Virus genome (UHGV): UHGV-0072595
Reading direction: 5' to 3' (one strand)
Source: a virus
DNA: 18,059 nucleotides
In this document: piece by piece, positions 1-18,059 of the stretch
How the letters are laid out: every line of letters begins with the position of its first letter
Numbering within the stretch: the stretch's first letter is position 1
Made by a program: the position numbers and the translations under genes
The notes under the pieces: generated by a model
Told to the model about the DNA's origin: nothing
The model's input: the letters and a program-made list of their open reading frames with translations, nothing else
Database searches by the model: none

Positions 1-312
1 AAACTTGCCATTAACGATTCCATTTTTTCTTGTGCAGGATTTATTACCTTCTTTAATATATTCGCTTTCCCCTCCAACACATGAGGCTGAATATGGCTCA
101 GTTATACGAACCCATTCACCTTTTTTTTCTAGAAAATCTACGCCTTCCCTGAAAAATAGTTTCCCAGCCACTCCACATTTACTTGAAGGGCAGGTATGTC
201 TTTCCGTTCGATCAACAACAACCCATAGTTTTGATTCATTTTTTGCCATTGCCGATGGTATTTGAGATGAGACAATTAACGTAAGCCCTAAAATTAGTAT
301 TGATTTTTTCAT
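1..312 (-). CDS. Secreted protein of unknown function, 5' part only (gene runs off the left edge); N-terminus MKKSILILGLTLIVSSQIPSAMA then a Cys-containing mature region
   Basis: Hand translation of minus strand from ATG at 312: 104 codons with no stop to position 1; AGGAA Shine-Dalgarno 8 nt upstream; classic signal peptide (basic n-region, hydrophobic core, AxA-like site). Not in ORF track because no stop in window. Confidence 0.6.
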   Translation of the reverse strand, partial: MKKSILILGLTLIVSSQIPSAMAKNESKLWVVVDRTERHTCPSSKCGVAGKLFFREGVDFLEKKGEWVRITEPYSASCVGGESEYIKEGNKSCTRKNGIVNGKF

Positions 313-610
313 TGTAATTTCCTTTTACTTTTTACAAAGCGTTTAATCATGGCTGATTATCTCTAAGTGTAGTAACAGCCTTGTGCGAAACATGTTACCA
401 AATCGCCATTTCAGTGTATCCGCAGTTAGGCTGCCACTTCAAGGATTCCTAATTACATGGTACGTAAGCGTAAAATCCCGTTGGTTGGCGGGTAATAACT
501 CTGATCAAATCTCCCTTGTCTTTTGCTCTTACGTATGCAGCTCTTGTGTATTCAACCCAGGCCTCCAGTTCAGCAATACGCTTACTTCCATCCGAGATAA
601 CACCTTCTAC

Positions 611-889
611 TCACGCTGCTCGTTGAGTTTTGATTTTTGCTGTCTCCAGCTCAACACGCAGTTTCCCCACCGTTAGCGCAATATCCTCGTTCTCCTGGTC
701 GCGGCGTTTGATGTATTGCTGGTTTCTTTCCCGTTCATCCAACAATGCCAGCGCGATATCTGGCGAAAAGTGCTTCATAAAATCGTTAAGCGCATTAATT
801 CGCTGATCGAAAGGCATTACAGGTGCTTCACCAGCAATTTTTGTTTTTTCAGCGATTTCACGAAGCTTTTGATAATCAATCTTGCTCAC
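611..889 (-). CDS. Hypothetical protein (about 92 aa from GTG start)
   Basis: Track ORF 611..922; preferred start is GTG at 889, preceded by AAGGAGG at 6 nt spacing and overlapping the upstream stop (GTGA); no recognisable family. Confidence 0.5.
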   Translation of the reverse strand: MSKIDYQKLREIAEKTKIAGEAPVMPFDQRINALNDFMKHFSPDIALALLDERERNQQYIKRRDQENEDIALTVGKLRVELETAKIKTQRAA

Positions 890-1485
890 TGGTTGCCTCC
901 TTTGCGAATCTGTTCCGCCCATTCTTCAAGGGATTTCTCCGCATATTCACCAGACAGGCCATCAATCGGGTGCGGTTCATTAGCTAACTCTTCTTTCGCT
1001 GACAGAATCATGCGTGTAACGTCGAAAACTTCAGCCAAAGGCTTATTGATAAATCCGTGATTGAACGCAGCAGCAAGACGGCTTGCAGTGTAGTTAATCC
1101 CCTCATTGCGTGCTTCCGCGCGAATTTCAGCCAGAAAAGCATCGGTAGCTGGGTGTTCTGTCTGGCTATGCATTGCCCATTCAGATAAGTACTCGAGGCA
1201 ACGGCGAAACTCCTGCCAATCACTGCACATGTTTAGGTTTCCGCCTTCACACTCGAACTGGTAATTCTCTAAACGGTCTGCAAACGCTCTGCCATTCTCG
1301 ATGGCACCAAGTGGAGCATCATATTTCAGCCCCGCATTCTCCGCCGCCAGCGCCGCGCACTTGGCCTCCGCTTCAGCAAATTTACGCACCAGATATTCAG
1401 CGTTTGTTTCGTTAACCTTTAAATCTTGTGGGATGCATTTACCTTTTAGAAATCCATCCATCTCAATTAGTGACATTTGTTTCAT
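886..1485 (-). CDS. Hypothetical protein (about 199 aa)
   Basis: Track ORF 886..1503; preferred start ATG at 1485 forms an ATGA overlap with the upstream stop (1482-1484); no recognisable family. Confidence 0.6.
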
Positions 1486-1664
1486 TTCTTCCCACTCCGC
1501 CACATCGCATTCAGATATTTGTTTTGATTCACTGATGGAAAAGAATTTCTCTTAAGCAATTCCTCTCTCGATGGCATTGGCTTTACGCGTTGGCGAATAA
1601 TCATTTCTGCCGGAAGAATGCCGGGATTGTATGCAAGTCCTCTCATGGTAAATTCCTCAGTCAT
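1482..1664 (-). CDS. Hypothetical small protein (about 54-60 aa; start ambiguous between ATG 1664 and ATG 1646)
   Basis: Track ORF 1482..1799 trimmed to internal ATGs; ATG 1664 overlaps the upstream stop by 8 nt, ATG 1646 has a GAGGA SD. Confidence 0.4.
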
Positions 1665-1953
1665 TACTGATAGCGCCATAGCGTGAGCGGTAATTACGCA
1701 GGCGCGGTTCGATATATTCAGGGAAGTTGGTATATGTGGCTTTGCGGAATGGTCGGATTGATGTCTGGTAAATTCGCTCGCGTTCTTCTTTCTCTGCAAG
1801 CCATATACAGTGGCGAAATTCCTTTTCCTCTTTCGTTTCCTGCGGTAGCGACATTATCCGATCGTAGTTTTTTCTGAATTTATCCAGCACCTCCGATACG
1901 GAATTGCCGGAACAGCGGCGCGCGTCGTCCGCACCATACAGAGGCGCTGGCAT
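1657..1953 (-). CDS. Hypothetical protein (98 aa)
   Basis: Track ORF; AAGGA SD 7 nt upstream of ATG; starts 24 nt after the ssb stop. Confidence 0.55.
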
Positions 1954-1976
1954 AATGGAATCCTTATTTTGCTAAT

Positions 1977-2360
1977 TTAGAAGGGAATTGAATCGTCGTA
2001 TTCAGGATGATTTTGATGATTACTACTTTGCTGCTGCGGGCCATTTCCTGAAGCTGCAAATCCAATCTTTGCATTCAGTAATTCAAGAGTGATTGATTGA
2101 CCATTTTGCCCCTGATAAACATCAACCCTGATGTTTTCTCCGGTAATTTCTACAATGCCACCTTCAACAAGAACACTACGGTAGTAATCCGCTTGCGCTC
2201 CCGGCTTGGCAAATACAACGGCGCTGTAGTTTGTCCATTCTTTCTTTTTTGTCTGGCGATCGTAATACTGAACGCCAGCACGGATGTTGAATCCGATATT
2301 TTCCCCGGCCTGAAACTCTCTTACGGGCTTGTTTAGTCTTACAGTAATCGAATGTGCCAT
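1977..2360 (-). CDS. ssb: Single-stranded DNA-binding protein (phage SSB, about 127 aa)
   Basis: Track ORF 1977..2450 trimmed to ATG at 2360 (MAHSITVRLNK...); OB-fold-like N-terminus, Gly/Gln-rich linker and C-terminal acidic tail DDSIPF typical of bacterial SSB; start overlaps erf stop (TAATG). Confidence 0.85.
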   Translation of the reverse strand: MAHSITVRLNKPVREFQAGENIGFNIRAGVQYYDRQTKKKEWTNYSAVVFAKPGAQADYYRSVLVEGGIVEITGENIRVDVYQGQNGQSITLELLNAKIGFAASGNGPQQQSSNHQNHPEYDDSIPF

Positions 2361-2965
2361 TAAGCAGCCGCTCCTTCTAATTCGTCTCGTCTGATGTTGT
2401 AAACGTCCTGCGCTTTTTGCTGCTCCGGTGTGCCTTCGAGCATCTTCCACGCTTTGGCGAACGCCTGTTTAAGCTCTTCCACGGTGTTTTTCTGCAATGC
2501 TGCGTCAGTGAATGCTTTTAGAACCTGTTCAGGTGTAGGTGATGGTTTTGATTGCTTTGCTGCTGCGCTCTGCTGATGTTTATGCTCGTCTGTATCTGCA
2601 TCTTTCGCATCATCAATGCCGAACAAACCATTGAGGCAATACTTGCGTGCATAAGAGCTTGTAGCGCCCGTAACTTGTGCAGAATCCATTCCTTTCTTGC
2701 TTTCTTCCTCTCGTGCTAGTGCGGTTGCCGTATGACTGTTTTCGCCATCGGTAATAGTTGCCGTGGCTTTCACGTAATACCGATCACCAATCAACACAAC
2801 TTCATCGCTGATTGATAAAAACAGGCCATTCAGTAACGGCTTAACGCCTTCAAGAATGTCTTCGCAGCTTCTGTATTTATATTTACCGAATGAGTTGTAC
2901 TGATTCTTTGGCGCGTTCAGATTCTCCTGAATGGCTGCCAGTCTTGCGTAAAATTCTTTGCTCAT
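2360..2965 (-). CDS. erf: Erf-family single-strand annealing recombinase (P22 Erf-like, about 201 aa)
   Basis: Track ORF 2360..2995 trimmed to ATG 2965 (MSKEFYARLAAIQENLNAPKNQYNSFGKYKYRSCEDILEG...), matching my recollection of P22 Erf. Confidence 0.85.
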   Translation of the reverse strand: MSKEFYARLAAIQENLNAPKNQYNSFGKYKYRSCEDILEGVKPLLNGLFLSISDEVVLIGDRYYVKATATITDGENSHTATALAREEESKKGMDSAQVTGATSSYARKYCLNGLFGIDDAKDADTDEHKHQQSAAAKQSKPSPTPEQVLKAFTDAALQKNTVEELKQAFAKAWKMLEGTPEQQKAQDVYNIRRDELEGAAA

Positions 2966-3054
2966 ATGTTTGTTCTCAGAATGGACATGGCACAAGGAAA
3001 TAACGCTGATTTAATACTTCAGTCTTTGCCGCATTTAAAAATACGCGAACACCT

Positions 3055-3240
3055 TCACGATCTCCCTTCTGGCGATACATTAACGCCTGCTGAGTGTACA
3101 TGCGTCTCTGTAACTTGCTCTCCTTCACTGTGGTTGCAAGTGACATGCATATCTCCTTCGTTACCGATTAAATCTTTCATCTGACGAATGAATTCTTCGT
3201 CTGACCAGTTATCTGTAAAACTCATTTCCTGCGATACCAC
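3055..3240 (-). CDS. Small acidic hypothetical protein in the kil position (56-61 aa; GTG at 3240 or internal ATG)
   Basis: Track ORF; no good SD; position between the cIII-like ORF and erf. Confidence 0.3.
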   Translation of the reverse strand: MVSQEMSFTDNWSDEEFIRQMKDLIGNEGDMHVTCNHSEGEQVTETHVHSAGVNVSPEGRS

Positions 3241-3358
3241 GGAATGTTGATCGCTGATTTCATCGCTTTATTTGCTTCAAGCCACATTTTGGAATCACCA
3301 ATAAATCTGGCTATTACTGCTTTGTTCTGTGCAGCACGAAGCATCTGGTGATTAATGG

Positions 3359-3493
3359 CTATTTCATTGCGCATAACGCCTCCAGTTGTTTCTTTGCTGC
3401 TCTGATTAATTGTTTAATTCGGCGTGATAATTCAGATTCGTGCGGGTAGAAAGCGGACATGACGCCGCTACCCGCGAGCTGAAAGTGCATCAT
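3359..3493 (-). CDS. cIII-like small protein (about 44 aa)
   Basis: Track ORF 3359..3544 trimmed to ATG 3493 with AAGGAG SD at 6 nt; position (between ea10 and the recombination genes) and a short basic helical segment (ESELSRRIKQLIRAAKK) reminiscent of cIII; does not match lambda cIII closely. Confidence 0.45.
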   Translation of the reverse strand: MMHFQLAGSGVMSAFYPHESELSRRIKQLIRAAKKQLEALCAMK

Positions 3494-3568
3494 GGGTAAC
3501 TCCTTATATTTGATTGCATAACGAAAATGCCTCTCGTGAAGCATTATTGGTATGCGGTAAAGCCGCGC

Positions 3569-3937
3569 TCAGGCGGCTTTGATAGTCATATCATCTGAAT
3601 CAAATATTCCTGATGTATCGATATCGGTAATTCTTATTCCTTCGCTACCATCCATTGGAGGCCATCCTTCCTGACCATTTCCATCATTCCAGTCGAACTC
3701 ACACACAACACCATATGCATTTAAGTCGCTTGAAATTGCTATAAGCAGAGCATGTTGCGCCAGCATGATTAATACAGCATTTAATACAGCGCCGTGTTTA
3801 TTGAGTCGGTATTCAGAGTCTGACCAGAAATTATTAATCTGGTGAAGTTTTTCCTCTGTCATTACGTCATGGTCGATTTCAATTTCTATTGATGCTTTCC
3901 AGTCGTAATCAATGATGTATTTTTTGATGTTTGACAT
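3569..3937 (-). CDS. ea10: Ea10 protein (lambda early-left, 122 aa)
   Basis: Track ORF; sequence and length match my recollection of lambda Ea10; located left of ral as in lambda. Confidence 0.8.
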   Translation of the reverse strand: MSNIKKYIIDYDWKASIEIEIDHDVMTEEKLHQINNFWSDSEYRLNKHGAVLNAVLIMLAQHALLIAISSDLNAYGVVCEFDWNDGNGQEGWPPMDGSEGIRITDIDTSGIFDSDDMTIKAA

Positions 3938-3957
3938 CTATTCATATCCTCACAGAT

Positions 3958-3983
3958 AAAAAATCGCCCTCACATTGGAGGGC
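3958..3983 (-). terminator. Intrinsic terminator-like hairpin (GCCCTC/GAGGGC stem) followed by a U-tract on the leftward transcript, between ral and ea10 (tL2-like)
   Basis: Plus strand shows an A6 run then gccctcacattggagggc; on the minus strand this is hairpin plus U-run. Confidence 0.5.
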
Positions 3984-4119
3984 AAAGAAGATTTCCAATA
4001 ATCAGAACAAGTCGGCTCCTGTTTAGTTACGAGCGACATTGCTCCGTGTATTCACTCGTTGGAATGAATACACAGTGCTGTGTTTATTCTGTTGTTTATG
4101 CCAAAAATAAAGGCCACCA

Positions 4120-4320
4120 TCAGGCAGCCTTGTTATTCTGTTTACCAAGTTCTCTGGCAATCATTGCCGTCGTTCGTATTGCCCATTTATCGACATATTT
4201 CCCATCTTCCATTACAGGAAACATTTCTTCAGGCTTAACCATGCATTCCGATTGCAGCTTGCATCCATTGCATCGCTTGAATTGTCCACACCATTGATTC
4301 TTATCAATAGTCGTAGTCAT
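4120..4320 (-). CDS. ral: Ral restriction-alleviation protein (66 aa)
   Basis: Track ORF MTTTIDKNQWCGQFKRCNGCKLQSEC...; matches lambda Ral as I recall it. Confidence 0.9.
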   Translation of the reverse strand: MTTTIDKNQWCGQFKRCNGCKLQSECMVKPEEMFPVMEDGKYVDKWAIRTTAMIARELGKQNNKAA

Positions 4321-4390
4321 ACGGATAGTCCTGGTATTGTTCCATCACATCCTGCGGATGCTCTTCGAACTCTTCAAATTCTTCTTCCAT
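4304..4390 (-). CDS. Small acidic ORF (28 aa, MEEEFEEFEEHPQDVMEQYQDYPYDYDY), lambda orf28-like, overlapping the ral start by 17 nt
   Basis: Hand translation of minus strand; same size and same overlap with ral as lambda orf28 by my recollection. Confidence 0.55.
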   Translation of the reverse strand: MEEEFEEFEEHPQDVMEQYQDYPYDYDY

Positions 4391-4398
4391 ATATCACC

Positions 4399-4725
4399 TC
4401 AAATAAGTGGTTTGCTGCCTAATTTCATTTTCTGGCGACCAACACAAGTCACCCCCATTTCACTGCGTGGCTTGCTGTACCATGTGCGCTGATTCTTGCG
4501 CTCAATACGTTGCAGGTTGCTTTCAATCTGTTCGTGGTATTCAGCCAGCACTGTAAGGTCTATTGGATTCAGTGCGCTTTCTACTCGTGATTTCGGTTTG
4601 CGATTCAGCGAGAGAATAGGGCGGTTAACTGGTTTTGCGCTTACCCCAACCAACAGGGGATTTGCTGCTTTCCATTGAGCCTGTTTCTCTGCGCGACGTT
4701 CGCGGCGGCGTGTTTGTGCATCCAT
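4399..4725 (-). CDS. N: Antiterminator N (lambda N-like; C-terminal residues differ slightly from my recollection of lambda N)
   Basis: Track ORF MDAQTRRRERRAEKQAQWKAANPLLVGVSAKPVNRPILSLNRKPKSRVESALNPIDLTVLAEYH... including the arginine-rich boxB-binding motif; downstream of nutL on the pL transcript. Confidence 0.9.
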   Translation of the reverse strand: MDAQTRRRERRAEKQAQWKAANPLLVGVSAKPVNRPILSLNRKPKSRVESALNPIDLTVLAEYHEQIESNLQRIERKNQRTWYSKPRSEMGVTCVGRQKMKLGSKPLI

Positions 4726-4914
4726 CTGGATTCTCCTGTCAGTTAGCTTTGGTGATTGGATGGCCGGCGCTGAACCCCGGCTTACTGGTTAGAGCGCCCG
4801 CACTACCAGTGACGCTGTCTTGAGGCGCAGATTGGTTACTGCTTGCCATGAGCGCTGTTTATACATTGGTCGAGCATCAGCCTGCTCATTCATCCAATCC
4901 CAAAGCCTTCTGCT

Positions 4915-4945
4915 TTGAATGCTGCCCTTCTTCAGGGCTTAATTT
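4915..4945 (-). promoter_or_regulatory. nutL (boxB hairpin GCCCTGAAGAAGGGC at 4915-4929 and boxA CGCTCTTA at 4938-4945, read on the minus strand)
   Basis: Exact lambda boxA and boxB motifs seen on the reverse complement. Confidence 0.85.
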
Positions 4946-4993
4946 TTAAGAGCGTCACCTTCATGGTGGTCAGTGCGTCCTGCTGATGTGCTC

Positions 4994-5056
4994 AGTATCA
5001 CCGCCAGTGGTATTTATGTCAACACCGCCAGAGATAATTTATCACCGCAGATGGTT
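4994..5056 (-). promoter_or_regulatory. pL promoter with operators OL1 (4996-5012), OL2 (5020-5036), OL3 (5040-5056); -10 GATACT (4994-4999) and -35 TTGACA (5017-5022) on the minus strand
   Basis: Three 17-bp TATCACCGC/CAACACCGC-type operator half-site pairs identical in form to lambda OL; promoter hexamers at 17-bp spacing. Confidence 0.85.
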
Positions 5057-5202
5057 ATCTGTATGTTTTTTATATGAATTTATTTTTTGCAGGGGGGGCA
5101 TTGTTTGGTAGGTGAGAGATCTGAATTGCTATGTTTAGTGAGTTGTATCTATTTATTTTTCAATAATACAATTGGTTATGTGTTTTGGGGGCGATCGTGA
5201 GG

Positions 5203-5229
5203 CAAAGAAAACCCGGCGCTGAGGCCGGG
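5203..5229 (-). terminator. Intrinsic terminator immediately after the rexB stop (CCCGGC/GCCGGG stem plus U-tract on the minus strand), tIMM-like
   Basis: Plus strand acccggcgctgaggccggg preceded by aaagaaa; on the minus strand hairpin then UUUUCUUU. Confidence 0.6.
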
Positions 5230-5664
5230 TTATTCTTGTTCTCTGGTCAAATTATATAGTTGGAAAACAAGGATGCATATATGAATGAACGATGCAGAGG
5301 CAATGCCGATGGCGATAGTGGGTATCATGTAGCCGCTTATGCTGGAAAGAAGCAATAACCCGCAGAAAAACAAAGCTCCAAGCTCAACAAAACTAAGGGC
5401 ATAGACAATAACTACCGATGTCATATACCCATACTCTCTAATCTTGGCCAGTCGGCGCGTTCTGCTTCCGATTAGAAACGTCAAGGCAGCAATCAGGATT
5501 GCAATCATGGTTCCTGCATATGATGACAATGTCGCCCCAAGACCATCTCTATGAGCTGAAAAAGAAACACCAGGAATGTAGTGGCGGAAAAGGAGATAGC
5601 AAATGCTTACGATAACGTAAGGAATTATTACTATGTAAACACCAGGCATGATTCTGTTCCGCAT
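5230..5664 (-). CDS. rexB: RexB (membrane component of the Rex abortive-infection/exclusion system, 144 aa)
   Basis: Track ORF; multi-pass hydrophobic protein of the right size immediately downstream of rexA as in lambda. Confidence 0.9.
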   Translation of the reverse strand: MRNRIMPGVYIVIIPYVIVSICYLLFRHYIPGVSFSAHRDGLGATLSSYAGTMIAILIAALTFLIGSRTRRLAKIREYGYMTSVVIVYALSFVELGALFFCGLLLLSSISGYMIPTIAIGIASASFIHICILVFQLYNLTREQE

Positions 5665-5679
5665 AATTACTCCTGATAA

Positions 5680-6519
5680 TTAATCCTTAACTTTGCCCAC
5701 CTGCCTTTTAAAACATTCCAGTATATCACTTTTCATTCTTGCGTAGCAATATGCCATCTCTTCAGCTATCTCAGCATTGGTGACCTTGTTCAGAGGCGCT
5801 GAGAGATGGCCTTTTTCTGATAGATAATGTTCTGTTAAAATATCTCCGGCCTCATCTTTTGCCCGCAGGCTAATGTCTGAAAATTGAGGTGACGGGTTAA
5901 AAATAATATCCTTGGCAACCTTTTTTATATCCCTTTTAAATTTTGGCTTAATGACTATATCCAATGAGTCAAAAAGCTCCCCTTCAATATCTGTTGCCCC
6001 TAAGACCTTTAATATATCGCCAAATACAGGTAGCTTGGCTTCTACCTTCACCGTTGTTCGGCCGATGAAATGCATATGCATAACATCGTCTTTGGTGGTT
6101 CCCCTCATCAGTGGCTCTATCTGAACGCGCTCTCCACTGCTTAATGACATTCCTTTCCCGATTAAAAAATCTGTCAGATCGGATGTGGTCGGCCCGAAAA
6201 CAGTTCTGGCAAAACCAATGGTGTCGCCTTCAACAAACAAAAAAGATGGGAATCCCAATGATTCGTCATCTGCGAGGCTGTTCTTAATATCTTCAACTGA
6301 AGCTTTAGAGCGATTTATCTTCTGAACCAGACTCTTGTCATTTGTTTTGGTAAAGAGAAAAGTTTTTCCATCGATTTTATGAATATACAAATAATTGGAG
6401 CCAACCTGCAGGTGATGATTATCAGCCAGCAGAGAATTAAGGAAAACAGACAGGTTTATTGAGCGCTTATCTTTCCCTTTATTTTTGCTGCGGTAAGTCG
6501 CATAAAAACCATTCTTCAT
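5680..6519 (-). CDS. rexA: RexA (sensor component of the Rex system, 279 aa)
   Basis: Track ORF MKNGFYATYRSKNKGKDKRSINLSVFLNSLLADNHHLQ...; matches lambda RexA as I recall it; cotranscribed with cI. Confidence 0.9.
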   Translation of the reverse strand: MKNGFYATYRSKNKGKDKRSINLSVFLNSLLADNHHLQVGSNYLYIHKIDGKTFLFTKTNDKSLVQKINRSKASVEDIKNSLADDESLGFPSFLFVEGDTIGFARTVFGPTTSDLTDFLIGKGMSLSSGERVQIEPLMRGTTKDDVMHMHFIGRTTVKVEAKLPVFGDILKVLGATDIEGELFDSLDIVIKPKFKRDIKKVAKDIIFNPSPQFSDISLRAKDEAGDILTEHYLSEKGHLSAPLNKVTNAEIAEEMAYCYARMKSDILECFKRQVGKVKD

Positions 6520-6631
6520 AATTCAATCCATTTACTATGTTATGTTCTGAGGGGAGTGAAAATTCCCCTAATTCGATGAAGATTCTTGCTCAATTGTTAT
6601 CAGCTATGCGCCGACCAGAACACCTTGCCGA

Positions 6632-7348
<717 letters not shown>

Positions 7349-7355
7349 TTAAATC

Positions 7356-7421
7356 TATCACCGCAAGGGATAAATATCTAACACCGTGCGTGTTGACTAT
7401 TTTACCTCTGGCGGTGATAAT
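7356..7421. promoter_or_regulatory. Right operator region: OR3 (7356-7372), OR2 (7379-7395), OR1 (7403-7419) with divergent pRM (leftward) and pR (-35 TTGACT 7393-7398, -10 GATAAT 7416-7421)
   Basis: Operator sequences TATCACCGCAAGGGATA, TAACACCGTGCGTGTTG, TACCTCTGGCGGTGATA read directly; these are the lambda OR sites. Confidence 0.9.
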
Positions 7422-7436
7422 GGTTGCATGTACTAA

Positions 7437-7646
<210 letters not shown>

Positions 7647-7653
7647 ATAACCC

Positions 7654-7685
7654 CGCTCTTACACATTCCAGCCCTGAAAAAGGGC
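7654..7685 (+). promoter_or_regulatory. nutR (boxA CGCTCTTA 7654-7661; boxB GCCCTGAAAAAGGGC 7671-7685)
   Basis: Exact lambda-type boxA/boxB motifs downstream of cro. Confidence 0.85.
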
Positions 7686-7764
7686 ATCAAATTAAACCAC
7701 ACCTATGGTGTATGCATTTATTTGCATACATTCAATCAATTGTTATCTAAGGAAATACTTACAT

Positions 7765-8043
7765 ATGCAACTTACAAGTACTCGCAAGAAAGCGAATGCA
7801 ATTACAAGCAACATCCTGAATCGAATTGCTGTACGTGGTCAGCGAAAGGTTGCCGACGTGTTAGGGATTAATGAATCGCAAATTTCGCGATGGAAAGACA
7901 GCTTTATCCCAAAGATGGCCATGCTTCTGGCTGTGCTGGAATGGGGTGTTGAAGACGAGGAGTTGGCGGAACTGGCTAAGCAAGTAGCCAGAATGCTGAC
8001 AAAAGAAAAAGCCCCGAAGAACGGCGAATTCTTCGAGGCCTGA
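7765..8043 (+). CDS. cII: cII-like transcriptional activator (about 92 aa; non-lambda allele)
   Basis: Track ORF 7705..8043 trimmed to ATG 7765 (AAGGA SD; same leader as lambda cII). Shares ...[20 protein letters not shown]... with lambda cII but differs elsewhere. Confidence 0.8.
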
Positions 8044-8077
8044 TGTAGAAAGACTGGATCAATCCACAGGAGTAATT

Positions 8078-8224
8078 ATGACAAAACAACTCAGTCCTTA
8101 CCAGGACAAAATTCACAAACACATACTACGTGATCGCTTCCTGTCCAGCTTCAAGCAGCCTGGTCGATTCCGGGCTGAGTTGGAAAAAGTGAAGCTGATG
8201 CAGAAGGAGAAAGGTCATGAGTAA
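8078..8224 (+). CDS. Small basic hypothetical protein (48 aa) between cII and the O-like gene
   Basis: Hand translation [48 protein letters not shown]; AGGAG SD 6 nt upstream; stop overlaps the O-like start region. Confidence 0.4.
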
Positions 8225-9077
8225 TCTTGCAACCGTAACACATTTAAGGCCTTCACAACGGCCTGTGGAGCGTCGTGTGGCAGAAGTTGAAGATGGTTAT
8301 ACCCGTCTTGCAAATGCCCTGTATGAAGAGCTTATCGGCGCAGATTTAACGAAAAATCAGAGCAAGGTTGCCCACGCCATATGCCGTAAAACATACGGCT
8401 ACGGTAAAAAGATGGATCGCATCTCTGATAGTCAGTTAGCTCAAATTACCAGGCTGCCAAGACAGAAGGTAAACAAGGCCAAGAATGAGCTTATCGCGAT
8501 GAAGGTTATCCTTCGCGAAGGCCAGCAAATCGGGCCTAACAAGAACATCGAGGAATGGCAAATCGAAGGGTGTCACTACTCTGGTGATAATGTCACTGCA
8601 TTGGTGACAAAAAGTGTCACCAAAACGGTGACAGCGCTGTCACCAAAACAGGGACACACAAAAGAAACTATTACAAAAGAAAAAAGAAATAATAAAAACA
8701 CTATGTCCGAAAGTGTTCGGACGGAGTGTGAAAAATCACATGACCGTCACGAAGAAACCGACAAGGCATTCGAGGAAATATTCTGGTGTGCAGGCATGCG
8801 GAAAGCCGGGAAGAAAAACGCAGCTTCGGCATTCAGAACACAGTTCAGGGAATGGCGTAAAACTACCAGGGGGACGGCAAGCGAGTTTGCCACGATGCTG
8901 GCAGAAGACATCGCATGCAGGAATGGTAAGCAGTTCGGATTCGACAGGTTGTTACCATCGAGCTACCTGAACGGTCAACGCTGGAACGACGAAAAGCCAG
9001 AAACCATTCAACCACAATCCAAACCATCATCCGCAATCACCGTATCGAAAACTGGCTACGTGTTTTTCGACAGGTGA
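8217..9077 (+). CDS. Replication initiator, lambda O-like N-terminal iteron-binding domain with a divergent C-terminal domain (286 aa)
   Basis: Track ORF; N-terminus shares the O-family pattern DDGYxRL...ADLTKxQxKV...RKTYGxxKxMDRIxDSQL...GPNKNIxEW with lambda O; gene contains its own iteron/AT-rich origin. Confidence 0.85.
8582..8700. repeat. Replication origin inside the O-like gene: three to four iterons built on GGTGACA/TGTCACC inverted half-sites (about 8582-8650) followed by an A-rich region
   Basis: Direct reading: ctGGTGAtaaTGTCACtgca, ttGGTGACAaaaagTGTCACCaaaac, GGTGACAgcgcTGTCACCaaaac, then acaaaagaaactattacaaaagaaaaaagaaataataaaaac. Confidence 0.7.
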
Positions 9078-9080
9078 ACC

Positions 9081-9188
9081 ATGAAATCAAAAATCAAATC
9101 GCTACTGGTCGCTGGTTATAACCACGGCTGGTTAAGTATTTCGTTTGTCGATTTCTGGTTTAAAAATCTCAATCTGAGGGAATCATGA
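9081..9188 (+). CDS. Possible small coupled ORF (35 aa) between the O-like gene and the primase-helicase
   Basis: Hand translation MKSKIKSLLVAGYNHGWLSISFVDFWFKNLNLRES; start 4 nt after the O stop; stop overlaps the primase-helicase ATG (ATGA). Confidence 0.3.
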   Translation: MKSKIKSLLVAGYNHGWLSISFVDFWFKNLNLRES

Positions 9189-11065
9189 CGCCAAGTGAAC
9201 TTAGCGACCTGCTTTGGGCGCAGGTTGACAGGGTGGCTCCGCACCTGTTGCCAAACGGCAAGAAAGAGGGGCATGAGTGGGTTGCCGGTAACATCAACGG
9301 TGACAAGGGAAACAGCCTTAAGGTCAACCTTAGCGGCAAGAAAAAATGGGCTGATTTCGCTGAGGGAGACGGCGGTGACATGCTTGATTTGTGGATGGCA
9401 TGTCGTGGAATTAACCTGCATCAGGCTATGCAGGAAGCGAAAGCATTTCTCGGTATCAAGGATGACGATCACCATTTCGATGCCAGACGTGAGAAAAAAT
9501 TCTCCAGACCTGATCGCAAGAAAATCGCCCGCTACGTTACCAGAACAGAATCCCATCTTGAGTACCTGCAATCGCGTGGCATATCGCCAGAAATCGTAAA
9601 GCGCTACGAGGTTGTCAGCGGCAAGGTGTGGAATGGAGAGCGGGAACTGGATGCTCTGGTGATTCCGTACAAACGCGATGGTGAGTTGTTGCAGGTCAAG
9701 CGAATCAGCACTGAGCGCCCGGACGGGAAGAAAGTCATTATGGCAGAAGGTGATTGCGAACCTTGTCTGTTCGGATGGCAGGCTCTGGACGCTGGCGTGA
9801 GGGCGGTTGTACTTTGCGAAGGCGAAATTGATTGTATGAGCTATGCGCAATACGGCATCTCGGCGTTATCCGTACCGTTTGGTGGAGGGAAAGGCGCTAA
9901 GCAACAGTGGATTGAGTTTGAGTATCACAACCTCGACAGGTTTGAGGAAATATTCATCTCGATGGACGTTGATGATGTTGGTCGTGAAGCCGCAAGGGAA
10001 ATCGCAAGCCGACTCGGTGAACATCGTTGCCGTCTTGTTACTCTGCCGTACAAAGACATCAACGAATGCCTGATGAACGGTGTTACCGAGGATGCAATCT
10101 GGCAGTACATCGGCACGGCATCCTACTTTGATCCTGAAGAACTCTACAGCGCGCGAGAGTTTTACCAGGACACTATCAACGCTTTCTACGGCAAGCAGCA
10201 GTATCTGTTTAATCCACCGTGGGAATCTCTGGCAGATAAATTCCAGTTCCGTGAGGCCGAGTTGACGCTGGTCAATGGTGTGAACGGTCACGGAAAAACG
10301 GAGGTTGTCGGGCATATGGCACTTGAGGCAATGCGTCAGGGTGTGAAGACGTGCATCGCGTCACTTGAGCTGAAGCCTGGTATTCTCCTTAAGCGCCTTA
10401 CCCGTCAGGCAACGTGCTGCAAGATGCCGCCAGTGCTGGAAATTGACTCTGCATTTAAATTTTATGACGAAAGACTTTGGGTGTTTGGCCTGACCGGAAC
10501 GGCGAAAGCCGACAGGCTGATCGAAATATTCGACTACGCTCGCCGCCGATACGGGATCCAGTTATTCATCATCGACAGCCTGATGAAATGTGGCATAGGC
10601 GACGATGACTATAACGGGCAGAAGGCGTTTGTTGACTCGATTTGCGACTTCAAAAACAAAACAAACTCCCACGTCATTCTCGTTACTCACTCGCGAAAAG
10701 GAGACAGCGAAGAAAAACCAACCGGGAAAATGGACGTAAAAGGCTCTGGAGCGATAACAGACCTGACAGACAACCTTTTCATCATCTGGCGTAACAAGGC
10801 TCGCGAGAGAGCGTTACAGAGAGTTCAGAGTGGTGAAAAGATGTCAGAGAAGGACGAACAGGTACTGGCGTCTCCGGCATCTGTTTTGATGCTTGAAAAA
10901 CAACGAAACGGCGAAGGTTGGGAAGGTGGTGTCCCGTTGTTCCTTGACGAGCAATCGCACCAGTTCCTGCAACTTGAATCAGGATCGCCATATAGCTACA
11001 TCGCCAATATGCCGAAATCGGAATATGACGAGGCGTGGCGACAGGAAAACGTGACGGAGTATTAA
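9185..11065 (+). CDS. Bifunctional DNA primase-helicase (N-terminal primase/Toprim-like region, C-terminal DnaB/RecA-like helicase), replaces lambda P (626 aa)
   Basis: Track ORF; acidic Toprim-like motifs (CEGEIDCMS, MDVDDVGRE), Walker A NGVNGHGKTE and Walker B-like LFIIDSLMK in the C-terminal half. Confidence 0.8.
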   Translation: MTPSELSDLLWAQVDRVAPHLLPNGKKEGHEWVAGNINGDKGNSLKVNLSGKKKWADFAEGDGGDMLDLWMACRGINLHQAMQEAKAFLGIKDDDHHFDARREKKFSRPDRKKIARYVTRTESHLEYLQSRGISPEIVKRYEVVSGKVWNGERELDALVIPYKRDGELLQVKRISTERPDGKKVIMAEGDCEPCLFGWQALDAGVRAVVLCEGEIDCMSYAQYGISALSVPFGGGKGAKQQWIEFEYHNLDRFEEIFISMDVDDVGREAAREIASRLGEHRCRLVTLPYKDINECLMNGVTEDAIWQYIGTASYFDPEELYSAREFYQDTINAFYGKQQYLFNPPWESLADKFQFREAELTLVNGVNGHGKTEVVGHMALEAMRQGVKTCIASLELKPGILLKRLTRQATCCKMPPVLEIDSAFKFYDERLWVFGLTGTAKADRLIEIFDYARRRYGIQLFIIDSLMKCGIGDDDYNGQKAFVDSICDFKNKTNSHVILVTHSRKGDSEEKPTGKMDVKGSGAITDLTDNLFIIWRNKARERALQRVQSGEKMSEKDEQVLASPASVLMLEKQRNGEGWEGGVPLFLDEQSHQFLQLESGSPYSYIANMPKSEYDEAWRQENVTEY

Positions 11066-11094
11066 ATGACCATCTACATCACTGAGCTTGTAAC

Positions 11095-11126
11095 AGGCCT
11101 GCTGGTAATCGCAGGCCTTTTTATTT
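11095..11126 (+). terminator. Intrinsic terminator after the replication genes (8-bp perfect stem CAGGCCTGC/GCAGGCCT plus U-tract), tR2-like position
   Basis: Direct reading caggcctgctggtaatcgcaggcctttttattt 30 nt after the primase-helicase stop. Confidence 0.65.
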
Positions 11127-11141
11127 GGGGGAGAGTAAATC

Positions 11142-11348
11142 GTGGTTGAGTTTATGCTCGTCGCACTCAAATGCGTTGGCGTTGGATGGATTCTTCTGAC
11201 GTTTTTTATTGTTCTGCATAGCTACATTCGCCTTGTGAATGACGGTAAAGATCCATGGTATACGTTGTTTGGCGCTGCATTTGTCTGGGTGATTATCGGT
11301 GTTATGCCTGTCGCTGTAGCAAAAATGGCGTGGCGTTTTGTGAGTTGA
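11142..11348 (+). CDS. Small two-helix membrane protein (68 aa from GTG; 64 aa if ATG 11154)
   Basis: Track ORF; GGGGGAGAG SD upstream of the GTG; two hydrophobic segments (GVGWILLTFFIVL and LFGAAFVWVIIGVMPVAV) separated by a short polar loop. Confidence 0.55.
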   Translation: MVEFMLVALKCVGVGWILLTFFIVLHSYIRLVNDGKDPWYTLFGAAFVWVIIGVMPVAVAKMAWRFVS

Positions 11349-11365
11349 ACTGAGGGTAAGTATCG

Positions 11366-11686
11366 ATGGACGAATCAAGAAAGCAGTTTGAAGAAAGTTG
11401 GTTGCGACGTGGAGGCGAATCTTCAGACCTTATCCGTTACCCTGAAAATCACCATGAAATTGGCAGTGGTGATATTGGTGGTCAATACGTGATGGACGAT
11501 GTTCAAGGCCACTGGCAAACGTGGCAGGCATCGCGAGCAGCTATTGAAATAACCGCGCCAAAGTTTATCGACAGCAGAGAAGCATTAGCCAAAGGGTTTA
11601 CTGTTGATTATTCCAATGGCTTCGGTGATGCAATGGATGCTTATGAGGAAAACATCCGCGCTGCTGGAGTCAAAGTGAAGGAGTGA
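11366..11686 (+). CDS. Hypothetical protein (106 aa)
   Basis: Track ORF; same-strand operon context; no family recognised. Confidence 0.55.
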   Translation: MDESRKQFEESWLRRGGESSDLIRYPENHHEIGSGDIGGQYVMDDVQGHWQTWQASRAAIEITAPKFIDSREALAKGFTVDYSNGFGDAMDAYEENIRAAGVKVKE

Positions 11687-11688
11687 GT

Positions 11689-11853
11689 ATGAGCGCATAC
11701 GAAGAAATCATGTTAGCCCTGCGATTCTTTTTCGGTGTGGAAGAAGATGAAAACGTAAATGAGATTATCGGGCAAGACCATGACCCGATAGGGACTATTG
11801 CAGCTGCACTTGACGATTACAGGAGTGTAAATGGTGAGGAAACTAACGTTTGA
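11689..11853 (+). CDS. Small acidic hypothetical protein (54 aa), 3' end overlaps the ninB start by 23 nt
   Basis: Hand translation MSAYEEIMLALRFFFGVEEDENVNEIIGQDHDPIGTIAAALDDYRSVNGEETNV; AAGGAG SD at 5 nt. Confidence 0.4.
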   Translation: MSAYEEIMLALRFFFGVEEDENVNEIIGQDHDPIGTIAAALDDYRSVNGEETNV

Positions 11854-12274
11854 ACTAAGAAGCCCCATCCATCAGCAGAACGCCATTCAAGCTATCCAGC
11901 AAATTCTTCCAGACCCAACCAAACCAATCGTAGTAACCATTCAGGAACGCAACCGCAGCTTAGACCAAAACAGGAAGCTATGGGCCTGCTTAGGTGACGT
12001 CTCTCGTCAGGTTGAATGGCATGGTCGCTGGCTGGATGCAGAAAGCTGGAAGTGTGTGTTTACCGCAGCATTAAAGCAGCAGGATGTTGTTCCTAACCTT
12101 GCCGGGAATGGCTTTGTGGTAATAGGCCAGTCAACCAGCAGGATGCGTGTAAGCGAATTTGCGGAGCTATTAGAGCTTATACAGGCATTCGGTACAGAGC
12201 GTGGCGTTAAGTGGTCAGACGAAGCGAGACTGGCTCTGGAGTGGAAAGCGAGATGGGGAGATCGGGCTGCATGA
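11831..12274 (+). CDS. ninB: NinB (Orf family recombination mediator, 147 aa)
   Basis: Track ORF MVRKLTFELRSPIHQQNAIQAIQQILPDPTKPIVVTIQERNRSLDQNRKLWACLGDVSRQVEWHGRWLDAESWK...; matches lambda NinB as I recall it. Confidence 0.9.
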   Translation: MVRKLTFELRSPIHQQNAIQAIQQILPDPTKPIVVTIQERNRSLDQNRKLWACLGDVSRQVEWHGRWLDAESWKCVFTAALKQQDVVPNLAGNGFVVIGQSTSRMRVSEFAELLELIQAFGTERGVKWSDEARLALEWKARWGDRAA

Positions 12275-12798
12275 CTATCAAATCAAATACGCCAGCACAC
12301 GACAAGGACTGCTGGCAAACGCCGCTTTGGCTTTTTGATGCACTGGATATTGAGTTTGGATTCTGGCTGGATTCGGCAGCGAGCGACAAAAATGCTCTGT
12401 GTGCTCACTGGCTAACTGAGGCCGACGACGCGCTCAATTCTGAGTGGGTAAGCCACGGTGCAATCTGGAATAACCCACCGTACAGCAATATCAGGCCGTG
12501 GGTGGAAAAAGCCGCTGAGCAGTGCATACAACAGCGACAGACGGTAGTTATGCTTGTGCCAGAGGATATGTCAGTCGGATGGTTCAGCAAGGCTCTGGAG
12601 AGTGTCGACGAAGTTCGCATCATCACTGATGGACGGATTAATTTTATCGAACCATCGACAGGGCTGGAGAAGAAGGGAAACAGCAAAGGCTCCATGCTGC
12701 TGATTTGGCGACCGTTCATCAGTCCTCGACGGATGTTTACTACCGTATCCAAAGCGGCATTGATGGCGATCGGGCAGGGCGTCAGGAGGGCGGCATGA
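12271..12798 (+). CDS. Phage DNA N6-adenine methyltransferase (Dam family; motif WNNPPYSN), about 175 aa
   Basis: Track ORF 12211..12798 trimmed to ATG 12271 (ATGA overlap with ninB stop); NPPY catalytic motif of N6-adenine/N4-cytosine MTases; small size and no adjacent restriction enzyme. Confidence 0.8.
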
Positions 12799-12971
12799 GG
12801 CGACAGCGACGAAGTTTCACCGACATCATCTGCGAAAACTGCAAATACCTTCCAACGAAACGCTCCAGAAATAAACGCAAGCCAATCCCAAAAGAATCTG
12901 ACGTAAAAACCTTCAATTACACAGCTCACCTGTGGGATATCCGGTGGCTAAGATATCGTGCGAGGAAATGA
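12795..12971 (+). CDS. ninE: NinE (58 aa)
   Basis: Hand-trimmed from track ORF 12705..12971; [58 protein letters not shown] matches lambda NinE as I recall it; ATGA overlap with the MTase stop. Confidence 0.8.
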
Positions 12972-13393
12972 CAATGGATTATTCACAGTTAAGTGATTTT
13001 GAAATTAACAGACGAGTATGTGAGGCTTTAGATATGGAGGAGCATTTCTTCATACCTGATGACGAAGCAGACTTCGATTCTGAGATCCCCACTGACGAAA
13101 GAGGTCCTATTTGGCAGACGCAAAAAAGGGATATTAATGGCTTCCGTTCTTCAAACGGGAATTGCTTCAATCCTTGCAATAATCCTGAATACGCGTGGCC
13201 AATTATCACTGAAAGCAAAATCAGCACTATGTGGATGACAGCGGAAAAAGAATGGTGCGCATGGTCAGGAGGTGATTTAGAGGAAGGTTGTTGGGAATGG
13301 GAAAATATTCCTGGCTACTACTTCTGTGGCGAATCGCCTCTCCGCGCCGCCATGATTGTCTTTCTCATGATGCAGGACGCTAATAATGCTTAG
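12968..13393 (+). CDS. NinX-position protein, Cys/Trp-rich, unknown function (about 141 aa)
   Basis: Track ORF 12932..13393 trimmed to ATG 12968 (ATGA overlap with ninE stop); sits between ninE and ninF where P22-type nin regions carry ninX. Confidence 0.5.
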
Positions 13394-13562
13394 TCCATCC
13401 CAATCTCTTCAATACCAGAAAGAAAGCGTCGAGCGAGCTTTAACGTGCGCTAACTGCGGTCAGAAGCTGCATGTGCTGGAAGTTCACGTGTGTGAGCACT
13501 GCTGCGCAGAACTGATGAGCGATCCGAATAGCTCAATGTACGAGGAAGAAGACGATGAATGA
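13386..13562 (+). CDS. ninF: NinF (58 aa, Cys-rich)
   Basis: Hand translation [58 protein letters not shown]; matches lambda NinF as I recall it. Confidence 0.8.
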   Translation: MLSPSQSLQYQKESVERALTCANCGQKLHVLEVHVCEHCCAELMSDPNSSMYEEEDDE

Positions 13563-14277
13563 GTTAATAAATGGCAATGCCATCAAAATGACAAGCATTG
13601 AAATCGCTGAGTTGGTGGGTAAGCGTCATGACAATGTGAAACGTACCATCGAAACGCTGGCTAAAAATGGTGTTATCCGGCTTCCTCAAATTGAGGTTTC
13701 CGAAAGAATCAATAACTTAGGGTTCAATGTTCAGTACGAGCATTACGTCTTCGAGGGCGAACAAGGTAAGCGAGACAGTATTGTCGTTGTTGCCCAGTTG
13801 TCGCCAGAGTTCACCGCTCGTCTTGTTGACCGTTGGCGAGAGCTTGAAGAAACTGCGGTTAATATCCCCAAAACGCTACCAGAAGCATTGCGCCTTGCTG
13901 CTGATCTTGCTGAGCAGAAAATGCAACTGGAAAACCAGCTCGCAATTGCCGCACCTAAAGTTGAGTTTGCCGATCGCGTTGGCGAGGCCAGTGGAATTTT
14001 GATTGGAAACTTTGCAAAGGTTGTTGGTATTGGTCCGAACAAACTGTTTGCGTGGATGCGCGATCACAAAATCCTTATTGCTTCAGGTTCCCGGCGCAAT
14101 GTGCCAATGCAGGAATATATGGATCGCGGCTATTTCGCAGTGAAAGAAACAGCGGTCAACACAAATCACGGAATACAGATATCGTTCACCACAAAAATCA
14201 CCGGGCGTGGTCAACAGTGGCTGACCAGAAAGCTGCTCGATAACGGAATGCTGAAAGTAACAGGGGAGGCTGCTTAA
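13555..14277 (+). CDS. Roi/Rha-like phage regulatory protein with antirepressor (KilA-C-like) C-terminal region (240 aa)
   Basis: Track ORF; N-terminal MTSIEIAELVGKRHDNVKR motif typical of lambdoid Roi/Rha proteins; assignment from memory of family patterns. Confidence 0.6.
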   Translation: MNELINGNAIKMTSIEIAELVGKRHDNVKRTIETLAKNGVIRLPQIEVSERINNLGFNVQYEHYVFEGEQGKRDSIVVVAQLSPEFTARLVDRWRELEETAVNIPKTLPEALRLAADLAEQKMQLENQLAIAAPKVEFADRVGEASGILIGNFAKVVGIGPNKLFAWMRDHKILIASGSRRNVPMQEYMDRGYFAVKETAVNTNHGIQISFTTKITGRGQQWLTRKLLDNGMLKVTGEAA

Positions 14278-14567
14278 TGGCTAACCTACGCAAAGAAGCG
14301 CGCGGCAGAGAATGCCAGGTACGTATTTACGGCGTATGCAATGGTAATCCTGAAACTACAGTTCTGGCACATTACCGGATGGCTGGAATTTGCGGAACTG
14401 GAATGAAGCCTGACGACCTGATCGGCGCATGGGCTTGTAGCGCGTGTCACGATGAAATCGACCGACGCACAATGATTCTCGACAACAAAGACGCCAGACT
14501 TTACCACCTCGAAGGCGTGATCAGGACGCAGGCGATACTGCTGAAGGAGGGGAAGATTAAGCCATGA
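14277..14567 (+). CDS. YbcO-like (DUF1364) Cys/His-rich putative zinc-binding nuclease (96 aa)
   Basis: Track ORF; conserved CxVR...C...HxR...C...CSACH arrangement; immediately upstream of rusA as in the E. coli DLP12 prophage. Confidence 0.6.
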   Translation: MANLRKEARGRECQVRIYGVCNGNPETTVLAHYRMAGICGTGMKPDDLIGAWACSACHDEIDRRTMILDNKDARLYHLEGVIRTQAILLKEGKIKP

Positions 14568-14926
14568 ACGAATATCAGTTTGTGCTTCCATACCCGCCGT
14601 CGGTGAACACCTACTGGCGAAGACGGGGAAGCCAATACTACATCAGCGATAAAGGCCAGAAATACCGAAAAGACGTTCAGCAAATCATCCGCCAACTCAA
14701 GTTAGACATTTTCACCAAATCACGACTCCGCATCAAAGTCATCGCAGACGTTCCAGACTCCCGCCGCCGCGACCTCGATAACATCCTGAAAGGTTTACTC
14801 GATTCCCTTATCCACGCCGGATTTGCGGAAGACGACGAGCAATTCGATGACATTCGCGTAATTCGTGGTGTGAAAGTACCAGGCGGACGGCTTGGAATAA
14901 AAATCACCGAACTGGAGAACGCATGA
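14564..14926 (+). CDS. rusA: RusA Holliday-junction resolvase (120 aa)
   Basis: Track ORF; LPYPPSVNTYW... N-terminus and DxRRRDLDN catalytic motif characteristic of RusA. Confidence 0.9.
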   Translation: MNEYQFVLPYPPSVNTYWRRRGSQYYISDKGQKYRKDVQQIIRQLKLDIFTKSRLRIKVIADVPDSRRRDLDNILKGLLDSLIHAGFAEDDEQFDDIRVIRGVKVPGGRLGIKITELENA

Positions 14927-15111
14927 ACGCCACAATTCAAACGATACCAGAGCTTCTTATCCAGACACGAGGCAATCAGACCGAAGTGGCTAGGATGCTT
15001 TCCTGCGCAAGAGGAACAGTGCTCAAGTACAACCGAGACAGCAAAGGCGATCGTCACGTAATAGTTAACGGCGTCCTGATGGTCAAACAGGGAAAGAGGG
15101 GAAGACGATGA
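14923..15111 (+). CDS. ninH: NinH-like protein (62 aa)
   Basis: Track ORF; ...GNQTEVARMLSCARGTVLKY... matches the NinH HTH-like core; ATGA overlaps on both sides. Confidence 0.75.
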   Translation: MNATIQTIPELLIQTRGNQTEVARMLSCARGTVLKYNRDSKGDRHVIVNGVLMVKQGKRGRR

Positions 15112-15626
15112 GCATAAGAGAACTAAACCTCACCAAAGAACAGCATGAGTGGCTGAATGGCTGGCTTGAACTGTGGGGCGCATGGGTTTATTCAGGTCGT
15201 CTGGAAAAGCGCATGAGCAGCGTAATAGCGAAGTTCATGGAGAGCGTAGAGCCGGGAAGAGTTATGACAAGGCCAATGTGTAATGATGATGATGGAATGT
15301 TGATTTCTCAGGTCGTCGATTCCGTCATGTACATTGACAAGAAAGCCTTTGGCATCCTCCTCAGCTACTACGCTCATGGTTCATCTAAGCGAGCAATTGC
15401 ATCCTACTATCACGCGACTGCAAAGCCACGCAAGATGTGTGGACGTGGTGGCGAGGGATGGAGAAAACCTTCACTGGCAACCTGTAGAAACGAAATTGAC
15501 GACATCCTGAAAGCGTCATTATTTGTTTTGTACCAACCAATGCAAAATGCTTTCAAAATGCGTAAACGTGTTGAGAAAGTTAAGCATGTTGCTGTTAAAA
15601 ACCTTGACATGCAATTAGCCATTTAG
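15108..15626 (+). CDS. Q: Late antiterminator Q (non-lambda type, 172 aa)
   Basis: Track ORF; last gene of the nin operon, immediately upstream of a pR'-like promoter, terminator hairpin and the lysis cassette; pattern WGAW...P.C.DDD resembles phage 21/82-type Q proteins (from memory). Confidence 0.7.
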   Translation: MSIRELNLTKEQHEWLNGWLELWGAWVYSGRLEKRMSSVIAKFMESVEPGRVMTRPMCNDDDGMLISQVVDSVMYIDKKAFGILLSYYAHGSSKRAIASYYHATAKPRKMCGRGGEGWRKPSLATCRNEIDDILKASLFVLYQPMQNAFKMRKRVEKVKHVAVKNLDMQLAI

Positions 15627-15633
15627 CCATAAT
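15604..15633 (+). promoter_or_regulatory. Candidate late promoter pR' (-35 TTGACA 15604-15609, 18-bp spacer, -10 CATAAT 15628-15633), overlapping the Q stop
   Basis: Hexamers read directly; position relative to Q and downstream terminator fits the lambdoid late-control architecture. Confidence 0.5.
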
Positions 15634-15644
15634 TAGAGGGTAAG

Positions 15645-15689
15645 CTGCCGTTAGTGACTCTTAAGTTGCAACGGTGGCTTTTTTTATTT
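15645..15689 (+). terminator. Terminator-like imperfect hairpin followed by a U-rich tract (TTTTTTTATTT), candidate tR'
   Basis: ctgccgtt...aacggtggc stem with G-U pairs and an extended inner stem, then U-tract, directly downstream of the putative pR'. Confidence 0.45.
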
Positions 15690-15764
15690 GGGTCAGTCGT
15701 ATAAAGGTCATTACGGAAGGCTGTTAACCTTCTTATCGTGGTTCGAGTCCACGCTGTCCCGCCA
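15690..15764 (+). tRNA. tRNA-Asn(GUU)-like gene with encoded CCA; atypical (one U-U mismatch in the acceptor stem, weak D-stem)
   Basis: Manual fold: acceptor GGGTCAG/CTGTCCC, anticodon stem GAAGG/CCTTC with loop CTGTTAA, T-arm CGTGG-TTCGAGT-CCACG, discriminator G, CCA. Confidence 0.5.
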
Positions 15765-15769
15765 AATAT

Positions 15770-15845
15770 GCTGGTTTAGCTCCAATGGTAGAGCAGTCGC
15801 CTTGTAAGCGAATGGGTAGCGGTTCAAGTCCGTTAACCAGCACCA
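15770..15845 (+). tRNA. tRNA-Thr(UGU) gene with encoded CCA
   Basis: Manual fold: perfect 7-bp acceptor GCTGGTT/AACCAGC, D-arm GCTC-CAATGGTA-GAGC, anticodon loop CTTGTAA, T-arm AGCGG-TTCAAGT-CCGTT, discriminator A, CCA. Confidence 0.65.
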
Positions 15846-16089
15846 TAACTGAGCCGTAGCCACTGGCTATCCTGAATTCATCAGTGATAGTTACGCTGCG
15901 GCCTTCTACACATGACCTTCGTGAAAGCGGGTGGCATGAGGTTGCGCTAACAACCTCCTGCCGTTTTGCCCGTGCATATCGGTCACGAACAAATCTGATT
16001 ACTAAACACAGTAGCCTGGATTTGTTCTATCAGTAATCGACCTTATTCCTAATTAAATAGAGCAAATCCCCTCAATGAAGGGGTAGAGC

Positions 16090-16293
16090 ATGTACCGTAT
16101 GGACAAAATCAGAGAATGGTTCAGTTACAGCTTCGGAGGACTGACTGCGATGGGTGGCATTCTCTCCCTGAATGACTGGGCTGTCATCATTGGTATTCTT
16201 TGTACTGTCGGCACATTTGGCATCAACTGGTACTACAAGCGCAAAGAGCGCGAGGACAGATTGAATGGCAATGTCACCGGCACTACGAAATAG
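16090..16293 (+). CDS. S: Holin, class II/pinholin-like, with dual-start motif (M-Y-R-M) predicting antiholin and holin forms
   Basis: Track [70 protein letters not shown]; two TM segments, charged C-terminus; immediately upstream of and overlapping the endolysin gene. Confidence 0.75.
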
Positions 16294-16768
16294 CGTAATA
16301 GCGGCGATAAGTGGCGGGGCTATTGCTATAGCATCTGTGTTAATCACTGGACCAAGTGGTAACGATGGCCTGGAAGGTGTCAGCTACATACCATACAAAG
16401 ATATTGTTGGTGTATGGACTGTATGCCACGGACACACCGGAAAAGACATCATGCTCGGTAAAACGTATACCAAAGCAGAATGCAAAGCCCTCCTGAATAA
16501 AGACCTTGCCACGGTCGCCAGACAAATTAACCCGTACATCAAAGTCGATATACCGGAAACAATGCGCGGCGCTCTTTACTCATTCGTTTACAACGTGGGT
16601 GCTGGCAATTTCAGAACATCGACGCTTCTTCGCAAAATAAACCAGGGCGATATCAAAGGCGCATGTGATCAGCTACGTCGCTGGACATATGCTGGCGGTA
16701 AGCAATGGAAAGGTCTCATGACTCGTCGTGAGATTGAGCGTGAAGTCTGTTTGTGGGGGAAACAATGA
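16265..16768 (+). CDS. R: SAR endolysin (T4-lysozyme-fold muramidase with N-terminal signal-arrest-release domain; phage 21 R-like)
   Basis: Track ORF; Gly/Ala-rich weakly hydrophobic N-terminus [21 protein letters not shown] followed by the lysozyme core; matches my recollection of R21. Confidence 0.85.
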
Positions 16769-17226
16769 GCAGAGTAACCGCGATTATCTCCGCTCTGGTT
16801 ATCTGCATCATCGTCTGCCTGTCATGGGCTGTTAATCATTACCGTGATAACGCCATTACCTACAAAGCCCAGCGCGACAAAAATGCCAGAGAACTGAAGC
16901 TGGCGAACGCGGCAATTACTGACATGCAGATGCGTCAGCGTGATGTTGCTGCGCTCGATGCAAAATACACGAAGGAGTTAGCTGATGCGAAAGCTGAAAA
17001 TGATGCTCTGCGTGATGATGTTGCCGCTGGTCGTCGTCGGTTGCACATCAAAGCAGTCTGTCAGTCAGTGCGTGAAGCCACCACCGCCTCCGGCGTGGAT
17101 AATGCAGCCTCCCCCCGACTGGCAGACACCGCTGAACGGGATTATTTCACCCTCAGAGAGAGGCTGATCACGATGCAAAAACAACTGGAAGGAACCCAGA
17201 AGTATATTAATGAGCAGTGCAGATAG
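16765..17226 (+). CDS. Rz: Rz i-spanin (153 aa)
   Basis: Track ORF 16753..17226 trimmed to ATG 16765 (ATGA overlap with endolysin stop); [49 protein letters not shown]...; lambda Rz. Confidence 0.95.
16985..17167 (+). CDS. Rz1: Rz1 o-spanin lipoprotein embedded in the +1 frame of Rz (60 aa, proline-rich)
   Basis: Track [63 protein letters not shown]; lipobox VVGC; matches lambda Rz1. Confidence 0.9.
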
Positions 17227-17257
17227 AGCTGCCCATATCGATGGGCAACTCATGCAA

Positions 17258-17551
17258 TTATTGTGAGCAATAGACACGCGCTTCCAGCGGAGTATAAATG
17301 CCTAAAGTAATAAAACCGAGCAATCCATTTACGAATGTTTGCTGGGTTTCTGTTTTAACAACATTTTCTGCGCCGCCACAAATTTTGGCTGCATCAACAG
17401 TTTTCTCCTGTCCAATTCCCGAAACGAAGAAGTGATGGGTGATGGTTTCCTTTGGTGTTACTGCTGTCGGTTTGTTTCCAACAGTAAACGTCTGTTGAGC
17501 ACATCCTGTAATAAGCATTGCCAGAGCGGCAGAAAACAACATTTTTTTCAT
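17258..17551 (-). CDS. bor: Bor outer-membrane lipoprotein (serum-resistance/Iss family, 97 aa)
   Basis: Track ORF 17258..17599 trimmed to ATG 17551 (MKKMLFSAALAMLITGCAQQ..., lipobox LITGC; AGGA SD); matches lambda Bor. Confidence 0.9.
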   Translation of the reverse strand: MKKMLFSAALAMLITGCAQQTFTVGNKPTAVTPKETITHHFFVSGIGQEKTVDAAKICGGAENVVKTETQQTFVNGLLGFITLGIYTPLEARVYCSQ

Positions 17552-17910
17552 CTTATTATCCTGCATTGTTAAAAACGGCAGAATCCTATGTGACAACAAT
17601 TAAACGATAGTTAAATGGATTGATGAAAATTAAAACTATATAGGTGGATGCTCAGCCTATTGGAGGAGGGGGGCACTCAGAATCCTGTGGAATGAAATAA
17701 ACCGCTCTTTCTGTCCATTACCCTTTTAGCTGCGCTGTATCGTCGCCGTATTCCCGCATTAACCATGACCGTAGCCCGACGGGGAATTCCTTCTGCGTGA
17801 GTGTGCGGGAATAATCAAAAACGATGCACACCGGGTTTTACTGTGCTGACAGACGCAGGGTTACCCTCATAGTCGCTTTTCCGGTGCGATGGTGGAAGAA
17901 ACCGGGATGT

Positions 17911-18045
17911 TTATTCATCATCACTTTGGATTGATGTACATGCTCTCTTTTCTGACGTTAGTCTCCGACGGCAGGCTTCAATGACCCAGGCTGAGAAATT
18001 CCCAGACCCTTTTTGCTCAAGAGCGATGTTAATTTGTTCAATCAT
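17911..18045 (-). CDS. Possible small ORF (44 aa) with a ribbon-helix-helix-like N-terminus
   Basis: Hand translation of minus strand MIEQINIALEQKGSGNFSAWVIEACRRRLTSEKRACTSIQSDDE; weak SD; below the ORF-track size cut-off. Confidence 0.25.
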   Translation of the reverse strand: MIEQINIALEQKGSGNFSAWVIEACRRRLTSEKRACTSIQSDDE

Positions 18046-18059
18046 TTGGTTAGGAAAGC

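Follow-up and report, generated by a model that had tools for sequence, protein, structure and literature searches.

The left end of the 18,059-nt stretch of viral DNA analysed here (UHGV virus genome UHGV-0072595; the whole stretch is referred to as the window) raises the question of whether a minus-strand reading frame that is cut by the window edge is a functional gene, to which class of prophage genes it belongs, and what its product may do. In the initial annotation, which was made from the DNA letters only, the frame was read as the beginning of an independently regulated gene for an exported protein that acts on the lysogen.

The translation of the minus strand from position 312 to position 1 was reproduced exactly, with 104 codons and no stop up to the window edge. 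The Shine-Dalgarno sequence AGGAA was confirmed at positions 319-323 (minus strand), 6 nt before the ATG at 312-310, and is also conserved in the copy of Escherichia fergusonii. The feature at 1-312 (minus strand) is the 5′ part of a cargo gene, codons 1-104 of 204, and is missing from the ORF track because open reading frames running off the end of the source are not listed there. The plus-strand ORF at 5-265 was rightly not taken for the real gene; it is an antisense shadow of the cargo gene, and all annotations and homologues use the minus-strand frame.

The 303 nt and the stop codon that lie beyond the window are known from identical copies elsewhere. In the matching records the complete gene has a length of 615 nt and encodes a protein of 204 aa which is annotated as hypothetical protein (WP_000748282.1; XNS39576.1), and the 104 residues encoded in the window are 100% identical to WP_000748282.1 of E. 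coli AVS0969. The full protein matched PHROG 8310 (function unknown) from end to end with an E-value of 1.8e-136, and the two entries represent the same protein, from a family without assigned function. There is no Pfam or NCBIfam model for the PHROG 8310 family, and a literature search on the protein, PHROG 8310 or phage Chlobot returned nothing specific. The homology search by which the gene was to be checked yielded, besides PHROG 8310, 83 homologues at E <= 1e-3; these proteins are about 200 aa long, come from Escherichia, Pseudomonas, Aeromonas and metagenomes, and carry no functional name in any case.

The dN/dS ratio was 0.129 between two E. coli alleles, 0.075 between the E. coli and the E. 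fergusonii copy and 0.05-0.08 for Pseudomonas pairs, and the cargo gene is under strong purifying selection (0.05-0.13 overall). On account of this selection and of the intact copies elsewhere, the gene is real and functional in the family; of its own copy, the window itself shows only codons 1-104. A frameshift or stop just beyond the window had been considered as a sign of a pseudogene; of the 132 complete E. coli genomes with the gene, 130 have it at full length. Nor is it a host housekeeping gene that marks the prophage boundary, since the gene is also located inside an isolated phage genome and the prophage runs on to int and the attachment site beside sbcB or ybhC.

Prophage setting and layout of the cassette

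The window represents a lambdoid early region with genes for Ead/Ea22-like, ERF, DUF2528, RexB, RexA, CI and O proteins, together with a toprim-DnaB-like primase-helicase gene and two tRNAs. RexB (144 aa), RexA (279 aa) and a CI-type S24/HTH repressor (237 aa) are encoded together at 5230-7345, which constitutes a lambda-like immunity region including the RexAB abortive-infection pair. In the replication module at 8217-11065 a lambda O-like initiator is followed by a primase-helicase of 626 aa (toprim and DnaB-like, AAA_25/DnaB_C) that replaces a helicase loader of the lambda P type. The tRNA-Asn (GTT) and tRNA-Thr (TGT) are located at 15690-15845 between the Q antiterminator and the lysis genes.

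The cargo gene occupies the distal end of the leftward arm, between ea22-like genes and xis/int; the reading as a gene for an exported protein in the early region of a phage is supported. In AVS0969 and Chlobot the genes that follow it are, in order, a fragment of an S24 (UmuD-like) gene, a gene of 339 nt that is interrupted by a stop, one with DUF2513, one of 168 nt and finally xis/int, which stands at the chromosomal junction. As found by megablast, many E. coli prophages and the isolated Escherichia phage Chlobot contain positions 1-752 of the window at 99.3-99.6% identity. No complete E. coli genome spanned the whole window, and the best matches covered either 1-752 or 645-17009. The prophage of KE40 is 99.6% identical over 645-17009 but lacks positions 1-644; in this slot its ea22 gene is intact and is accompanied by only one gene, of 282 nt, so that the position between the ea22-like genes and xis/int is a variable cargo slot.

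Upstream of the cargo gene, a truncated Ead/Ea22-like ORF of 103 aa is located at 611-922 (minus strand; Pfam Ead_Ea22, E 1.2e-19), and homology breakpoints place the mosaic junction with sister prophages inside this gene at about 645-752. Beyond the TGA at 611-613, another 53 codons can be read in frame down to position 452; the corresponding decayed ea22-like tail (53 in-frame codons and stop; 449-610, minus strand) lies outside the cassette, and its peptide has relatives in other coliphages with 51-56% identity (E about 1e-6). The equivalent ea22-like gene is called frameshifted or incomplete by RefSeq. Because the frame remains open and its peptide has coliphage relatives, the gap of about 300 bp of non-coding DNA that had been described upstream of the cargo gene has to be corrected to a true spacer of about 136 bp (313-448) and a gene remnant. 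A plus-strand ORF at 383-676 (L001 6392-6676), which is a CDS in the Chlobot annotation and lies antisense to the ea22 tail and the leader, is probably a spurious gene call.

A leader of about 135 nt (313-447, minus strand) travels with the gene. Aligned from about position 447 to the ATG, it shares 79.6% identity with its counterpart in E. fergusonii, where the copy of the gene is located on a phage-plasmid and encodes a protein with 89% identity; the synonymous sites of the ORF show about 53% identity (pS 0.474) in the same comparison, which is below the value of the leader. No Rfam family matched the leader, and no LexA box was found in the leader of the window. The leader contains the promoter-like element TTGAAG-N18-TACACT (413-442, minus strand), which is unique within the window and represents a candidate promoter agreeing with the consensus at 8 of 12 positions; a consensus promoter scan of the minus strand with a threshold of 9/12 consequently gave no match. 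Both hexamers are invariant in the 7 distinct leaders from 40 E. coli-type loci and in E. fergusonii, and 5 bases of the 18-base spacer between them differ in the latter. Independent regulation, as proposed in the initial annotation, is therefore a conjecture based on a promoter-like element with only 8/12 consensus positions.

Insertion sequences were observed in the same leader. In at least six complete E. coli genomes an IS1 element is inserted about 50 bp upstream of the ATG (window positions of about 360-365), and the same holds for one IMG/VR contig (locus L108, about 5150-5950, and genomes H22-H28 are involved); in one genome an IS5 element is present in this region. The insertions part the TTGAAG-N18-TACACT element from the gene and could silence or re-drive it.

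About 75-90 nt downstream of the stop codon, the E. coli copy and the E. fergusonii copy each have a GC-rich hairpin with a T-run after it. The hairpin downstream of the E. coli-type gene (AAAAGCCCGCA...TGCGGGCTTT) has a folding energy of -18 kcal/mol (z -3.2) and that of E. fergusonii of -15 kcal/mol (z -4.5), and their sequences differ.

Morons have been characterized by a deviant GC content, a promoter and terminator of their own, their presence as extra DNA in comparison to related phages, and expression from the repressed prophage (PMC3594210). The GC content of the gene and its flanks is 36-40%, in comparison to 45-51% in the neighbours. The region is extra DNA, given that KE40 lacks 1-644 and that the gene occurs in just 132 of 5426 complete E. 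coli genomes. Together with the conserved leader that travels with the gene and the terminator hairpin downstream, these formal hallmarks agree with the moron assignment made initially. Two of the four properties are thus present, and the promoter/terminator property is present by half, the promoter being only a candidate. The gene behaves as a moron-type single-gene cassette with a putative promoter and putative expression in the lysogen.

Predicted export and domain architecture of the protein

Behind its predicted export signal, the protein has an N-terminal domain of SH3b fold that contains a Cys-bracketed insert; a linker of the type RPxDP connects this domain to an alpha/beta domain of 78 aa at the C-terminus. 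The alignment of the homologues showed two conserved blocks joined by the RPxDP linker, with 16 invariant residues and six near-invariant cysteines. The structure model of the protein was confident.

The type I signal peptide claimed initially, MKKSILILGLTLIVSSQIPSAMA followed by KNES, was upheld when its n-, h- and c-regions and the AxA motif were read by eye. It comprises codons 1-23 (244-312, minus strand) with the layout MKK / SILILGLTLIV / SSQIPSAMA, then K, and cleavage by signal peptidase I is predicted after AMA. At the N-terminus, each complete family member has a hydrophobic signal, a lipobox, or a zinc ribbon with a transmembrane (TM) anchor. Lipoboxes are present in some distant relatives; a lipobox with the invariant +1 Cys is absent from the window copy, for which the LPAM_1 match remained below the threshold (14.1 vs 20 bits). 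As residues 1-40 contain no Cys, the window copy is not a lipoprotein.

The SH3b-type domain covers residues 27 to about 110, of which residues 27-104 are encoded in the window (1-234, minus strand). It includes the conserved cysteines C41, C46, C78 and C93, and the Cys-bracketed insert spans residues 78-93. With the full protein as query, Pfam SH3_3 (PF08239) stayed below the cut-off (16.2 bits vs 27, E 0.012, residues 40-72). Among the 83 proteins of the homologue search PF08239 is precomputed for 11 matches, and among longer relatives SH3_3 was significant in 29 of 45 (best E 1.6e-14), by which the SH3b assignment is confirmed at the level of sequence. Searches with the full protein against NCBIfam, PADLOC and PDB sequences returned zero matches.

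The co-occurrence of the cysteines was counted in 125 proteins covering residues 41-184. All six cysteines are present in 101 proteins, the four of the N-domain are jointly absent in 22, and two proteins keep C41/C46 only in the N-domain; C158/C184 are missing in none. The cysteines hence come or go strictly as pairs or sets, the pattern to be expected if three intradomain disulfides (41-46, 78-93 and 158-184) are formed in an oxidising compartment. From this pattern and the textbook signal peptide we infer that the protein is periplasmic.

The C-terminal module of 78 aa is the universally conserved piece of the family and also occurs alone behind export signals or anchors; SDD[YF], GGW and YFTYCGG are among its conserved motifs. 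A profile search among 1.84 billion representative proteins retrieved at least 524 clusters at 50% identity (E <= 1e-3) across Proteobacteria and beyond, in which the domain is located at the C-terminus. The architectures include a signal peptide or lipobox alone (about 100-130 aa), a signal peptide with SH3b (about 180-260 aa), a cytoplasmic zinc ribbon with a TM helix and, rarely, ankyrin repeats, IalB or an Imm_superinfect membrane domain. No Pfam domain covers the module in any member, no match was found among catalogued families and solved folds, and the source names of cluster members and distant relatives are solely 'hypothetical' or 'exported hypothetical protein'. A match to de novo designed TIM barrels in a PDB profile search (E 1e-8) was rejected as an artefact, since it sums four matches of about 8 bits to an internally repeated designed sequence. 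On these comparisons the C-terminal module is an autonomous, uncatalogued module that is predicted to be extracytoplasmic.

In Agrobacterium/Rhizobium (L158-L165) a standalone C-domain protein of 102 aa, consisting of signal peptide and domain, is encoded among small prophage-type genes (DUF6074, DUF3102, Phage_endo_I, HicA). In this context the C-domain alone also appears as mobile-element cargo in alphaproteobacteria.

Distribution and proposed role

With the gene alone as query, the 132 carriers amount to about 2.4% of the complete E. coli genomes, and the 130 essentially full-length copies match it at 97.6-100% nucleotide identity. The gene is also present at full length in phage Chlobot. 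It was found in only 1 of 50,697 GenBank phage records, in 28 plasmids and in 51 IMG/VR viral contigs. The contexts of the homologues are diverse: in Pseudomonas they lie directly downstream of a tyrosine integrase in islands of about 6 kb, in an Aeromonas prophage between a Q-like antiterminator and the holin, on a Citrobacter ColRNAI plasmid of 5.3 kb as one of four annotated genes, on an IncA plasmid within a Rac-like prophage fragment, in Agrobacterium as the standalone version just described, and in about 12 Vibrio species and some alphaproteobacteria at ordinary chromosomal positions.

In the Pseudomonas islands (L003 6402-12411, L006, L007, L022, L025, L027 and L028) the homologue is the first gene after a tyrosine integrase of 424-499 aa, and the islands share recurring unannotated genes for proteins of about 208/236, 105, 130, 337 and 174 aa. 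These neighbours gave weak KilA-N/DUF6971 matches only and no PADLOC match, and the islands may represent an undescribed small integrative element. The homologue on the Citrobacter plasmid (L014, NZ_CP115736.1, 5310 bp) is 64% identical, and its presence on a four-gene plasmid suggests that the gene is selectable on its own.

In an all-against-all comparison of neighbours across 80 loci (77 at species level) no partner gene was conserved family-wide. Synteny was lineage-specific only, in Vibrio and in the Pseudomonas integrase islands, and that of Vibrio is uninformative because the neighbours, judged by eye, look like a GGDEF-EAL protein, SecDF and NapABC. Likewise, no recurrent neighbour in the 80 loci qualified as a cognate effector of the T6SS/CDI type adjoining the gene; an orphan immunity gene is still compatible with this result.

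The explanation which we consider best, with a confidence slightly above even, is a prophage cargo cassette encoding a wall-tethered, non-enzymatic envelope factor. Positions 1-312 of the window would then be the 5′ half of a functional single-gene moron cassette in the ea22-xis/int slot, which would be composed of the leader of about 135 nt with its weak promoter-like element, the ORF of 204 codons and an intrinsic terminator. The protein would be exported by Sec and cleaved after Ala23, and DsbA would form the three predicted disulfides within the domains. Taken together, the claims on gene, cassette and export are held with high confidence. The SH3b domain would tether the protein to peptidoglycan, which is likely. 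The C-terminal domain would be the working end, since it forms the invariant core of the family and occurs alone, and it would act through binding and not through catalysis, as judged from its small size and from the absence of a catalytic-type residue constellation. The factor might shield or occupy peptidoglycan against a muralytic or envelope-acting agent to the benefit of the host; such an agent could be a T6SS effector, a lysozyme or the lysozyme in the tail of a superinfecting phage. This protective or inhibitory role in the envelope is proposed tentatively and is more doubtful than the tethering. The roles in lysogenic conversion, exclusion or inhibition suggested in the initial annotation are likewise conjecture, with no match in PADLOC, Pfam or NCBIfam and no known inhibitor fold: neither sequence (Pfam) nor fold matched the lysozyme inhibitors Ivy, MliC/PliC and PliG, and PADLOC reported 0 families for anti-phage defence or superinfection exclusion. 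A fusion with the Pfam Imm_superinfect membrane domain occurs in one distant relative, which is anecdotal.

Among the alternatives, the gene could be an accessory of the lytic cycle and not a lysogen-expressed moron, with transcription only after induction, at the far end of the N-antiterminated PL operon; its wall-binding product would aid the phage cycle, for example by preparing or timing the breakdown of the cell wall. Its orientation is that of the early-left operon (N, kil, erf, ea genes, the gene, xis/int), the minus strand contains no consensus sigma-70 promoter, and SH3b domains are classic partners of phage muralytic enzymes. We regard this alternative as unlikely, considering that most family members are found outside phages, on plasmids, integrase islands and chromosomes as compared with the single phage record, that the cassette owns a conserved leader and a terminator, that the sister prophage manages without the gene, and that the gene lies far from the lysis genes.

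It is also improbable that the gene is a neutral or mildly beneficial hitch-hiker, with a periplasmic, wall-associated product of general structural or binding function and without any role related to phages or conflict. The mobile copies are kept under strong purifying selection, and the repeated independent capture by very different mobile elements, including the four-gene plasmid of 5.3 kb, suggests a selectable and self-sufficient benefit. In favour of such a hitch-hiker are the conserved chromosomal versions, whose synteny is stable in about 12 Vibrio species and in alphaproteobacteria, the diverse modes of anchoring, and the result that neither a partner gene nor a defence-system match was found.

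A further alternative arises from genes of the UmuD/UmuC type, which are located within 3 kb of the homologue in six independent lineages. According to this alternative, the product would be an SOS-linked envelope protein that is functionally coupled to UmuD/UmuC-type modules and induced by DNA damage, and the prophage copy would be the relic of such an operon. At two loci (L023 4019-6411 and L024 4760-7152) the homologue lies between umuD and umuC with gaps of 45 and 10 bp and an alpha-type LexA box at umuD. In E. fergusonii an intact S24 peptidase gene has a perfect LexA box (CTGTATATAAACACAG) in front of it, and the homologue begins 158 bp beyond this gene (L106 2325-3524). A 37-aa S24 fragment with 76% identity to the E. 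fergusonii S24 protein is located 154 bp downstream of every E. coli-type copy (L001 5437-5547; L002 7437-7547), and umuD or umuC is nearby at three other loci (L066 6393-8564, L088 1008-2686 and L150 2147-6594). Moreover, PL transcription of the prophage is itself triggered by SOS. Against this stand the restriction of the adjacency to only about 6 of roughly 100 distinct contexts, the absence of a family-wide partner among the 77 species-level loci, the leader of the window without a LexA box, and the lack of a mechanism joining a periplasmic wall binder to translesion synthesis. As umuDC-like operons are common cargo of mobile elements, their co-residence may be incidental. The adjacency, seen in a minority of contexts, is a lead and not a finding, and an SOS-linked envelope protein is considered quite unlikely.

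Elements of the preferred explanation and of this lead can be joined to a speculative reading, to which a low probability is assigned: the C-domain may be a new extracytoplasmic family that serves as a portable wall 'shield' against a muralytic or envelope-acting enzyme and is deployed upon SOS or induction. Delivery would be by SH3b, a lipid anchor or a TM anchor, and the timing of deployment would follow from the repeated linkage with LexA-controlled umuD/umuC and with the prophage early operon.

Finally, a non-functional frame (a pseudogene, a chance frame or a shadow of the plus-strand ORF 5-265 as the real gene), to which the truncated frame in the window and the decayed flanks (ea22 with an internal TGA, the S24 fragment and the 339-nt gene) could point, is highly improbable and is refuted for the family by the intact 204-aa frame in nearly all carrier genomes, the low dN/dS values, the at least 83 homologues with their 16 invariant residues, the confident structure model and the uniform use of the minus-strand frame, with the copy of the window being seen as its 5′ half only.

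Comparison with known systems

Known exported or envelope-directed phage morons include gp15 of HK97, Bor and Lom of lambda and Cor of phi80 and N15. With these the gene shares that it is a self-contained add-on with deviant GC content, a leader and a terminator, that it is missing from close relatives, and that its product is small and, as predicted here, targeted to the envelope. It differs from HK97 gp15, Bor, Lom and Cor in that there is no kinship in sequence or fold, that its promoter is only weakly consensus-like, and that the family is much commoner outside phages.

The literature on SH3b deals with wall-binding domains of endolysins. Unlike the SH3b domains of endolysins, lysostaphin and NlpC/P60 hydrolases, that of the present protein is not accompanied by a catalytic domain and belongs to a predicted periplasmic protein of Gram-negative bacteria. 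Unlike its SH3b-only relatives, it contains a Cys-bracketed insert of 16 residues and two predicted disulfides.

Small periplasmic inhibitors and immunity proteins, such as Ivy, MliC/PliC, PliG, the immunity proteins of T6SS amidases and Sp of T4, provide a further comparison. The protein resembles these by analogy in being small, predicted to be exported and disulfide-stabilised, encoded by a single gene and free of an enzymatic signature, and the C-domain resembles them in that it also occurs alone, with about 100 aa, in apparently secreted or lipid-anchored form. It is distinguished from Ivy, MliC/PliC, PliG and the immunity proteins by the lack of a Pfam or fold match and of an adjacent effector.

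The known part of the protein is its membership in PHROG 8310 and, by fold, in the SH3b superfamily, and the new part is the uncatalogued, putative effector domain. A well-understood wall-targeting domain is thus paired with a widespread and confidently folding domain that is undescribed in the databases, and a function for the C-domain would annotate hundreds of protein clusters together. Morons are among the chief means by which prophages alter their hosts, and the majority are functionally dark. Plasmids, integrase islands and prophages have repeatedly picked up the present gene in several bacterial classes, so that it is probably selectable on its own. Should the adjacency to umuDC prove real, it would suggest that the SOS response has an envelope arm hitherto unrecognised. 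In comparison to the systems named above, the gene is a well-supported 'known unknown' and not a surprise, with the novel domain and the linkage to umuDC most worth following.

Follow-up and report, generated by a model that had tools for sequence, protein, structure and literature searches.

The abc2–eaE accessory gene set in the early-left operon of a lambdoid phage

In phage P22, the recombination gene erf is followed by abc1, abc2, orf56, eaE and, further on, eaD. The structure of P22 Abc2 on RecBCD was solved by cryo-EM (PDB 8b1t), in which residues 3–66 are the part modelled on RecC while Pro68 engages PpiB (eLife 2022;11:e83409). From its position, Abc2 was suggested by this structural study possibly to let the phage recombinase load onto the single-stranded DNA produced by RecBCD, but the way in which Abc2 aids Erf is still a model in the literature (eLife 2022;11:e83409; for the mechanism see also Genome Res 2025;35:1767). 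In phage HK446, the order is gp33, erf, gp31, abc2, gp29, gp28, and gp27, with gp29 separating abc2 from the DUF2737 gene. The gp33 proteins of HK75 and HK446 were reported to trigger the P2 OLD defence and proposed to manipulate RecBCD, and HK446 gp27, named Oad2, inhibits the P2 OLD abortive-infection nuclease (bioRxiv 10.64898/2026.07.10.737580, July 2026). Oad2 binds the P2 OLD tetramer and keeps it from being activated, and is the one member of its family for which this was shown; a homologue from HK75, 54% identical to Oad2, gave no inhibition of P2 OLD (bioRxiv 10.64898/2026.07.10.737580). The evidence on Oad2 comes from this single unreviewed preprint. The Ea22 protein of phage lambda forms a tetramer of 182-aa subunits, whose C-terminal domain is dimeric, and favours lysogeny (PMC10834534, PMC7093339), and the complete Ea22 architecture consists of three parts including this C-terminal domain (PMC10834534).

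The window analysed here is the whole 18,059-nucleotide stretch of DNA from the virus genome UHGV-0072595. An initial annotation had recognised a cluster of four minus-strand ORFs in it, and could name no phage family for any of the products. All four ORFs (designated ORF1 to ORF4 in the direction of transcription) are present where they had been placed, and they are real genes as judged from the conservation of their junctions and from the coding constraint visible in pN/pS, which was 0.15–0.22 for ORF1, 0.24–0.42 for ORF2, 0.53–0.60 for ORF3, and 0.39–0.42 for ORF4. By sequence comparison, however, every product could be named: ORF1 as Abc2, ORF2 as a DUF2737 protein of the P22 orf56 type, ORF3 as a member of the EaE family, and ORF4 as a fragment of an Ead/Ea22-type gene. 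These are the standard accessory genes downstream of erf in P22- and HK-type lambdoid phages. The four-gene set is already known; each protein falls into a catalogued family, and an identical sequence of each is publicly deposited. Confident homology to Ea/Abc-type proteins was thus found for all four, while among the matched families functional characterisation covers only Abc2 and one relative of ORF3, Oad2. The plus-strand ORFs overlapping the cluster matched no PHROG or phage family, NCBIfam gave zero matches for six proteins queried, and Rfam at gathering threshold gave none for positions 1–5200. The single weak match in PADLOC, of ORF3 to CARF8 (E 0.002), was treated as chance.

The cluster was confirmed to lie at the distal end of an N-antiterminated pL operon, with erf and an ssb-like gene upstream of it. 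A lambda-type pL promoter (TTGACA, 17 nt, GATACT) was detected by consensus scan on the minus strand at 4994..5022; it is followed by N, Ral, DUF2528, cIII, and Kil, and rexB, rexA, and cI lie on its other side. Neither promoter-like nor terminator-like sites were detected between positions 450 and 1953, which points to a single-transcript context. Within the operon, all on the minus strand, a homologue of HK75/HK446 gp33 (3055..3225; phrog_2123) was located by tblastn, with 95% identity to HK446 gp33 over 57 aa (E 3e-35). The ORF at 2976–3146, tried as the gp33 equivalent, was rejected since it has no similarity and the homologue lies in another frame. [quoted passage not shown] This HK446 gp31-type gene stands between erf and abc2 in place of the abc1 of P22, and its product bears no similarity to P22 Abc1. 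No significant match to P22 Abc1, P22 Arf, or HK446 gp29 was obtained anywhere in the window.

ORF1 (1657..1953, minus strand, 98 aa) is full-length Abc2 (anti-RecBCD protein 2) as judged from its sequence. The Pfam profile PF11043 (Anti-RecBCD_p2) matched with an E value of 1.9e-60 and 201.5 bits against a cut-off of 25, residues 1–98 being aligned to model positions 1–97 of 97; phrog_656 ('abc2 anti-RecBCD') likewise covered positions 1–98 of 98. ORF1 is 91% identical to P22 Abc2, and its E value against PDB 8b1t/8b1u was 5e-55. Pro68 is kept, and within residues 3–66 the only differences from P22 Abc2 are at positions 11, 32, and 65. The two proteins, both encoded in the same operon as erf, differ slightly in the C-terminal third, where one residue more makes ORF1 98 aa long against 97 aa for P22 Abc2. 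By homology to the protein in the published structure, ORF1 would bind RecC. The exact sequence was found on 170 contigs, under the NCBI name 'phage anti-RecBCD protein', and AAGGA is located 7 nt upstream of the ATG. The gene belongs to the pL-operon recombination module with the Erf-type annealing protein, erf being one gene upstream. The initial annotation had seen no Gam or Abc homologue here and had proposed one of the four proteins as a candidate to act on RecBCD in its place; action on RecBCD is supported, by homology and for ORF1, but the absence that it was to fill does not exist.

ORF2 was identified as a DUF2737 protein by PF10930 (E 3.8e-31, 107.2 bits, cut-off 25) and by phrog_1117, which covers positions 1–54 of 54. 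The identity was 75% to P22 orf56 and 96% to HK446 gp28. An ORF of about 60 aa starting at 1664, overlapping ORF1 by 8 nt (1657–1664), had been assigned originally, but this is probably not the true start: the upstream ATG at 1664 has no SD sequence and is not conserved, the corresponding site being AATAAC in P22 and SF11, while HK446 has another upstream neighbour. In alignments with P22 orf56 and with the profiles of Pfam and PHROG, the match begins at Met7 of the long form. Because the conserved start is the ATG at 1646, located 10 nt past the abc2 stop and preceded by the SD sequence GAGGA that overlaps the abc2 stop codon, the 8-nt overlap is not real and is replaced by a 10-nt gap. The gene is accordingly 1482..1646 (minus strand, 54 aa). 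It does not differ in any notable way from P22 orf56, HK97 gp38, and HK446 gp28, and agrees with this type in its 10-nt spacing from abc2 and in its overlap with the following gene. The exact 54-aa protein is encoded on at least 1000 contigs. We found no report on the function of DUF2737 or orf56 in the literature.

ORF3 (886..1485, minus strand, 199 aa) is a member of the EaE/Oad2 family by sequence, matching phrog_614 over its full length (E 3.8e-80); no Pfam match was obtained. It is 35% identical to P22 EaE (E 8e-24), and 38% identical to HK446 gp27 (Oad2) by BLASTP, or 49% over aligned columns (E 2e-34). With Oad2 it shares the N-terminal ~40 residues (~92% identical), an invariant 11-letter motif, the terminal LRKGGNQ, and the genomic slot. 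In contrast, a ~28-aa coiled-coil insert found in Oad2, HK75 gp28, and SF11 EaE is missing from ORF3, and Oad2 is devoid of the ~60-aa C-terminal module of ORF3, which resembles P22 EaE. The family is large, with at least 8000 sequence clusters; the exact ORF3 sequence was found on 30 contigs, and one member of its cluster is named 'Eae protein'. The name 'DUF4752', given by some sources to the closest relatives of 220 aa, was not borne out when one of them (P0053) was scanned against Pfam. The AlphaFold2 model, based on an alignment of 48 sequences, is all-helical but unreliable (pLDDT 56, pTM 0.33), and thus gives no structural support for any role of ORF3. The GGAG sequence upstream of the start serves as an SD-like motif. 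Of the suggestion that the cluster carries some other counter-defence function, ORF3 is the one gene for which a case can be made, indirectly and through its homology to the anti-OLD Oad2. Anti-OLD activity cannot be transferred to ORF3 by homology, however, because the HK75 homologue is inactive in spite of its closer relation to Oad2. The function was shown for HK446 gp27 only, and to list ORF3 as a functional Oad2 would not be warranted.

ORF4 (611..889, minus strand), with 92 codons and a GTG start preceded at 6 nt by AAGGAGG, is an incomplete gene. It is a truncated gene of Ea22 type and is probably decaying. The PF13935 profile (Ead_Ea22) gave an E value of 7e-20 and 72.4 bits against a cut-off of 27, but covered model positions 1–110 of 139 only. 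ORF4 shares with lambda Ea22 and P22 EaD the N-terminal segment and the coiled-coil core LLDERE.NQQYIKRRDQENEDIALTVGKLRVELE, in which the identity to the core motif of P22 EaD is 80%, and it is a mosaic with a crossover inside this conserved core. After the start of the coiled coil the frame is cut behind codon 92 by an in-frame TGA, and the C-terminal domain of Ea22 proteins is absent; ORF4 thus carries the N-terminal and coiled-coil signature and falls short of the complete three-part Ead/Ea22 architecture. Beyond the TGA, the translated frame runs on through 53 codons before a TAG ends it (449..610, minus strand), and the first ~17 codons of this remnant (VEGVISDGSKRIAELEA) still align with the intact Ea22-type proteins of SF11 and D6. 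Intact relatives range from 169 to 215 aa. The identical TGA with its flanks was found in E. coli AMSHJX01, where RefSeq labels the gene a pseudogene, and in phage Chlobot. Of the seven other places in which the exact ORF3 is encoded, six carry an intact Ea22 gene of 176 aa behind it.

The gene order gp33-like, erf, ssb-like, abc2, DUF2737, eaE, ea22 was found with identical junctions on dozens of phage contigs, and HK75, SF11, and HF4s have the same layout as the window. We surveyed the junctions in 80 Abc2-encoding IMG/VR loci. DUF2737 was located downstream of abc2 in all 74 loci with enough sequence, 52 of which have the 10-nt gap, and an EaE-type gene overlaps DUF2737 by the same 4 nt in 46 of 47 loci. 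The exact architecture of the window was detected in 11 of the 80 loci and is the joint commonest. In 19 of the 80, DUF2737 is directly followed by an Ea22-type N-terminus, and no EaE-type N-terminus is present. The overlaps described in the initial annotation, ATGA at 1482–1485 between ORF2 and ORF3 and GTGA at 886–889 between ORF3 and ORF4, are present together with the SD-like AAGGA and AAGGAGG, and the former overlap is shared by HK446, HK75, and P22. The conservation of the junctions in the cluster greatly exceeds what chance would give. The exact ORF3 with DUF2737, and with Ea22 where the contig is long enough, was also detected behind RecT/Gp157 modules that lack Abc2 and Erf.

These observations altogether indicate that the region is very probably an ordinary distal pL operon of a lambdoid phage of P22/HK97 type with lambda immunity, composed of two mosaic modules and not of one four-gene unit. 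It is ordinary because all four genes are the known P22-type abc2–eaE accessory set, and the division into two is based on the occurrence of ORF3 and DUF2737 behind Abc2-less RecT/Gp157 modules and on the separation of abc2 from DUF2737 by gp29 in HK446. The first module, for recombination, would include the gp33-like gene, erf, the ssb-like gene, and abc2; the second would be a separate and very common accessory set of DUF2737, eaE, and ea22, linked in translation by the 4-nt start/stop overlaps. Erf would be the recombinase which Abc2, by its position, might let load onto the single-stranded DNA made by RecBCD. That the four proteins are of no recognised family and one of them is a novel RecBCD inhibitor, taking over from a missing Gam or Abc, is highly improbable. 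The position downstream of erf and ssb in the pL operon is indeed correct, as is the general expectation that this stretch carries host-takeover and counter-defence genes, and no function has been demonstrated for ORF2 or ORF3 themselves; but the Abc function is provided by ORF1, the gp33-like gene upstream of erf is a second proposed RecBCD manipulator, and catalogued families with publicly available exact sequences account for all four. We also consider it quite unlikely that DUF2737 and EaE form an obligate two-protein unit, for instance a small adaptor or regulator with an effector. The near-constant adjacency in the survey and the joint travel of the pair behind unrelated recombination modules would fit such a unit, but HK446 gp27 alone is enough to inhibit OLD (bioRxiv 10.64898/2026.07.10.737580), and adjacency in mosaic phages may merely reflect common recombination boundaries. 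The pairing is not obligate because 19 of the 80 loci proceed from DUF2737 to an Ea22-type N-terminus with no EaE.

Within the two-module organisation, ORF4 could still be a functional short variant of Ea22, or be extended by read-through of the TGA, instead of decaying. The excellent SD sequence, the GTGA overlap with ORF3, the open frame past the TGA, and the recurrence of the TGA-bearing 3′ segment (at least 99% identical in 81 records of E. coli, and joined to no fewer than two different N-terminal variants) argue for this possibility. We hold it doubtful in view of the missing C-terminal domain of Ea22 proteins (PMC10834534), the pseudogene label of the equivalent gene in RefSeq, and the intact genes at most of the other exact-ORF3 sites; the segment itself gives no evidence of selection because its DNA is identical among the relatives that carry it. 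As for ORF3, since the tested family member, Oad2, binds the P2 OLD tetramer, its most likely role would be to bind directly to, and neutralise, an OLD-type or similarly RecBCD-status-sensing abortive-infection nuclease, which would otherwise be triggered by the phage's own manipulation of RecBCD. It is unlikely that ORF3 is a functional Oad2 orthologue, specific for the P2-type OLD tRNase and shielding the phage from the activation of OLD by gp33 and Abc2. The similarity to Oad2 with common terminal motifs, the same slot directly after DUF2737 with the ATGA overlap, and the near-identical copy of the gp33 trigger on the same operon all point in that direction, but the overall identity is low, the middle and C-terminal modules differ, a homologue closer to Oad2 is inactive against P2 OLD, and a pN/pS of ~0.55 with strong modular variation suggests a quickly diversifying specificity. 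Tentatively, and with a rather low probability, ORF3 may be a diverged anti-defence protein of the Oad2 family, retargeted by its P22-EaE-like C-terminal module to another OLD-family or RecBCD-status-sensing abortive-infection nuclease.

The identification of the abc2–eaE genes is of little consequence in itself, being routine annotation of a mosaic early-left operon of lambdoid type, and it removes a false lead because the RecBCD inhibitor supposed to be missing is present as Abc2. Interest is left only in the question whether ORF3, a diverged EaE/Oad2 variant, blocks OLD-type defence. The operon unites a homologue of the OLD trigger (gp33), the RecBCD modulator Abc2, and a diverged relative of the sole known inhibitor of P2 OLD, and so offers a natural test case for whether EaE-family variants differ in anti-defence specificity, an idea taken from the preprint (bioRxiv 10.64898/2026.07.10.737580). 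If ORF3 is retargeted as tentatively proposed, the very large, modular EaE family, always paired with DUF2737, would be a fast-diversifying library of inhibitors matched to triggers, such as gp33 and Abc2, encoded in the same operon.

The initial annotation described four minus-strand ORFs between 611 and 1953, and all four were found as described: ORF1 (1657-1953, 98 aa, ATG start), ORF2 (1482-1664 in its long form, 60 aa), ORF3 (886-1485, 199 aa, ATG start), and ORF4 (611-889, 92 aa, GTG start). The genomic context was also given correctly. A lambda-type pL promoter (TTGACA, 17 nt, GATACT; 5022-4994) lies on the same strand as the ORFs and is followed in order by N, Ral, DUF2528, cIII, Kil, a 56-aa gene, erf, and an ssb-like gene. 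The start/stop overlaps ATGA (1482-1485) and GTGA (886-889) are both real, and SD-like motifs stand upstream of the starts of ORF1 (AAGGA, 7 nt), ORF3 (GGAG), and ORF4 (AAGGAGG, 6 nt). No promoter-like or terminator-like sites were found within 450-1953; plus-strand ORFs overlapping the cluster matched no phage family, and the Rfam and NCBIfam searches gave no matches and PADLOC nothing meaningful. The proteins had been regarded as unrecognised, but all four genes belong to named families.

Judged from its sequence, ORF1 is Abc2, with an end-to-end match to Pfam PF11043 (Bacteriophage P22 anti-RecBCD protein 2; E 1.9e-60), further matches to phrog_656 ('abc2 anti-RecBCD') and to the Abc2 chain of PDB 8b1t/8b1u (E 5e-55), and 91% identity to P22 Abc2. 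NCBI lists the exact sequence as 'phage anti-RecBCD protein [Escherichia coli]', and it occurs on 170 contigs. Between residues 3 and 66, the region of Abc2 modelled on RecC in the cryo-EM study (eLife 2022;11:e83409), ORF1 departs from the P22 protein at positions 11, 32, and 65 alone; it retains Pro68, the residue that engages host PpiB (eLife 2022;11:e83409). Abc2, counted among four anti-RecBCD types of lambdoid phages (Genome Res 2025;35:1767), leaves isolated RecBCD almost unchanged as a helicase and nuclease; it lies close to the proposed ssDNA exit channel, a position from which it may block the response to Chi and let the phage recombinase load (eLife 2022;11:e83409). Because of the high identity and the conserved key residues, it is safe to infer that ORF1 would share this mechanism. 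The claim that no Abc homologue exists here was mistaken, and with it the central idea that a novel RecBCD inhibitor should be sought in the cluster; what stands of the RecBCD interpretation is that one gene of the cluster is predicted to act on RecBCD.

ORF2 is assigned to DUF2737 by its match to PF10930 (E 3.8e-31), and is 75% identical to P22 orf56 and 96% to HK446 gp28. No literature on DUF2737 function was found. The 8-nt overlap with ORF1 claimed at 1657-1664 depends on an upstream ATG without SD, where the window reads AATGAC against AATAAC in P22 and SF11; the DUF2737 gene of HK446 has a different upstream neighbour. The Pfam, PHROG, and P22 orf56 alignments all begin at Met7. Conservation points to the ATG at 1646 as the start, 10 nt past the abc2 stop codon and with a GAGGA SD that overlaps this stop; the resulting 54-aa form is present on at least 1000 public contigs.

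ORF3 is placed in the EaE family by a full-length match to phrog_614 (E 3.8e-80) and 35% identity to P22 EaE (E 8e-24); the 'EaE' proteins of SF11 and HF4s also align with it, and the Pfam scan gave no match. The family comprises at least 8000 clusters at 90% identity. For its function, the sole pointer is a preprint of July 2026 (bioRxiv 10.64898/2026.07.10.737580), which reports that HK446 gp27 (Oad2) binds the tetramer of OLD, the abortive-infection nuclease of P2, and prevents its tRNase activation. OLD is triggered by gp33 of HK75 and HK446, and the HK75 Oad2 homologue, 54% identical, does not inhibit P2 OLD (bioRxiv 10.64898/2026.07.10.737580). Homology of ORF3 to Oad2 is clear from the alignment (E 2e-34), with an overall identity of only 38%. 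The two proteins share the N-terminal approximately 40 residues, an invariant motif, and the LRKGGNQ end, but ORF3 lacks the coiled-coil insert of Oad2 and carries instead a C-terminal module like that of P22 EaE. The AlphaFold2 model (pLDDT 56) was too poor to justify a fold search. Our best guess is that ORF3 would neutralise an OLD-type or similar nuclease through direct binding; conserved activity against P2 OLD itself is unlikely. Some sources call the closest longer relatives (220 aa, e.g. P0053; 85% identity) 'DUF4752 domain-containing protein'. Scanned against Pfam, P0053 showed no DUF4752, only a sub-threshold HofO match, and the name may be outdated or propagated from another record.

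ORF4 had been taken for a complete gene, but its reading frame is terminated by an in-frame TGA (611-613) and stays open for 53 more codons to a TAG at 449-451. It matches Pfam Ead_Ea22 (E 7e-20) only over model positions 1-110 of 139, and has the Ea22 core motif in common with P22 EaD. The first approximately 17 codons after the TGA (VEGVISDGSKRIAELEA) align with intact Ea22-type proteins of SF11 and D6. In lambda, Ea22 forms a tetramer, promotes lysogeny, and has a distinct C-terminal domain (PMC7093339, PMC10834534), which ORF4 lacks. The gene is a mosaic, its 5' part resembling the SF11 and D6 variants, with the crossover inside the universally conserved Ea22 core (window approximately 650-752). 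Its 3' segment, TGA included, has an identical counterpart that occurs with at least 99% identity across 81 E. coli records; RefSeq labels the gene there a pseudogene. In many E. coli prophages, the TGA-bearing segment stands behind a different N-terminal variant. This would reflect either a pseudogenised segment that spreads by recombination through the conserved Ea22 core, or a short form that is tolerated or useful; the simplest reading of ORF4 is that of a decaying gene.

Approximately 135 nt beyond the Ea22 remnant lies a minus-strand gene at 1-312 that runs off the end of the window and whose product begins with a signal-peptide-like stretch (MKKSILILGLTLIVSSQIPSAMA...). This product matches phrog_8310 (unknown function) over positions 1-104 of 204, with a sub-threshold SH3_3 match, and the gene has the look of a moron. 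In both E. coli AMSHJX01 and phage Chlobot, this gene likewise comes after the Ea22 pseudogene.

On the other side of the cluster, the ssb-like gene (1977-2360, minus, 127 aa) is 96% identical to HK446 gp31, ends in a DDSIPF tail, and has phrog_44 as its sole family match, with none in Pfam. It fills the slot of P22 abc1 without similarity to Abc1; no homologue of P22 Abc1, P22 Arf, or HK446 gp29 was found in the window. A 56-aa gene at 3055-3225 (minus), overlapping in another frame a 56-aa ORF at 2976-3146, is 95% identical to HK446 gp33, which is reported to be sufficient to trigger P2 OLD and was proposed as a new RecBCD manipulator (bioRxiv 10.64898/2026.07.10.737580). Further genes linked to defence, or otherwise unusual, are found in the window at 4120-4320 (minus), 5230-7345 (minus), 9185-11065 (plus), and 12211-12798 (plus): the antirestriction gene ral, an immunity region of lambda type (rexB-rexA-cI), a 626-aa primase-helicase (Toprim and DnaB-like) beside an O-type initiator, where lambda has P, and, within the nin region, an adenine methyltransferase of Dam type.

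The order in the window (gp33-like, erf, gp31-like ssb, abc2, DUF2737, eaE-like, ea22 fragment) parallels P22 (erf, abc1, abc2, orf56, eaE, orf45, eaF, eaD) and HK446 (gp33, erf, gp31, abc2, gp29, gp28, gp27), and the plan is common to HK75, SF11, HF4s, and one E. coli prophage. Junctions were surveyed in 80 IMG/VR loci, the closest Abc2 relatives among at least 561 and thus biased to near kin. DUF2737 lay downstream of abc2 in all 74 loci with enough sequence, at the same 10-nt gap in 52 and with a gp29-type gene inserted in 16; DUF2737 was in turn followed by an EaE-type N-terminus, overlapping it by the same 4 nt, in 46 of 47. The exact order of the window was the tied commonest architecture (11/80). 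With P22, SF11, and HK446 as references, pN/pS was 0.15-0.22 for abc2, 0.24-0.42 for DUF2737, 0.53-0.60 for ORF3, and approximately 0.4 for ORF4.

The window corresponds to ENA contig ERZ773167 NODE_1276. At the seven other places that encode the exact ORF3, the 54-aa DUF2737 gene always stands ahead of it with this overlap, and an intact 176-aa Ea22-type gene comes after it at six. In five such loci (L091, L093-L095, L097), DUF2737 and ORF3 stand behind a RecT/Sipho_Gp157 module without Erf or Abc2, and Ea22 is present where the contig reaches far enough. This arrangement, together with the gp29 insertion in HK446, shows two modules rather than one cluster: abc2 goes with the genes for recombination, and a mosaic module of its own is made up of DUF2737, eaE, and ea22. 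Four of the five contigs have a 104-aa unannotated gene in the abc2 slot, and dATP/dGTP pyrophosphohydrolase and NYN-domain genes lie further downstream.

The window follows the gene order of P22, HK97, and HK446, and its exact proteins have already been deposited in public databases.

Follow-up and report, generated by a model that had tools for sequence, protein, structure and literature searches.

A lambda immunity region joined to an HK620/P22-type cII gene within a shared 20-nt patch at the cII start of a lambdoid phage genome

In the virus genome UHGV-0072595, of which one strand of 18,059 nucleotides was analysed in full (hereafter the window), the lambda immunity region gives way to a foreign cII allele at the start of the cII gene. 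In all likelihood this is a standard lambdoid module junction, at which lambda immunity has been joined to a cII gene of the HK620/P22-c1 kind within a 20-nt patch that both share. The arrangement is already known from wild phages whose sequences and annotations show it, and it is an ordinary case of lambdoid mosaicism. The features on which the argument draws are collected in Table 1.

When the full window was compared by blastn with lambda 29000-48502, one block proved near-perfect: window 4899-7767 matches lambda 35494-38362 at 99.9%, with 1 mismatch and 2 gaps over 2870 nt. The block includes the operators oL1-3 and oR1-3 of lambda type and a cI identical to that of lambda at 237/237 residues, and the immunity is thus imm-lambda. 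Its sole base mismatch, at position 7214, lies in cI and leaves the protein unchanged; HK544 is also unlike the window at this position. Towards cII the identity is unbroken: the 300 nt preceding the cII ATG and the ATG itself are as in lambda (303/303 nt), and where lambda 37195-38362 aligns with window 6600-7767 (99.9%) the megablast match ends at the G of the ATG (7767). Mismatches to lambda start at once past the ATG, at 7768, 7769, 7770, 7772, 7774 and onward, and across the cII coding sequence that follows nucleotide identity is 56-57%. The breakpoint is sharp, not gradual. An alignment check for gradual divergence found instead an abrupt drop, from 303/303 to 57%, and it bears out the initial annotation in reading the sequence after the ATG as a different cII allele, at 53% amino-acid and 57% nucleotide identity to lambda. 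That annotation had also taken everything from N through the cII leader to be lambda, which holds for 4899-7767 (99.9%) and fails for N itself: the N gene (minus strand, 4424-4754 or 4399-4725; Pfam N36) is only 94% identical to lambda N and lies beyond a 144-nt spacer without lambda homology (4755-4898), which separates it from the lambda-identical block. The feature had furthermore been started at 7705, which is merely an in-frame upstream ATG of a mechanical open reading frame; the true start is 7765, as in lambda.

Table 1. Coordinates of the features discussed, in window positions; functional assignments of sites and oop-like elements are predictions.
Feature	Position	Strand	Content and basis
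Lambda-identical block	4899..7767		pL/oL, nutL, rexB, rexA, cI, oR/pRM/pR, cro, nutR, tR1 region and cII leader through ATG; blastn and lambda feature table
cI repressor gene	6632..7345	-	Proposed target of pRE transcription; all 237 amino acids as in lambda cI
cro	7446..7646	+	Open reading frame inside the lambda-identical block; equals lambda cro 38041-38241
nutR boxB hairpin GCCCTGAAAAAGGGC	7671..7685	+	Read in sequence; equals lambda Nutr feature 38265-38281
Shared 20-nt patch TAAGGAAATACTTACATATG	7748..7767	both strands loaded	Identical in window, lambda, HK544, HK620, HK630 and 720R6
pRE -10 hexamer AAGTAT	7755..7760	-	Same bases as lambda; HK544 EF120455 3267-3272 annotation maps here
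cII gene, HK620/P22-c1 allele, 92 aa	7765..8043	+	Translation, Pfam, protein and DNA identities
Candidate proximal cII site TTGCGAGTACTTGT (TTGC-N6-TTGT)	7774..7787	-	Flanks pRE -35 region 7778-7783; pattern search
Second, exact TTGC-N6-TTGC TTGCTTGTAATTGC	7798..7811	-	24 bp farther from the -10 than the proximal site
oop-like antisense terminator hairpin	8009..8041	-	14-bp stem, T tract to about 7999; overlaps cII 3' end; terminator scan
oop-like promoter	8075..8103	-	-10 CATAAT at 8080->8075; position equals P22 'oop promoter' annotation
Small DUF2740 gene, hkaW / P22 orf48 homologue	8078..8224	+	Pfam DUF2740, 99.4 bits; annotated in HK620 and P22
O-like replication initiator, mEp043 type	8217..9077	+	Pfam Phage_rep_O; starts the non-lambda replication module
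626-aa Toprim/DnaB-like primase-helicase, mEp043/ES18 type	9185..11065	+	Pfam Toprim_2 and DnaB_C; in the place of lambda P

On its left the lambda-identical block begins at 4899, just promoter-side of nutL, as sharply as it ends on its right. Further left, cIII (3359-3544, minus strand; Pfam PF08134) is of the HK022/HK97/H-19B type, its DNA being 97-98.6% identical to mEpX2, HK97 and HK022, and a BLASTP comparison with lambda cIII yielded no alignment. In this phage, therefore, lambda cI and cro occur alongside a cII and a cIII that are both non-lambda.

By its sequence, the foreign allele is the HK620/HK630/P22-c1 version of cII. The encoded protein is 98% identical to that of HK620, 96% to that of HK544, 83% to P22 C1 and about 50-53% to lambda cII, and over 7768-8216, which takes in cII and the small DUF2740 gene, the DNA is 97.8% identical to HK620/HK630 and 83% to P22 c1-orf48. 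The protein matches Pfam Phage_CII (PF05269) at full length, with 141.9 bits against a cutoff of 21.3 and residues 1-91 on profile positions 1-91 of 91; there is also a weak HTH_23 match at residues 26-47. In a phmmer search it matched two structures of lambda CII, 1xwr and 1zs4, with E values of about 1e-23, and its relatives in the PDB (1xwr, 1zs4 and 8igr) are crystal and cryo-EM entries of lambda CII. The HTH recognition helix, SQISRWK, is invariant in the protein alignment of the window with lambda, HK620, HK544 and P22.

The point at which the two sequences meet can be given as a short interval. When the window, lambda, HK544, HK620, HK630 and 720R6 are aligned, the patch TAAGGAAATACTTACATATG is flanked by different sequence on one or both sides. 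Left of 7748 the window tracks lambda (...TTGTTATC) and is unlike HK620 (...TTATTTGT); right of 7767 it tracks HK620 and is unlike lambda. Because the patch is identical in lambda and in HK620/HK630, the crossover can be placed only within 7748-7767, with the ATG as the right edge of the interval. The initial annotation was thus right to see a mosaic junction at the cII start and over-precise in assigning the breakpoint to the initiation codon. The plus strand of the patch carries the cII Shine-Dalgarno sequence and the ATG, while its minus strand carries the pRE -10 and the bases to about +1. We infer that the patch is common to both parents through constraint on both strands and, from normal spacing, that the pRE start position lies within it.

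The same joint is present in other genomes. We scanned IMG/VR for the exact 20-mer, and the matches listed include 117 usable contigs. Two leader types and two cII types (lambda-type and HK620-type) occur among these 117 listed contigs in all four combinations, at 52/14/16/35, proportions that do not stand for population frequencies since the contigs were chosen by exact 20-mer among the matches listed. The combination seen in the window, a lambda-type leader with an HK620-type cII, is found in at least 14 IMG/VR contigs. Upstream, at least 12 cro-region clusters are represented among the IMG/VR matches listed, and in six of them both cII types occur; in the lambda-cro cluster, 14 listed contigs carry lambda cII and 3 the HK620-type cII, again in a sample picked by 20-mer match. 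Because both leader types occur with both cII types, we regard the site as a recurrent recombination joint. As at a boundary joint, a short sequence is identical in phages with differing flanks, and every combination of flanks exists in nature.

Among the complete E. coli genomes, 29 of 5426 wholly cover a 401-nt query across the junction (11 of them at 99.8%), and overall the window comes nearest to a prophage in E. coli KE40, with 99.6% identity over 85% of the window's length. In GenBank, HK544, HK542, HK244 and CL707 carry lambda immunity together with an HK620-type cII and are 97-98.7% identical over 6601-8087. The records of these wild phages (EF120455, EF120457-EF120459, JQ086373 and JQ086374) go back to Degnan et al. 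2007 (Mol Microbiol 64:232, cited via PMC11893012). A paper on co-transfer in lambdoid phages (PMC9836094) makes no mention of cII. A different composition is seen in vB_EcoP-720R6 (locus 2981-3221), which has a lambda-type tR1/leader and a lambda-type cII, but other cI/cro; this reveals another, independent joint to the left of nutR, in addition to that at the cII ATG.

Position, homology and putative GenBank annotation together make 7774-7787 a candidate cII site at pRE. The HK544 record (EF120455) annotates a pRE -10, a -35 and a 'CII binding site at pRE', all labelled 'putative', which correspond to window 7755-7760, 7778-7783 and 7774-7787, and the P22 record places a C1 protein_bind site at c1 +10..+23, an offset equal to that of window 7774-7787. 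The candidate TTGCGAGTACTTGT is in register with lambda TTGCGTTTGTTTGC and with P22 TTGCGAGTGCTTGT, with 13 nt to the -10 in each. Coding positions +20..+23 correspond to TTGC and +10..+13 to TTGY in the window, lambda, HK544, HK620 and P22 alike; the promoter-proximal half-site of the window is TTGT, not TTGC, and P22 likewise has TTGT. The site is invariant in 40/40 HK620-type alleles among the IMG/VR matches listed. As in targets of the CII family, direct repeats flank the -35 of the putative leftward promoter pRE, and the -10 of this promoter falls in the cII leader. The targets of CII in P22 and lambda have been described as 'the same or very similar', with the motif TTGCN6TTGC/T (PMC2629481, citing Ho et al. 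1992). The argument is positional, and motif counts were not used as evidence because they are not above chance: the window holds 3 occurrences of TTGC-N6-TTGC against 1.75 expected, and its 4 of TTGC-N6-TTGY against 2.9 expected show no enrichment. One of the motifs elsewhere in the window, at 15420-15433 on the minus strand, lies inside a Q-type gene (15108-15626, plus strand) and consists of an exact TTGCGTGGCTTTGC, 13 nt and then TAGGAT, which is the geometry of lambda pRE; antisense as it is within a Pfam Phage_antitermQ gene, it is likely a paQ-type cII-dependent antisense promoter.

In the circuit that we propose, cII would be translated off the N-antiterminated pR transcript, using the lambda-type ribosome-binding site, and would bind TTGC-N6-TTGT at 7774-7787. 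Bound cII would recruit RNA polymerase to a weak pRE (-10 AAGTAT, 7755-7760), and the leftward pRE transcript would pass antisense through cro and express lambda cI. Since the cII site falls inside the first 23 nt of the gene, the activator would travel with its own -35-flanking site whenever the exchange takes place in the patch, and the -10, the transcript start and the downstream target (antisense cro, cI) would stay lambda after such an exchange. Nothing would have had to co-evolve, since this cII probably shares the specificity of lambda cII and P22 C1.

A different view of the hybrid promoter came with the initial annotation, which saw TTGC repeats spaced N10 and proposed that the establishment promoter and cII specificity may have co-varied. 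The foreign cII would then read TTGC-N10-TTGC, activator and promoter would have changed together, and the hybrid pRE would be functionally unlike that of lambda. Plus-strand GCAA occurs at 7767, 7784, 7798 and 7808, a 10-nt gap does separate the second of these from the third, and the cII protein is only 53% identical to lambda cII. However, the gap merely divides two N6-spaced sites, 7774-7787 and 7798-7811, and inspection for a canonical site turned up an exact TTGC-N6-TTGC at 7798-7811 and a TTGC-N6-TTGT in the lambda register. Relative to both the -10 and the ATG this proximal site stands exactly where that of lambda does, and it coincides with the sites annotated for C1 in P22 and for CII in HK544; the recognition helix is invariant, and the P22 and lambda targets are described as the same or very similar (PMC2629481). 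Moreover, among the matches listed both cII types are paired with either leader type and with many kinds of cro, which argues against a coupling of specificity. With a canonical site found on inspection, co-variation of specificity is unsupported, and we hold the N10 spacing to be a highly improbable target. It is unlikely, too, that the distal TTGCTTGTAATTGC is a functional auxiliary cII site, whether it worked through tandem or cooperative binding or fed back on the cII 5' coding region. For HK620-type alleles at large, the corresponding proposal is that both N6 sites are functional, with one or two tetramers on the tandem sites giving a quantitatively altered pRE response, or cII autoregulation, for example by a roadblock in the cII 5' coding region; this we likewise consider unlikely. 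The distal sequence is an exact consensus, the HK630 annotators chose it as their cII site (it is marked 'putative cII binding site' in that record), and in 40/40 HK620-type alleles among the IMG/VR matches listed neither TTGC half is altered, variation being confined to the spacer. In 31 HK620-type alleles among the matches listed, a spacer base of TTGCTTGTAATTGC is all that varies in coding positions 1-47, and variation sets in again at 48-49. Yet P22 lacks the distal site, having CTGC there, and at 37 nt from the -10 instead of 13 it cannot act in the lambda geometry; a TTGC-N6-TTGC is expected by chance about once per 10 kb, and lambda-type alleles (n=46, among the matches listed) show comparably little variation at the 5' end, the first of it at +30. 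Since the contigs were selected for the adjacent 20-mer and lambda-type alleles are similarly invariant, conservation of the distal site is indistinguishable from linkage or ascertainment. If it did function, the HK620-type allele would have another dose-response at pRE than that of lambda, and swaps of the cII cassette at the 20-nt joint would therefore retune the lysis-lysogeny threshold of a lambda-immunity phage.

The joint itself could in principle be an assembly chimera or a laboratory hybrid, a suspicion raised by the 99.9% identity to laboratory reference lambda right up to the junction. But the same junction is carried by the independently isolated wild Hong Kong phages HK544, HK542 and HK244, and by CL707; it is shared by 29 complete E. 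coli genomes from varied hosts and by at least 14 IMG/VR contigs; and outside the junction the window forms a coherent lambdoid prophage with a 99.6% match in E. coli KE40. We give an artefact next to no credence. Gradual divergence, assembly chimera and laboratory hybrid were rejected on the sharp break, the independent wild isolates and the coherent prophage. As to how the joint arose, the four-combination pattern points to homologous exchange within the 20 nt, and an established model explains phage mosaicism by homologous recombination at short conserved boundary sequences (PMC3233612). For this particular lineage, illegitimate joins followed by selection, or longer exchanges by way of intermediate phages, may instead have produced the junction. 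The reading we prefer remains that of a natural module junction within the shared patch.

To the right of the joint, the cII cassette appears to carry its own oop-like antisense unit, judging by its sequence features. The terminator hairpin has a predicted fold of -27.9 kcal/mol (z = -4.5) and occupies the position of the annotated P22 oop terminator. In the alignment, the -10 and downstream bases of the oop-like promoter are conserved with lambda, P22 and HK620, whereas its -35 is weak, and it went uncalled in the generic promoter scan. An Rfam scan of the window for OOP or any other RNA family returned two tRNAs only. These are tRNA-Asn(GTT) at 15690-15764 and tRNA-Thr(TGT) at 15770-15845, both on the plus strand and directly downstream of the Q gene.

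Homology of the HK620 type stops at 8224 and that to HK544 at 8087, while the comparison with mEp043 gives six mismatches over about 8000-9200 (~1200 nt). Because the HK620-type and mEp043-type identities overlap, the cII cassette must have been joined to the mEp043-type replication module, made up of the DUF2740 gene, the O-like initiator and the 626-aa Toprim/DnaB-like protein, within a region shared by both types. Homology to mEp043 and Sf101 starts at 7920 and is near-perfect from about 8000, marking a second mosaic joint at about 7920-8224. Among the IMG/VR matches listed, lambda-type cII alleles are highly variable from +183, right after the conserved MLLAVLEWG coding stretch.

We see little significance in these findings beyond correct annotation of the window as a natural lambdoid prophage or phage with lambda immunity, a P22/HK620-type cII and mEp043-type replication genes. 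With the operator in the cII 5' end and the patch constrained on both strands, cII and its site would be exchangeable as a cassette that leaves the establishment circuit unbroken. The four-combination count, taken over the IMG/VR matches listed, quantifies one such joint; modular exchange at conserved boundaries is long established.

Of the known phages, HK544 resembles the window in its cI, cro and operators of lambda specificity, in its leader and in its HK620-type cII. However, the immunity of HK544, HK542, HK244 and CL707 is about 1.5% off lambda, whereas that of the window is 99.9% lambda; HK544 has two unrelated genes in the rexA/rexB position where the window keeps rexAB, and the downstream replication genes are HK97-type in HK544 and mEp043-type in the window. 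HK620 and HK630 share with the window the 20-nt leader block, the proximal TTGC-N6-TTGT and the distal TTGC-N6-TTGC, all identical, and differ from it in the cI/cro/nutR region, in the leader upstream of 7748 and in their O/P replication genes, which are of HK022 type. P22 has a homologous activator (83% amino-acid identity) with its C1 site, TTGC-N6-TTGT, at +10..+23, and it too has an oop-like terminator and promoter and the orf48 homologue downstream; unlike the window, it has the leader CTACAGGAATGTTCACATATG, a -10 of GAACAT instead of AAGTAT, no distal exact site and another immunity (c2/cro). Lambda is like the window in the Phage_CII family of its activator, in the recognition helix and in the repeats flanking the -35 inside the cII 5' coding end, and its -10, its leader and the downstream cro-antisense/cI target are identical. 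It differs in a cII of 53% amino-acid identity, in the N6 spacer and in the proximal half-site, which is TTGT in the window; the C-terminal tail of the window's cII also differs from that of lambda, NKKRPAATERSEQIQMEF, and is shorter.

Follow-up and report, generated by a model that had tools for sequence, protein, structure and literature searches.

Gene Neighborhood of the Putative Origin

The DNA analyzed here, a stretch of 18,059 nt referred to below as the window, comes from an E. coli lambdoid prophage and represents its early region. Within it, positions 4899–7767 are 99.9% identical to the oL/pL-rexB-rexA-cI-cro segment of phage lambda, and from position 7743 the sequence changes to a cII gene similar to c1 of P22, followed by an ORF with the DUF2740 domain and then by a gene of the Phage_rep_O family, which contains the putative replication origin. 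The Rfam scan of the window yielded two tRNAs only, with no match at the origin. The features considered in this study are as follows.

7393..7421, plus strand: pR-like promoter (TTGACT-17-GATAAT; consensus scan), inside the lambda-identical block
8217..9077, plus strand: O-like replication initiator gene, 286 aa, with the putative origin inside (Pfam Phage_rep_O at aa 20–114, E = 1.1e-37)
8217..8570, plus strand: N-terminal winged helix-turn-helix domain, aa 1–118, predicted to bind the origin (AF2 model)
8460..8498, plus strand: predicted recognition helix, aa 82–94 (AF2 model), which together with the turn residues T78, L80, and P81 holds the diagnostic residues described below
8571..8589, no strand: iteron 1, TGTCACTACTCTGGTGATA, right half degenerate (repeat and pattern search)
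8591..8609, no strand: iteron 2, TGTCACTGCATTGGTGACA (repeat and pattern search)
8615..8633, no strand: iteron 3, TGTCACCAAAACGGTGACA, a perfect 7-5-7 dyad (repeat and pattern search)
8638..8656, no strand: iteron 4, TGTCACCAAAACAGGGACA, with a degenerate right half like that of lambda iteron 4 (repeat search)
8657..8697, no strand: A-rich block, presumed DNA-unwinding element (GC content 0.15 at 8660–8699)
8698..8729, no strand: imperfect palindrome following the A-rich block (inverted repeat, 14-nt arms, 86% complementary)
8754..9077, plus strand: ES18 gp59-type C-terminal domain, aa ~180–286, which probably recruits the replication partner (96–97% identity to the C-domain of ES18 gp59)
9081..9188, plus strand: 35-aa ORF between O and the primase-helicase gene (33 of 35 aa identical to ES18 gp60)
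9185..11065, plus strand: primase-helicase, 626 aa (Pfam Toprim_2 and AAA_25/DnaB_C), presumed partner of the O C-domain

Structure of the Iteron Array

Four 19-bp repeats of the form TGTCAC(C/T)-N5-(G/A)G(T/G)GA(C/T)A occupy positions 8571–8656 in the order TGTCACTACTCTGGTGATA-A-TGTCACTGCATTGGTGACA-AAAAG-TGTCACCAAAACGGTGACA-GCGC-TGTCACCAAAACAGGGACA. The initial annotation had reported three to four repeats built from GGTGACA and TGTCACC half-sites, starting at 8582. A repeat finder, the check proposed there, retrieves copies of 19–20 nt at 8571, 8591, 8615, and 8638, with spacings of 20, 24, and 23 bp. Thus, the repeats are present, but their number is exactly four, and while three of the units lie inside the initial range, the first one begins 11 bp before it.

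The array is clearly non-random. Exact copies of GGTGACA are found at 8603 and 8627, and of its complement TGTCACC at 8615 and 8638; the array holds four of the seven hits to these heptamers in the 18-kb window (1.8 expected), and six of the 13 TGTCAC hexamers of the window are packed into 73 bp. A search of both strands of the window with the 17-bp pattern GTCACY-N5-RGTGAY, allowing for at most one mismatch, identified sites at 8572, 8592, 8616, and 8639, plus one unrelated match elsewhere, compared to the expected 0.38; the count of 9 obtained with this pattern was reached in none of 200 shuffles. The iteron array is the sole multi-copy family of direct repeats in the replication module (7650–11400).

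Within each iteron, the centers of the half-sites are approximately 11–12 bp apart, in agreement with the initially suggested spacing of about one helical turn. At a distance of ~11 bp the two half-sites should face the same side of the helix. The register homologous to the lambda iterons is TGTCAC(C)-N5-GGTGACA, and hence the GGTGACA-N4/5-TGTCACC palindromes that are also seen in the array are junctions of adjacent iterons. Lambda has the same ambiguity of register, with AGGGAT-AAAAC-ATCCCT formed between iterons 2 and 3.

Comparison with oriλ and Other Characterized Origins

The geometry of the oriλ scaffold is conserved base for base, while the half-sites have been replaced. The lambda origin, too, is embedded in the linker region of its Phage_rep_O gene and comprises four dyad-symmetric iterons; their annotated starts (39034, 39054, 39078, and 39101) yield the spacing of 20, 24, and 23 bp, the same as in the window, and the offset of 19 bp from iteron 4 to CACAAAAGA is the same as well. 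The AAAAC spacer inside iterons is common to both origins. An A-rich region following the repeats had been noted initially and is indeed present at 8657–8697, with 15% GC; of its positions 8657–8689, 32 out of 33 are identical to the lambda block. Hence, the window has the features of an oriλ-type origin, that is, the location in the O-gene linker, dyad-symmetric iterons of ~18–19 bp approximately two helical turns apart, and an adjoining AT-rich region.

In the gap-free alignment to lambda from iteron 1 onward, on the other hand, only 19 of 48 half-site positions and 10 of 20 positions of the intra-iteron spacers are identical, and beyond 8690 the identity drops to the random level. The lambda half-sites TCCCTC/GAGGGA and those of the window, GTCACC/GGTGAC, differ at four of six consensus positions, and the N-domains of the two O proteins are 49% identical. 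This places the window outside the lambda specificity group, as anticipated in the initial annotation, where the repeats were said to differ from the lambda iterons. The C-domain of lambda O is unrelated to that of the window, and its partner is P together with the host DnaB, as opposed to the primase-helicase.

The comparison covered the origins of lambda, phi80, P22, HK97, HK022, BP-4795, and ES18. Allele-specific iterons within the O gene have been described before, along with the division of labor between the N-domain, which binds the origin, and the C-domain, which binds the partner (PMC8022706; PMC7466680). The same plan, with allele-specific repeats inside an O-like gene, is seen in P22, HK97, phi80, HK022, and BP-4795. 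The half-sites are TTTACC..GGTAAA in P22 (gene 18), TTAGCC..GGCTAA in HK97, and TTCCCG..CGGGAA at the annotated gp15 sites of phi80, whereas HK022 has a direct repeat of the ATTACCAGCA type and the six iterons of BP-4795, from the Stx-phage family, are of the lambda type. The iterons of the window are therefore unlike those of phi80 and HK022 too, with which a comparison had been suggested. The A-rich block of the CACAAAAGA type is shared by P22, HK97, and BP-4795, but is absent from phi80 and HK022. Published data add the phage L repeat, TGTCCAACGGA (PMC8022706), and the observation that in Stx phages only four of six iterons are strongly bound (PMC7466680). In the window, where the right halves of iterons 1 and 4 are degenerate, fewer than four sites may be occupied.

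Selection on the Iteron DNA

The iterons encode aa 119–147. Their conservation was analyzed in a sample of 14 non-redundant homologs with four iterons. Invariant are 34 of 48 half-site columns, and so is the left half TGTCAC of iteron 1. The mean conservation is 0.93 for half-sites, 0.78 for spacers, and 0.83 for positions between iterons. By codon position, the conservation is 0.875, 0.865, and 0.880, that is, there is no relaxation at third positions. At that, iterons 1–4 start at codon positions 2, 1, 1, and 3 and encode CHYSGD, VTALVT, VTKTVT, and LSPKQGH, respectively. As the motif falls in three frames without third-codon relaxation, the selection acts on DNA.

An explanation by which the repeats have no function at the DNA level and are a by-product of protein-level selection on a repetitive linker peptide, VT-K-x-VT, is barely credible. 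Indeed, both iterons 2 and 3 encode V-T-x-x-V-T, but iterons 1 and 4 are read in the other two frames and yield different peptides, variation among homologs avoids the half-sites at all codon positions with no excess at the third one, and the encoded peptide is predicted to be disordered. In the AF2 model, residues 121–179 (nt 8577–8753), situated between the confident N-domain and the helical C-domain, have pLDDT below 50, consistent with the initial placement of the origin in the linker of the O-like gene. The peptide encoded by the iterons is thus a tolerant linker.

Domain Structure of the O-like Protein

While the mean pLDDT of the full-length AF2 model is 63.6, it reaches 84–97 at approximately aa 30–115. 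The modeled elements of the N-domain are helices 24–41, 46–60, 71–78, and 82–94 and a hairpin at 98–107. The Foldseek search of this domain against PDB produced weak matches (best E-value 8e-3), all of them winged-helix dimers from the CRP/FNR and MarR families, which agrees with the modeled fold without proving it. The PDB sequence search with O revealed no solved relative.

Natural Domain Swaps and Helicase Partners

Phage ES18 shares with the window the C-domain (96–97%), the gp60 ORF (33/35 aa), the primase-helicase (94% identity to gp61, annotated as "putative primase/helicase; similar to phage T7 gene 4"), and the right-hand palindrome, so that the window carries a module of the ES18 type. 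The gp60-like ORF is left without annotation in the mEp043 record and in the RefSeq record of KE40. In contrast, the N-domain of ES18 gp59 is of the lambda type and is accompanied by TCCCTC iterons, and the ES18 ori is annotated as "similar to lambda ori." With PhiR12_1, where the N-terminal part (nt 1–473) is 100% identical to that of the window, these phages form a two-by-two set of natural swaps, given below as N-domain, iterons, C-domain, and partner.

Lambda: lambda-type N-domain; TCCCTC iterons; lambda-type C-domain; P
ES18 (gp59): lambda-type N-domain; TCCCTC iterons; ES18-type C-domain; gp61 primase-helicase
Window and mEp043: new-type N-domain; GTCAC iterons; ES18-type C-domain; primase-helicase
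PhiR12_1: new-type N-domain; GTCAC iterons; lambda-type C-domain; P and ren

In this set, the iterons always follow the N-domain, and the partner always follows the C-domain. In Stx2a phage F403, the ES18-type C-domain and its helicase are combined with a third N-part, which is unrelated and has GGGCAGGAGCTGCCC repeats. Homology of the window to PhiR12_1 ends at 8689 and homology to ES18 begins at 8644, which places the exchange points in the conserved segment formed by iteron 4 and the A-rich block. Judging by these limits, the segment 8644–8689 doubles as a homologous joint at which modules of the N-domain with iterons appear to be recombined with modules of the C-domain with the helicase.

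The C-domain of the ES18 type co-occurs with a Toprim/DnaB primase-helicase in all eight loci that could be scored, being intact and of sufficient length. On the other hand, O genes with GTCAC iterons (see below) have C-domains and partners of at least three kinds, not counting several unclassified ones: the ES18-type C-domain is combined with the primase-helicase, the lambda-type one with P, and the P22/HK97-type one with a DnaB-like helicase. The combination of the GTCAC N-domain/iteron module with a lambda-type C-domain and P is found in PhiR12_1, Pantoea latae, and Rahnella. This variety of partners means that the iteron group is not tied to a helicase type; the pairing, as far as can be judged from the gene combinations, runs through the C-terminal domain of O. 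The pairing with a non-lambda helicase, noted in the initial annotation, is thus correct for the window, where the gene following O encodes a Toprim and DnaB-like protein rather than P, but it does not extend to the iteron group as a whole.

The self-contained partner suggests one more explanation, by which the O-type iterons are vestigial, whereas the working origin is elsewhere, e.g., inside or beside the primase-helicase gene. The partner is indeed a fused Toprim and DnaB-like enzyme and not P, and some primase-helicase replicons of the N15/P4 type carry the origin within or near that gene. However, we regard this as improbable for three reasons. Firstly, vestigial half-sites would not be expected to be kept across the 14 diverged homologs (mean 0.93), nor would the array be expected to persist in 23 O genes and in 76 contigs of viral origin. 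Secondly, no other multi-copy repeat family exists in the module that includes the primase-helicase gene. Thirdly, the strict co-variation of the C-domain and helicase implies a working interaction between O and the helicase.

GTCAC and GTTAC Clades of O Proteins

The N-domain scan of species-representative genomes identified 29 loci, which were pooled with phage records. Across 37 O genes, the iteron type goes with the N-terminal winged-helix domain. Iterons of the form GTCAC(C/T)-N5-(G/A/C)GTGAC were found in 23 O genes, with the N-domain identity down to ~64%; the hosts include Shimwellia, Citrobacter, Pantoea, Serratia, Xenorhabdus, Photorhabdus, Providencia, Tatumella, Rahnella, Erwinia, Rosenbergiella, and others. 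In nine O genes, from phage phiEt88, prophages of Rosenbergiella, Symbiopectobacterium, and Yersinia, and one MAG, the iterons are of the GTTACC-N5-GGTAAC type. In the neighbor-joining tree of N-domains, the GTCAC and GTTAC groups are reciprocally monophyletic sisters.

These observations bear on the reading of the repeats as sites for some other dimeric regulator, either host CRP or a phage repressor, tuning O expression or replication. The half-sites, GGTGA/TCACC, are indeed similar to TGTGA/TCACA, the core of the CRP consensus, and the nearest, albeit weak, structural matches of the N-domain are CRP-family proteins. A CRP site proper, with the consensus TGTGA-N6-TCACA, was considered and rejected, the gaps between GTGA and TCAC in the array being 5, 9, and 8 bp vs. 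6 bp. For regulators in general, this reading is highly improbable, as the half-sites change with the N-domain clade of O in hosts from Escherichia to Xenorhabdus, and the position and spacing of the repeats match those of the O-binding iterons of lambda. Such co-variation across hosts points to a reader encoded by the phage rather than to a conserved host protein. Hence, O itself remains the best candidate for binding the iterons. The iteron sequence co-varies with its N-domain independently of the C-domain, which is one more feature of oriλ-type origins.

The clades are perfectly separated by seven alignment columns (in the window numbering, R30, N33, G63, T78, L80, P81, and Q83), four of which fall, in the AF2 model, at the turn of the HTH motif and at the N-terminal end of the recognition helix. 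The heptapeptide LPRQKVN does not vary in the GTCAC clade (n = 23); the equivalent peptides are ISR(P/S/E)KAN in the GTTAC clade (KVC in one protein), LPVKRCN in lambda, MAPTKCS in P22, and IHHTHVC in HK97. This mapping of specificity to the diagnostic residues is suggestive. Since the split of the clades is a single event, the assignment of residues to bases relies on one contrast and on the distant alleles of lambda, P22, HK97, and phi80.

The phiEt88 clade, with 56–58% identity, is the nearest relative of the N-domain outside the group. It has the same architecture of the origin, including the A-rich motif CACAAAAGA, but its iterons, TGTTACC-N5-GGTAACA, differ from those of the window by one bp per half-site, and its HTH peptide is CRISR(P/S)KAN vs. 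TRLPRQKVN in the window; the C-domain and the DnaB-like partner are also unlike those of the window. The residue changes that accompany the transition from GTCAC to GTTAC are T78C, L80I, P81S, Q83P/S/E, R30M, and N33M. As the sites lie inside the gene of their own reader, the protein and the sites must have co-evolved within ~450 bp. Tentatively, and with less than even odds, the two sister clades may represent a natural minimal switch of specificity that involves one bp per half-site. If they indeed do not cross-react, they would provide a tractable model for the birth of incompatibility groups of initiators and origins.

The initial annotation had proposed a distinct replicon specificity group. 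This proposal has held up, as the iteron type tracks the N-domain both in the domain-swapped O genes and in the 29 further loci. Based on these sequence correlations, the half-sites and the turn/recognition helix of the N-domain (…LT(R/N/K)LPRQKVN…) probably define a group distinct from those of lambda, phi80, P22, HK97, and HK022, and its members would not be expected to cross-react with other iteron alleles. The existence of such a group bears on prediction of trans-activation and interference among co-resident prophages.

Distribution and Previous Annotation

The origin sequence itself is not new, as it is already present, unannotated, in published phages. The identity of the O gene is 99.4% in mEp043, Sf101, and vB_EcoP-720R6, 99.1% in SEN22, and 100% in E. 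coli KE40, and the part comprising the N-domain, iterons, and A-rich block is 99–100% identical in mEp043, Sf101, SEN22, vB_EcoP-720R6, and the PhiR12 series. In the tblastn search of the phage collection with the N-domain, the identity was at least 99% in 13 records and below 60% in all others but one; this single further record above 60% might be phage 82 or 21, the other two phages suggested for comparison, which may thus belong to the same group. A search of 5,426 complete E. coli genomes detected the full-length O gene in 170 of them (~3%). Among the best 80 IMG/VR contigs selected by the C-domain, 76 have the GTCAC iterons and four have lambda-type ones.

No origin is annotated in the records of mEp043, PhiR12_1, and KE40, nor is it discussed in the Sf101 paper. 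The literature search for the iteron motif retrieved nothing relevant, and neither did it yield a paper on the PhiR12 phages. Hence, while the general design is classic, this iteron allele, widespread in prophages of Enterobacterales, has no description in the literature that was searched. The finding changes no concept; it makes it possible to annotate the origin in a common replicon labeled just "replication protein," and, as a natural example, neatly illustrates the two-domain O model, with the A-rich element as a recombination joint.

Predicted Mechanism of Initiation

We conclude, with a probability of roughly 85%, that the region 8571–8729 is the replication origin of the lambdoid prophage, organized by the oriλ plan and placed inside the gene of its own initiator. 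This conclusion follows from the membership of the gene in the Phage_rep_O family, the four non-random iterons, their colinearity with oriλ, the domain swaps, and the selection at the DNA level. The GTCAC origin module is present in viable phages mEp043, Sf101, and SEN22.

By homology and co-variation, winged-helix dimers of the O N-domain would bind the four GTCAC(C/T)-N5-GGTGAC iterons and assemble into an O-some, which may then destabilize the neighboring A-rich block. The C-domain of the ES18 gp59 type would recruit the Toprim/DnaB-type primase-helicase (9185–11065), possibly with participation of the gp60-like peptide. The pR-like promoter at 7393–7421 would drive cro, cII, and O, and hence transcription is likely to cross the origin as in lambda, whose origin is subject to transcriptional activation (PMC7466680).

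Right-Hand Palindrome

In oriλ, the AT-rich region is flanked on the right by a palindrome. The imperfect one in the window, with the core GTCCGAA-AGTG-TTCGGAC at 8705–8722, occupies the equivalent position and may be its counterpart; its sequence is unrelated to that of lambda. It travels with the C-domain/helicase module and not with the iterons. The palindrome might be an element of the origin specific for the helicase partner, a weaker possibility than the specificity switch considered above. The best 80 IMG/VR contigs selected by the C-domain are all at least 98% identical, and thus too uniform for a covariation test of the palindrome. Palindromes recur at the same position in other types of C-domain modules, and in Providencia the palindrome is doubly compensated (GAGCGAA..TTCGCTC).

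Immunity Region and Prevalence of the Replication Module

The immunity region of the window (4899–7767), comprising oL/pL, rexB, rexA, cI, cro, and nutR, is 99.9% identical to that of lambda, and the changeover from lambda-identical sequence to a P22-c1-like cII sequence occurs at approximately 7743–7767. The window represents a natural imm-lambda prophage carrying a replication module of the type found in phage mEp043. The prevalence of this module was assessed in the 80 best IMG/VR viral contigs with the ES18-type C-terminal domain of the O initiator (at least 98% identity; L042–L121). As GTCAC iteron arrays were observed in 76 of these 80 best contigs and lambda-type iterons in the other 4, the combination of iterons and C-domain seen in the window is the common one.

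The strand opposite to cII carries an additional element:

8009–8041, minus strand, strong terminator-like hairpin (14 pairs and a T-run), antisense to the 3′ end of cII

Its position is that of the terminator of the lambda oop and phi80 M3 RNAs.

Palindromes Adjacent to the A-Rich Block

In every type of C-domain module, the A-rich block is followed directly on its right by a palindrome whose sequence is particular to that module type (window 8698–8729; locus L020, approximately 1990–2010; loci L006 and L007):

ES18-type module, GTCCGAA..TTCGGAC
P22-type module, CCCCCTT..AAGGGGG
lambda module, GTCAGAG..CTCTGAC

In the palindrome from Providencia, GAGCGAA..TTCGCTC, two compensated pairs differ. 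The right-hand palindrome goes with the helicase-partner module and not with the iterons.

Primase-Helicase Module and Its Relatives

The primase-helicase of the window (9185–11065) is 98% identical to that of the Stx2a phage F403 (L039, 2996–5385; AP012529.1, 14576–17482). The latter contains an insertion of approximately 330 aa situated exactly in the Walker-A loop (beginning with C after GHGK and ending with HN before TEVV), which looks like an intein. The O gene of F403 combines an ES18-type C-domain with an unrelated N-terminal part that harbors three GGGCAGGAGCTGCCC repeats and lacks a lambda-like A-rich block.

A small ORF separates O from the primase-helicase:

9081–9188, plus strand, 35-aa ORF, 33/35 residues identical to ES18 gp60

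This ORF, kept together with the O/primase-helicase module and lacking annotation in the mEp043 and RefSeq KE40 records, may encode a small accessory replication factor.

tRNA Genes and Separate Replicon Records

Two phage-borne tRNA genes, annotated as tRNA-Asn and tRNA-Thr in the near-identical prophage of E. coli KE40, are located immediately 3′ of the Q antiterminator gene (15108–15626) and 5′ of the lysis genes:

15690–15761, plus strand, tRNA gene (Rfam, 55 bits)
15770–15842, plus strand, tRNA gene (Rfam, 61 bits)

Finally, two hospital-wastewater E. coli assemblies each contain a window-type prophage, matching 70% of the window with 99% identity, not in the chromosome, but as a separate 39.9-kb replicon record (NZ_CP146567.1 and NZ_CP146561.1). 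Such a record might represent a phage genome in excised or extrachromosomal form.

Follow-up and report, generated by a model that had tools for sequence, protein, structure and literature searches.

A probable replication module with a T7 gp4/Twinkle-type primase-helicase and a conserved 35-codon gene in a lambdoid Escherichia coli prophage

The window analysed here, the whole 18,059-nt stretch of virus genome UHGV-0072595, spans recombination genes to lysis genes and encodes no polymerase. Within it, the ORF list and the sequence place three consecutive ORFs: an O-like ORF at 8217-9077, an ATG-initiated 35-codon ORF at 9081-9188 and an ATG-initiated 626-codon ORF at 9185-11065. As the earlier note had described, the 35-aa ORF sits between the O-like and 626-aa genes and is joined to the latter by an ATGA overlap, in which the TGA stop of the small ORF (9186-9188) lies over the ATG start of the large one (9185-9187); the Toprim-like acidic motifs and Walker A/B motifs that it had reported for the 626-aa protein downstream of the O-like gene can likewise all be located in the sequence. 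A Shine-Dalgarno-like AGGTGA at 9072-9077, which includes the O stop codon, precedes the 35-codon ORF, and a Shine-Dalgarno-like GAGGG at 9176-9180 precedes the 626-codon ORF. Because domain or PHROG matches are found for all three products, the arrangement cannot be a chance pattern of ORFs. The features of the locus are as follows.

8217-9077, + strand: origin-binding initiator gene, 286 aa (Pfam Phage_rep_O, NCBIfam phage_O_Nterm)
8571-8656, no strand: four 19-bp palindromic iterons, TGTCAC-N7-GGTGACA, inside the initiator gene (repeat search); presumed origin binding sites
8657-8729, no strand: A-rich tract (8657-8700), then a 14-nt inverted repeat (8698-8729) (sequence, repeat families D3 and I3); presumed DNA-unwinding element
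9036-9074, + strand: C-terminal tail of the initiator, 13 residues, candidate docking peptide (motif comparison among relatives)
9081-9188, + strand: 35-codon gene, product MKSKIKSLLVAGYNHGWLSISFVDFWFKNLNLRES, equivalent to ES18 gp60 and PHROG 21848 (PHROG, ES18 annotation)
9185-11065, + strand: bifunctional primase-helicase gene, T7 gp4/Twinkle type, 626 aa (PHROG 239, T7 gp4 similarity)
9185-9484, + strand: zinc-binding-like domain without zinc ligands, aa 1-100 (NCBIfam dnaG similarity)
9809-10072, + strand: Toprim catalytic core, aa 209-296, with E212, D261, D263 and D291 (Pfam Toprim_2)
10247-10966, + strand: RecA-like SF4 helicase domain, aa 355-594 (Pfam AAA_25 and DnaB_C)
11095-11127, + strand: intrinsic-terminator-like hairpin, 8-bp stem with 6 G-C pairs, then TTTTTATTT (terminator scan)

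The hairpin lies about 30 nt 3' of the primase-helicase stop codon, and phage g341c has an annotated terminator in the corresponding stretch. Rfam families above threshold across the window are limited to two tRNAs, with none near the replication module. Two antisense ORFs in the primase-helicase gene (9116-9850, 244 aa; 9866-10315, 149 aa) were dismissed as shadow ORFs, because the longest antisense stop-free run in this gene ranges so widely among relatives, from 38 to 208 codons.

By profile, sequence and predicted fold, the 626-aa protein is a primase-helicase of the T7 gp4/Twinkle type. It matches PHROG 239, 'DNA primase/helicase', at 4e-171; phmmer relates it to T7 gp4 (8e-23) and Twinkle (1e-13); a Foldseek search with its AlphaFold model returns T7 gp4 (7e-22), with Twinkle and Aquifex DnaG as well; and many phages carry this gene under the annotation 'DNA primase/helicase'. 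T7 gp4 is the best match by both sequence and fold, yet the identity is only ~21-22%. The order of domains is that of T7 gp4 and mitochondrial Twinkle, a zinc-binding-like domain followed by a Toprim RNA-polymerase, a linker and an SF4 RecA-like helicase. Pfam Toprim_2 matches residues 209-296 with an E-value of 3e-12, over the Pfam cut-off, and E212, D261, D263 and D291 align with T7 gp4 E157, D207, D209 and D237. The helicase part (residues 355-594) scores 27.9 bits against AAA_25, barely over the cut-off of 27, and 23.9 bits against DnaB_C, under the cut-off of 27. Its Walker A motif reads G-H-G-K371-T and its Walker B motif I-I-D464-S, and the phmmer alignment sets K371, E395, D464 and H502 against T7 gp4 K318, E343, D424 and H465. 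All of these aligned Toprim and helicase residues are invariant among 16 relatives of 69-94% identity, and R574, in an invariant EKQRNG motif, is the probable arginine finger and counterpart of T7 R522. The AlphaFold model has a mean pLDDT of 65.5; the Toprim region reaches 80-92, and the helicase region, lower than the primase core, is of moderate confidence. Thus the assignment of primase and helicase domains in the earlier note is borne out by a domain search, through Toprim_2, PHROG 239, NCBIfam dnaG and the matches to T7 gp4. A T7 4B-like short form from an internal start was considered and rejected, M66 being Leu in most relatives.

The N-terminal domain is less straightforward. NCBIfam dnaG TIGR01391 places aa 26-143 of the protein on model positions 27-155, and a profile of the 16 relatives aligns 'CFGCGvgGD' of Aquifex DnaG (2au3) with 'sDFaegekGD', a weak match at E 0.76, in which D/S and E stand at the positions of the DnaG CxxC pair; a single-sequence PDB search with aa 1-150 gave no match. 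Residues 1-100 hold a single Cys (C73), and no Cys/His set is conserved there among relatives. T7 gp4, in contrast, has four zinc-binding cysteines and needs its zinc-binding domain for template recognition and de novo priming, and the T7 56-kDa form without that domain cannot prime de novo. The missing Cys4 domain does not exclude membership of the T7 gp4 type, because metazoan Twinkle lacks it also. Metazoan Twinkle, having lost its zinc ligands, is not a primase, and human Twinkle has lost both zinc ligands and priming activity. On this precedent the 626-aa protein might be a replicative helicase whose degenerate zinc finger cannot start primers, so that host DnaG or another route would be needed, and the lack of Cys/His zinc ligands in any relative, with D/S and E at the DnaG CxxC positions, is what such a helicase would look like. 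However, the Toprim acidic residues are invariant across relatives (metazoan Twinkle has lost them), and many positions of the N-terminal domain are invariant too, a good conservation that suggests a retained function. In addition, Pfam finds no DnaB-type N-terminal domain, the usual recruiter of E. coli DnaG, in the protein, only the Toprim and ATPase core. We therefore regard a non-priming helicase as quite unlikely, and de novo primase activity as likely, if not assured because the zinc-finger-like domain lacks zinc ligands.

The gene upstream is a composite. Pfam Phage_rep_O matches initiator aa 20-114 at 1e-37 and NCBIfam phage_O_Nterm matches as well, while in a BLASTP comparison aa 1-157 are 49% identical to lambda O and similarity ends there; the divergence of the C-terminus from lambda O, which had been claimed earlier, is therefore confirmed. 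Residues 157-286 are spanned by a separate family, PHROG 33384, and match no Pfam family. By these comparisons the N-terminal part (aa 1-157), with its winged-helix origin-binding domain, is lambda-O-type and the C-terminal part (~aa 160-286) is unrelated to that of lambda O, which binds P. The gene contains four iteron copies, at 8571, 8591, 8615 and 8638 (repeat families D1 and D2), in the same layout as the four iterons annotated in lambda O and the rep_origin in ES18 gene 59; we presume that these are the binding sites of the origin and that the A-rich tract and inverted repeat beside them form its DNA-unwinding element. An AlphaFold model of the C-terminal fragment has a mean pLDDT of 56, with only a three-helix bundle (fragment aa 20-78) moderately confident and the tail modelled after a low-confidence linker. 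A search with the 130-aa C-terminus returned mostly partial, near-identical proteins and hence a shallow alignment.

In its position the locus corresponds to lambda O-P and P22 gene 18-gene 12, which occupy the same slot of the early right operon, between cro and cII on one side and the nin genes on the other, and which likewise carry the origin inside an initiator gene whose C-terminus is specific for the downstream partner. It differs from both in its extra 35-codon gene and in the partner itself. Lambda P, a loader, works by capturing host DnaB, and the primase-helicase bears no similarity to it: the best BLASTP E-value against lambda P is 0.79, and Pfam, NCBIfam and PHROG searches of the 626-aa protein find no loader family of the lambda P or DnaC/IstB type. 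The earlier proposal that a primase-helicase stands in place of lambda P thus holds, with the gene at the P position and without similarity to P. P22 gp12 is a DnaB-type helicase without primase, whereas the T7-type protein of this locus is a fusion of helicase and primase and has been called 'nonhomologous' to the DnaB-like helicases of P22-type modules (PMC10307801). There are differences from the T7 system too, in that the protein has no partner phage polymerase and would act at an iteron origin served by an initiator of its own. T7 itself initiates from transcripts at its primary origin.

This kind of module is already known, with annotations in ES18, in Shiga-toxin phages and in many others that go back to 2005, and only the 35-aa micro-protein is left as a lead. 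Sequenced phages and prophages match the window at 98-100% identity. The module kind was first annotated in Salmonella phage ES18, where genes 59 (O-like, with the origin), 60 (35 aa) and 61 have the same order, sizes and coupling, and where the GenBank note on gene 61 reads 'putative primase/helicase; similar to phage T7 gene 4'. Phages epsilon34, g341c, SEN22, Sf101 and mEp043 carry these three genes too. Over the 3.3-kb region the DNA identity is 88% to ES18 and 98-99% to Sf101 and mEp043, and for the primase-helicase protein it is 93.6% and 99%, respectively. Nothing substantial sets the modules of these phages apart from that of the window; the N-terminal half of the initiator and the iterons differ among some of them, a sign of mosaic exchange, and in epsilon34 and g341c the nucleotide match begins only at window position 8644. 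The 'O2/P2' genes of Stx phages 24B and Min27 belong to the Eru5 replication type of Shiga-toxin phages, with Stx2a_F403 as representative, a type defined in PMC8951638 and found in Stx2a phages of outbreak strains; in 24B the equivalent gene is the 'P' gene, for which the 24B paper describes TOPRIM_primase and GP4d_helicase domains. These Stx phages (24B/Min27) share the initiator C-terminal part, the small ORF (71-100% identical) and the primase-helicase (~94-97%), but their initiators have an HTH_36 N-terminus instead of the Phage_rep_O of the window. The primase-helicase genes of 24B, Min27 and F403 also carry an intein after the Walker A lysine, placed at residues 372-702 in the 24B paper and measured here as ~342 extra residues (968 aa in P0012 vs 626), whereas the window copy has none.

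The same exchange of initiator N-termini bears on the proposal, made in the earlier note, that the divergent C-terminus contacts the primase-helicase. If it does, co-inheritance of the two on unrelated DNA-binding N-termini is to be expected, and this is what we see. The same C-terminal 127-130 aa (93-100% identical) occur on either a Phage_rep_O or an unrelated HTH_36 N-terminus, and genomes of other genera retain the C-terminal domain even when no similarity can be recognised in the initiator N-terminus. The primase-helicase gene follows this domain in 156 of 157 viral loci, the remaining locus stopping too early to judge. The final tail is more mobile still: the motif TVSKxG[YL]VF ends at least four different initiator bodies adjoining close relatives of the primase-helicase, being retained even where the whole initiator body differs, and a second tail type, xEVF[ILV]...A[IL], accompanies a clade of ~60% identity. 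Co-inheritance thus supports the C-terminus as the partner-specific part, and the contact itself, with the tail as the docking element for the primase-helicase, is what we infer from it; as the argument comes from adjacent genes, linkage alone could explain part of the pattern.

A quite different possibility is that the novel C-terminus of the initiator recruits host DnaB, and that the Toprim-ATPase protein serves elsewhere, in late replication, recombination-dependent restart, or defence or counter-defence. Toprim and P-loop ATPase combinations are indeed known from defence proteins, and PADLOC gives weak partial matches to a DRT DnaG-like domain (7e-11, aa 157-299) and to mad8 (8e-5). These matches are limited to single generic domains, however, and a defence-system identity was rejected on that ground: PADLOC yields no whole-protein match to a defence model of the OLD/Gabija/PARIS Toprim-ATPase type, and the domain order, Toprim first, is the reverse of the ATPase-first order of that type. 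The order and every motif fit T7 gp4 rather than OLD-type nucleases. Moreover, all relatives have the gene at the position of P or gene 12, where it is coupled to the initiator gene and co-inherited with the C-terminus and tail of the initiator, and the window holds no other helicase or loader gene. Recruitment of host DnaB by the initiator is accordingly the least probable of the readings considered here, and we give it very little credence; a role for the 626-aa protein in initiating replication of the phage is the reading that we retain.

The 35-codon gene travels with this protein. A comparison of its product with PHROG gives family 21848 (4e-26, over 34 of 35 positions), and ES18 has its annotated gene 60 in the corresponding position, between the initiator and primase-helicase genes. 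Among 28 distinct sequences listed, 27 are intact (the window and loci L084-L122, from a range of Enterobacterales), and all 27 have 35 codons and an ATG start; the one left out is L119, a frameshifted 27-codon copy from Arsenophonus. The gene is present in 39 phage records, although the RefSeq/PGAP annotation of several records, including an identical E. coli prophage, omits it. Variation is greatest at third codon positions, dN/dS is 0.22 at a dS of ~1.4, the other two frames hold stop codons, and the GYNHG and FVxxWF motifs of the product are conserved across genera. The suggestion that the small upstream ORF is a genuine gene is well supported by its fixed length, its dN/dS and its PHROG family, and by these measures it is a real, conserved and translationally coupled gene.

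It could still be argued that the ORF is only a spacer for translational coupling, or acts as RNA, its peptide having no function. The Shine-Dalgarno sequence of the small ORF contains the initiator stop codon, and the Shine-Dalgarno sequence and start of the primase-helicase gene lie inside its last codons; the window RNA at 9050-9215 folds better than shuffled sequences (z = -3.2); and the ORF is missing from L095, L097 and L110 and from relatives in Pseudomonas and Vibrio, in which one large gene directly overlaps the other. But a mere spacer would not need a fixed 35 codons, a low dN/dS or conserved GYNHG and FVxxWF motifs, and a conserved RNA structure was rejected, since across 23 relatives RNAalifold finds a consensus of only -0.6 kcal/mol, with 3 pairs and no compensatory change. 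We consider a peptide without function unlikely, if somewhat less so than a primase-helicase that cannot prime. A frameshift fusion of the 35-codon ORF with the primase-helicase was also rejected: the junction varies among relatives (ATGA, TGATGA, TAATGA, TGAATTATG), so there is no conserved slippery arrangement.

A functional 35-aa protein is most likely accessory to the primase-helicase and not to the initiator, to judge by the company that it keeps: the gene stays with the primase-helicase when the initiator changes, in L100, L103, L105 and phage SaltyDalty. Close relatives do without the gene, so it is not strictly required; the primase-helicases of L095, L097 and L110 are 91-96% identical to those of carriers. 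The protein could be a small subunit, a mini-loader or adaptor that helps to place the ring on the origin DNA once the initiator has opened it; alternatively, it could be an inhibitor that diverts parts of the host replisome to the phage. A bolder reading, and one that we offer only tentatively, joins the two mobile elements of the locus, with the tail (...G-Y-V-F...) as a portable docking peptide for unrelated origin-binding proteins and the 35-aa protein as a dedicated small subunit of the primase-helicase.

A general pathway can be proposed. The initiator would bind the iterons and open the A-rich tract, and its C-terminal part, probably through a flexible tail ending in GYVFF, would recruit the phage's own ring helicase, which would load itself as T7 gp4 does. 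A P- or DnaC-type loader, host DnaB and the chaperone-driven release step would then all be unneeded; primers would come from the Toprim domain, for host DNA polymerase III to extend. Overall, we believe it probable that the locus is the replication module of a lambdoid (P22-like) E. coli prophage, and that an initiator, a self-loading primase-helicase and an accessory 35-aa protein together account for it, a reading with which earlier annotation and literature agree. On this reading the module would be independent of host DnaB, DnaG, DnaC and DnaK/J/GrpE; no experiment on it was found in the searchable literature.

Modules of this kind are not confined to a few phages. Of 5,426 complete E. 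coli genomes, 2,089 contain matches to a 3.3-kb query that runs from cII to just past the primase-helicase gene, though in only 167 is at least 80% of the query covered at one place. The replication module sets the host functions that a temperate phage needs, and probably also which defences sense it; the lambda O-P origin complex with DnaB, for example, is required for OLD toxicity (bioRxiv 10.64898/2026.07.10.737580). A module equipped with a helicase and a primase of its own would be expected to do without DnaB, DnaC, DnaG and the DnaK chaperones. In this context, the practical value of the module lies not in discovery but in providing a well-defined and easily cloned test case.

The replication module of this prophage is real and already known, having been annotated since 2005 and repeatedly described afterwards. 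In the record of Salmonella phage ES18, its authors annotated gene 59 as a lambda gpO-like gene that contains the origin, gene 60 (108 bp) as of unknown function and gene 61 as a 'putative primase/helicase; similar to phage T7 gene 4'. The same reading recurs in later work: ES18-type replication genes were noted for epsilon34, the 'P' of phage 24B was described as TOPRIM_primase plus GP4d_helicase broken by an intein (PMC3430580), and the Stx-phage typing scheme names the module Eru5, with Stx2a_F403 (H12 among our nucleotide matches to the module) as its representative (PMC8951638). The list of ORFs and the sequence itself both show the three ORFs that the earlier note had described, ATGA coupling included, as three successive plus-strand genes followed by a hairpin in the position of tR2 in lambda:

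8217-9077, + strand, initiator ORF, 286 aa
9081-9188, + strand, micro-ORF, 35 aa, ATG start
9185-11065, + strand, primase-helicase ORF, 626 aa, ATG start
11095-11127, strong intrinsic-terminator-like hairpin, ~30 nt past the primase-helicase stop

The initiator stop TGA (9075-9077) lies within a Shine-Dalgarno-like AGGTGA upstream of the micro-ORF, GAGGG at 9176-9180 within the micro-ORF precedes the primase-helicase start, and that start overlaps the end of the micro-ORF as ATGA. Two further small ORFs flank the module. One of 68 aa (11142-11348), downstream of the hairpin, matches PHROG 1165, with no assigned function; the other, of 48 aa (8078-8224), separates cII from the initiator gene, overlaps the initiator start, and matches DUF2740, with similarity to HK97 gene 53. 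PHROG 1913, and hence RefSeq, labels the latter 'tail protein'. For an ORF of the early right operon this name is implausible; it is probably an annotation error passed on from record to record.

Across the 3.3-kb region, prophages of E. coli chromosomes such as that of strain KE40 match the window at 100% identity, phages Sf101, mEp043 and vB_EcoP-720R6 at 98-99%, and Salmonella phages ES18, epsilon34, g341c and SEN22 at 88-92%. Of 5,426 complete E. coli genomes, 2,089 have matches, a count that overstates whole-module carriage because the 3.3-kb query takes in cII and the N-terminal half of O; in 167 genomes one place covers 80% or more of it. In KE40 the setting is a lambdoid early region, running from lambda-type cI, rexA, rexB and N through cro, cII, the replication genes, nin genes and Q to two tRNAs and the lysis genes. 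By RefSeq annotation of an identical prophage, the immunity region of the window (4399-7646) is lambda's own, with a cI-like LexA-family repressor, rexA, rexB, N and cro; here it is joined to non-lambda replication genes and P22-like nin genes. Genes for tRNA-Asn and tRNA-Thr lie at 15690-15845, just downstream of Q.

The initiator matches Phage_rep_O (1e-37) and shares 49% identity with lambda O across aa 1-157, past which it has no likeness to lambda O, so that its C-terminus is divergent, as had been claimed. Its gene holds an origin laid out like those annotated in lambda and ES18:

8571-8656, four 19-bp palindromic iterons, TGTCAC-N7-GGTGACA (repeat search)
8657-8700, A-rich tract
8698-8729, inverted repeat

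The 626-aa protein, which takes the place of lambda P, is not similar to it in sequence, and domain searches bear out its reading as a primase-helicase. Toprim_2 is found at aa 209-296 (Pfam, 3e-12), aa 355-594 match families of P-loop and DnaB_C type (Pfam, with DnaB_C under its cut-off), and aa 26-143 align with positions 27-155 of the NCBIfam dnaG model, while PHROG 239, 'DNA primase/helicase', matches at full length (4e-171). Among solved structures, T7 gp4 is the best sequence match (8e-23, aa 192-539), then Twinkle (1e-13). Structure searches agree: although the AlphaFold model has a mean pLDDT of 65.5, its primase core reaches 80-92, and Foldseek returns T7 gp4 (7e-22), then Twinkle, and Aquifex DnaG too. 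The catalytic residues aligned below are unchanged in 16 of 16 relatives (69-94% identity), and R574, in an invariant EKQRNG motif, is inferred to be the counterpart of the T7 arginine finger. A PADLOC search gave no support for a defense-system reading of the protein.

Residues of the primase-helicase and their counterparts in T7 gp4 (printed alignment)
E212: E157, Toprim acidic residue
D261 and D263: D207 and D209, Toprim acidic residues
D291: D237, Toprim acidic residue
K371: K318, Walker A
E395: E343, catalytic Glu
D464: D424, Walker B
H502: H465, motif H3

The helicase assignment is thus firm and the primase catalytic core intact. Residues 1-100 have the look of a DnaG/T7 zinc-binding domain but only one cysteine, no conserved Cys/His set is found there in near or distant relatives, and a profile of the 16 relatives places Aquifex DnaG 'CFGCG..GD' opposite 'sDFaeg.kGD' only weakly (E 0.76). 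Because this zinc finger is degenerate, the main alternative is that a host enzyme is still required for priming; de novo priming by the phage protein is likely, though less firm than the helicase assignment. At the other end, aa 600-626 (window 10982-11062; …YIANMPKSEYDEAWRQENVTEY) form a conserved, acidic and aromatic tail of low model confidence with an aromatic last residue. It recalls the polymerase-binding tail of T7 gp4 and, by that analogy, could contact the host replisome.

Some relatives carry an insertion of ~342 aa right behind the Walker A lysine (GHGK / ACPL…SLLGDG…ATHN / TEVVGH): a Cronobacter malonaticus protein (P0012, 968 aa), the related loci L112 and L113 from 3501 onward, in both of which the frame stops inside it, and Stx phages 24B, Min27 and F403 (H81, H82, H88). 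The insertion is an intein whose core resembles a homing endonuclease; it begins with Ala, is followed by Thr and has already been reported for phage 24B (PMC3430580). Its interruption of the gene explains why Min27 'P' and 'primase' are annotated as two genes. The window protein is without it.

The earlier note had further proposed that the initiator C-terminus contacts the primase-helicase. Stx-phage nucleotide matches start at query 694 (window 8693, initiator residue ~159), just past the origin, and the primase-helicase lies downstream in 156 of 157 viral loci holding the initiator C-terminal domain, the remaining one stopping too early to judge. Their 54 distinct initiators fall into two classes, one of 286 aa with the window's Phage_rep_O N-terminus and one of 243-272 aa with an unrelated HTH_36 N-terminus, and all 54 share the final 127-130 residues of the window initiator at 93-100% identity. 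In other genera (primase-helicase 59-92% identical) this domain can still be recognized in loci whose initiator N-terminus cannot (L104, L106-L109, L111, L121), and the last dozen residues are retained even with an entirely different initiator body. Indeed, a tail of the form …TVSKxG[YL]VF… goes with primase-helicases that share 66% identity or more with that of the window (e.g. L092, L100, L105, L122), and …xEVF[ILV]…A[IL]… with the ~60% clade, phage SaltyDalty included. In a low-confidence AlphaFold model, the C-terminal fragment is a three-helix bundle leading through an unconfident stretch with a conserved YLNGxRW to the tail. The pattern, one of co-inheritance of adjacent genes, agrees with a C-terminus that is specific for its partner and docks through its tail. 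The HTH_36-type initiators (L005, L008, L040, L051 and L074 among others; 243-272 aa) differ in length by steps of 7-8 aa because the number of 'GGAGAAR'-like repeats in them ranges from 1 to 5; presumably 21-bp iterons within the gene vary in copy number.

The coupled 35-aa ORF is likewise upheld. The comparison took in 28 distinct sequences, the window's own and others from Escherichia, Citrobacter, Pantoea, Erwinia, Serratia, Rahnella, Xenorhabdus, Morganella, Providencia and Arsenophonus; 27 start at ATG and run for exactly 35 codons, and the other is a frameshifted 27-codon copy in an Arsenophonus endosymbiont (L119). The consensus is MKs.iK.lLiaGYNhGlls..FV.ywF.kl.LR.., dN is 0.32 and dS 1.42 (ratio 0.22, 184 pairs), differences at codon positions 1/2/3 are 0.37, 0.23 and 0.52, and both other frames contain stop codons. 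The product matches PHROG 21848 and, by tblastn, occurs in 39 records of phages, every one enterobacterial: Salmonella, Escherichia, Shigella and Stx-converting phages and one of Klebsiella. The primase-helicase is also present in 30 of the 30 records listed; PGAP and RefSeq annotation often miss it. The RNA of window 9050-9215 folds at -47 kcal/mol, stabler than shuffled controls (z = -3.2), with both ribosome-binding regions paired with distant segments; this fold is not kept in the 23 relatives compared, and no conserved RNA structure accounts for the conservation of the ORF.

The micro-ORF is kept with the primase-helicase despite a different initiator in L100, L103, L105 and SaltyDalty. 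L095, L097 and L110 lack it; their primase-helicases share 91-96% identity with those of micro-ORF-bearing neighbors. The relatives in Pseudomonas and Vibrio lack it too, and there the initiator and primase-helicase genes directly overlap each other. Natural losses are seen in L095 vs L096 (Xenorhabdus) and L110 vs L117 (Providencia). In L110 the initiator stop context TACTGAGG directly joins the primase-helicase ribosome-binding site, which looks like a deletion between two TGAGG ribosome-binding sites, and the primase-helicase is still 96.5% identical to that of L117. Given its 35-codon constancy, dN/dS and distribution, the product is a real small protein that is under selection, confined to one clade and dispensable, and whose partner, if any, would be the primase-helicase or a host factor and not the initiator body.

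Taken together, the observations of the earlier note are confirmed and its interpretation is supported. To the domain identities, intact catalytic residues, origin architecture, translational coupling signals and co-inheritance pattern established for the module, in a window with no other helicase or loader gene, a proposed pathway can be added. The initiator would form a complex on the iterons and open the A-rich tract, and its C-terminus would recruit the phage ring helicase, self-loading like T7 gp4. The Toprim domain would make primers for host polymerase III to extend. As the phage helicase would load itself and the Toprim domain would prime, host DnaB, DnaC and DnaG and the DnaK system would not be required.

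Follow-up and report, generated by a model that had tools for sequence, protein, structure and literature searches.

In this work we analysed a window of 18,059 nucleotides, the whole available stretch of the UHGV virus genome UHGV-0072595, with attention to three small genes (ORF1, ORF2 and ORF3) that lie between its replication genes and ninB. These genes are ordinary and already known, and do not make up a new defence or toxin module, because they occupy a slot where related phages routinely exchange optional genes. As the best explanation of the locus as a whole, we consider it likely that the cluster is the point at which a mosaic E. coli prophage enters the nin (delayed-early) part of its rightward pR operon. 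The prophage combines a lambda-type immunity region carrying rexAB, a replication module with a toprim primase-helicase, and P22-type late genes; family searches and annotation identify N, cI, rexAB, an O-like gene, NinB, NinX, RusA and Q in the window. About 690 bp containing three catalogued ORFans are inserted at a site where, in lambda and P22, ninB follows tR2 directly. The features concerned are the following.

7393–7421, + strand: pR-like promoter, TTGACT-17-GATAAT (consensus scan only).
9185–11065, + strand: toprim primase-helicase, 626 aa, the final replication-module gene (Pfam Toprim_2, AAA_25 and DnaB_C; phrog_239, E=4e-171).
11066–11149, + strand: ninA mini-ORF, 27 codons, MTIYITELVTGLLVIAGLFIWGRVNRG, enclosing the terminator (translation; phrog_5907, E=1e-18).
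11095–11126, + strand: intrinsic terminator, lambda tR2 (scan and RNA fold; stem 11095–11102/11111–11118, loop 11103–11110, U-tract 11119–11126).
11127–11135, + strand: Shine–Dalgarno (SD) sequence GGGGGAGAG (alignment, sequences).
11142–11348, + strand: ORF1, 68 aa, small membrane protein with two predicted transmembrane (TM) segments, phrog_1165, GTG start (profile match, hydropathy).
11366–11686, + strand: ORF2, 106 aa, acidic and largely helical, Phage_phiTE_015 family (PF26207, phrog_343).
11689–11853, + strand: ORF3, 54 aa, pI 4.05, phrog_1603 (E=1.5e-32), overlapping the ninB start.
11834–12274, + strand: ninB (Orf recombination mediator), first conserved nin gene past the variable slot (Pfam NinB, E=2.4e-54).

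tR2 is among the best-studied intrinsic terminators, and the mini-ORF around it has had a name since the 1980s. An earlier note on this DNA had described a hairpin with an 8-bp perfect stem and a U-tract at this place, which scan and RNA fold confirmed: the stem arms, AGGCCTGC and GCAGGCCT, enclose a loop of 8 nt, and the hairpin begins 29 nt past the primase-helicase stop codon (TAA, 11063–11065). The hairpin GGCCUGC-UGGUAAUC-GCAGGCC, followed by UUUUUAUUU, is the same in lambda, P22, H-19B, HK022 and mEp235, and in an alignment of the window with lambda, H-19B, HK022 and mEp235 the hairpin, the U-tract and the downstream SD are invariant. The annotations of P22 and mEp235 place a terminator at this site, and standard transcription templates use the identical sequence as their terminator. 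Both the name tR2 and its location within NinA come from PMC4824070, where lambda tR2 lies 30 bp past the NinA AUG and has a termination efficiency of ~0.9. Given its identical sequence and an N gene in the window, the tR2 of the window would be expected to terminate in vivo and to be overridden by N. The hairpin, U-tract and downstream SD form a unit that is base-for-base the same as in lambda and P22 and sits in the same place, past the last replication-module gene, but the gene 5' of it is the toprim primase-helicase in the window, ren in lambda and gp12 in P22. Moreover, the SD GGGGGAGAG, which ends six nt 5' of the GTG at 11142, belongs to ORF1 here, whereas in lambda and P22 it is the SD of ninB. 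Of 80 related loci, ~74 have the order replication module–tR2/ninA–ninB, and among them the replication module is of three kinds.

In its original sense ninA is the ORF of 26–27 codons that spans tR2 in lambda and P22, and the start site of lambda NinA is functional in vivo (PMC4824070). This ORF, which the earlier note had missed, is present in the window at 11066–11149 and is the same as P22 ninA (34673–34753, annotated as overlapping the terminator) and lambda ninA (at about 40.6 kb). The NinA peptides of lambda, P22 and the window are near-identical, those of P22 and the window being identical up to residue 23, and the window has in common with lambda an AUG placed 29–30 nt 5' of the hairpin and a stop codon past the U-tract (PMC4824070). 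The last four codons differ (RVNRG in the window versus RGKS or RGKT in lambda and P22), because the downstream junction joins ninA to ORF1 and not to ninB; likewise, the ninA stop (TGA, 11147–11149) overlaps the GTG start region of ORF1, whereas in lambda and P22 it forms an ATGA with ninB. A mosaic junction lies exactly at the ninA ATG, which is found behind at least six different upstream contexts. The "ren/ninA position" proposed earlier for the cluster is correct as to the interval, from P or the replication genes to ninB, but the genes follow ninA and replace neither ren nor ninA. Similarly, the cluster is terminator-flanked, as had been claimed, on its 5' side but not on its 3' side, where there is no terminator because ORF3 overlaps ninB.

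The three ORFs described before ninB, encoding a 68-aa protein with two hydrophobic segments, a 106-aa protein and a 54-aa acidic protein preceded by an AAGGAG SD, were all confirmed in place. Each has a full-length PHROG family match (E 1e-30 to 1e-39) and length-conserved homologues, and the annotated frame gives the lowest pooled dN/dS (0.46, 0.66 and 0.21 for ORF1, ORF2 and ORF3, respectively, against 0.8–2.9 in the other frames), so that on these sequence criteria ORF1–3 are real genes, beyond chance. Hundreds of sequenced lambdoid phages and prophages carry these genes, and the families of all three are already catalogued in PHROG and Pfam, which gives them little weight as a discovery. 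No paralogue of any of the three was found elsewhere within the window.

ORF1 matches phrog_1165 over residues 1–68 of 68 (E=1.7e-39), and its homologues fall into 61 clusters, nearly all of 68 aa. Its two hydrophobic blocks (Kyte–Doolittle 19-residue maxima of 2.3–2.4), predicted to be TM segments, are separated by an RLVNDGKDP loop; the short GKD loop is strongly conserved in the family and the C-terminal segment IG..PVA.AKMAW.F is invariant. The family is small and limited to enterobacterial lambdoid phages, and an exhaustive profile search of 1.84 billion proteins returned 25 representatives, all of them small unannotated phage proteins. ORF1 is 97% identical to the HK620 "ninA" protein and 53–60% identical to the HK022/Stx-phage type (HK022 gp58, Stx2-86 orf69); all of these have 68 aa, two TM segments and a position directly 3' of tR2, with no material difference from ORF1. 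"NinA" in public records denotes two unrelated proteins: phrog_1165 proteins carry the label in HK620, SPN9CC and HK630, where it is a misnomer, and ORF1 has no similarity to the true 26-aa NinA of lambda and P22. Two candidate features of ORF1 were rejected. A T4SS_pilin match in a Pfam scan of 34 homologues was sub-threshold (best E 0.0015) and reflects two-TM composition noise, and the number of terminator-like sites such as the one inside ORF1 (11178–11203, 3 GC pairs) is within chance expectation.

ORF2 is related to phiTE_015 by BLASTP (E=1e-10) and by hhalign (98.8%), PF26207 is present in all 120 listed ORF2 homologues, and PGAP names a protein identical to ORF2 "phiTE_015 family"; a local Pfam scan of ORF2 gave no match, possibly because that copy is without the PF26207 model. 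With other members of the family (Sf6 gene 48, HK022 gp59 and Pectobacterium phage phiTE_015), ORF2 shares an SRxQFEEW N-terminus, a W..W.ASRAAIEI centre and an AG.KVK C-terminus, as well as small size, acidity, helical character and an origin in phage early regions. N- and C-terminal halves are combined in many mosaic ways in this family, and the allele in the window represents one of them. A profile of ORF2 found no match among the sequences of solved structures. The C-terminus of ORF2 weakly resembles P22 EaD (hhalign probability 32%).

The phrog_1603 match of ORF3 spans residues 1–53 of 54, its homologues form 24 clusters, and its SD (11678–11683) lies 5 nt 5' of the ATG. The AF2 model has three helices (pLDDT 81) and no match in the PDB by Foldseek. 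ORF3 is 91% identical to BTP1_048, also of phrog_1603, and both overlap the ninB start; BTP1_048 is preceded by four other small genes, making five in the tR2–ninB slot of BTP1, whereas ORF3 in the window is preceded by ORF1 and ORF2. The ninB gene starts at GTG 11834 (PGAP) or ATG 11831, and its overlap with ORF3 is about 20 nt.

We compared 212 related loci, in samples anchored on ORF1 (80 loci), ORF3 (52 loci) and ninB; these 212 loci are phylogenetically non-independent and the co-occurrence counts are descriptive only. The claim of a hotspot for exchangeable accessory genes in the interval from the replication genes to ninB was borne out, as the slot between tR2 and ninB is empty in 25 of the 61 tR2-bearing loci of the ninB-anchored sample and, where filled, has any of more than 20 lengths. 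At its 5' end, tR2 lies directly upstream of ORF1 (80 loci) under any replication module, whether P22 gp12, primase-helicase or lambda P with ren. ORF1 is followed by an ORF2-family gene in ~66/80 loci (two ORF2 paralogues in 7) and by ORF3 in 4/80, and it adjoins ninB directly, with a gap of 14–20 nt and neither ORF2 nor ORF3, in 11/80. In the ORF3 sample, ORF1 is present in 17 loci and absent from 35, and an ORF2-family gene accompanies ORF3 in every one of the 17 loci with ORF1 and in 26 of the 35 without it (74%). ORF1, ORF2 and ORF3 assort independently: they are separately exchangeable genes and not a co-dependent module. The tR2–ninB junction forms a clearly delimited cassette slot, whose 5' boundary is fixed and consists of tR2 and its SD. 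What is gained here is a set of corrections and clean negatives that concern the labelling of NinA, the cassette slot and the independent assortment of its genes.

The pR-like site lies between a cI-like repressor gene (6632–7345, − strand) and a cro-like ORF (7446–7646) and is the sole strong sigma-70 match on the + strand upstream of the cluster. In the interval 7000–16000 the only other promoter-like sites on this strand were a weak one at 9067, upstream of the primase-helicase gene, and a pR'-like one past Q; between 9094 and 15264 a simple consensus scan, which weak or non-sigma-70 promoters would escape, found no sigma-70-like site. We infer that the pR-like promoter drives the cluster. 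Since ORF1–3 have no promoter-like site of their own and are placed behind tR2, N-dependent expression in the lytic phase, and not in the repressed prophage, would be expected, a timing taken from the simple consensus scan and the lambda precedent, to which leaky read-through in the lysogen would be invisible. pR transcripts that pass tR2, by N antitermination during infection or induction and by a small leak, would carry the three genes. Their translation may proceed as a tightly packed and possibly coupled chain, given the overlap of the ninA stop with the ORF1 start, the ORF2 stop located 2 nt 5' of the ORF3 ATG and the overlap of ORF3 with ninB. ORF1 would then form a two-TM hairpin in the inner membrane, ORF2 would be a soluble acidic protein and ORF3 an acidic three-helix protein, each probably acting alone as a dispensable accessory protein of the lytic phase. 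Judged purely from position and from the absence of alternatives, host takeover or counter-defence is their most likely role. A counter-defence or exclusion role for any of the three, if true, would be the first function assigned to its family, as none of these families now has one. More speculatively, there is a slim chance that ORF1 is a new kind of membrane effector of the lytic phase, acting once N opens tR2, alone or with the Phage_phiTE_015 protein; such an effector could for example keep rival phages out or counteract an abortive-infection system that works at the membrane.

Small membrane proteins are frequent among the known exclusion proteins, and SieA, SieB, Rex and Cor-type functions act in the repressed lysogen. 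The earlier note had seen in the cluster a superinfection-exclusion or toxin-antitoxin-like module, a proposal that finds no support in the independent assortment, in the consensus scan, which showed no sigma-70-like promoter of the cluster's own, or in Pfam, NCBIfam and PADLOC, which gave no relevant family match; the homology and structure searches yielded no similar fold and no family of toxins, antitoxins, exclusion or defence proteins. Nor did the literature searched, on phiTE_015, PF26207 and exclusion or anti-defence in the nin region, yield a functional study of any of the three families. It is unlikely that ORF1 by itself is a superinfection- or membrane-acting exclusion protein, which would block DNA entry or otherwise exclude phages, either through leaky expression in the lysogen or during the lytic cycle in the manner of T4 Imm. 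Like T4 Imm and P22 SieA it is a small membrane protein, with its two predicted TM segments, conserved GKD loop and C-terminal motif, and it is located in an accessory hotspot, whose first slot can instead be taken by a cassette that also encodes a membrane-anchored protein (phrog_5903). But SieA, SieB and Imm have no sequence similarity to ORF1–3, Sie genes have prophage promoters of their own whereas none was detected for this cluster, a gene placed behind tR2 in the pR operon should be silent in a repressed lysogen, and the ORF1 family is tiny and limited to its enterobacterial lambdoid phages.

Ren, the function for escape from Rex exclusion, is encoded in the same general region of the lambda pR operon as ORF1–3 and has no sequence similarity to them. 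A tblastn search of the window with lambda Ren found no homologue (best E=2.1), while the same query finds Ren in other loci. The idea that ORF1–3 substitute for Ren in a phage that bears rexAB and lacks ren was rejected: Ren and ORF1 occur together in some loci, hence ORF1 is not a replacement for Ren, and RexB, encoded in just 2 of the 60 loci sampled (1 of the 12 with ORF1 and 1 of the 48 without it), is not associated with ORF1.

A little less probable than exclusion by ORF1 is that ORF1 and ORF2 work as a pair in the lytic cycle, a membrane anchor with its soluble partner. This would fit the frequency with which an ORF2-family gene follows ORF1, including all 17 such loci of the ORF3 sample, and the organization of a distant ORF1 relative, P0215, whose next gene is a PF26207 member that overlaps it by 4 nt. 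In other distant relatives, however, the PF26207 gene is absent or several genes away, ORF1 is also found without ORF2, the ORF2 family is about as common in ORF3 loci that lack ORF1, and it is widespread in phages without ORF1, among them lytic phages such as phiTE, as well as Pseudomonas and Aeromonas phages. We give still less credit to the notion that ORF3 assists NinB/Orf as an accessory factor, for instance as an acidic modulator of the mediator or of its interactions with SSB or ssDNA. Its strong acidity and confident three-helix model are compatible with such a role, and ORF3 directly precedes and overlaps ninB in 46/52 loci, including some in which NinB is only 42–43% identical to that of the window. 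Yet this linkage may be a matter of position alone, since the junction falls within the opening codons of ninB; moreover, most ninB-bearing phages are without ORF3 (65/80 loci), and an ORF3-like domain is encoded between nrdD and nrdG in Klebsiella lytic myoviruses, with no ninB nearby. Finally, a toxin-antitoxin-like module in which ORF2 and/or ORF3 would neutralise a membrane toxin, ORF1, is very improbable: the layout, a small hydrophobic protein and then small acidic soluble ones in tight succession, is all that recalls such a system, and the comparative data argue strongly against it, since three ORFans that assort independently do not fit a toxin-antitoxin design, ORF1 reaching ninB with neither partner in some loci and ORF2 and ORF3 doing without ORF1 in lytic phages and in the majority of ORF3 loci, while the consensus scan showed no autoregulated promoter and no toxin or antitoxin family was matched. 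The same independent assortment provides a clear basis for single-gene tests.

Three catalogued accessory genes (ORF1, ORF2 and ORF3, together the cluster) lie here behind the well-known tR2/ninA unit, in the interval between tR2 and ninB, which is established as a variable slot in lambdoid phages. Nothing in the structure or organisation of the region is unusual, and its DNA occurs in identical form in sequenced E. coli genomes. The layout described in the earlier note, a hairpin after the primase-helicase, three ORFs and then ninB, is correct in order and coordinates:

9185-11065, + strand, toprim primase-helicase of 626 aa, whose stop precedes the terminator
11066-11149, + strand, ninA ORF of 27 codons (MTIYITELVTGLLVIAGLFIWGRVNRG), from translation and a phrog_5907 match
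11095-11102 and 11111-11118, + strand, perfect 8-bp stem of the terminator hairpin, with a loop of 8 nt and a U-tract ending at 11126
11142-11348, + strand, ORF1, 68 aa, GTG start, Shine-Dalgarno (SD) sequence GGGGGAGAG 6 nt upstream, phrog_1165
11366-11686, + strand, ORF2, 106 aa, pI 4.8, phrog_343, Pfam PF26207 (Phage_phiTE_015)
11689-11853, + strand, ORF3, 54 aa, pI 4.05, AAGGAG 5 nt upstream, overlapping ninB, phrog_1603
start at 11831/11834, + strand, ninB, Pfam NinB E=2e-54

ORF1, ORF2 and ORF3 are real genes, as shown by a full-length match of each to a single PHROG family (E 1e-30 to 1e-39), by homologues of conserved length for all three, and by a pooled dN/dS that is lower in the frame annotated for each (0.46 for ORF1, 0.66 for ORF2 and 0.21 for ORF3) than in shifted frames (0.8-2.9).

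By its sequence the window terminator is lambda tR2, which standard in-vitro transcription templates employ as their terminator. In an alignment of the window with lambda, H-19B, HK022 and mEp235, the hairpin, the U-tract and the downstream GGGGGAGAG are invariant; in lambda this sequence is placed between ren and ninB, and the P22 record lists its equivalent as a terminator 'similar to phage lambda'. The 27-codon ninA ORF over the hairpin, absent from the earlier note, has exactly the geometry reported for lambda, where the NinA AUG lies 30 bp before tR2 and the stop 16 bp after it (PMC4824070). Lambda tR2 terminates with an efficiency of about 0.9, reduced by only about 10% through translation of NinA, the start site of which is 'not weak' (PMC4824070). 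P22 ninA is an annotated 26-codon gene overlapping the terminator (34673-34753), and between its codons 2-10 and those of the window there are four substitutions, all synonymous. In lambda, the stop of ren and the start of ninA overlap in an ATGA, and the ninA stop codon likewise overlaps with the ATG of ninB. Among 38 sequence variants of the region, at least six distinct upstream contexts are all joined exactly at the ninA ATG, and the ninA stop is kept as TGA or TAA even with variable overlapping codons 2-3 of ORF1. In one IMG/VR locus (L020) the 5' arm and loop of tR2 are tandemly duplicated (21 nt), which retains the ninA frame (…GLLVIAGLLVIAGLFIW…) and would make alternative hairpins possible. 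The description of the cluster as terminator-flanked holds only on the 5' side, where tR2 lies; at the 3' end there is no terminator, and ORF3 extends into ninB.

The three genes belong to catalogued, functionally uncharacterised families. The ORF1 protein, which has two hydrophobic blocks, occurs in 107 phage records and shares 97% identity with the protein that the HK620 record calls 'ninA' and 53-75% with HK022 gp58 and with proteins of Stx phages and Salmonella P22-like phages. ORF1 is unrelated to the true 26-aa NinA of lambda and P22, so that the 68-aa two-TM protein is wrongly named 'NinA' in the HK620 (NC_002730, 12384-12581), SPN9CC and HK630 records. With 61 clusters at 90% identity and just 25 representatives in a set of 1.84 billion proteins, the ORF1 family is very small; its distant members, of 63-66 aa, retain GWM in TM1, VNxGxDP in the loop and PVxxVKFAW at the C-terminus, and their genes lie in the early or the replication region of other temperate phages. 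A protein identical to ORF2 is named 'phiTE_015 family' by PGAP, and ORF2 is 30% identical to phiTE_015 (hhalign probability 98.8%). PF26207 is precomputed on every ORF2 homologue listed; a Pfam scan of ORF2 itself returned no family, and the Pfam copy scanned may lack this model. The ORF2 family, found in lambdoid, siphoviral, Klebsiella, Yersinia, Pectobacterium, Pseudomonas and Aeromonas phages, is mosaic, with exchangeable segments between conserved N-terminal, central (WQASRAAIEI) and C-terminal (AGIKVKE) motifs. The N- and C-terminal halves of the Phage_phiTE_015 gene recombine independently around the WQASRAAIEI segment, and some loci carry two tandem paralogous copies. The ORF3 family comprises 24 clusters, and BTP1_048 is 91% identical to ORF3.

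A simple consensus scan for promoter-like sites on the + strand between 7000 and 16000 gave, apart from a pR'-like promoter after Q, only the following:

7393-7421, + strand, pR-like promoter, TTGACT-17-GATAAT
9067-9094, + strand, weak promoter-like site upstream of the primase-helicase
15264-15293, + strand, weak promoter-like site (9/12 match) inside the Q gene

Together with the other genes of the window (N, a lambda-type repressor, rexA, rexB, an O-like gene, NinX, RusA and Q), these sites place the cluster inside the pR delayed-early operon, behind tR2. Its genes are closely packed (the start of ORF1 overlaps the stop of ninA, 2 nt separate ORF2 from ORF3, and ORF3 runs into ninB), which agrees with the interlinking of the nin genes in a chain, noted long ago (PMC8022706). 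Apart from leakage through tR2, the cluster would be transcribed only when N takes RNA polymerase past this terminator, in infection or induction. Prophage exclusion genes of the classical kind are expressed while the prophage is repressed, and the superinfection-exclusion module proposed in the earlier note therefore fits this position poorly; it also lacks homology support. The computational evidence would nevertheless be compatible with ORF1 being an exclusion protein that acts in the lytic phase.

Three sets of IMG/VR loci were compared, one built on close ORF1 relatives (80 loci), one on ORF3 relatives (52) and one anchored on ninB (80); as these loci are not phylogenetically independent, all counts are descriptive. 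In the ORF1 set tR2 lies directly upstream with any replication module (P22 gp12, primase-helicase, or lambda P plus ren), and ORF1 is followed by an ORF2-family gene in about 66 loci, by two ORF2 paralogues in 7, directly by ninB in 11 (gap 14-20 nt) and by ORF3 in only 4. ORF3 immediately precedes ninB in 46 of the 52 loci of its set, a linkage that is tight even where NinB alleles share 42-43% identity, although an ORF3-like domain in a Klebsiella myovirus without ninB counts against it. Only 17 of these 52 loci carry ORF1. An ORF2-family gene accompanies it in all 17, and ORF1-ORF2 adjacency is seen again in one distant ORF1 relative; against such a pairing, the slot contains an ORF2-family gene almost as often when ORF1 is absent (26/35). 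Of the 61 ninB-anchored loci with tR2, 25 have an empty slot, like lambda and P22, and the filled slots of this set have more than 20 different lengths; the BTP1 slot holds five small genes. A different cassette with the same SD and GTG start (L093, 2221-2744) encodes two proteins, first one of 108 aa with an N-terminal TM segment (phrog_5903) and then one of 66 aa (phrog_7185) with a weak match to a transcription regulator, and is present in 19 of the 80 ninB-anchored loci. Judging from these loci, the slot is hypervariable with a fixed 5' boundary, which bears out the suggestion of a hotspot of exchangeable accessory genes. ORF1, ORF2 and ORF3 are therefore separately exchangeable occupants and not a co-dependent unit. 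A toxin-antitoxin-like module, also suggested earlier, fails on obligate co-occurrence, the key comparative test, and has no support from homology.

That the cluster substitutes for Ren in a rexAB-carrying phage lacking ren was rejected, Ren and ORF1 being found together in some loci. Of 60 sampled loci only 2 have RexB, which shows neither enrichment in the loci that carry ORF1 nor a statistical link with ORF1, ORF2 or ORF3 in this sample. The window carries lambda-type rexA and rexB (5230-6519, - strand); ren is missing, with no Ren homologue found in the window, because the replication module is of the primase-helicase type.

A NinX-family gene (153 aa, 12932-13393) is missing from the otherwise very similar AF46 prophage, so that the two are identical over the cluster and differ by one cassette farther along the nin region. 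The interval 15604-15845 contains a strong pR'-like promoter (TTGACA-18-CATAAT, 11/12) at the end of the Q gene, followed by two tRNA genes in a placement that resembles that of Stx-type lambdoid phages:

15690-15764, tRNA-Asn, directly after the pR'-like promoter
15770-15845, tRNA-Thr, next after tRNA-Asn

Follow-up and report, generated by a model that had tools for sequence, protein, structure and literature searches.

A nin-region adenine methyltransferase of a lambdoid phage is identical to the reported GATC enzyme M.EcoVT2Dam

Introduction

Phage-borne orphan methyltransferases are usually interpreted as anti-restriction functions. The closest described counterpart of the gene studied here is M.EcoVT2Dam, the enzyme of prophage VT2-Sa, which a passage of PMC6602927 describes as "known to target 5'-GATC-3'", citing Radlinska and Bujnicki 2001 (PMID 11720311). 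The same paper is cited among those on phage Dam enzymes in a passage of PMC7556043, and references within that article call the enzymes of phages T1 and HP1 Dam methyltransferases as well. T1 Dam methylates GATC: T1 DNA from a dam- host remains DpnI-sensitive, and DNA of a T1 dam deletion is unmethylated when the host is dam- and methylated just partly when it is dam+ (PMC10470545).

Phage Phi24B carries an identical gene ('CM2 = dam', 100% to NP_050531). By qPCR, its expression goes with the lytic cycle and changes significantly on norfloxacin induction; the protein was first detected in lysogen cultures, which the authors credit to a spontaneously induced sub-population (PMC3342100). The HK97 protein is 99% identical (PMC3342100). 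Another small phage enzyme, M.EcoPA8orf6770P of phiPA8, methylates 16S rRNA together with PNB-2 (PMC10810198).

Here, we analyse a methyltransferase gene in UHGV virus genome UHGV-0072595, a stretch of 18,059 nt that we call the window; all positions refer to its given strand. The gene proves to be an already known, characterised and very common lambdoid-phage gene, and an ordinary one. Very probably it encodes the known lambdoid enzyme M.EcoVT2Dam, a delayed-early product that forms N6-methyladenine at GATC and tops up the methylation of phage DNA.

Results

Coding sequence and boundaries

The gene runs on the + strand from an ATG at 12271 to a TGA ending at 12798, and encodes a protein of 175 residues that begins MTIKSNT (Table 1). 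Its ATG (12271–12273) overlaps the ninB TGA (12272–12274), and its TGA (12796–12798) overlaps the ninE ATG (12795–12797). A GATC site at 12260–12263 overlaps the GGAG element upstream of the start codon.

Table 1. Features of the methyltransferase locus in the window
Feature	Position	Strand	Evidence
tR2-like intrinsic terminator, 8-bp stem with 6 GC pairs, followed by a T-run	11095–11128	+	terminator scan
ninB, orf-family recombination mediator, upstream neighbour	11831–12274	+	PF05772, E 2e-54; blastn
GGAG, Shine-Dalgarno-like element within the 3' end of ninB, 10 nt upstream of the methyltransferase ATG	12257–12260	+	sequence
Mosaic module of methyltransferase gene and ninE, 705 bp	12264–12968	+	blastn against VT2-Sakai, 99.0% identity
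Methyltransferase coding sequence, protein identical to M.EcoVT2Dam	12271–12798	+	ORF; PF05869; TIGR01712; 175/175 identity to NP_050531
ATGA overlap of methyltransferase start and ninB stop (translational coupling)	12271–12274	+	sequence; equal 4-nt overlap in the VT2-Sakai annotation
Motif-I-like loop L33-D34-S35-A36-A37-S38, putative AdoMet-binding	12367–12384	+	alignments; model strand 31–36
Catalytic motif IV of amino-methyltransferases, N68-P69-P70-Y71	12472–12483	+	sequence; invariance in all alignments; follows model strand 64–68
ATGA overlap of ninE start and methyltransferase stop	12795–12798	+	sequence; equal overlap annotated in VT2-Sakai
ninE, downstream neighbour	12795–12971	+	PF05322, E 3e-42; 12802–12968 95.2% identical to lambda ninE

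Two other readings of the DNA were set aside. A longer version of 195 residues, starting from a GTG at 12211, is unsupported, since the family profiles and the proteins of T1, HP1 and VT2-Sakai all align from the MTIKSNT start. On the opposite strand, an ORF of 174 codons (12405–12929, -) matches phrog_37455 at E 2e-120. Stops interrupt this antisense frame in homologues, three to four times in those of Pectobacterium, Serratia and Yersinia (68–80% protein identity), five times in HP1 and ten times in T1, so that we regard it as a shadow ORF and no gene. The same antisense ORF is called as a gene in some phage annotations. Rfam returned zero family matches across 10900–13700.

The original prediction described an orphan N6-adenine methyltransferase of about 175 residues, bearing the motif WNNPPYSN, translationally coupled between ninB and ninE and with no restriction endonuclease beside it. 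Each of these points agrees with what we find. The motif occupies residues 66–73 and is intact, the disruption that an alignment might have revealed being absent; both junctions read ATGA, and the flanking genes belong to the NinB and NinE families. Orphan status is in keeping with the defence-system models of PADLOC, whose best matches to the protein are those named 'orphan methyltransferase' (oMTase) and which have zero matches among nine neighbouring ORFs (11366–14926), where a restriction endonuclease is absent.

A protein identical to M.EcoVT2Dam

The protein is identical at 175 of 175 residues to orf32 (NP_050531) of the Stx2 phage VT2-Sakai. This ORF is the sole annotated methyltransferase of VT2-Sakai, and a Pfam scan of three further ORFs, orf3–orf5 beside int/xis, where an MT-A70 enzyme could have escaped annotation, detected no methyltransferase domain. 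Because the protein is the same as VT2-Sakai orf32, which is in turn M.EcoVT2Dam, and because secondary citations report that enzyme as targeting GATC, GATC specificity can probably be assigned to the gene in the window. This reverses a statement of the original prediction, namely that specificity cannot be inferred from the sequence: identity to a reported GATC enzyme, as described in the sources cited above, allows the assignment.

Family and motifs

The protein matches PF05869, 'DNA N-6-adenine-methyltransferase (Dam)', with an E-value of 6e-65 and a score of 218 bits (cut-off 28), over profile positions 1–167 of 169. A second match is to the NCBIfam equivalog TIGR01712 (phage N-6-adenine-methyltransferase), which scores 266 bits (cut-off 97) and spans all 165 positions (1–165), and a third is to PHROG 111 'DNA methyltransferase'. 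The family match is far above chance. N68-P-P-Y71 is invariant among 58 homologues as well as in T1 and HP1 Dam. In alignments of 19 and of 58 sequences, T1 and HP1 Dam included, L33 and D34 are invariant and A36 and A37 invariant or almost so; the LDSAAS loop formed by these residues is a putative AdoMet-binding element. The ORF is full length and retains all invariant residues of the family.

PF05869 is the sole Pfam match of the protein, and PF02086 (MethyltransfD12), the family of E. coli Dam, T4 Dam and DpnM, is not matched. The protein does not belong to the MT-A70 family either, its motif being NPPY rather than DPPW and its only Pfam match PF05869; no MT-A70 gene was found elsewhere in the window. 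The term 'Dam-family' used in the original prediction thus holds for the Pfam name, and not for the family of the host enzyme, since PF02086 is unmatched and the predicted fold lies nearer the gamma class. On these grounds, 'Dam' here appears to denote a shared target rather than a family or ancestry shared with host Dam.

Two further candidate relationships were considered and dropped. M.EcoGIX of E. coli O104:H4, considered as a member of the same family, is a plasmid-borne, single-strand-specific enzyme. The non-specific adenine methyltransferases Hia5, Hin1523 and Nma1821 are DPPY/FxGxG enzymes (PMC3299994), and the report on them nowhere mentions the HP1, T1 and VT2 group.

Predicted fold

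From 58 homologues, AlphaFold2 confidently predicts (pLDDT 91, pTM 0.88) a single compact Rossmann-type alpha/beta domain over residues 19–174, with a C-terminal helix and with strands at 31–36, 46–48, 64–68, 92–97, 114–119, 141–146 and 155–160. In the model, the first strand leads into the LDSAAS loop, and strand 64–68 into NPPY. A second lobe able to act as a target-recognition domain is absent from the model, and the alpha-class layout, in which such a domain lies between the AdoMet-binding and catalytic halves, is not seen. We counted the absence of this domain as a point against the favoured reading of the enzyme.

In structural comparisons the model scored 10.2 with PCIF1/CAPAM, 9.5 with M.TaqI, 9.4 with M.BseCI, 9.0 with MmeI, 8.7 with CamA and about 8 with type I HsdM, against 7.8 for E. 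coli Dam and 7.1 each for DpnM and T4 Dam, all of these matches spanning just the catalytic cores of much larger enzymes. Foldseek likewise placed PCIF1, an RNA cap m6Am methyltransferase, at the top. The model thus portrays a minimal, gamma-class-like enzyme, nearer to M.TaqI and PCIF1 than to host Dam. When the PDB was searched by sequence, neither the protein by itself nor a profile of 19 sequences gave more than chance matches, and no PF05869 member was detected among solved structures. A further profile search, aimed at distant relatives, did not broaden the alignment used for the structure, because all of the best 120 listed were at least 58% identical.

Position in the nin region

The window covers a lambdoid early region with ea22-like, abc2 (anti-RecBCD), SSB, erf, N, rexB, rexA, cI, cro, cII and O genes. 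O is followed by a 626-residue Toprim/DnaB-type primase-helicase gene, the terminator at 11095, two small ORFs, ninB, the methyltransferase gene and ninE, and then by ninX, ninF, an Ant/KilAC antirepressor gene, ybcO, rusA, ninH, Q, lysozyme and Rz. Pfam matches of the ORFs in the nin region all belong to families of that region (NinB, NinE, NinX, NinF, Ant, YbcO, RusA, NinH, Q); the two small ORFs upstream of ninB (11366–11686 and 11683–11853) match no Pfam family.

The ninB gene is a lambda-type allele, positions 11840–12274 of the window being 95.6% identical to lambda ninB by blastn, whereas the VT2-Sakai allele of ninB gives no blastn match to it. Homology to VT2-Sakai starts 7 nt upstream of the methyltransferase ATG and stops at the end of ninE. 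Since this homology is bounded at 12264–12968 while the ninB alleles differ, the methyltransferase gene and ninE behave together as a sharply bounded mosaic cassette. Compared with lambda, the methyltransferase gene fills the ninC/ninD slot exactly at the gene boundaries; as homology to lambda spans ninB and then restarts in ninE, the gene can be taken to replace lambda ninC and ninD.

Homologues in other genera have different neighbours. In Pectobacterium and Serratia prophages (80% and 73% identity), a DUF1367 gene lies upstream; downstream come NinF, directly or after a small ORF, and then NinG. The Yersinia homologue (68%) sits at the end of an early-left operon, adjoining host genes. None of these homologues has ninB or ninE as a neighbour, which argues that the enzyme would be independent of NinB and NinE. 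The variable neighbourhood also bears on database 'fusions' of the methyltransferase with NinE, NinB, RusA, CII and others. Considered as evidence of a partner, these were rejected as artefacts of indels or gene calling, because the neighbours of the homologues vary.

Transcription

The tR2-like terminator, a strong hairpin, lies directly after the primase-helicase gene and upstream of the nin genes. Its surroundings (11066–11135) are about 96% identical to the lambda ren–ninB region, that is, to the position of tR2. No sigma-70-like promoter was found across 10900–13700, and N, cro and cII are all present in the window. The gene has the delayed-early layout of the nin region: it lies between the replication genes and Q, in the same orientation, coupled and with no promoter of its own. 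With a tR2-like terminator upstream, no promoter of its own and coupling to ninB and ninE, the gene would be transcribed from pR only after N antitermination. The detection of the Phi24B protein in lysogen cultures was counted as a point against the favoured reading.

Occurrence and GATC content

As the original prediction had proposed, the gene is widespread in lambdoid prophages. At an identity of at least 95% at the nucleotide level, the 528-bp gene occurs in 244 phage records, among them HK97-like, HK544, Sf101, mEp043-type, Stx1 and Stx2 phages. It is found in 1566 of 5426 complete E. coli genomes (about 29%), in up to five copies per genome, and 1540 genomes have it at ≥95% nucleotide identity over ≥80% of the query. 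By annotation, the E. coli copies lie between ninB and ninE in all matches listed. At 50% identity, the family as a whole falls into 8784 clusters (E ≤ 0.001). The hosts of phages with the gene are E. coli, Shigella and Salmonella, all of them Dam+.

GATC is depleted about two-fold in the window, with 39 sites observed against 75 ± 8 expected from shuffles. Under a trinucleotide model the ratio of observed to expected is 0.50, and among 4-mer palindromes only CTAG is more depleted. The corresponding ratios are 0.59 for VT2-Sakai, 0.63 for HP1 and 0.78 for T1. This depletion counts against the favoured reading, because it would be unnecessary if self-methylation erased every cost of a GATC site.

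Discussion

The reading we favour is that the gene encodes the known enzyme M.EcoVT2Dam. A single-domain, AdoMet-dependent methyltransferase of the T1 Dam/HP1 Dam family, 175 residues long, would methylate adenine within GATC, which is also the site of host Dam. Its specificity and the link of its expression to induction are published for the identical proteins of other phages; delayed-early timing from pR would follow from the layout of the locus. The product would be made during lytic growth or induction, through pR and N antitermination, and not in the quiescent prophage. Most likely, the enzyme then ensures that all GATC sites of fast-replicating phage DNA are methylated by the time it is packaged, a top-up that would be needed because host Dam is limiting and could not keep pace with replication. 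The T1 dam deletion, with its partly methylated DNA from a dam+ host, displays just such a shortfall. Fully methylated phage DNA would be indistinguishable from host DNA, and would be refractory to nicking by MutH, to binding by SeqA and to m6A-sensitive GATC nucleases. This biological benefit is unproven.

A classical anti-restriction role, as put forward in the original prediction, comes next, as a tentative possibility. Here the same GATC methylation would mark progeny DNA in advance against MboI/DpnII-type systems in the next host. The enzyme is indeed an orphan with no restriction endonuclease as partner, its family is widespread, and past selection by GATC-directed nucleases would be in keeping with the depletion of GATC seen for the window, VT2-Sakai and HP1. 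This reading is the weaker one here, however, because the hosts are Dam+, so that they already methylate GATC and cannot carry m6A-sensitive GATC endonucleases, and because, in the one relevant test on a family member, a GATC-recognising Dnd system restricted T1 no differently when GATC was methylated (PMC10470545). Protection from host restriction is thus not an obvious role for a GATC enzyme in Dam+ hosts, and is likewise unproven; topping up would seem to fit the published T1 data better (PMC10470545).

It is unlikely that the enzyme does more than duplicate host Dam, whether through relaxed or additional substrates, such as hemimethylated or single-stranded replication intermediates or RNA, or through a selected role in blinding a host reader of unmethylated or hemimethylated GATC on replicating phage DNA. 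Readers that might be blinded are MutH-dependent cleavage in recombination between diverged phages, sequestration by SeqA, or an undescribed defence. The idea of blinding would fit the locus in that the recombination genes ninB and rusA lie nearby.

A role in the lysogen is quite improbable. The enzyme would supplement host Dam, either stabilising lysogeny or epigenetically reprogramming host or prophage expression. The authors of the Phi24B study, having found the protein in lysogen cultures, suggested such a supplement to host Dam, and stable 933W lysogeny needs host Dam (PMC3342100). Against this, qPCR groups the Phi24B gene with lytic-cycle genes (PMC3342100), and the locus in the window has a terminator upstream and no promoter-like site. 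GATC in STEC is also 99.9% methylated with or without phage copies of the gene (PMC6602927), so that an extra GATC enzyme would add nothing detectable in the lysogen. Taken together, the qPCR pattern, the missing promoter and the near-complete methylation of GATC disfavour this role.

We consider it very unlikely that the annotation misleads and that the true substrates are RNA, single-stranded DNA or adenines in a relaxed context, with specificity perhaps supplied by a partner such as the coupled NinE. The 16S rRNA enzyme of phiPA8 offers a precedent, but it comes from a different family (MT-A70, DPPW) and a different locus (PMC10810198). Gene calls that fuse the methyltransferase with NinE (P0002, P0022) might point to a partner, but one base gained or lost at the ATGA overlap would yield such calls, and homologues exist without NinE. 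M.EcoVT2Dam, T1 Dam and HP1 Dam, moreover, are all reported as GATC DNA enzymes. What speaks for a non-DNA or relaxed substrate comes down to the recognition domain missing from the model and the resemblance to PCIF1, the top structural neighbour and an enzyme of RNA caps.

That the gene is an inactive relic carried in the nin mosaic is highly improbable: lambda forms plaques without nin-region genes, as the nin5 deletion attests, but the ORF is not truncated and keeps all residues that are invariant in the family, its product is the same as a cloned enzyme that secondary citations report as GATC-specific, and the gene is closely conserved across the 1540 genomes counted above.

If the gene is M.EcoVT2Dam, as we think very probable, its annotation can give GATC as the specificity in place of 'unknown', and the name Dam should not be read to imply homology to host Dam. 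The gene carries little weight as a discovery, since its product is that of an enzyme already cloned and about 29% of complete E. coli genomes have it.

Comparison with the described enzymes places it as follows. The alpha-class enzymes of PF02086, namely E. coli Dam, T4 Dam and DpnM, share the reaction, the GATC target and a Rossmann-type catalytic core. M.EcoPA8orf6770P resembles the window protein in being a small methyltransferase of a Stx-type lambdoid prophage annotated as a DNA adenine methyltransferase. It differs in belonging to the MT-A70 family with DPPW, in lying at the opposite end of the early region (gp5) and in requiring the partner PNB-2 (PMC10810198), and the gene in the window is therefore not this rRNA-methylating Stx-prophage enzyme.

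T1 Dam (YP_003925) and HP1 Dam (NP_043482, from a Haemophilus phage) belong to PF05869 like the window protein, to which they are 32% and 35% identical, respectively. Residues common to the three are T-P (17–18), LD (33–34), NPPYS (68–72), D99, S101, W104 and R122. T1 Dam alone has a 35-residue N-terminal extension and a 14-residue insert relative to the window protein, and the settings differ from that of the window, T1 being a virulent siphovirus and HP1 a P2-like phage.

The match is closest with VT2-Sakai, whose orf32 protein is shared with Phi24B ('dam', CM2), Min27 and Stx2 converting phage II. The order ninB–methyltransferase–ninE and the 4-nt overlaps are the same in VT2-Sakai as in the window, and the protein shows no difference at all. 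The window phage is nevertheless a different mosaic from VT2-Sakai, with a lambda-type ninB allele, rexAB/cI immunity, an Erf/Abc2 recombination module and a window without stx.

GATC content and the methyltransferase gene

GATC is about two-fold scarce in the window, with 39 sites at positions 1-18059 versus 75 ± 8 expected (observed/expected ratio 0.50 under a trinucleotide model); among the 4-mer palindromes of the window, only CTAG scores lower under this model. The late/lysis part (15700-18059) contains 2 sites versus about 9 expected. Elsewhere, the ratio is 0.59 for VT2-Sakai and 0.63 for HP1. GATC is scarce in all three phages, despite the presence in each of its own GATC methyltransferase gene. 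One of the sites in the window, at 12260-12263, lies just 5′ of the methyltransferase start codon and shares bases with a Shine-Dalgarno-like GGAG, which places the enzyme's own target within its translation-initiation region. Another GATC, at 12768, lies close to the ninE start.

Gene calls at the methyltransferase locus

Opposite the methyltransferase gene lies an antisense ORF (Table), whose database match carries the label "unknown function". We rejected this ORF as a real gene, because the frame is not conserved: T1, HP1 and homologues of other genera carry 3-10 stops in it. It is a shadow ORF that has been entered as a gene in some phage annotations.

In public databases, some gene calls join the methyltransferase to NinE, NinB, RusA or CII (proteins P0002, P0022, P0013, P0117, P0121, P0011 and P0005). 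The methyltransferase-NinE fusion, for example, is represented by 41 member sequences and has 233 aa, the sum of 175 and 58. The simplest explanation of such calls is that single bases were gained or lost at the ATGA overlaps, or that the assemblies contain errors. In some distant family members of ~46-50% identity (P0165, P0166, P0170, P0173, P0182 and P0268), a PF05869-like domain is C-terminal in proteins of 500-690 aa.

Features in the window outside the nin genes and on the strand opposite the methyltransferase
Feature	Position	Strand	Remarks
205-aa protein, function unassigned	886-1503	-	phrog_614; adjoins recombination module
Abc2 anti-RecBCD	1657-1953	-	recombination module
SSB-like protein	1977-2450	-	recombination module; phrog_44
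Erf	2360-2995	-	recombination module
DUF2528	3569-3937		
N	4399-4725		
Lambda-type immunity region	5230-7345	-	rexB and rexA (abortive-infection pair); cI (S24-peptidase-type repressor)
Lambda-type O protein	8217-9077		replication module
Primase-helicase, 626 aa	9185-11065	+	Toprim + DnaB-C/AAA_25
Strong terminator-like hairpin	11095-11128	+	8-bp stem, 6 GC pairs, T-run
Second, weaker terminator-like hairpin	11178-11213		within small ORF 11142-11348
Antisense ORF	12405-12929	-	174 codons; phrog_37455, E 2e-120

Comparison with known phages

The recombination module (889-2995, minus strand) resembles that of P22, not lambda Red. Where the lambda replication module has P, the window phage has the primase-helicase instead, beside a lambda-type O; the same architecture is found 5′ of the methyltransferase homologue in a Serratia prophage. 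The stronger of the two hairpins occupies the position of lambda tR2, with flanks ~96% identical to lambda sequence. Further downstream, ninB is of the lambda-type allele (95.6%), and blastn gives no match between it and ninB of VT2-Sakai; methyltransferase and ninE together are 99% alike in the window and VT2-Sakai, the methyltransferase standing in place of lambda ninC and ninD. Relative to these two phages, the mosaic breakpoints around 12264-12968 coincide exactly with gene boundaries.

Follow-up and report, generated by a model that had tools for sequence, protein, structure and literature searches.

The roi-ybcO-rusA cassette of a lambdoid phage genome: a ybcO-rusA pair probably replacing NinG/Rap in function, and roi as a facultative mosaic gene

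The 18,059-nucleotide stretch of the UHGV virus genome UHGV-0072595 that was analysed in this work (referred to as the window) carries, between ninF and ninH, three overlapping genes (viz. roi, a ybcO-like gene and rusA), which represent the standard, already known roi-ybcO(hkbD)-rusA cassette of lambdoid phages of the HK022/HK97/HK620/CUS-3 type. The conserved evolutionary unit within this cassette is the pair formed by ybcO and rusA, and not the trio inclusive of roi. Our interpretation of the cassette, which we regard as probable, is that the ybcO-rusA pair is a functional replacement of NinG/Rap and that roi, a mosaic insert, is separate from it and facultative. The finding in large part confirms the textbook mosaicism of lambdoid phages, where alternative junction-nuclease cassettes share a single slot of the nin region. 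The features of the block and of its surroundings are as follows.

13386..13562, + strand: ninF, flanking the module on the left (Pfam NinF, E=1.8e-12; 88% identity with lambda NinF)
[quoted passage not shown]
13588..13851, + strand: Phage_pRha-coding segment of roi, aa 12-99 (Pfam PF09669, E=6.5e-9)
13617..13745, + strand: hypervariable mosaic patch in roi, approximately aa 22-64 (DNA alignment with HK022)
13707..13719, + strand: match to the IHF consensus, AATCAATAACTTA, in roi, coinciding with the (R)INNL codons (pattern match with WATCAANNNNTTR)
13930..14238, + strand: ANT/KilAC-coding segment of roi, aa 126-228 (Pfam PF03374, E=1.3e-32)
14277..14567, + strand: ybcO-like gene (hkbD in HK620), 96 aa, Cys/His-rich putative nuclease of the HNH type (Pfam YbcO PF07102, E=2.8e-44)
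14564..14926, + strand: rusA, 120 aa, predicted Holliday-junction resolvase (Pfam RusA PF05866, E=1.1e-16)
14923..15111, + strand: ninH, flanking the module on the right (Pfam Phage_NinH, E=3.3e-24; 54% identity with lambda NinH)
15108..15626, + strand: Q antiterminator, closing the delayed-early (nin) operon in which the block lies (Pfam Phage_antitermQ, E=1.1e-25)

All of the Pfam domain calls in the block far exceed chance, and the identities which the first-pass annotation had assigned to its genes (a Roi/Rha-like regulator with an antirepressor-type C-terminus, a YbcO-like DUF1364 protein and RusA) are borne out by them, as are the three + strand open reading frames with the TAATG and ATGA overlaps that it had described. 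The overlap between roi and ybcO consists of TAATG at 14275-14279, where the last A of the roi stop codon TAA is also the A of the ybcO ATG, and that between ybcO and rusA consists of ATGA at 14564-14567. The chain extends beyond the block on both sides: upstream, ninF and roi share the 8 nt ATGAATGA, and downstream, rusA and ninH overlap by ATGA at 14923-14926. Each start codon is preceded, within the preceding gene, by a purine-rich stretch resembling a Shine-Dalgarno sequence (viz. GAGGAAG, GGGGAGG and GAAGGAGGGG). The block is located in the delayed-early nin operon, which is driven by pR; neither a promoter-like nor a convincing terminator-like site was detected on the + strand from about 11200 to about 15260, and a promoter-like TTGACA-18-CATAAT is present at 15604-15633, where pR' is expected. 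The antisense ORFs within the block gave no family match, the sole Rfam matches were two tRNAs lying outside it, and the base composition over the block is unremarkable.

Because the gene order in lambda is NinF-NinG-NinH, and the flanks of the block, which fills the space between them, are a NinF and a NinH (88% and 54% identical to those of lambda, respectively), the earlier statement that the block lies where lambda carries ninG is exact. No match to NinG (PF05766) was found in the window, and of 160 YbcO loci, 159 have no NinG at a distance of up to 3 kb; in the loci examined, NinG and YbcO-RusA are mutually exclusive. NinG is a nuclease of the His-Me-finger type that nicks D-loops (PMC5714182, group 24), and it has been described that orf is always found upstream of either rap or rusA (PMC4118853). 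The NinG/Rap of lambda and the NinG of P22 have in common with the window pair both the ninF-ninH slot and the presumed task of removing branched DNA. However, lambda NinG/Rap, which is one protein of 204 aa where the window has two small ones, shows no detectable similarity to YbcO or RusA. As the comparison of YbcO with lambda NinG by hhalign found no similarity (probability 0.4%), the replacement of NinG is to be understood as positional and functional, and not as homologous. If this interpretation is correct, then RusA would cut the Holliday junctions in the recombination intermediates of the phage, and YbcO, judging from its fold, conserved residues and neighbourhood, would nick or cut other branched intermediates, e.g. 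D-loops and three-strand junctions. The cutting of recombination or replication intermediates by YbcO would precede or accompany the junction resolution, and the action of both proteins would leave the concatemeric phage DNA unbranched for packaging. The broad activity of Rap on branched DNA would, in this manner, be split by the pair between two proteins.

At the DNA level, the block matches the annotated roi, hkbD and rus genes of HK620, CUS-3 and HK75 with 97-98% identity and those of HK022 with 94% identity, and the identities to the HK022 proteins are 88% for Roi, 95% for the YbcO-like protein and 98% for RusA. In HK620 (AF335538), CUS-3 (CP000711), HK75, HK022 (AF069308) and HK97, the gene trio, its order, its overlaps and its ninF/ninH flanks are all the same as in the window, and the sole real difference from the HK022 block lies at aa 22-64 of roi, where about 130 nt form a mosaic patch that changes the presumed DNA-recognition region. 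Of the 5426 complete E. coli genomes, 520 contain at least 80% of the block. A pair consisting of YbcO followed by RusA, as seen in the window, is also present in the cryptic prophage DLP12 of E. coli K-12 and in phage 82. The known structures of YbcO (3g27) and RusA (1q8r/2h8c) are of the DLP12/phage 82 alleles, which are diverged from those of the window (70.5% identity for YbcO and 43.7% for RusA). In DLP12, the gene upstream of ybcO is ninE and not roi, and in the phage records whose YbcO is about 70% identical to that of the window the neighbour is listed as NinE.

The window RusA scores 62 bits against its Pfam family (cut-off 22.8) and aligns with PDB 1q8r over residues 1-119 in a gapless manner (E=2.8e-26). 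The catalytic residues D70, D72, K76, D90 and D91 are all kept at matching positions, and in the Arg-rich DNA-binding stretch 66-69 the residues R67-69 are kept, the only replacement being that of R66 by Ser (roles of the residues taken from PMC1636454). By these conserved residues, the protein is a predicted Mg2+-dependent, dimeric resolvase cutting Holliday junctions, as shown for its homologues, among which only the alleles of K-12 and phage 82 have been demonstrated to cleave four-way junctions symmetrically as a dimer.

The YbcO-like protein belongs to the YbcO family with a Pfam score of 149.5 bits (cut-off 29.9), and it is 70.5% identical to the protein of PDB 3g27 (E=2.5e-39). In an alignment of 16 sequences, which was drawn on the best 120 homologues (72-99% identical), the residues C13, C21, H32, C39, C54, C57, H58, D59 and D62 are invariant, the 16 homologues being 72-96% identical. 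The His on the beta-hairpin, assigned as catalytic in PMC4999995, and the Cys ligands of the treble-clef zinc site are conserved in the YbcO-like protein; YbcO has been classed as a His-Me finger (PMC5714182, PMC4999995; group 7 for DUF1364) and predicted to be a nuclease (PMC4999995). Judging from its conserved residues, the YbcO-like protein is a predicted zinc-stabilised protein of the His-Me-finger type, made from the same message as RusA by way of the ATGA overlap. An AlphaFold model based on the 16-sequence alignment had a pLDDT of 55.7 and almost no strands and was discarded as too poor, so that the fold is assigned here from what has been published on 3g27. The crystal structure of DUF1364/YbcO dates from 2009, and a literature search revealed no published activity assay for any member of this family. 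Among proteins with a characterised structure, the relative reported to be nearest to YbcO is the RecA-dependent HNH nuclease Ref of phage P1 (PDB 3plw; FFAS score -24.7, PMC4999995), a phage His-Me finger which cuts within recombination intermediates. However, Ref has a long helical insertion in its finger as well as an N-terminal segment (PMC5714182), whereas YbcO, with about 96 aa, stands alone. When PDB sequences were searched for Ref with a HMMER profile of YbcO, 3g27 was the only match.

The pairing of YbcO with a resolvase was examined in 76 YbcO loci from a collection containing one genome per species, which cover Enterobacterales, Pasteurellales and Pseudomonadales. The gene downstream of YbcO encodes RusA in 54 of these loci; in 9 others, all from the Pseudomonas group, RusA is replaced by an unrelated nuclease, VRR-NUC. 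Among close relatives, RusA is found directly downstream of YbcO in 77 of 80 cases. The downstream gene starts at stop-3, i.e. with a 4-nt overlap, in 61 of the 76 loci. On the upstream side the neighbours fall into 17 Pfam families, the commonest of which accounts for only 9/76, and a Roi-like gene occupies this position in 2 of the 76 diverse loci, being absent in 74, and in about half of the near-identical relatives. The three-gene block is present as the first-pass annotation described it, but it is not a single conserved unit. Near-identical YbcO genes also adjoin RusA alleles whose identity to that of the window is only 47-48%. In about 12 of the 76 loci the gene directly downstream is not a recognisable resolvase: it encodes a Q antiterminator, a small terminase subunit or an HNH_3 protein, or it gives no family match.

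The idea that YbcO travels with RusA is supported by these counts, and it is not new: RusA, Q and antirepressor genes have been listed as neighbours of DUF1364/DUF968 and a role in recombination has been proposed (PMC5714182), and the sister family DUF968 is known in fusions to RusA, Erf and Rad52 (PMC4118853). For YbcO as a partner of RusA, the co-occurrence holds, but the term cannot mean that RusA needs YbcO, because RusA is able to resolve junctions and to suppress ruv mutants on its own (PMC1636454, PMC12844172). A search for YbcO-RusA fusions among 1418 family representatives yielded a lone hybrid, P0130, which is a deletion product of 160 aa, and the other long members of the YbcO family are start-site or frameshift artefacts rather than fusions.

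If YbcO were unrelated to RusA, then their adjacency would only reflect synteny passed on by descent, YbcO itself being an HNH protein of the selfish or packaging type. Small HNH proteins assist terminases in HK97-like phages, which counts in favour of a packaging-type role. Further, phage records with RusA-like genes are about twice as frequent as those with YbcO (379 vs 176), RusA functions by itself both in vitro and in vivo (PMC1636454; PMC12844172), and a host regulator of K-12 binds between ybcO and rusA and separately activates rusA-ylcG (PMC12844172). The HusR boxes of K-12 were looked for between ybcO and rusA of the window and are absent there. However, the adjacency persists over three orders of Gammaproteobacteria, and it outlasts both the exchange of RusA alleles beside a near-identical YbcO and the swap of RusA for the unrelated VRR-NUC, while the upstream neighbour is essentially random and the stop/start overlap is retained in most pairs. 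In addition, the YbcO-like gene of HK97, gp66, is located in the nin region between roi and gp67, and not beside the terminase genes. In view of these observations we consider it unlikely that YbcO is unrelated to RusA. A more specific form of the functional link is that YbcO is a dedicated accessory nuclease, which is made with RusA or VRR-NUC through translational coupling and cuts branched substrates, the pair together corresponding to Rap, and that the KilAC domain of Roi might modulate RecA in the manner of AriS; this combination we put forward tentatively, as a possibility that the results do not yet favour. The near-obligatory and coupled position of YbcO before a resolvase, which is kept even where this is VRR-NUC, provides a sharp and cheaply addressed biochemical hypothesis for YbcO. 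An accessory nuclease of this kind would be produced in fixed proportion with the resolvase (with VRR-NUC in the Pseudomonas phages) and would act on D-loops and three-strand junctions, which lie beyond the reach of resolvases specific for four-way junctions.

The third gene, roi, encodes a protein homologous over its full length to HK022 Roi (88% over 240/241 aa), which occupies the matching genomic position between ninF and the ybcO-like gene; the C-terminal halves of the two proteins are about 99% identical. In the records of HK620, CUS-3 and HK022 the gene is annotated as roi or as DNA-binding protein. Roi of HK022 reportedly binds DNA and has a link to IHF (Clerget and Boccard, 1996). The evidence points to the window Roi being an IHF-linked DNA-binding regulator as well. 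It would be a two-domain protein composed of a variable DNA-binding domain of the Rha type and a KilAC domain, and, by its homology to HK022 Roi, it would bind DNA within its own gene, beside a candidate IHF site, with host IHF tempering its activity; a classical antirepressor switch it would not be.

The antirepressor-type C-terminus that was noted earlier for Roi is confirmed by the domain search (ANT/KilAC, PF03374, E=1.3e-32), and databases label this domain as antirepressor. By tblastn, the KilAC domain of Roi is found in 1092 phage records and is 64.5% identical to the 'ant' gene product of the P1-like phage RCS47, and Ant1/2 of P1/P7, which contain the ANT/KilAC domain, are cited as true antirepressors (PMC9043618). 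If Roi were a protein of this kind, it would, after the induction of its own phage, inactivate the repressors of co-resident prophages. However, the nearest studied protein, HK022 Roi, is annotated as a DNA-binding protein and reported to have a growth phenotype linked to IHF, and it is not described as an antirepressor; the title of the 1996 Roi study, as cited in PMC3430580, refers to the inhibition of phage growth in IHF-deficient hosts. The archetypal Ant of P22 consists only of P22_AR_N and P22_AR_C, and the match of Roi to it covers just 37 aa (E=0.001, pairwise BLASTP). Further, the KilAC domain, when tested alone, acted as an inhibitor of SOS or of cell division (PMC9043618; bioRxiv 10.1101/2024.01.05.574328), and its exact function is called unclear in PMC9043618. 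Lastly, roi lacks a promoter of its own, with no promoter-like site on the + strand between 11000 and 15264, and lies translationally chained deep within the pR operon, whereas known antirepressor genes belong to separately regulated operons, e.g. P22 ant under Arc/Mnt. The proposal in the first-pass annotation that Roi acts on heterologous repressors is not supported on these grounds (DNA binding reported for HK022 Roi, the different domains of P22 Ant, the experimental ties of ANT/KilAC to SOS inhibition and to a cell-division block, and the absence of its own promoter), and an antirepressor role appears very improbable to us. For Roi-type genes, the 'antirepressor' label that they bear in thousands of genomes probably misleads.

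It could also be considered that Roi has a dual function similar to that of AriS from Listeria, where the variable Rha domain would regulate the phage's genes and the KilAC domain would act on the host by dampening RecA/SOS or by blocking cell division. A domain combination described in the literature is exactly the architecture of Roi; the KilAC domain by itself inhibits SOS (PMC9043618), CreP, which consists of KilAC only, blocks cell division (bioRxiv 10.1101/2024.01.05.574328), and the KilA domain of Gp07 from phi11 is reported as growth-inhibitory (PMC5944126). Also, among the Roi genes upstream of YbcO, at least six alleles of the N-terminal patch are exchanged, in contrast to a KilAC half that hardly varies. 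However, the proteins that were tested are from Firmicutes or Acinetobacter and just about 30-45% identical to the Roi domain, and the phenotype of HK022 Roi concerns phage growth in IHF mutants and not SOS, so that for Roi a dual function of this type is doubtful.

For Roi as an IHF-linked regulator, the IHF consensus within its gene is of particular relevance. The pattern WATCAANNNNTTR has just one match in the 18-kb window, at 13707-13719 in roi. The consensus is found at the equivalent position in HK022 roi, despite the diverged patch, and likewise in P22 rha, in 80 of 80 Rha-like loci and in five of the six Roi patch alleles. None of its fixed bases shows a synonymous change, and 43 of 48 other codons for invariant residues vary. 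A part of this conservation is due to the protein, since the consensus overlaps with the conserved peptide motif I-N-x-L-G; nevertheless, the evidence points to a candidate IHF site in the roi coding sequence that is kept by selection at the DNA level. The N-terminal region of Roi shares the Phage_pRha domain with Rha of P22 and phi80, where the IHF consensus lies on the same codons (BLASTP of Roi vs P22 Rha, E=1e-7 over aa 14-56). Both Rha and Roi inhibit phage growth in IHF-deficient hosts, according to PMC4936722 for Rha and to the title cited in PMC3430580 for Roi. However, P22 Rha has an ORF11CD3 domain at its C-terminus and not KilAC, and its gene is located in the late region of P22 and not in the nin operon. 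Within the mosaic patch (alignment columns 78-207) the window DNA is far more diverged from HK022 than in the remaining gene, which is nearly identical, and because the recognition patches differ, the target sequence of the window Roi may differ from that of HK022 Roi. Repeats and palindromes sought in roi as a Roi operator gave short matches at chance level only. The patch allele carried by roi of the window is the commonest one among the sampled viral contigs.

The three genes that the first-pass annotation placed where lambda carries ninG, together with the domains of the first product, are as follows.

13555-14277, + strand: roi, ORF for protein 1 (240 aa)
Roi aa 12-99: Phage_pRha domain (Pfam, E=6.5e-9)
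Roi aa 126-228: ANT/KilAC domain (Pfam, E=1.3e-32)
14277-14567, + strand: ybcO-like gene, ORF for protein 2 (96 aa; Pfam YbcO PF07102, E=2.8e-44)
14564-14926, + strand: rusA, ORF for protein 3 (120 aa; Pfam RusA, E=1.1e-16)

All three ORFs lie at the coordinates first given for them, and their Roi-type, YbcO-like and RusA identities are borne out by Pfam, with which the PHROGs assignments agree. As read in the sequence, the genes are joined by TAATG at 14275-14279 (roi/ybcO) and ATGA at 14564-14567 (ybcO/rusA), and the flanking junctions overlap likewise (ninF/roi by 8 nt; rusA/ninH by ATGA at 14923-14926). The local gene order is NinB, Dam, NinE, NinX, NinF, Roi, YbcO, RusA, NinH, Q; thus, whereas lambda has NinF-NinG-NinH and P22 has NinF-NinG-NinY-NinH at the corresponding place, the window has NinF-Roi-YbcO-RusA-NinH. 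Based on these gene orders and on the homologous flanking proteins (identity to the lambda proteins is 88% for NinF and 54% for NinH), it is clear that the block occupies exactly the ninG slot. RusA resolves Holliday junctions, and Rap/NinG, which occupies the same slot, is a nuclease of the His-Me-finger type that acts on D-loops and junctions. A terminator-like hairpin (11095-11118) lies ahead of the nin genes and a pR'-like promoter is found at 15604-15633; no convincing promoter or terminator signal was detected between these two elements. Antisense ORFs within the block matched no family, nor was any Rfam family found in it.

The block is already known and is widespread; its annotation goes back over two decades, and hundreds of genomes contain it. 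In megablast searches, the 1.9-kb region matched 412 phage records, with DNA identity of 97-98% to CUS-3, Kapi1, HK75 and HK620, in which the annotated names are roi (DNA-binding protein Roi), hkbD and rus, and 94% to HK022, whose Roi, YbcO-like and RusA proteins are 88%, 95% and 98% identical to those described here. Matches were also present in 2258 of 5426 complete E. coli genomes, with at least 80% of the region in 520. Across its full length the window is an early region of mosaic, lambdoid type, comprising Erf, RexA/RexB, a CI-type repressor, O protein, primase-helicase, the nin genes, Q, a pair of tRNAs and a lysis cassette, and no phage record covering more than half of it was found.

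The claim that YbcO travels with RusA was examined in 80 YbcO loci from a one-genome-per-species collection (67-98% identity; Enterobacterales, Pasteurellales and Pseudomonadales), from which the ORFs directly downstream and upstream of YbcO were extracted and 76 loci scanned, the upstream gene serving as an internal control for plain synteny.

Gene directly downstream of YbcO in the scanned loci
RusA: 54/76 loci
VRR-NUC: 9/76 loci, all Pseudomonas and close relatives
Q-type antiterminator: about 4/76 (Phage_antitermQ 3, Antiterm 1; 2 also match DUF1133)
HNH_3: 1/76 loci
Small terminase subunit: 1/76 loci

One further downstream protein, broken by a contig end, was RusA-like in appearance, and the start of the downstream gene falls 3 nt ahead of the YbcO stop in 61 of the 76 loci, which is the ATGA overlap of the window. 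The upstream position was variable, with 17 Pfam families (DUF1367 being the commonest, 9/76), and a Roi-like gene (ANT plus Rha) was found there in only two of these diverse loci. Among close relatives (80 viral contigs, YbcO at least 96% identical), RusA was next in 77, about nine of which carry an allele only 47-48% identical to the window RusA; Roi lies upstream in 37-39 of the same contigs. NinG was not found within 3 kb in 159 of 160 YbcO loci. In phage records there are 379 RusA-like and 176 YbcO-like genes, and RusA apparently occurs without YbcO in Acinetobacter and Ralstonia phages. The claimed association is therefore upheld: what is conserved is YbcO with a junction resolvase directly after it, and this link outlasts both the exchange of resolvase alleles and the substitution of a non-homologous resolvase. 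Dependence runs in one direction, YbcO being rare in the absence of a resolvase and RusA being frequent in the absence of YbcO. Together, these observations support a functional link. The VRR-NUC genes (L062, L063, L066, L070, L071, L072, L080, L081 and L082 among the comparison loci, at about 3280-3790 in each) often retain the stop/start overlap with YbcO and look like a non-homologous replacement of the resolvase partner. In DUF968, the sister family of DUF1364 (YbcO), fusions with RusA, Erf and Rad52 are known (PMC4118853).

The window RusA gives a gap-free alignment with its E. coli counterpart (1q8r; E=2.8e-26, 43.7% identity) and retains D70, D72, K76, D90, D91 and R67-R69, which are critical for cleavage and DNA binding (PMC1636454). 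This Holliday-junction resolvase is a dimer that acts alone, and its expression suppresses ruv mutants (PMC1636454; PMC12844172); RusA catalysis does not require YbcO. The YbcO-like protein shares 70.5% identity with YbcO of prophage 82/DLP12, for which there is a crystal structure (3g27). When 16 homologues from Enterobacterales and Pseudomonas were aligned, no variation was seen at C13, C21, H32, C39, C54, C57, H58, D59 or D62; the AlphaFold model of the YbcO-like protein was of too low quality for use. Structure surveys describe 3g27 as a treble-clef/His-Me finger with the catalytic histidine present, closest to the RecA-dependent nuclease P1 Ref and predicted to be a nuclease (PMC4999995), and place DUF1364 and DUF968 in His-Me group 7, with a proposed role in recombination and with RusA, Q and antirepressor genes as neighbours (PMC5714182). 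A literature search found no assay for any DUF1364 family member. YbcO would be translated together with the resolvase as an active nuclease with structure specificity, and may widen the range of branched DNA that the phage clears before packaging. The further proposal that DUF1364 proteins serve phage junction resolvases as dedicated accessory nucleases is tentative and rather doubtful. The family has 1418 representatives (50% clustering, E<=1e-3), and nearly all of the best-scoring 150 are stand-alone proteins of about 95-105 aa. The sole YbcO-RusA hybrid, P0130 (160 aa; YbcO residues 3-71 joined to RusA profile positions 18-123), was rejected as a functional fusion and is most likely a deletion derivative.

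It had also been suggested that Roi could be an antirepressor acting on heterologous repressors of other prophages. The antirepressor-type C-terminus was indeed recovered by domain search as a strong ANT/KilAC match, which has counterparts in 1092 phage records and is 64.5% identical to the 'ant' gene of a P1-like phage, and this domain is carried by P1/P7 Ant1/2 (PMC9043618). However, the domains of P22 Ant are unrelated to those of Roi. The function of the KilAC domain is called unclear in a study in which that of Listeria AriS was shown to inhibit the SOS response (PMC9043618), and cell division is blocked by a protein consisting of KilAC only (bioRxiv 10.1101/2024.01.05.574328). The N-terminal partner of KilAC alternates between AntA/B, Bro-N and pRha (PMC9043618); Roi itself has the pRha plus KilAC architecture. 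Further, roi lacks a promoter of its own and forms part of the chained genes of the pR operon, so that Roi can be made only once the phage's own repressor has been inactivated. An effect on heterologous repressors is unlikely: no evidence supports it, and the nearest experimental precedent points in another direction.

Differences between Roi and HK022 Roi are concentrated in aa 22-64; in the DNA alignment of the two genes (A1), columns 78-207 are heavily diverged and the remainder is nearly identical. Where a Roi gene lies upstream of YbcO, the patch comes in at least six alleles. The sole match in the window to the IHF consensus WATCAANNNNTTR lies within it, which by itself proves nothing, since the chance expectation in 18 kb is 1.23. 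However, the homologous position of HK022 roi also matches the consensus, P22 rha carries the identical 13-mer on homologous codons, and it is present in 80/80 Rha-like viral loci and 5/6 patch alleles.

IHF consensus copies: window 13707-13719; comparison loci L001 1788-1800, L163 39835-39847, and L164-L243

In roi and rha genes alike, the consensus overlies the codons for K/R-I-N-x-L-G, a conserved motif of the Phage_pRha domain. Among Rha-like genes, 39 distinct nucleotide sequences were compared; synonymous variation is seen in 43 of the 48 invariant-residue codon columns, and elsewhere Ile and Leu columns each show 3 to 5 different codons, whereas Lys AAA, Ile ATC and Leu TTA, which hold the fixed bases, show zero variation and the four 'N' positions vary freely. 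The consensus is therefore under constraint at the DNA level, which suggests that a putative IHF site inside the coding sequence is maintained by selection. Such selection fits what Clerget and Boccard reportedly found in 1996 (cited in PMC3430580), namely that Roi and IHF bind inside roi and that Roi blocks phage growth in IHF-deficient hosts. It likewise fits the block to phage growth in IHF-deficient hosts ascribed to Rha (PMC4936722). Roi would then be an independent DNA-binding regulator tempered by IHF, whose recognition region and target may move as one cassette. In four viral contigs (L112-type loci), the roi allele upstream of YbcO lacks both I-N-x-L-G and the consensus (...KVENKQTISPNKF...) and, judged from this, may be a natural IHF-independent variant.

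In the window more broadly, one phage combines a full recombination kit of non-lambda parts, namely Erf (2360-2995, - strand), NinB/Orf (11831-12274) and YbcO plus RusA (14277-14926); some YbcO relatives are reported as fusions with Erf or Rad52 domains (PMC5714182). A gene for a Dam-type N6-adenine methyltransferase (12211-12798) lies between ninB and ninE, and since its longest ORF, with a GTG start, overlaps the ninB end by about 60 nt, the true start is probably further downstream. After a lambda-O-type initiator (8217-9077), the place of the lambda P-type helicase loader is taken by a 626-aa Toprim plus DnaB-like helicase fusion (primase-helicase; 9185-11065). The genes rexB, rexA and a CI-type repressor (HTH_3 plus S24 peptidase) at 5230-7345 (- strand) form a lambda-like immunity and exclusion region, and tRNA-Asn(GTT) (15690-15764) and tRNA-Thr(TGT) (15770-15845) are located just 3' of Q and the pR'-like promoter, before the lysis genes.

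What the first reader, a model, noticed from the sequence alone, without database searches (positions are those of the whole stretch)
15604..15689. Compact Q-dependent late control unit: pR'-like promoter overlapping the Q stop, followed within about 50 nt by a terminator hairpin
Seen in sequence: near-consensus -35 TTGACA (15604-15609) and -10 CATAAT (15628-15633) at 18-bp spacing, then an extended hairpin and a U-tract (15645-15689) abutting the first tRNA. Inference: this is the pR'/qut/tR' module on which Q acts; the terminator is much closer to the promoter than I remember for lambda, so the tRNAs and lysis genes would be strictly Q-gated.
Basis: partly seen in the sequence, partly recalled or inferred. 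Interest (0 to 1): 0.4.

Follow-up and report, generated by a model that had tools for sequence, protein, structure and literature searches.

The report
Phage 21-type Q late-gene switch

Summary
TTGACA (15604-15609), an 18-bp spacer and CATAAT (15628-15633) form the only 11/12 sigma-70 match in the window. A 17-pair hairpin (15642-15680, -20.2 kcal/mol, z -5.4) with a T-run abuts tRNA-Asn (15690).

The upstream ORF is a Q21-family antiterminator (PF06530), 85% identical to phage 21 Q, whose structure is solved. From the pause element to the tRNA the DNA is identical to phage 21, whose pR', QBE, start site, pause element and terminator are annotated from experiments. Sf6, HK75 and phage L carry the same module at 97-99% identity, annotated as pR'/qut/tR'.

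Two tandem Q-binding repeats (AATTAGCC/ATTTAGCC, 15613-15628) lie between -35 and -10, and a -10-like pause element TAAGCT lies at +2..+7. A terminator close to the promoter is a family trait, not a peculiarity. "Strictly Q-gated" is untested.

One by-product: across about 130 distinct family members, Q residues 95, 124 and 128 track bases 6, 3-4 and 2 of the repeat. This predicts that this Q and Q21 are heterospecific.

The parts
15108..15626 (+). Q antiterminator gene (172 aa), Q21 family. Its last 23 nt overlap the -35 and both QBE repeats.
   Evidence: Pfam PF06530, E 1e-25. 85% identity to phage 21 Q over 162 aa. Matches PDB 6JNX/6P18 (Q21) at E 1e-91.
15604..15609 (+). pR' -35 hexamer TTGACA
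   Evidence: Promoter scan. Aligns with the annotated phage 21 pR' -35.
15613..15620 (+). Upstream Q-binding subsite (QBEu) AATTAGCC, core TTAGCC at 15615-15620
   Evidence: Aligns with phage 21 QBEu ATTGAGCA. The same repeat is proposed as the QBE in phage L. Family survey.
15621..15628 (+). Downstream Q-binding subsite (QBEd) ATTTAGCC, core TTAGCC at 15623-15628. It contains the Q stop codon TAG at 15624-15626.
   Evidence: Aligns with phage 21 QBEd AATGAGCA. The distance from the core's end to the pause element is the same as in phage 21.
15628..15633 (+). pR' -10 hexamer CATAAT, sharing its first base with QBEd
   Evidence: Promoter scan, 11/12. Aligns with the annotated phage 21 -10 AACACT.
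15640..15640 (+). Inferred transcription start (+1, G)
   Evidence: By homology only. It is the base that aligns with the annotated phage 21 start site, 7 nt after the -10 and 1 nt before the pause element. This position is a purine in 127 of 132 family members.
15641..15647 (+). Sigma-dependent pause element (SDPE) TAAGCTG, -10-like, at +2..+8
   Evidence: Identical to the annotated phage 21 SDPE. Of the positions my locator did not score on, G5 is nearly invariant family-wide (127/132). T2, A3 and T7 are invariant, but the locator favoured them.
15647..15657 (+). Conserved initially transcribed stretch GCCGTTAGTGA (+8..+18). Presumed pause-positioning DNA that doubles as the 5' arm of the terminator stem.
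   Evidence: G8 C9 C10 G11 T12 and T16 G17 are conserved in about 110-127 of 132 distinct family members, whatever the terminator type. The role in pausing is inferred.
15642..15680 (+). tR' terminator hairpin (17 pairs, one bulge), +3..+41
   Evidence: -20.2 kcal/mol, z -5.4. The consensus structure has 16 pairs, 5 with compensatory changes. Identical to the phage 21 terminator annotated from PMID 1704887.
15679..15689 (+). Terminator T-tract TTTTTTTATTT. Its first two T pair at the base of the stem. Predicted RNA 3' ends fall at about +46..+50.
   Evidence: Sequence. A 50-nt short RNA is annotated at the homologous place in phage 21 record AJ237660.
15690..15764 (+). tRNA-Asn (GTT), first gene of the late transcript
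   Evidence: ARAGORN. Rfam tRNA, 55 bits. Also present in phage 21 and Sf6.
15770..15845 (+). tRNA-Thr (TGT)
   Evidence: ARAGORN. Rfam tRNA, 61.5 bits.
16090..16293 (+). Holin, first protein-coding late gene. It is followed by lysozyme at 16265-16768.
   Evidence: Pfam PF16080 and PF00959.

Best explanation
This is a phage 21-type Q-dependent late-gene control cassette of a lambdoid, P22-like prophage. The proposed mechanism has four steps.

1. Initiation. Host sigma-70 RNA polymerase starts at pR' (-35 at 15604-9, -10 at 15628-33), at about 15640.

2. Pausing. Sigma region 2 re-binds the -10-like element TAAGCT at +2..+7, and the polymerase pauses after making about 16-18 nt of RNA.

3. Without Q. 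The polymerase resumes, transcribes the hairpin (+3..+41) and the U-tract, and releases a 46-50-nt RNA. The tRNA genes and the lysis and virion genes stay largely silent.

4. With Q. Two Q protomers bind the tandem repeats AATTAGCC/ATTTAGCC (15613-15628) lying between -35 and -10. From there the upstream protomer inserts a ring ('nozzle') into the RNA-exit channel of the paused polymerase. The nascent RNA threads through it, so the terminator hairpin cannot form at the polymerase. Transcription then runs through tR' into tRNA-Asn, tRNA-Thr, holin, lysozyme and beyond.

Shown here: the sequence elements, the fold, the family membership of Q, and base-level homology to the characterised phage 21 cassette. 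Inferred: the start site, the pause, termination efficiency and Q dependence in this particular element.

Because this Q has R95 and N128 where Q21 has H95 and R128, and its repeats read TTAGCC instead of TGAGCA, it most likely recognises only its own type of QBE.
For: The Q ORF is PF06530, 85% identical to Q21, and matches the Q21 crystal and cryo-EM entries at E 1e-91.

Alignment A1 shows an identical -35. It shows two 8-bp direct repeats at the same place as the phage 21 QBE. It also shows 100% identity from TAAGCT to the tRNA. The phage 21 record OL657228 annotates the -35, QBEu/QBEd, -10, start site, SDPE and terminator, with literature references.

Sf6, HK75 and phage L annotate the same module at 97-99% identity as pR', qut and tR'. 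The phage L paper names AATTATCC/ATTTAGCC as the probable QBE and places the first tRNA 46 bp after the start.

The hairpin is stable (z -5.4) and is supported by 5 compensatory pairs.

The mechanism comes from Q21 structural work: two protomers on a direct-repeat QBE, a ring in the RNA-exit channel, and base contacts by H95, A124, R127, R128 and R113.

In 131 distinct family members, R128 goes with G at repeat position 2 (70/72) and non-R128 with non-G (59/59). R95 goes with C at position 6 (71/78) and non-R95 with A (52/53).
Against: Nothing in the sequence contradicts the model. No experiment exists for this exact element, and the start site, pause and termination are transferred from phage 21.

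The -10 (CATAAT) is much closer to consensus than phage 21's AACACT, and the spacer is 18 bp rather than 17 bp. Promoter strength and basal read-through may therefore differ.

In vitro, the phage 21 terminator gave only about 2-fold Q stimulation without GreB. BTP1 lysogen cultures appear to express the homologous tRNAs highly. Gating may therefore be leaky, or may reflect spontaneous induction.
Confidence: 0.93

Rival explanations
1. Same cassette, but the terminator is a leaky attenuator rather than a strict gate. The near-consensus constitutive promoter plus partial read-through would supply the two stable tRNAs in the lysogen, while Q is needed only for the long late mRNA.
For: The -10 is 5/6 and the -35 is 6/6, stronger than in phage 21. 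In BTP1 (about 96% identical over 15108-16100 and 97.9% over 15560-15700), the two tRNA genes were set aside from a list of prophage genes with TPM >100 in lysogen cultures. Q21 gave only about 2-fold signal over background without GreB in vitro. [quoted passage not shown]
Against: The hairpin is long and stable and has a 7-T tract, the features of an efficient intrinsic terminator. BTP1 has an unusually high spontaneous induction rate, which could explain the tRNA signal. No other + strand promoter of at least 9/12 lies between the terminator and the tRNAs.
Confidence: 0.2
2. The short terminated transcript (about 46-50 nt) is itself a functional small RNA in lysogens, like StxS made from pR'-tR' of Shiga-toxin phages. 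On this view the compact unit is maintained partly for that product.
For: pR' promoters are constitutively active in lysogens. StxS shows that a pR'-tR' by-product can be an Hfq-binding regulator, and short RNAs from phage 21 pR' are mentioned there. The leader is 100% conserved between phage 21 and this window, although the neighbouring QBE diverged.
Against: Almost the whole RNA (+3..+41) is locked in one hairpin, leaving only 2 unpaired 5' nt and the U-tail, so there is no obvious seed. No Rfam family matches. The conserved bases +2..+17 are equally conserved in relatives whose terminator lies elsewhere, which points to a DNA-level pause function. In other relatives the hairpin sequence covaries rather than being fixed.
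Confidence: 0.05
3. The promoter-like hexamers and the hairpin are chance features. On this view the real late promoter lies elsewhere, for example downstream of the terminator as one HK629 annotation places it.
For: An 11/12 match arises by chance in about 27% of shuffled windows. The HK629 record puts a 'putative pR'' after the terminator.
Against: The site is homologous base for base to the annotated and experimentally studied phage 21 pR'. The -35 / two repeats / -10 / TAAGCT layout recurs in 131 distinct family members with fixed QBE-to-pause spacing. The repeats also co-vary with the DNA-contacting residues of Q.
Confidence: 0.01

Closest known systems
Phage 21 late regulatory region (Q21, pR'21, QBE, SDPE, tR'21; GenBank OL657228 and AJ237660; structures 6JNX, 6P18-6P1C)
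   Same: Same Q family, 85% identical and nearly identical over residues 1-94. The -35 is identical. There are two 8-bp direct repeats between -35 and -10, and the repeat-to-pause-element spacing is the same. The pause element, terminator hairpin, U-tract and following tRNA-Asn/tRNA-Thr are identical.
   Different: The repeat core is TTAGCC here and TGAGCA in phage 21. Q has R95 and N128 instead of H95 and R128, plus other changes in the loop at 103-119. The -10 is CATAAT rather than AACACT. One extra base lies between the -35 and the first repeat (18-bp vs 17-bp spacer). Q is 10 residues longer, so its stop codon lies inside QBEd instead of upstream of the -35.
Sf6 / HK75 / phage L / ST64T / BTP1-type late control region (the same subtype as this window)
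   Same: 97-99% DNA identity over 15560-15700, with the same TTAGCC-type (or TTATCC/TTAGCC) repeats, the same -10 and the same terminator. They are annotated as pR', qut site and tR' in Sf6 and HK75. In the phage L paper the QBE is described as probably having a different specificity from phage 21.
   Different: There are only point differences, such as A/G at 15601 and 15638 and T7 vs T6 in the U-tract. HK75-type relatives lack the tRNA genes after the U-tract. Phage L has a tRNA annotated as Leu in place of tRNA-Thr.
Lambda pR'-qut-tR' (6S RNA) with lambda Q
   Same: Same logic. The promoter is constitutive, the Q-binding element lies between -35 and -10, a sigma-dependent promoter-proximal pause follows, and a terminator precedes the lysis genes. 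Antitermination also works through a nozzle in the RNA-exit channel.
   Different: Lambda Q is a different, non-homologous family (PF03589). It binds as a monomer to a non-repeat site and needs NusA. From my own knowledge, the lambda leader is about 194 nt. This window's Q does not match PF03589.
StxS small RNA from pR'-tR' of Shiga-toxin phages
   Same: It is also a short RNA produced by constitutive pR' transcription ending at tR' just downstream of a Q gene.
   Different: The Stx phage pR' and tR' are 258 nt apart, and the RNA is processed to a 74-nt Hfq-binding sRNA. Here the whole leader is about 46-50 nt and almost entirely one hairpin.

Membership tests
Q21-type Q-dependent late regulatory cassette (Q gene, pR', QBE, SDPE, tR', late genes) | Antiterminator of the Q21 family (Pfam PF06530) encoded immediately upstream | tested here: met
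   PF06530, E 1.1e-25, 90 bits against a cut-off of 26. 85% identity to Q21. PDB 6JNX/6P18 at E 1e-91.
Q21-type Q-dependent late regulatory cassette (Q gene, pR', QBE, SDPE, tR', late genes) | Sigma-70 promoter at or just after the 3' end of Q | tested here: met
   TTGACA-18-CATAAT, 11/12, the only such match in the window. It aligns with the annotated phage 21 pR'.
Q21-type Q-dependent late regulatory cassette (Q gene, pR', QBE, SDPE, tR', late genes) | QBE made of two tandem direct 8-bp repeats between the -35 and -10 | tested here: met
   AATTAGCC/ATTTAGCC at 15613-15628 occupy the position of ATTGAGCA/AATGAGCA in phage 21. The sequence differs from phage 21 but matches the changed contact residues. 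Actual binding was not tested.
Q21-type Q-dependent late regulatory cassette (Q gene, pR', QBE, SDPE, tR', late genes) | -10-like sigma-dependent pause element in the initially transcribed region, at fixed distance from the QBE | tested here: met
   TAAGCT at 15641-15646 is identical to phage 21 and begins 13 nt after the last base of the QBEd core, the same offset as in phage 21. Pausing itself was not tested.
Q21-type Q-dependent late regulatory cassette (Q gene, pR', QBE, SDPE, tR', late genes) | Intrinsic terminator between the pause site and the late genes | tested here: met
   The hairpin is -20.2 kcal/mol with z -5.4 and a T7 tract. It shows covariation and is identical to the phage 21 terminator annotated from PMID 1704887.
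Q21-type Q-dependent late regulatory cassette (Q gene, pR', QBE, SDPE, tR', late genes) | Q-dependent read-through of the terminator, and a pause at about +16 to +18 | not testable with these tools
   This needs in vitro transcription or in vivo reporter assays. It has been shown for phage 21 only.
Q21-type Q-dependent late regulatory cassette (Q gene, pR', QBE, SDPE, tR', late genes) | Lysis and virion genes downstream on the same strand | tested here: met
   Holin PF16080 at 16090-16293 and lysozyme PF00959 at 16265-16768.
Lambda-type Q cassette (lambda Q, PF03589) | Q protein of family PF03589 binding a single non-repeat QBE | tested here: not met
   Only PF06530 and DUF1133 are hit, and the site is a direct repeat. 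Lambda Q and Q21 are non-homologous.
pR'-derived regulatory sRNA (StxS-like) | Hfq-binding, trans-acting seed region in the terminated leader | not testable with these tools
   The fold leaves only 2 unpaired 5' nt plus the U-tail, and there is no Rfam match. No binding data exist.

The most novel reading that the evidence does not exclude
Across the Q21 family there seems to be a simple, modular protein-DNA recognition code, and this window carries one of its alleles (R95/A124/N128 with TTAGCC).
- Residue 128 sets repeat base 2: R goes with G, and N, K or S with T.
- Residue 95 sets base 6: R goes with C, and H, Y or L with A.
- Residue 124 sets bases 3-4: E (with K128) goes with TTACCC, and R goes with TGGACA.

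All four 95 x 128 combinations occur in nature with the predicted repeats. This implies at least five or six mutually heterospecific Q/QBE pairs built on one scaffold, with an invariant pause element and fixed spacing. The phage L paper already noted that L and 21 probably differ in specificity. In the few papers I read I did not find a family-wide code described.
Probability: 0.45. Interest if true: 0.4.

Novelty: already known. Interest (0 to 1): 0.15.

Why it matters
For annotating this window, the result fixes where late transcription starts. It shows that the two tRNAs and the lysis genes belong to the Q-controlled late operon. It also shows that the 3' end of the Q gene doubles as promoter and Q-binding site. 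None of this changes current understanding, because the module is the textbook phage 21 cassette and near-identical copies are already annotated.

The modest added value is comparative. The family keeps the pause element, the +8..+17 stretch and the repeat-to-pause spacing fixed. It varies the repeat sequence in step with three DNA-contacting residues. That gives a ready set of natural, probably orthogonal Q/QBE pairs, which could be tested and used as antitermination switches.

Tried and rejected
- The simple terminator scan did not report the hairpin, because of its loop and bulge rules. Folding did.
- Rfam at permissive E-values found only the two tRNAs and one chance hit. There is no described RNA family for the leader.
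- Look-ups of the primary papers by PubMed id (31455742 and 1704887) failed because they are not held. I used the bioRxiv version of Yin et al., Shi et al. 2019, and the GenBank annotations instead. The +18 pause position of phage 21 therefore rests on my own knowledge, not on a text I read.
- The first viral-contig scan returned only 98-99% identical copies. It was useful for what follows the terminator but not for diversity, so four further scans with divergent queries were needed.
- My automatic assignment of the repeat register is off by one or two bases in some K128-type and a few other loci. The listing shows the true cores, and the contingency counts are slightly pessimistic for that reason.
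- I considered chance and a late promoter lying elsewhere, as in the HK629 annotation, and rejected both on comparative grounds.
- I considered an sRNA role for the terminated leader and found no support for it.

Full report
**What is there**

The window around the finding reads, on the + strand:
- the end of a 172-codon ORF (15108-15626)
- TTGACA (15604-15609)
- an 18-bp spacer
- CATAAT (15628-15633)
- seven bases
- TAAGCT (15641-15646)
- a long inverted repeat
- TTTTTTTATTT (15679-15689)
- tRNA-Asn (15690-15764) and tRNA-Thr (15770-15845)
- after about 245 nt, a holin and a lysozyme gene

The promoter scan reports the pair of hexamers as an 11/12 match. My count over the whole window finds it to be the only 11/12 match on either strand. 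Shuffled windows give 0.33 such matches on average, so the hexamers alone prove nothing.

The RNA from 15640 to 15689 folds into a 17-pair hairpin with one bulge (15642-15680). Its energy is -20.2 kcal/mol, z = -5.4, and none of 200 shuffles folds as well.

**What it is**

The ORF is a Q21-family antiterminator. It hits Pfam PF06530 at E 1e-25. It is 85% identical to phage 21 Q over all 162 residues of the latter. It matches the Q21 crystal and cryo-EM entries 6JNX and 6P18 at E 1e-91. The genes before it are RusA and NinH, the usual lambdoid nin region.

Megablast of 15100-16100 finds 182 phage records. The best are E. coli phage vB_EcoP-720R6 (98.5%), Sf6 (98.1%), Salmonella phages of the ST64T/L/BTP1 group (about 96%) and HK75 (97%).

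The Sf6 record annotates exactly this stretch as follows:
- 'promoter, nearly identical to phage 21 late promoter; pR''
- 'Sf6 qut site; putative target of gene 59'
- 'putative late mRNA leader terminator; similar to phage 21 late terminator; tR''
- both tRNAs as 'similar to phage 21'

HK75 annotates pR' and tR' at the same places. Phage L annotates the terminator and tRNA-Asn.

The complete phage 21 record OL657228 carries the fullest annotation, with literature references. It marks the -35, QBEu ATTGAGCA and QBEd AATGAGCA, the -10, the transcription start, the sigma-dependent pause element, the terminator (PMID 1704887) and tRNA-Asn. An older phage 21 record marks a 50-nt short RNA from this promoter.

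**Mapping onto the window**

I aligned the window with phage 21, Sf6, HK75 and L and read the phage 21 sequence directly. This gives the following map.

| Element | Window | Phage 21 |
|---|---|---|
| -35 | TTGACA, 15604-15609 | identical |
| QBEu | AATTAGCC, 15613-15620 | ATTGAGCA |
| QBEd | ATTTAGCC, 15621-15628 | AATGAGCA |
| -10 | CATAAT, 15628-15633 | AACACT |
| Start site | G at 15640 (aligned base) | annotated start |
| Pause element to tRNA | TAAGCTG onward, 15641-15700 | identical at every base |

The window has one extra base between the -35 and the first repeat, hence the 18-bp rather than 17-bp spacer. The distance from the end of the downstream repeat to the pause element is unchanged.

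The window's Q is ten residues longer than Q21. Its stop codon (15624-15626) therefore lies inside QBEd, whereas in phage 21 the stop precedes the -35.

With +1 at 15640, the hairpin occupies +3..+41 and the T-run +40..+46. The expected terminated RNA is 46-50 nt. This agrees with the phage L paper's remark that the first tRNA begins 46 bp after the putative late start.

**How it works**

The mechanism is taken from work on phage 21.
1. RNA polymerase with sigma-70 starts at pR'.
2. Sigma region 2 re-binds the -10-like element in the first transcribed bases and pauses the enzyme.
3. Two Q protomers sit on the direct-repeat QBE.
4. The upstream protomer forms a ring inside the RNA-exit channel through which the RNA must thread. 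Pause and terminator hairpins then cannot form at the polymerase.
5. Q travels with the enzyme.

Without Q, the enzyme terminates at tR'.

In this window every sequence requirement for that pathway is present and correctly spaced. The start site, the pause, the termination efficiency and Q dependence are inferred by homology, not shown. My confidence in this reading is 0.93.

**Is the compactness unusual?**

No. I collected 44 diverse loci from bacterial genomes and several hundred from viral contigs. In the 44 genome loci plus phage 21 and HK629, I located the first stable hairpin followed by a T-run. The T-run starts at one of three distances:
- +39/+40 in the window, phage 21 and a dozen diverse relatives (Pantoea, Erwinia, Cedecea, Rosenbergiella, Izhakiella, Edwardsiella)
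- +52 to +74 in a second group (Yersinia, Providencia, Morganella, Proteus)
- +98 to +114 in a third group

Short leaders are thus a family trait.

Within the compact group the hairpin is supported by covariation. The consensus structure has 16 pairs, and 5 of them keep pairing through changes on both sides. One example is G11-C33 becoming U-A.

A position-by-position count over 132 distinct sequences gave the following:
- T2, A3 and T7 are invariant, although my locator favoured these positions.
- Independently of the locator, G5, G8, C9, C10, G11, T12, T16 and G17 are conserved in 109-127 of 132 sequences.
- This holds whether or not these bases are part of a terminator stem.

I infer that +8..+17 is constrained at the DNA level by pause positioning. 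In the compact type the terminator simply uses this constrained stretch as its 5' arm. That is an inference, not a result.

**The Q-binding repeats differ from phage 21, in step with the protein**

Shi et al. report the following for Q21:
- H95, A124, R127 and R128 contact bases of the TGAGCA core.
- R113 contacts the minor groove.
- S93, K94 and T125 contact phosphates.

The window's Q keeps S93, K94, R113, A124, T125 and R127, but has R95 and N128. Its repeats read TTAGCC.

The phage L paper already made this point for L against 21 and concluded that different specificities are 'not surprising'. This too is therefore known for the subtype.

Going further, I tabulated 131 distinct combinations of Q contact residues and promoter.

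| Q residue | Repeat base | Count |
|---|---|---|
| R128 | G at base 2 | 70 of 72 |
| N/K/S128 | non-G at base 2 (T once register slips are allowed for) | 59 of 59 |
| R95 | C at base 6 | 71 of 78 (most exceptions are register errors of my script, plus locus L009) |
| H/Y/L95 | A at base 6 | 52 of 53 |
| E124 with K128 | TTACCC | |
| R124 | TGGACA | |

All four combinations of the 95 and 128 states occur with the predicted cores:
- R/N with TTAGCC
- L/N with TTAGCA
- R/R with TGAGCC
- H, Y or L/R with TGAGCA

The sequences are related, so the Fisher P values (1e-35 and 1e-27) overstate independence. The pattern is nevertheless clean and fits the structure. It predicts that this Q and Q21 do not cross-activate.

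**Is expression 'strictly Q-gated'?**

This cannot be tested here. For gating:
- The terminator is strong.
- No other + strand promoter-like site of at least 9/12 lies between it and the tRNAs.

Against strictness:
- The promoter is closer to consensus than phage 21's.
- Q21 raised read-through only about 2-fold without GreB in vitro.
- In BTP1 lysogen cultures the two homologous tRNA genes had to be excluded from a list of prophage genes with TPM >100. BTP1's high spontaneous induction may explain that.
- The phage L authors say it is unknown whether the tRNAs are cut from the late mRNA or have their own promoter.

I give a leaky-attenuator variant 0.2.

**Other rivals**

A regulatory role for the terminated RNA, by analogy with StxS, is unlikely (0.05):
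- The RNA is almost entirely one hairpin.
- It matches no Rfam family.

Chance is excluded by the comparative data.

**Verdict**

It is the phage 21-type Q cassette in its Sf6/L subtype, annotated in several near-identical phages. Interest is low (0.15). The family-wide residue-to-base correspondence is the only part that may go beyond the literature I could read.

Noticed in passing
window 15613-15628 and Q residues 95/124/128 (codons at 15390-15392, 15477-15479, 15489-15491); loci L006-L406: Across 131 distinct Q21-family loci, the QBE repeat core tracks three DNA-contacting residues. R128 goes with G at base 2, and N/K/S128 with T. R95 goes with C at base 6, and H/Y/L95 with A. E124 with K128 goes with TTACCC, and R124 with TGGACA. 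All four 95 x 128 combinations occur with the predicted cores.
   Followed up: yes
window 15686-15700; loci L050-L129 and others: A mosaic junction lies at the end of the terminator U-tract. Among loci with the window's Q type (R95/N128), 53 continue into tRNA-Asn (GGGTCAGTCG). Another 58 continue into unrelated sequence without tRNAs (GCACAACAGG, as in HK75).
   Followed up: partly
L130 and L131 (PhiR12_2, HK629) 520-650, compared with window 15560-15700: These phages share the window's Q, QBE and -10. Homology stops right after the -10 (window 15633). They have a different pause element (TATGCT, same spacing), a different leader, and a separate terminator whose T-run starts at +54. The HK629 record places its 'putative pR'' downstream of that terminator, which looks like a mis-annotation.
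   Followed up: partly
window 15420-15433, minus strand: TTGCGTGGCTTTGC matches the CII-binding pattern TTGYN6TTGY, at the position inside Q where the phage 21 record annotates the antisense promoter paQ and its CII site. The pattern alone is not rarer than chance (4 matches against 5.2 expected), so only the homologous position supports it.
   Followed up: partly
window 15647-15657 (+8..+18): GCCGT at +8..+12 and TG at +16/+17 are conserved in about 110-127 of 132 distinct family leaders. This includes leaders whose terminator lies 20-70 nt further downstream. That suggests a DNA-level pause-positioning signal which the compact terminator re-uses as its 5' arm.
   Followed up: partly
window 16068-16083: A short G+C-rich inverted repeat (CCCCTCAATGAAGGGG) lies directly upstream of the holin start at 16090, and a second in-frame ATG lies at 16099. 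Sf6 annotates dual-start holin and antiholin genes at the homologous place.
   Followed up: no
window 7774-7811, minus strand: Two further TTGYN6TTGY matches lie close together inside the + strand ORF 7705-8043. I did not identify that ORF or the immunity region, so what these sites are is unknown. The pattern is not rarer than chance in this window.
   Followed up: no

Follow-up and report, generated by a model that had tools for sequence, protein, structure and literature searches.

A tRNA-Asn and tRNA-Thr pair at the head of a lambdoid late operon: phage-lineage tRNAs with a probable role in late translation

Results

Two tRNA genes directly follow the late terminator

We analyzed a window (the whole stretch of DNA under study, 18,059 nucleotides) and collected the features of its late region in Table 1. 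Across these 18 kb, ARAGORN called exactly two tRNAs, Asn(gtt) and Thr(tgt), both on the plus strand and at the coordinates that an earlier note had obtained by folding two adjacent, CCA-ended cloverleaves by hand; Rfam and a direct reading of the sequence agree. The encoded 3' ends are ...CCCGCCA in tRNA-Asn and ...AGCACCA in tRNA-Thr. Against Rfam family RF00005 (gathering score, 29 bits), tRNA-Asn scored 55.3 bits and tRNA-Thr 61.5 bits, each alignment spanning model positions 1–71 of 71. Genuine host tRNAs scored 53–79 bits and T5 tRNAs 33–69 bits by the same method, so that both window scores sit inside the ranges of genuine tRNAs, and chance cannot account for the two calls. Folded on its own, each RNA has a cloverleaf as its minimum-energy structure.

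Both tRNAs carry non-canonical positions. The ARAGORN drawing and the Rfam alignment both display the two irregularities previously ascribed to tRNA-Asn, namely a U4.U69 mismatch in the acceptor stem (15693/15757) and a weak, AU-rich D-stem made of G10-C25, U11-A24, A12-U23, and a U13.U22 mismatch. U8, A14, G18-G19, U33, and the T-loop UUCRA are all in place in tRNA-Asn, and the same holds for tRNA-Thr with the exception of position 14, which is C (15783) where nearly all tRNAs have A14. C14 was unchanged in 33 of 33 copies of tRNA-Thr (see below), which also has a G27.A43 mismatch (15796/15812); its earlier description as a clean tRNA therefore needs correcting. The spacer between the genes is polymorphic among copies at 15767 (T/C).

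Table 1. Positions of the late-region features surrounding the tRNA pair in the window.
Feature	Position	Strand	Basis and remarks
Q antiterminator, phage 21 type, 172 aa	15108..15626	+	ORF; homologues annotated phage 21-like Q in Sf6, HK75, and E. coli
Late promoter P R'	15604..15633	+	TTGACA, 18-nt spacer, CATAAT; 11/12 consensus match
qut region and t R' intrinsic terminator	15642..15689	+	17-bp hairpin, then UUUUUUUAUUU
tRNA-Asn(GUU)	15690..15764	+	75 nt, encoded CCA, G73, 4-nt variable loop; ARAGORN and Rfam
Spacer AATAT, 5 nt	15765..15769	+	Read from sequence
tRNA-Thr(UGU)	15770..15845	+	76 nt, encoded CCA, A73, G1-C72, C2-G71; ARAGORN and Rfam
Untranslated late leader, lambda-type	15846..16089	+	Near-identical in Sf6, HK75, and lambda; runs to the holin start
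Lysis cassette	16090..17226	+	ORFs; homologues annotated holin and lysozyme in E. coli and Sf6
Holin	16090..16293	+	ORF
Endolysin	16265..16768	+	ORF
Rz	16753..17226	+	ORF
Rz1	16985..17167	+	ORF, nested inside Rz

The pair lies 3' of P R', qut, and t R' and 5' of the holin gene, on the same strand and with no promoter of its own. P R' is the sole plus-strand promoter-like site within 15500–16120, and its location agrees with the annotated P R' of Sf6 and HK75; the qut/t R' region likewise corresponds to features annotated in Sf6. The t R' hairpin (15642–15680) has a predicted stability of −20.2 kcal/mol (z = −4.79), a value that none of 200 shuffled sequences equaled. The tRNA-Asn gene starts 1–2 bases past the end of this hairpin and its U-tract. 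Because tRNA-Asn abuts t R', there is no space for a separate promoter, and the tRNAs must therefore derive from P R' read-through. No terminator-like site was found on the plus strand of the leader that separates the pair from the holin gene. The proposal that the pair sits between Q and the holin within the Q-dependent late transcript is thus sustained by the position of P R' and by the contact between t R' and tRNA-Asn. The remaining window is a lambdoid early region encoding Erf, RexB, RexA, a cI-like repressor, an O-like protein, a primase-helicase, NinB, and Dam, and its best matches are E. coli prophages, with 99.6% identity across 85% of the window.

We expect that both tRNAs should be charged correctly by AsnRS and ThrRS, because the identity elements of these enzymes are present. 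The identity set of E. coli AsnRS reportedly comprises G34, U35, U36, and the discriminator G73, and that of ThrRS is said to comprise G1-C72, C2-G71, G35, and U36. As read from the sequence, the anticodon GUU and G73 of tRNA-Asn match the former set, and the acceptor stem GCUGGUU/AACCAGC and the anticodon UGU of tRNA-Thr match the latter.

The pair is a known element of lambdoid phages

The pair is not new: reference phage records annotate it, and work on P22-like phages has discussed it. A 601-nt region containing it had matches in 181 phage records, many of which annotate the series antitermination protein Q, tRNA-Asn, tRNA-Thr, and holin, among them SPN9CC, BTP1, vB_SosS_Oslo, and Sf6. The annotation of Sf6 includes P R', qut, t R', tRNA-Asn, and tRNA-Thr, with the remark “similar to phage 21.” Over the 156-nt tRNA region, identity to the window was 99.4% for phage 21 and Sf6 and 100% for BTP1 and Bas106; in Sf6 a spacer base and the flanking leader differ, and nothing else does. 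Phages 21, Sf6, and BTP1 share with the window the order Q21-type Q, P R', qut, t R', Asn, 5-nt spacer, Thr, leader, and holin, whereas the lysis cassette and early region of the window form a mosaic other than theirs.

In complete E. coli genomes, part of the region was matched in 1021 of 5426 and at least 80% of it was covered in 259 (4.8%). The NCBI pipeline calls both tRNA-Asn and tRNA-Thr in E. coli genomes with the region, the only allele from which it omits tRNA-Asn being one with an extra G in the Asn acceptor. A species-level scan located the Asn core in no more than five representative genomes, of which two are MAG contigs that were probably mis-binned, and is thus a poor guide to host range. 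The epsilon34 paper noted tRNAs Asn GTT and Thr TGT in P22-like prophages. Both BTP1 tRNA genes are among the loci with TPM above 100 reported by Owen et al. 2020, who placed the start of the BTP1 lytic operon directly after the tRNA genes.

Substitution patterns point to maintained tRNA structure

We compared copies of each tRNA after fuzzy extraction from every locus. The 34 Asn copies came from 32 IMG/VR loci anchored on Q, from Sf6, and from one E. coli prophage; 33 copies of tRNA-Thr were available. tRNA-Asn is identical in 30 of its 34 copies, the others having a changed T-loop base (two copies), C62A (one), or an extra G on the 3' acceptor strand (one). Within the cassette it shows the strongest conservation, and it is retained where the partner tRNA has been replaced. 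The U4.U69 mismatch is constant (34/34) and is also kept in ST64T, phage 21, and Flyfo. Changes in the two sets fall mostly at unpaired positions (26, 45, 47, 59, and 60), and those among the Thr copies alone mostly at 26, 45, 47, and 59. The Thr stem changes C40U and A70G preserve pairing as G.U. Three states of the Thr pair 3-70 occur, U3-A70, U3.G70, and C3-G70, the last being a compensated replacement of U3-A70 in Flyfo, a siphovirus from bat faeces whose flanking sequences are unrelated. Thr alleles that break stems, G1A and G10T, are singletons. This pattern shows purifying selection on the structure of both tRNAs.

The nearest more distant relatives of tRNA-Asn belong to the T4-like phages Morganella Rgz1 and Salmonella STP4-a and to the jumbo phage Erwinia pEa_SNUABM_19. 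These tRNAs have in common with the window tRNA-Asn U8-C9, the GUAU/UUAC D-stem with U13.U22, the D-loop AAAGGUYA, and the four-base variable loop UUAU, whereas their acceptor, anticodon, and T stems differ from it and still pair. At position 4-69 the relatives have U.G, U.G, and C-G where the lambdoid copy of the window has U4.U69. In a four-sequence Asn alignment, double changes occurred in 10 of 21 pairs, and 94% of cells were paired compared with 36–47% in slid controls; the covariation score of the lineage was reached by no shuffle. The D-arm is invariant in this alignment, and the other three stems covary. Judged by these comparisons, the weak Asn D-arm is a trait that a lineage of phage tRNA-Asn has conserved, and among the oddities of this tRNA U4.U69 alone is confined to the lambdoid copy.

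These observations bear on the suggestion, raised in the earlier note, that tRNA-Asn is a degenerate pseudogene. The mismatched acceptor stem, the D-stem of three AU-rich pairs plus U13.U22, and a score below that of host asnT (72.6 bits) would fit such decay. However, the score of tRNA-Asn is about that of T5 tRNA-Asn (55.4 bits), which is functional in PARIS rescue, and exceeds that of E. coli tyrU (53.4 bits); the D-arm stays unchanged across four distant phages as the remaining stems covary; and U4.U69, which stems from the U.G or C-G pair of the relatives, is fixed in all 34 copies. The annotation of this tRNA by the NCBI pipeline in all but the extra-G allele and the reported high expression of the identical BTP1 tRNA-Asn argue in the same direction, and we regard decay to a pseudogene as very improbable.

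For tRNA-Thr, the closest outside relative is the tRNA-Thr of the N4-like phage Bas69, which is identical in the acceptor stem and T-loop but has A14, U16, and an anticodon stem paired throughout, as against C14, A16, and G27.A43 in the window tRNA. Identity to E. coli tRNAs is 62% for Asn (versus asnT) and 71% for Thr (versus thrU). With such low identities and with phage tRNAs as the nearest relatives, recent capture from the host was rejected, and both genes are old phage-lineage tRNAs.

The pair occupies a swap slot behind t R'

We surveyed the slot behind t R' with Q rather than the tRNAs as the anchor, using 80 IMG/VR loci whose Q is at least 98% identical. The tRNA pair was present in 32 loci, and about 43 had unrelated inserts of 160–300 nt, all starting with GCACAACAGGTAAGAGCA. 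One class of insert is lambda's own sequence immediately 3' of its t R' (97–99% identity); the remaining classes have only their ends in common with the lambda sequence. In 20 loci with alternative inserts, Rfam at gathering thresholds found no family, and with permissive settings the sole match was a weak tmRNA-like tail.

The tRNA content of the slot also varies. ST64T has a variant at the slot with the same tRNA-Asn. In phage L, the same Asn stands at the 5' end of the late operon with a partner different from that in the window, Leu(UAA), and an E. albertii prophage has Asn with Gly(UCC), the Thr there being a non-functional, non-pairing chimera with host thrU. The slot of the siphovirus Flyfo again has the same Asn, in the order Asn-Phe-Thr, with the Phe anticodon GAA. 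Stx-converting lambdoid phages of the 933W type carry a comparable cluster, ileZ-argN-argO, between Q/P R' and the lysis genes within the Q-dependent late transcript, where its proposed role is to supply tRNAs for the rare codons AUA, AGA, and AGG; it differs from the window pair in its specificities and its Q type and is unrelated in sequence. The pair is thus optional cargo, lodged where the late leader begins, in a slot prone to recombination.

Because the slot is recombination-prone and its cargo optional, a reading in which the cassette travels as neutral mosaic cargo with the Q21/P R'/t R' module, at little or no benefit to the phage, retains some weight. It gains from the exchange of tRNAs for other inserts in so large a share of loci, from the rare broken alleles (Thr G1A and G10T, Asn C62A and the extra acceptor G), and from the chimeric Thr of E. 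albertii. Set against this are the pattern of polymorphism, which shows purifying selection on tRNA structure, the retention of the cassette in the unrelated flanks of Flyfo with a compensatory change in the acceptor stem, and the conservation of the Asn lineage over very different phage families. We therefore consider neutral carriage distinctly unlikely.

The pair lies at the very 5' end of the polycistronic late transcript, Asn following the terminator U-tract by only 1–2 bases, and this could also indicate a role in cis, in which the tRNA folds serve mainly as RNase P/RNase E sites that cut off the qut/t R' leader and thereby define where the late mRNA starts and how stable it is. Such punctuation would not require conserved anticodon loops, identity elements, or CCA ends, and viable relatives, among them lambda and HK75, have lambda-type leader segments in place of tRNAs. 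As an account of the pair, this is highly improbable.

Late-gene codon demand is compatible with supplementation of the tRNA pool

The phage L paper proposed that the tRNAs supplement the pool for capsid synthesis. We likewise favor, with a probability of roughly 0.6, the reading that the window pair consists of functional phage-lineage tRNAs that are made by Q-dependent read-through and top up the tRNA pool for late-gene translation. Transcription from P R' would halt at t R' unless Q has modified RNA polymerase, and Q-dependent read-through, together with a slight leak, would yield a tRNA precursor. From it, tRNA-Asn and tRNA-Thr would be freed by RNase P and the 3' processing nucleases of the host, a release that should coincide with the onset of bulk late-protein synthesis. 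Once charged, the pair would add decoding capacity for AAU/AAC and ACA, the proposed benefit being a late translation that is faster or more robust. ACA is decoded in the host by thrU, a single-copy gene. The pair is dispensable, because many close relatives hold other sequence in the slot.

We compared codon usage in the late genes of Sf6, a complete phage with the pair, with that of 29 E. coli ribosomal-protein, EF, and rpoA genes, a host baseline that represents highly expressed genes and not measured tRNA abundances. ACA is used 16.7 times per 1000 codons in Sf6 late genes (29% of Thr codons) and 26 times per 1000 in the coat gene, compared with 3.0 per 1000 (5%) in the E. coli set. Asn codons reach 48 versus 34 per 1000, and AAT is the most over-used single codon of the Sf6 late genes.

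When codons were assigned to 40 tRNA species, Asn(GUU) and Thr(UGU) ranked fifth and sixth by absolute excess, directly behind Gly(UCC) in fourth place, with Leu(GAG), Gln(CUG), and Tyr also exceeding the pair. By ratio, the list is headed by Ile(AUA), Arg(AGG/AGA), and Gly(UCC), with Thr(UGU) seventh and Asn(GUU) 23rd, and by demand per gene copy the two rank 9th and 17th. P22 has no tRNA, yet the demand of its late genes is similar (ACA 12.9 and Asn 52.9 per 1000), and the pair is missing from roughly half of the phages whose Q is at least 98% identical. Codon demand thus does not uniquely predict an Asn and Thr pair. Supplementation of the pool is plausible, and it suits the mixed repertoire of the slot, which includes Thr(UGU), Leu(UAA), Gly(UCC), and Phe(GAA).

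Gly(UCC), the fourth-ranked species by excess, is the partner of Asn in the E. albertii prophage.

Overlap with the targets of the PARIS nuclease

The earlier note had also raised the possibility of an unusual tRNA that evades an anticodon nuclease. In a specific form of this idea, an abortive-infection nuclease that cuts tRNAs, PARIS AriB or one related to it, would destroy host tRNAs, and the uncleavable phage copies would take their place and sustain late translation; we hold this reading to be unlikely and advance it tentatively. Such a counter-defence is compatible with pool supplementation, and the two are not mutually exclusive. According to Belukhina et al. 2025, the main targets of AriB are Lys(UUU), Thr(UGU), and Asn(GUU), and the T5 variants of these three tRNAs jointly neutralise PARIS. 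The window pair represents two of the three specificities, an overlap that two random picks from about 40 species would give with a chance of about 0.004, as computed post hoc. PARIS also protects against lambda, a phage without tRNAs.

The sequences themselves are consistent with escape from AriB. In tRNA-Lys mutagenesis by Belukhina et al. 2025, U39A abolished cleavage, A41C inhibited it, and U16C impaired it. Nucleotides 36–41 are UAAUCA in host thrU and UAAUCC in asnT, compared with UAAGCG in the window Thr and UAACCU in the window Asn, and UAAGCA and UAAGUU in T5 Thr and Asn. Position 16 is A in both window tRNAs and U in the host tRNAs, so that the determinants 16, 39, and 41 are all altered (A16/G39/G41 in Thr and A16/C39/U41 in Asn). 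Relative to the T5 Lys/Thr/Asn set (Burman 2024; Belukhina 2025), the window has two of three specificities in common and, like it, substitutions at 39 and 41, and the window tRNAs have in addition lost U16. In contrast to T5, the window belongs to a temperate phage with just two tRNAs, which are 61–64% identical to the T5 genes, and has no tRNA-Lys.

The absence of tRNA-Lys weighs heavily on the argument, since tRNA-Lys is the best AriB substrate and T5 tRNA-Lys is needed for rescue, and no phage tRNA-Lys was seen in the window or in any cassette variant. Moreover, A16 and the 31-39 pair, G-C or C-G, are shared with the T4-like/jumbo Asn and N4-like Thr and are thus traits of the lineages and not adaptations peculiar to this phage, and positions 16, 39, and 41 are among the most variable of tRNAs, which makes differences there weak evidence; the available phage relatives may themselves be under the same selection at these positions. 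The determinants of AriB are incompletely known, since T5 tRNA-Lys stayed uncleaved when given the cleavage site of its E. coli counterpart. AriB does not target the alternative partners in the slot, Gly(UCC), Leu(UAA), and Phe(GAA), and PARIS genes are absent from the window. In the literature searched, including Belukhina et al. 2025, we found no paper linking temperate-phage tRNAs to PARIS. The evasion idea has gained a candidate nuclease, AriB, with which the two sequences are consistent; the U.U mismatch and the D-stem from which it had set out are irrelevant to it.

Two further candidates were tried and rejected. Self-immunity to a tRNA-cleaving system of the phage's own had been considered for an early “toprim domain” protein, which Pfam identifies as a Toprim_2 + DnaB_C primase-helicase; a PADLOC search of the window for defence systems returned RexA/RexB only. 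Evasion of colicin E5 was dropped on the basis of the specificity of this colicin, tRNA-Asn retaining U33-G34-U35 like its host counterpart.

Discussion

As found, the pair is of small importance, and the odd tRNA-Asn, which had looked like a possible pseudogene, proves to be an ordinary member of a phage tRNA lineage: its score, its near-uniformity among copies, the lineage-wide D-arm, and the reported high expression of the BTP1 copy all speak against decay. The layout settles a question that the phage L paper had left open, the source of the tRNAs being P R' read-through. Within the reading that we prefer, supplementation of the pool for late translation, the overlap of the pair with the list of PARIS targets is the one loose end. 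That the Asn and Thr cassette, which is widespread among P22-like and lambda-like phages, is a temperate-phage counter-measure to PARIS-type Toprim tRNases, acting through uncleavable copies or as competitive decoys while late proteins are being produced, is doubtful on present evidence. If true, it would extend the tRNA escape mechanism of T5 to prophages and would predict AriB variants that target mainly Thr and Asn and not Lys, and it would make tRNAs a form of anti-defence cargo in temperate phages too.

The tRNA Slot and Its Inserts

The position directly 3' of t R', the intrinsic terminator that precedes tRNA-Asn, acts as a swap site (window 15689-15846; Q-anchored IMG/VR loci L008-L087; lambda, L095, 376-545). 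Of the 80 phage loci whose Q is near-identical, the tRNA pair occupies this slot in 32, and unrelated inserts of 160-300 nt are found there in about 43. The inserts share a 5' start, GCACAACAGGTAAGAGCA, and a matching arm, CAGTGCTCTT..GTTGTG, which together apparently form a hairpin framing a hypervariable middle; a search of the slot inserts in 20 loci against Rfam, at gathering thresholds, matched no family. One insert class is lambda's own post-t R' sequence (L095, 376-545), and in another, of ~302 nt, the sequence CTGACGAG...CGAAAC is a candidate hammerhead-like core. The 215-nt class shows a weak resemblance to tmRNA in its tRNA-like domain (RF00023, 20 bits, where the gathering score is 47); ARAGORN made no call on it.

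Structure and Alleles of the tRNA Genes

The tRNA-Thr has C14 (window 15783) in place of the near-universal A14 and therefore cannot form the tertiary pair U8-A14; a second irregularity is the G27.A43 mismatch (window 15796/15812). Both features are fixed in the 33 tRNA-Thr copies compared, whereas in the N4-like relative, the tRNA-Thr of phage Bas69, position 14 is A14 and the stem is paired throughout. For tRNA-Asn, an additional G in one E. coli prophage locus (L002) caused NCBI's pipeline to drop the gene and moved the ARAGORN call to a 72-nt gene. This allele could be genuinely frameshifted or could reflect a homopolymer sequencing error; the Asn annotation is also missing in several further E. 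coli genomes of the hit list.

Other Genes of the Window

The only recognised defence system within the window is the rexB-rexA-cI-like immunity region. Directly beyond the lysis genes, in the opposite orientation, lies an ORF of 113 aa whose N-terminus is lipoprotein-like and whose product may be similar to the serum-resistance lipoprotein Bor of lambda.

Features of the window and of the comparison loci
Feature	Locus	Position	Strand	Remark
RexB	window	5230-5664	-	
RexA	window	5680-6519	-	
S24/HTH repressor	window	6632-7345	-	
rexB-rexA-cI-like region	window	5230-7345	-	
Dam-family methyltransferase	window	12211-12798		nin region
113-aa ORF	window	17258-17599	-	
Additional G	E. coli Z1323CEC0019 (L002)	~756		tRNA-Asn 3' acceptor strand
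215-nt insert class	HK75 (L003)	936-994		3' end, T-arm + acceptor-like (GCCGGTTCGATTCCGGCCGCCACAACCC)
215-nt insert class	L016	2227-2285		as in HK75
Different second tRNA-like gene	ST64T (L088)	981-1049		irregular anticodon arm; Rfam 42 bits
Asn-Phe(GAA)-Thr	Flyfo siphovirus Tbat2_3, bat faeces (L089)	901-1138		
Intact tRNA-Asn, chimeric Thr, glyT-like tRNA-Gly(UCC)	Escherichia albertii NBRC 107761 (L099)	5380-5760		

Cassette Variants and Mobility

In ST64T the tRNA-Asn is identical despite the differing second tRNA-like gene, on which ARAGORN made no call; the phage L paper describes Asn and Leu(UAA) in the same position. In the E. albertii chimera the 5' half comes from the phage tRNA-Thr and the 3' half from a host thrU-like gene, with loss of pairing in the acceptor stem, and the arrangement looks like the product of recombination of the prophage cassette with the thrU-tyrU-glyT operon of the host. 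In the Flyfo siphovirus the cassette is flanked by another terminator on its 5' side and another holin on its 3' side, and because these differ, the cassette is mobile between unrelated late-leader contexts.
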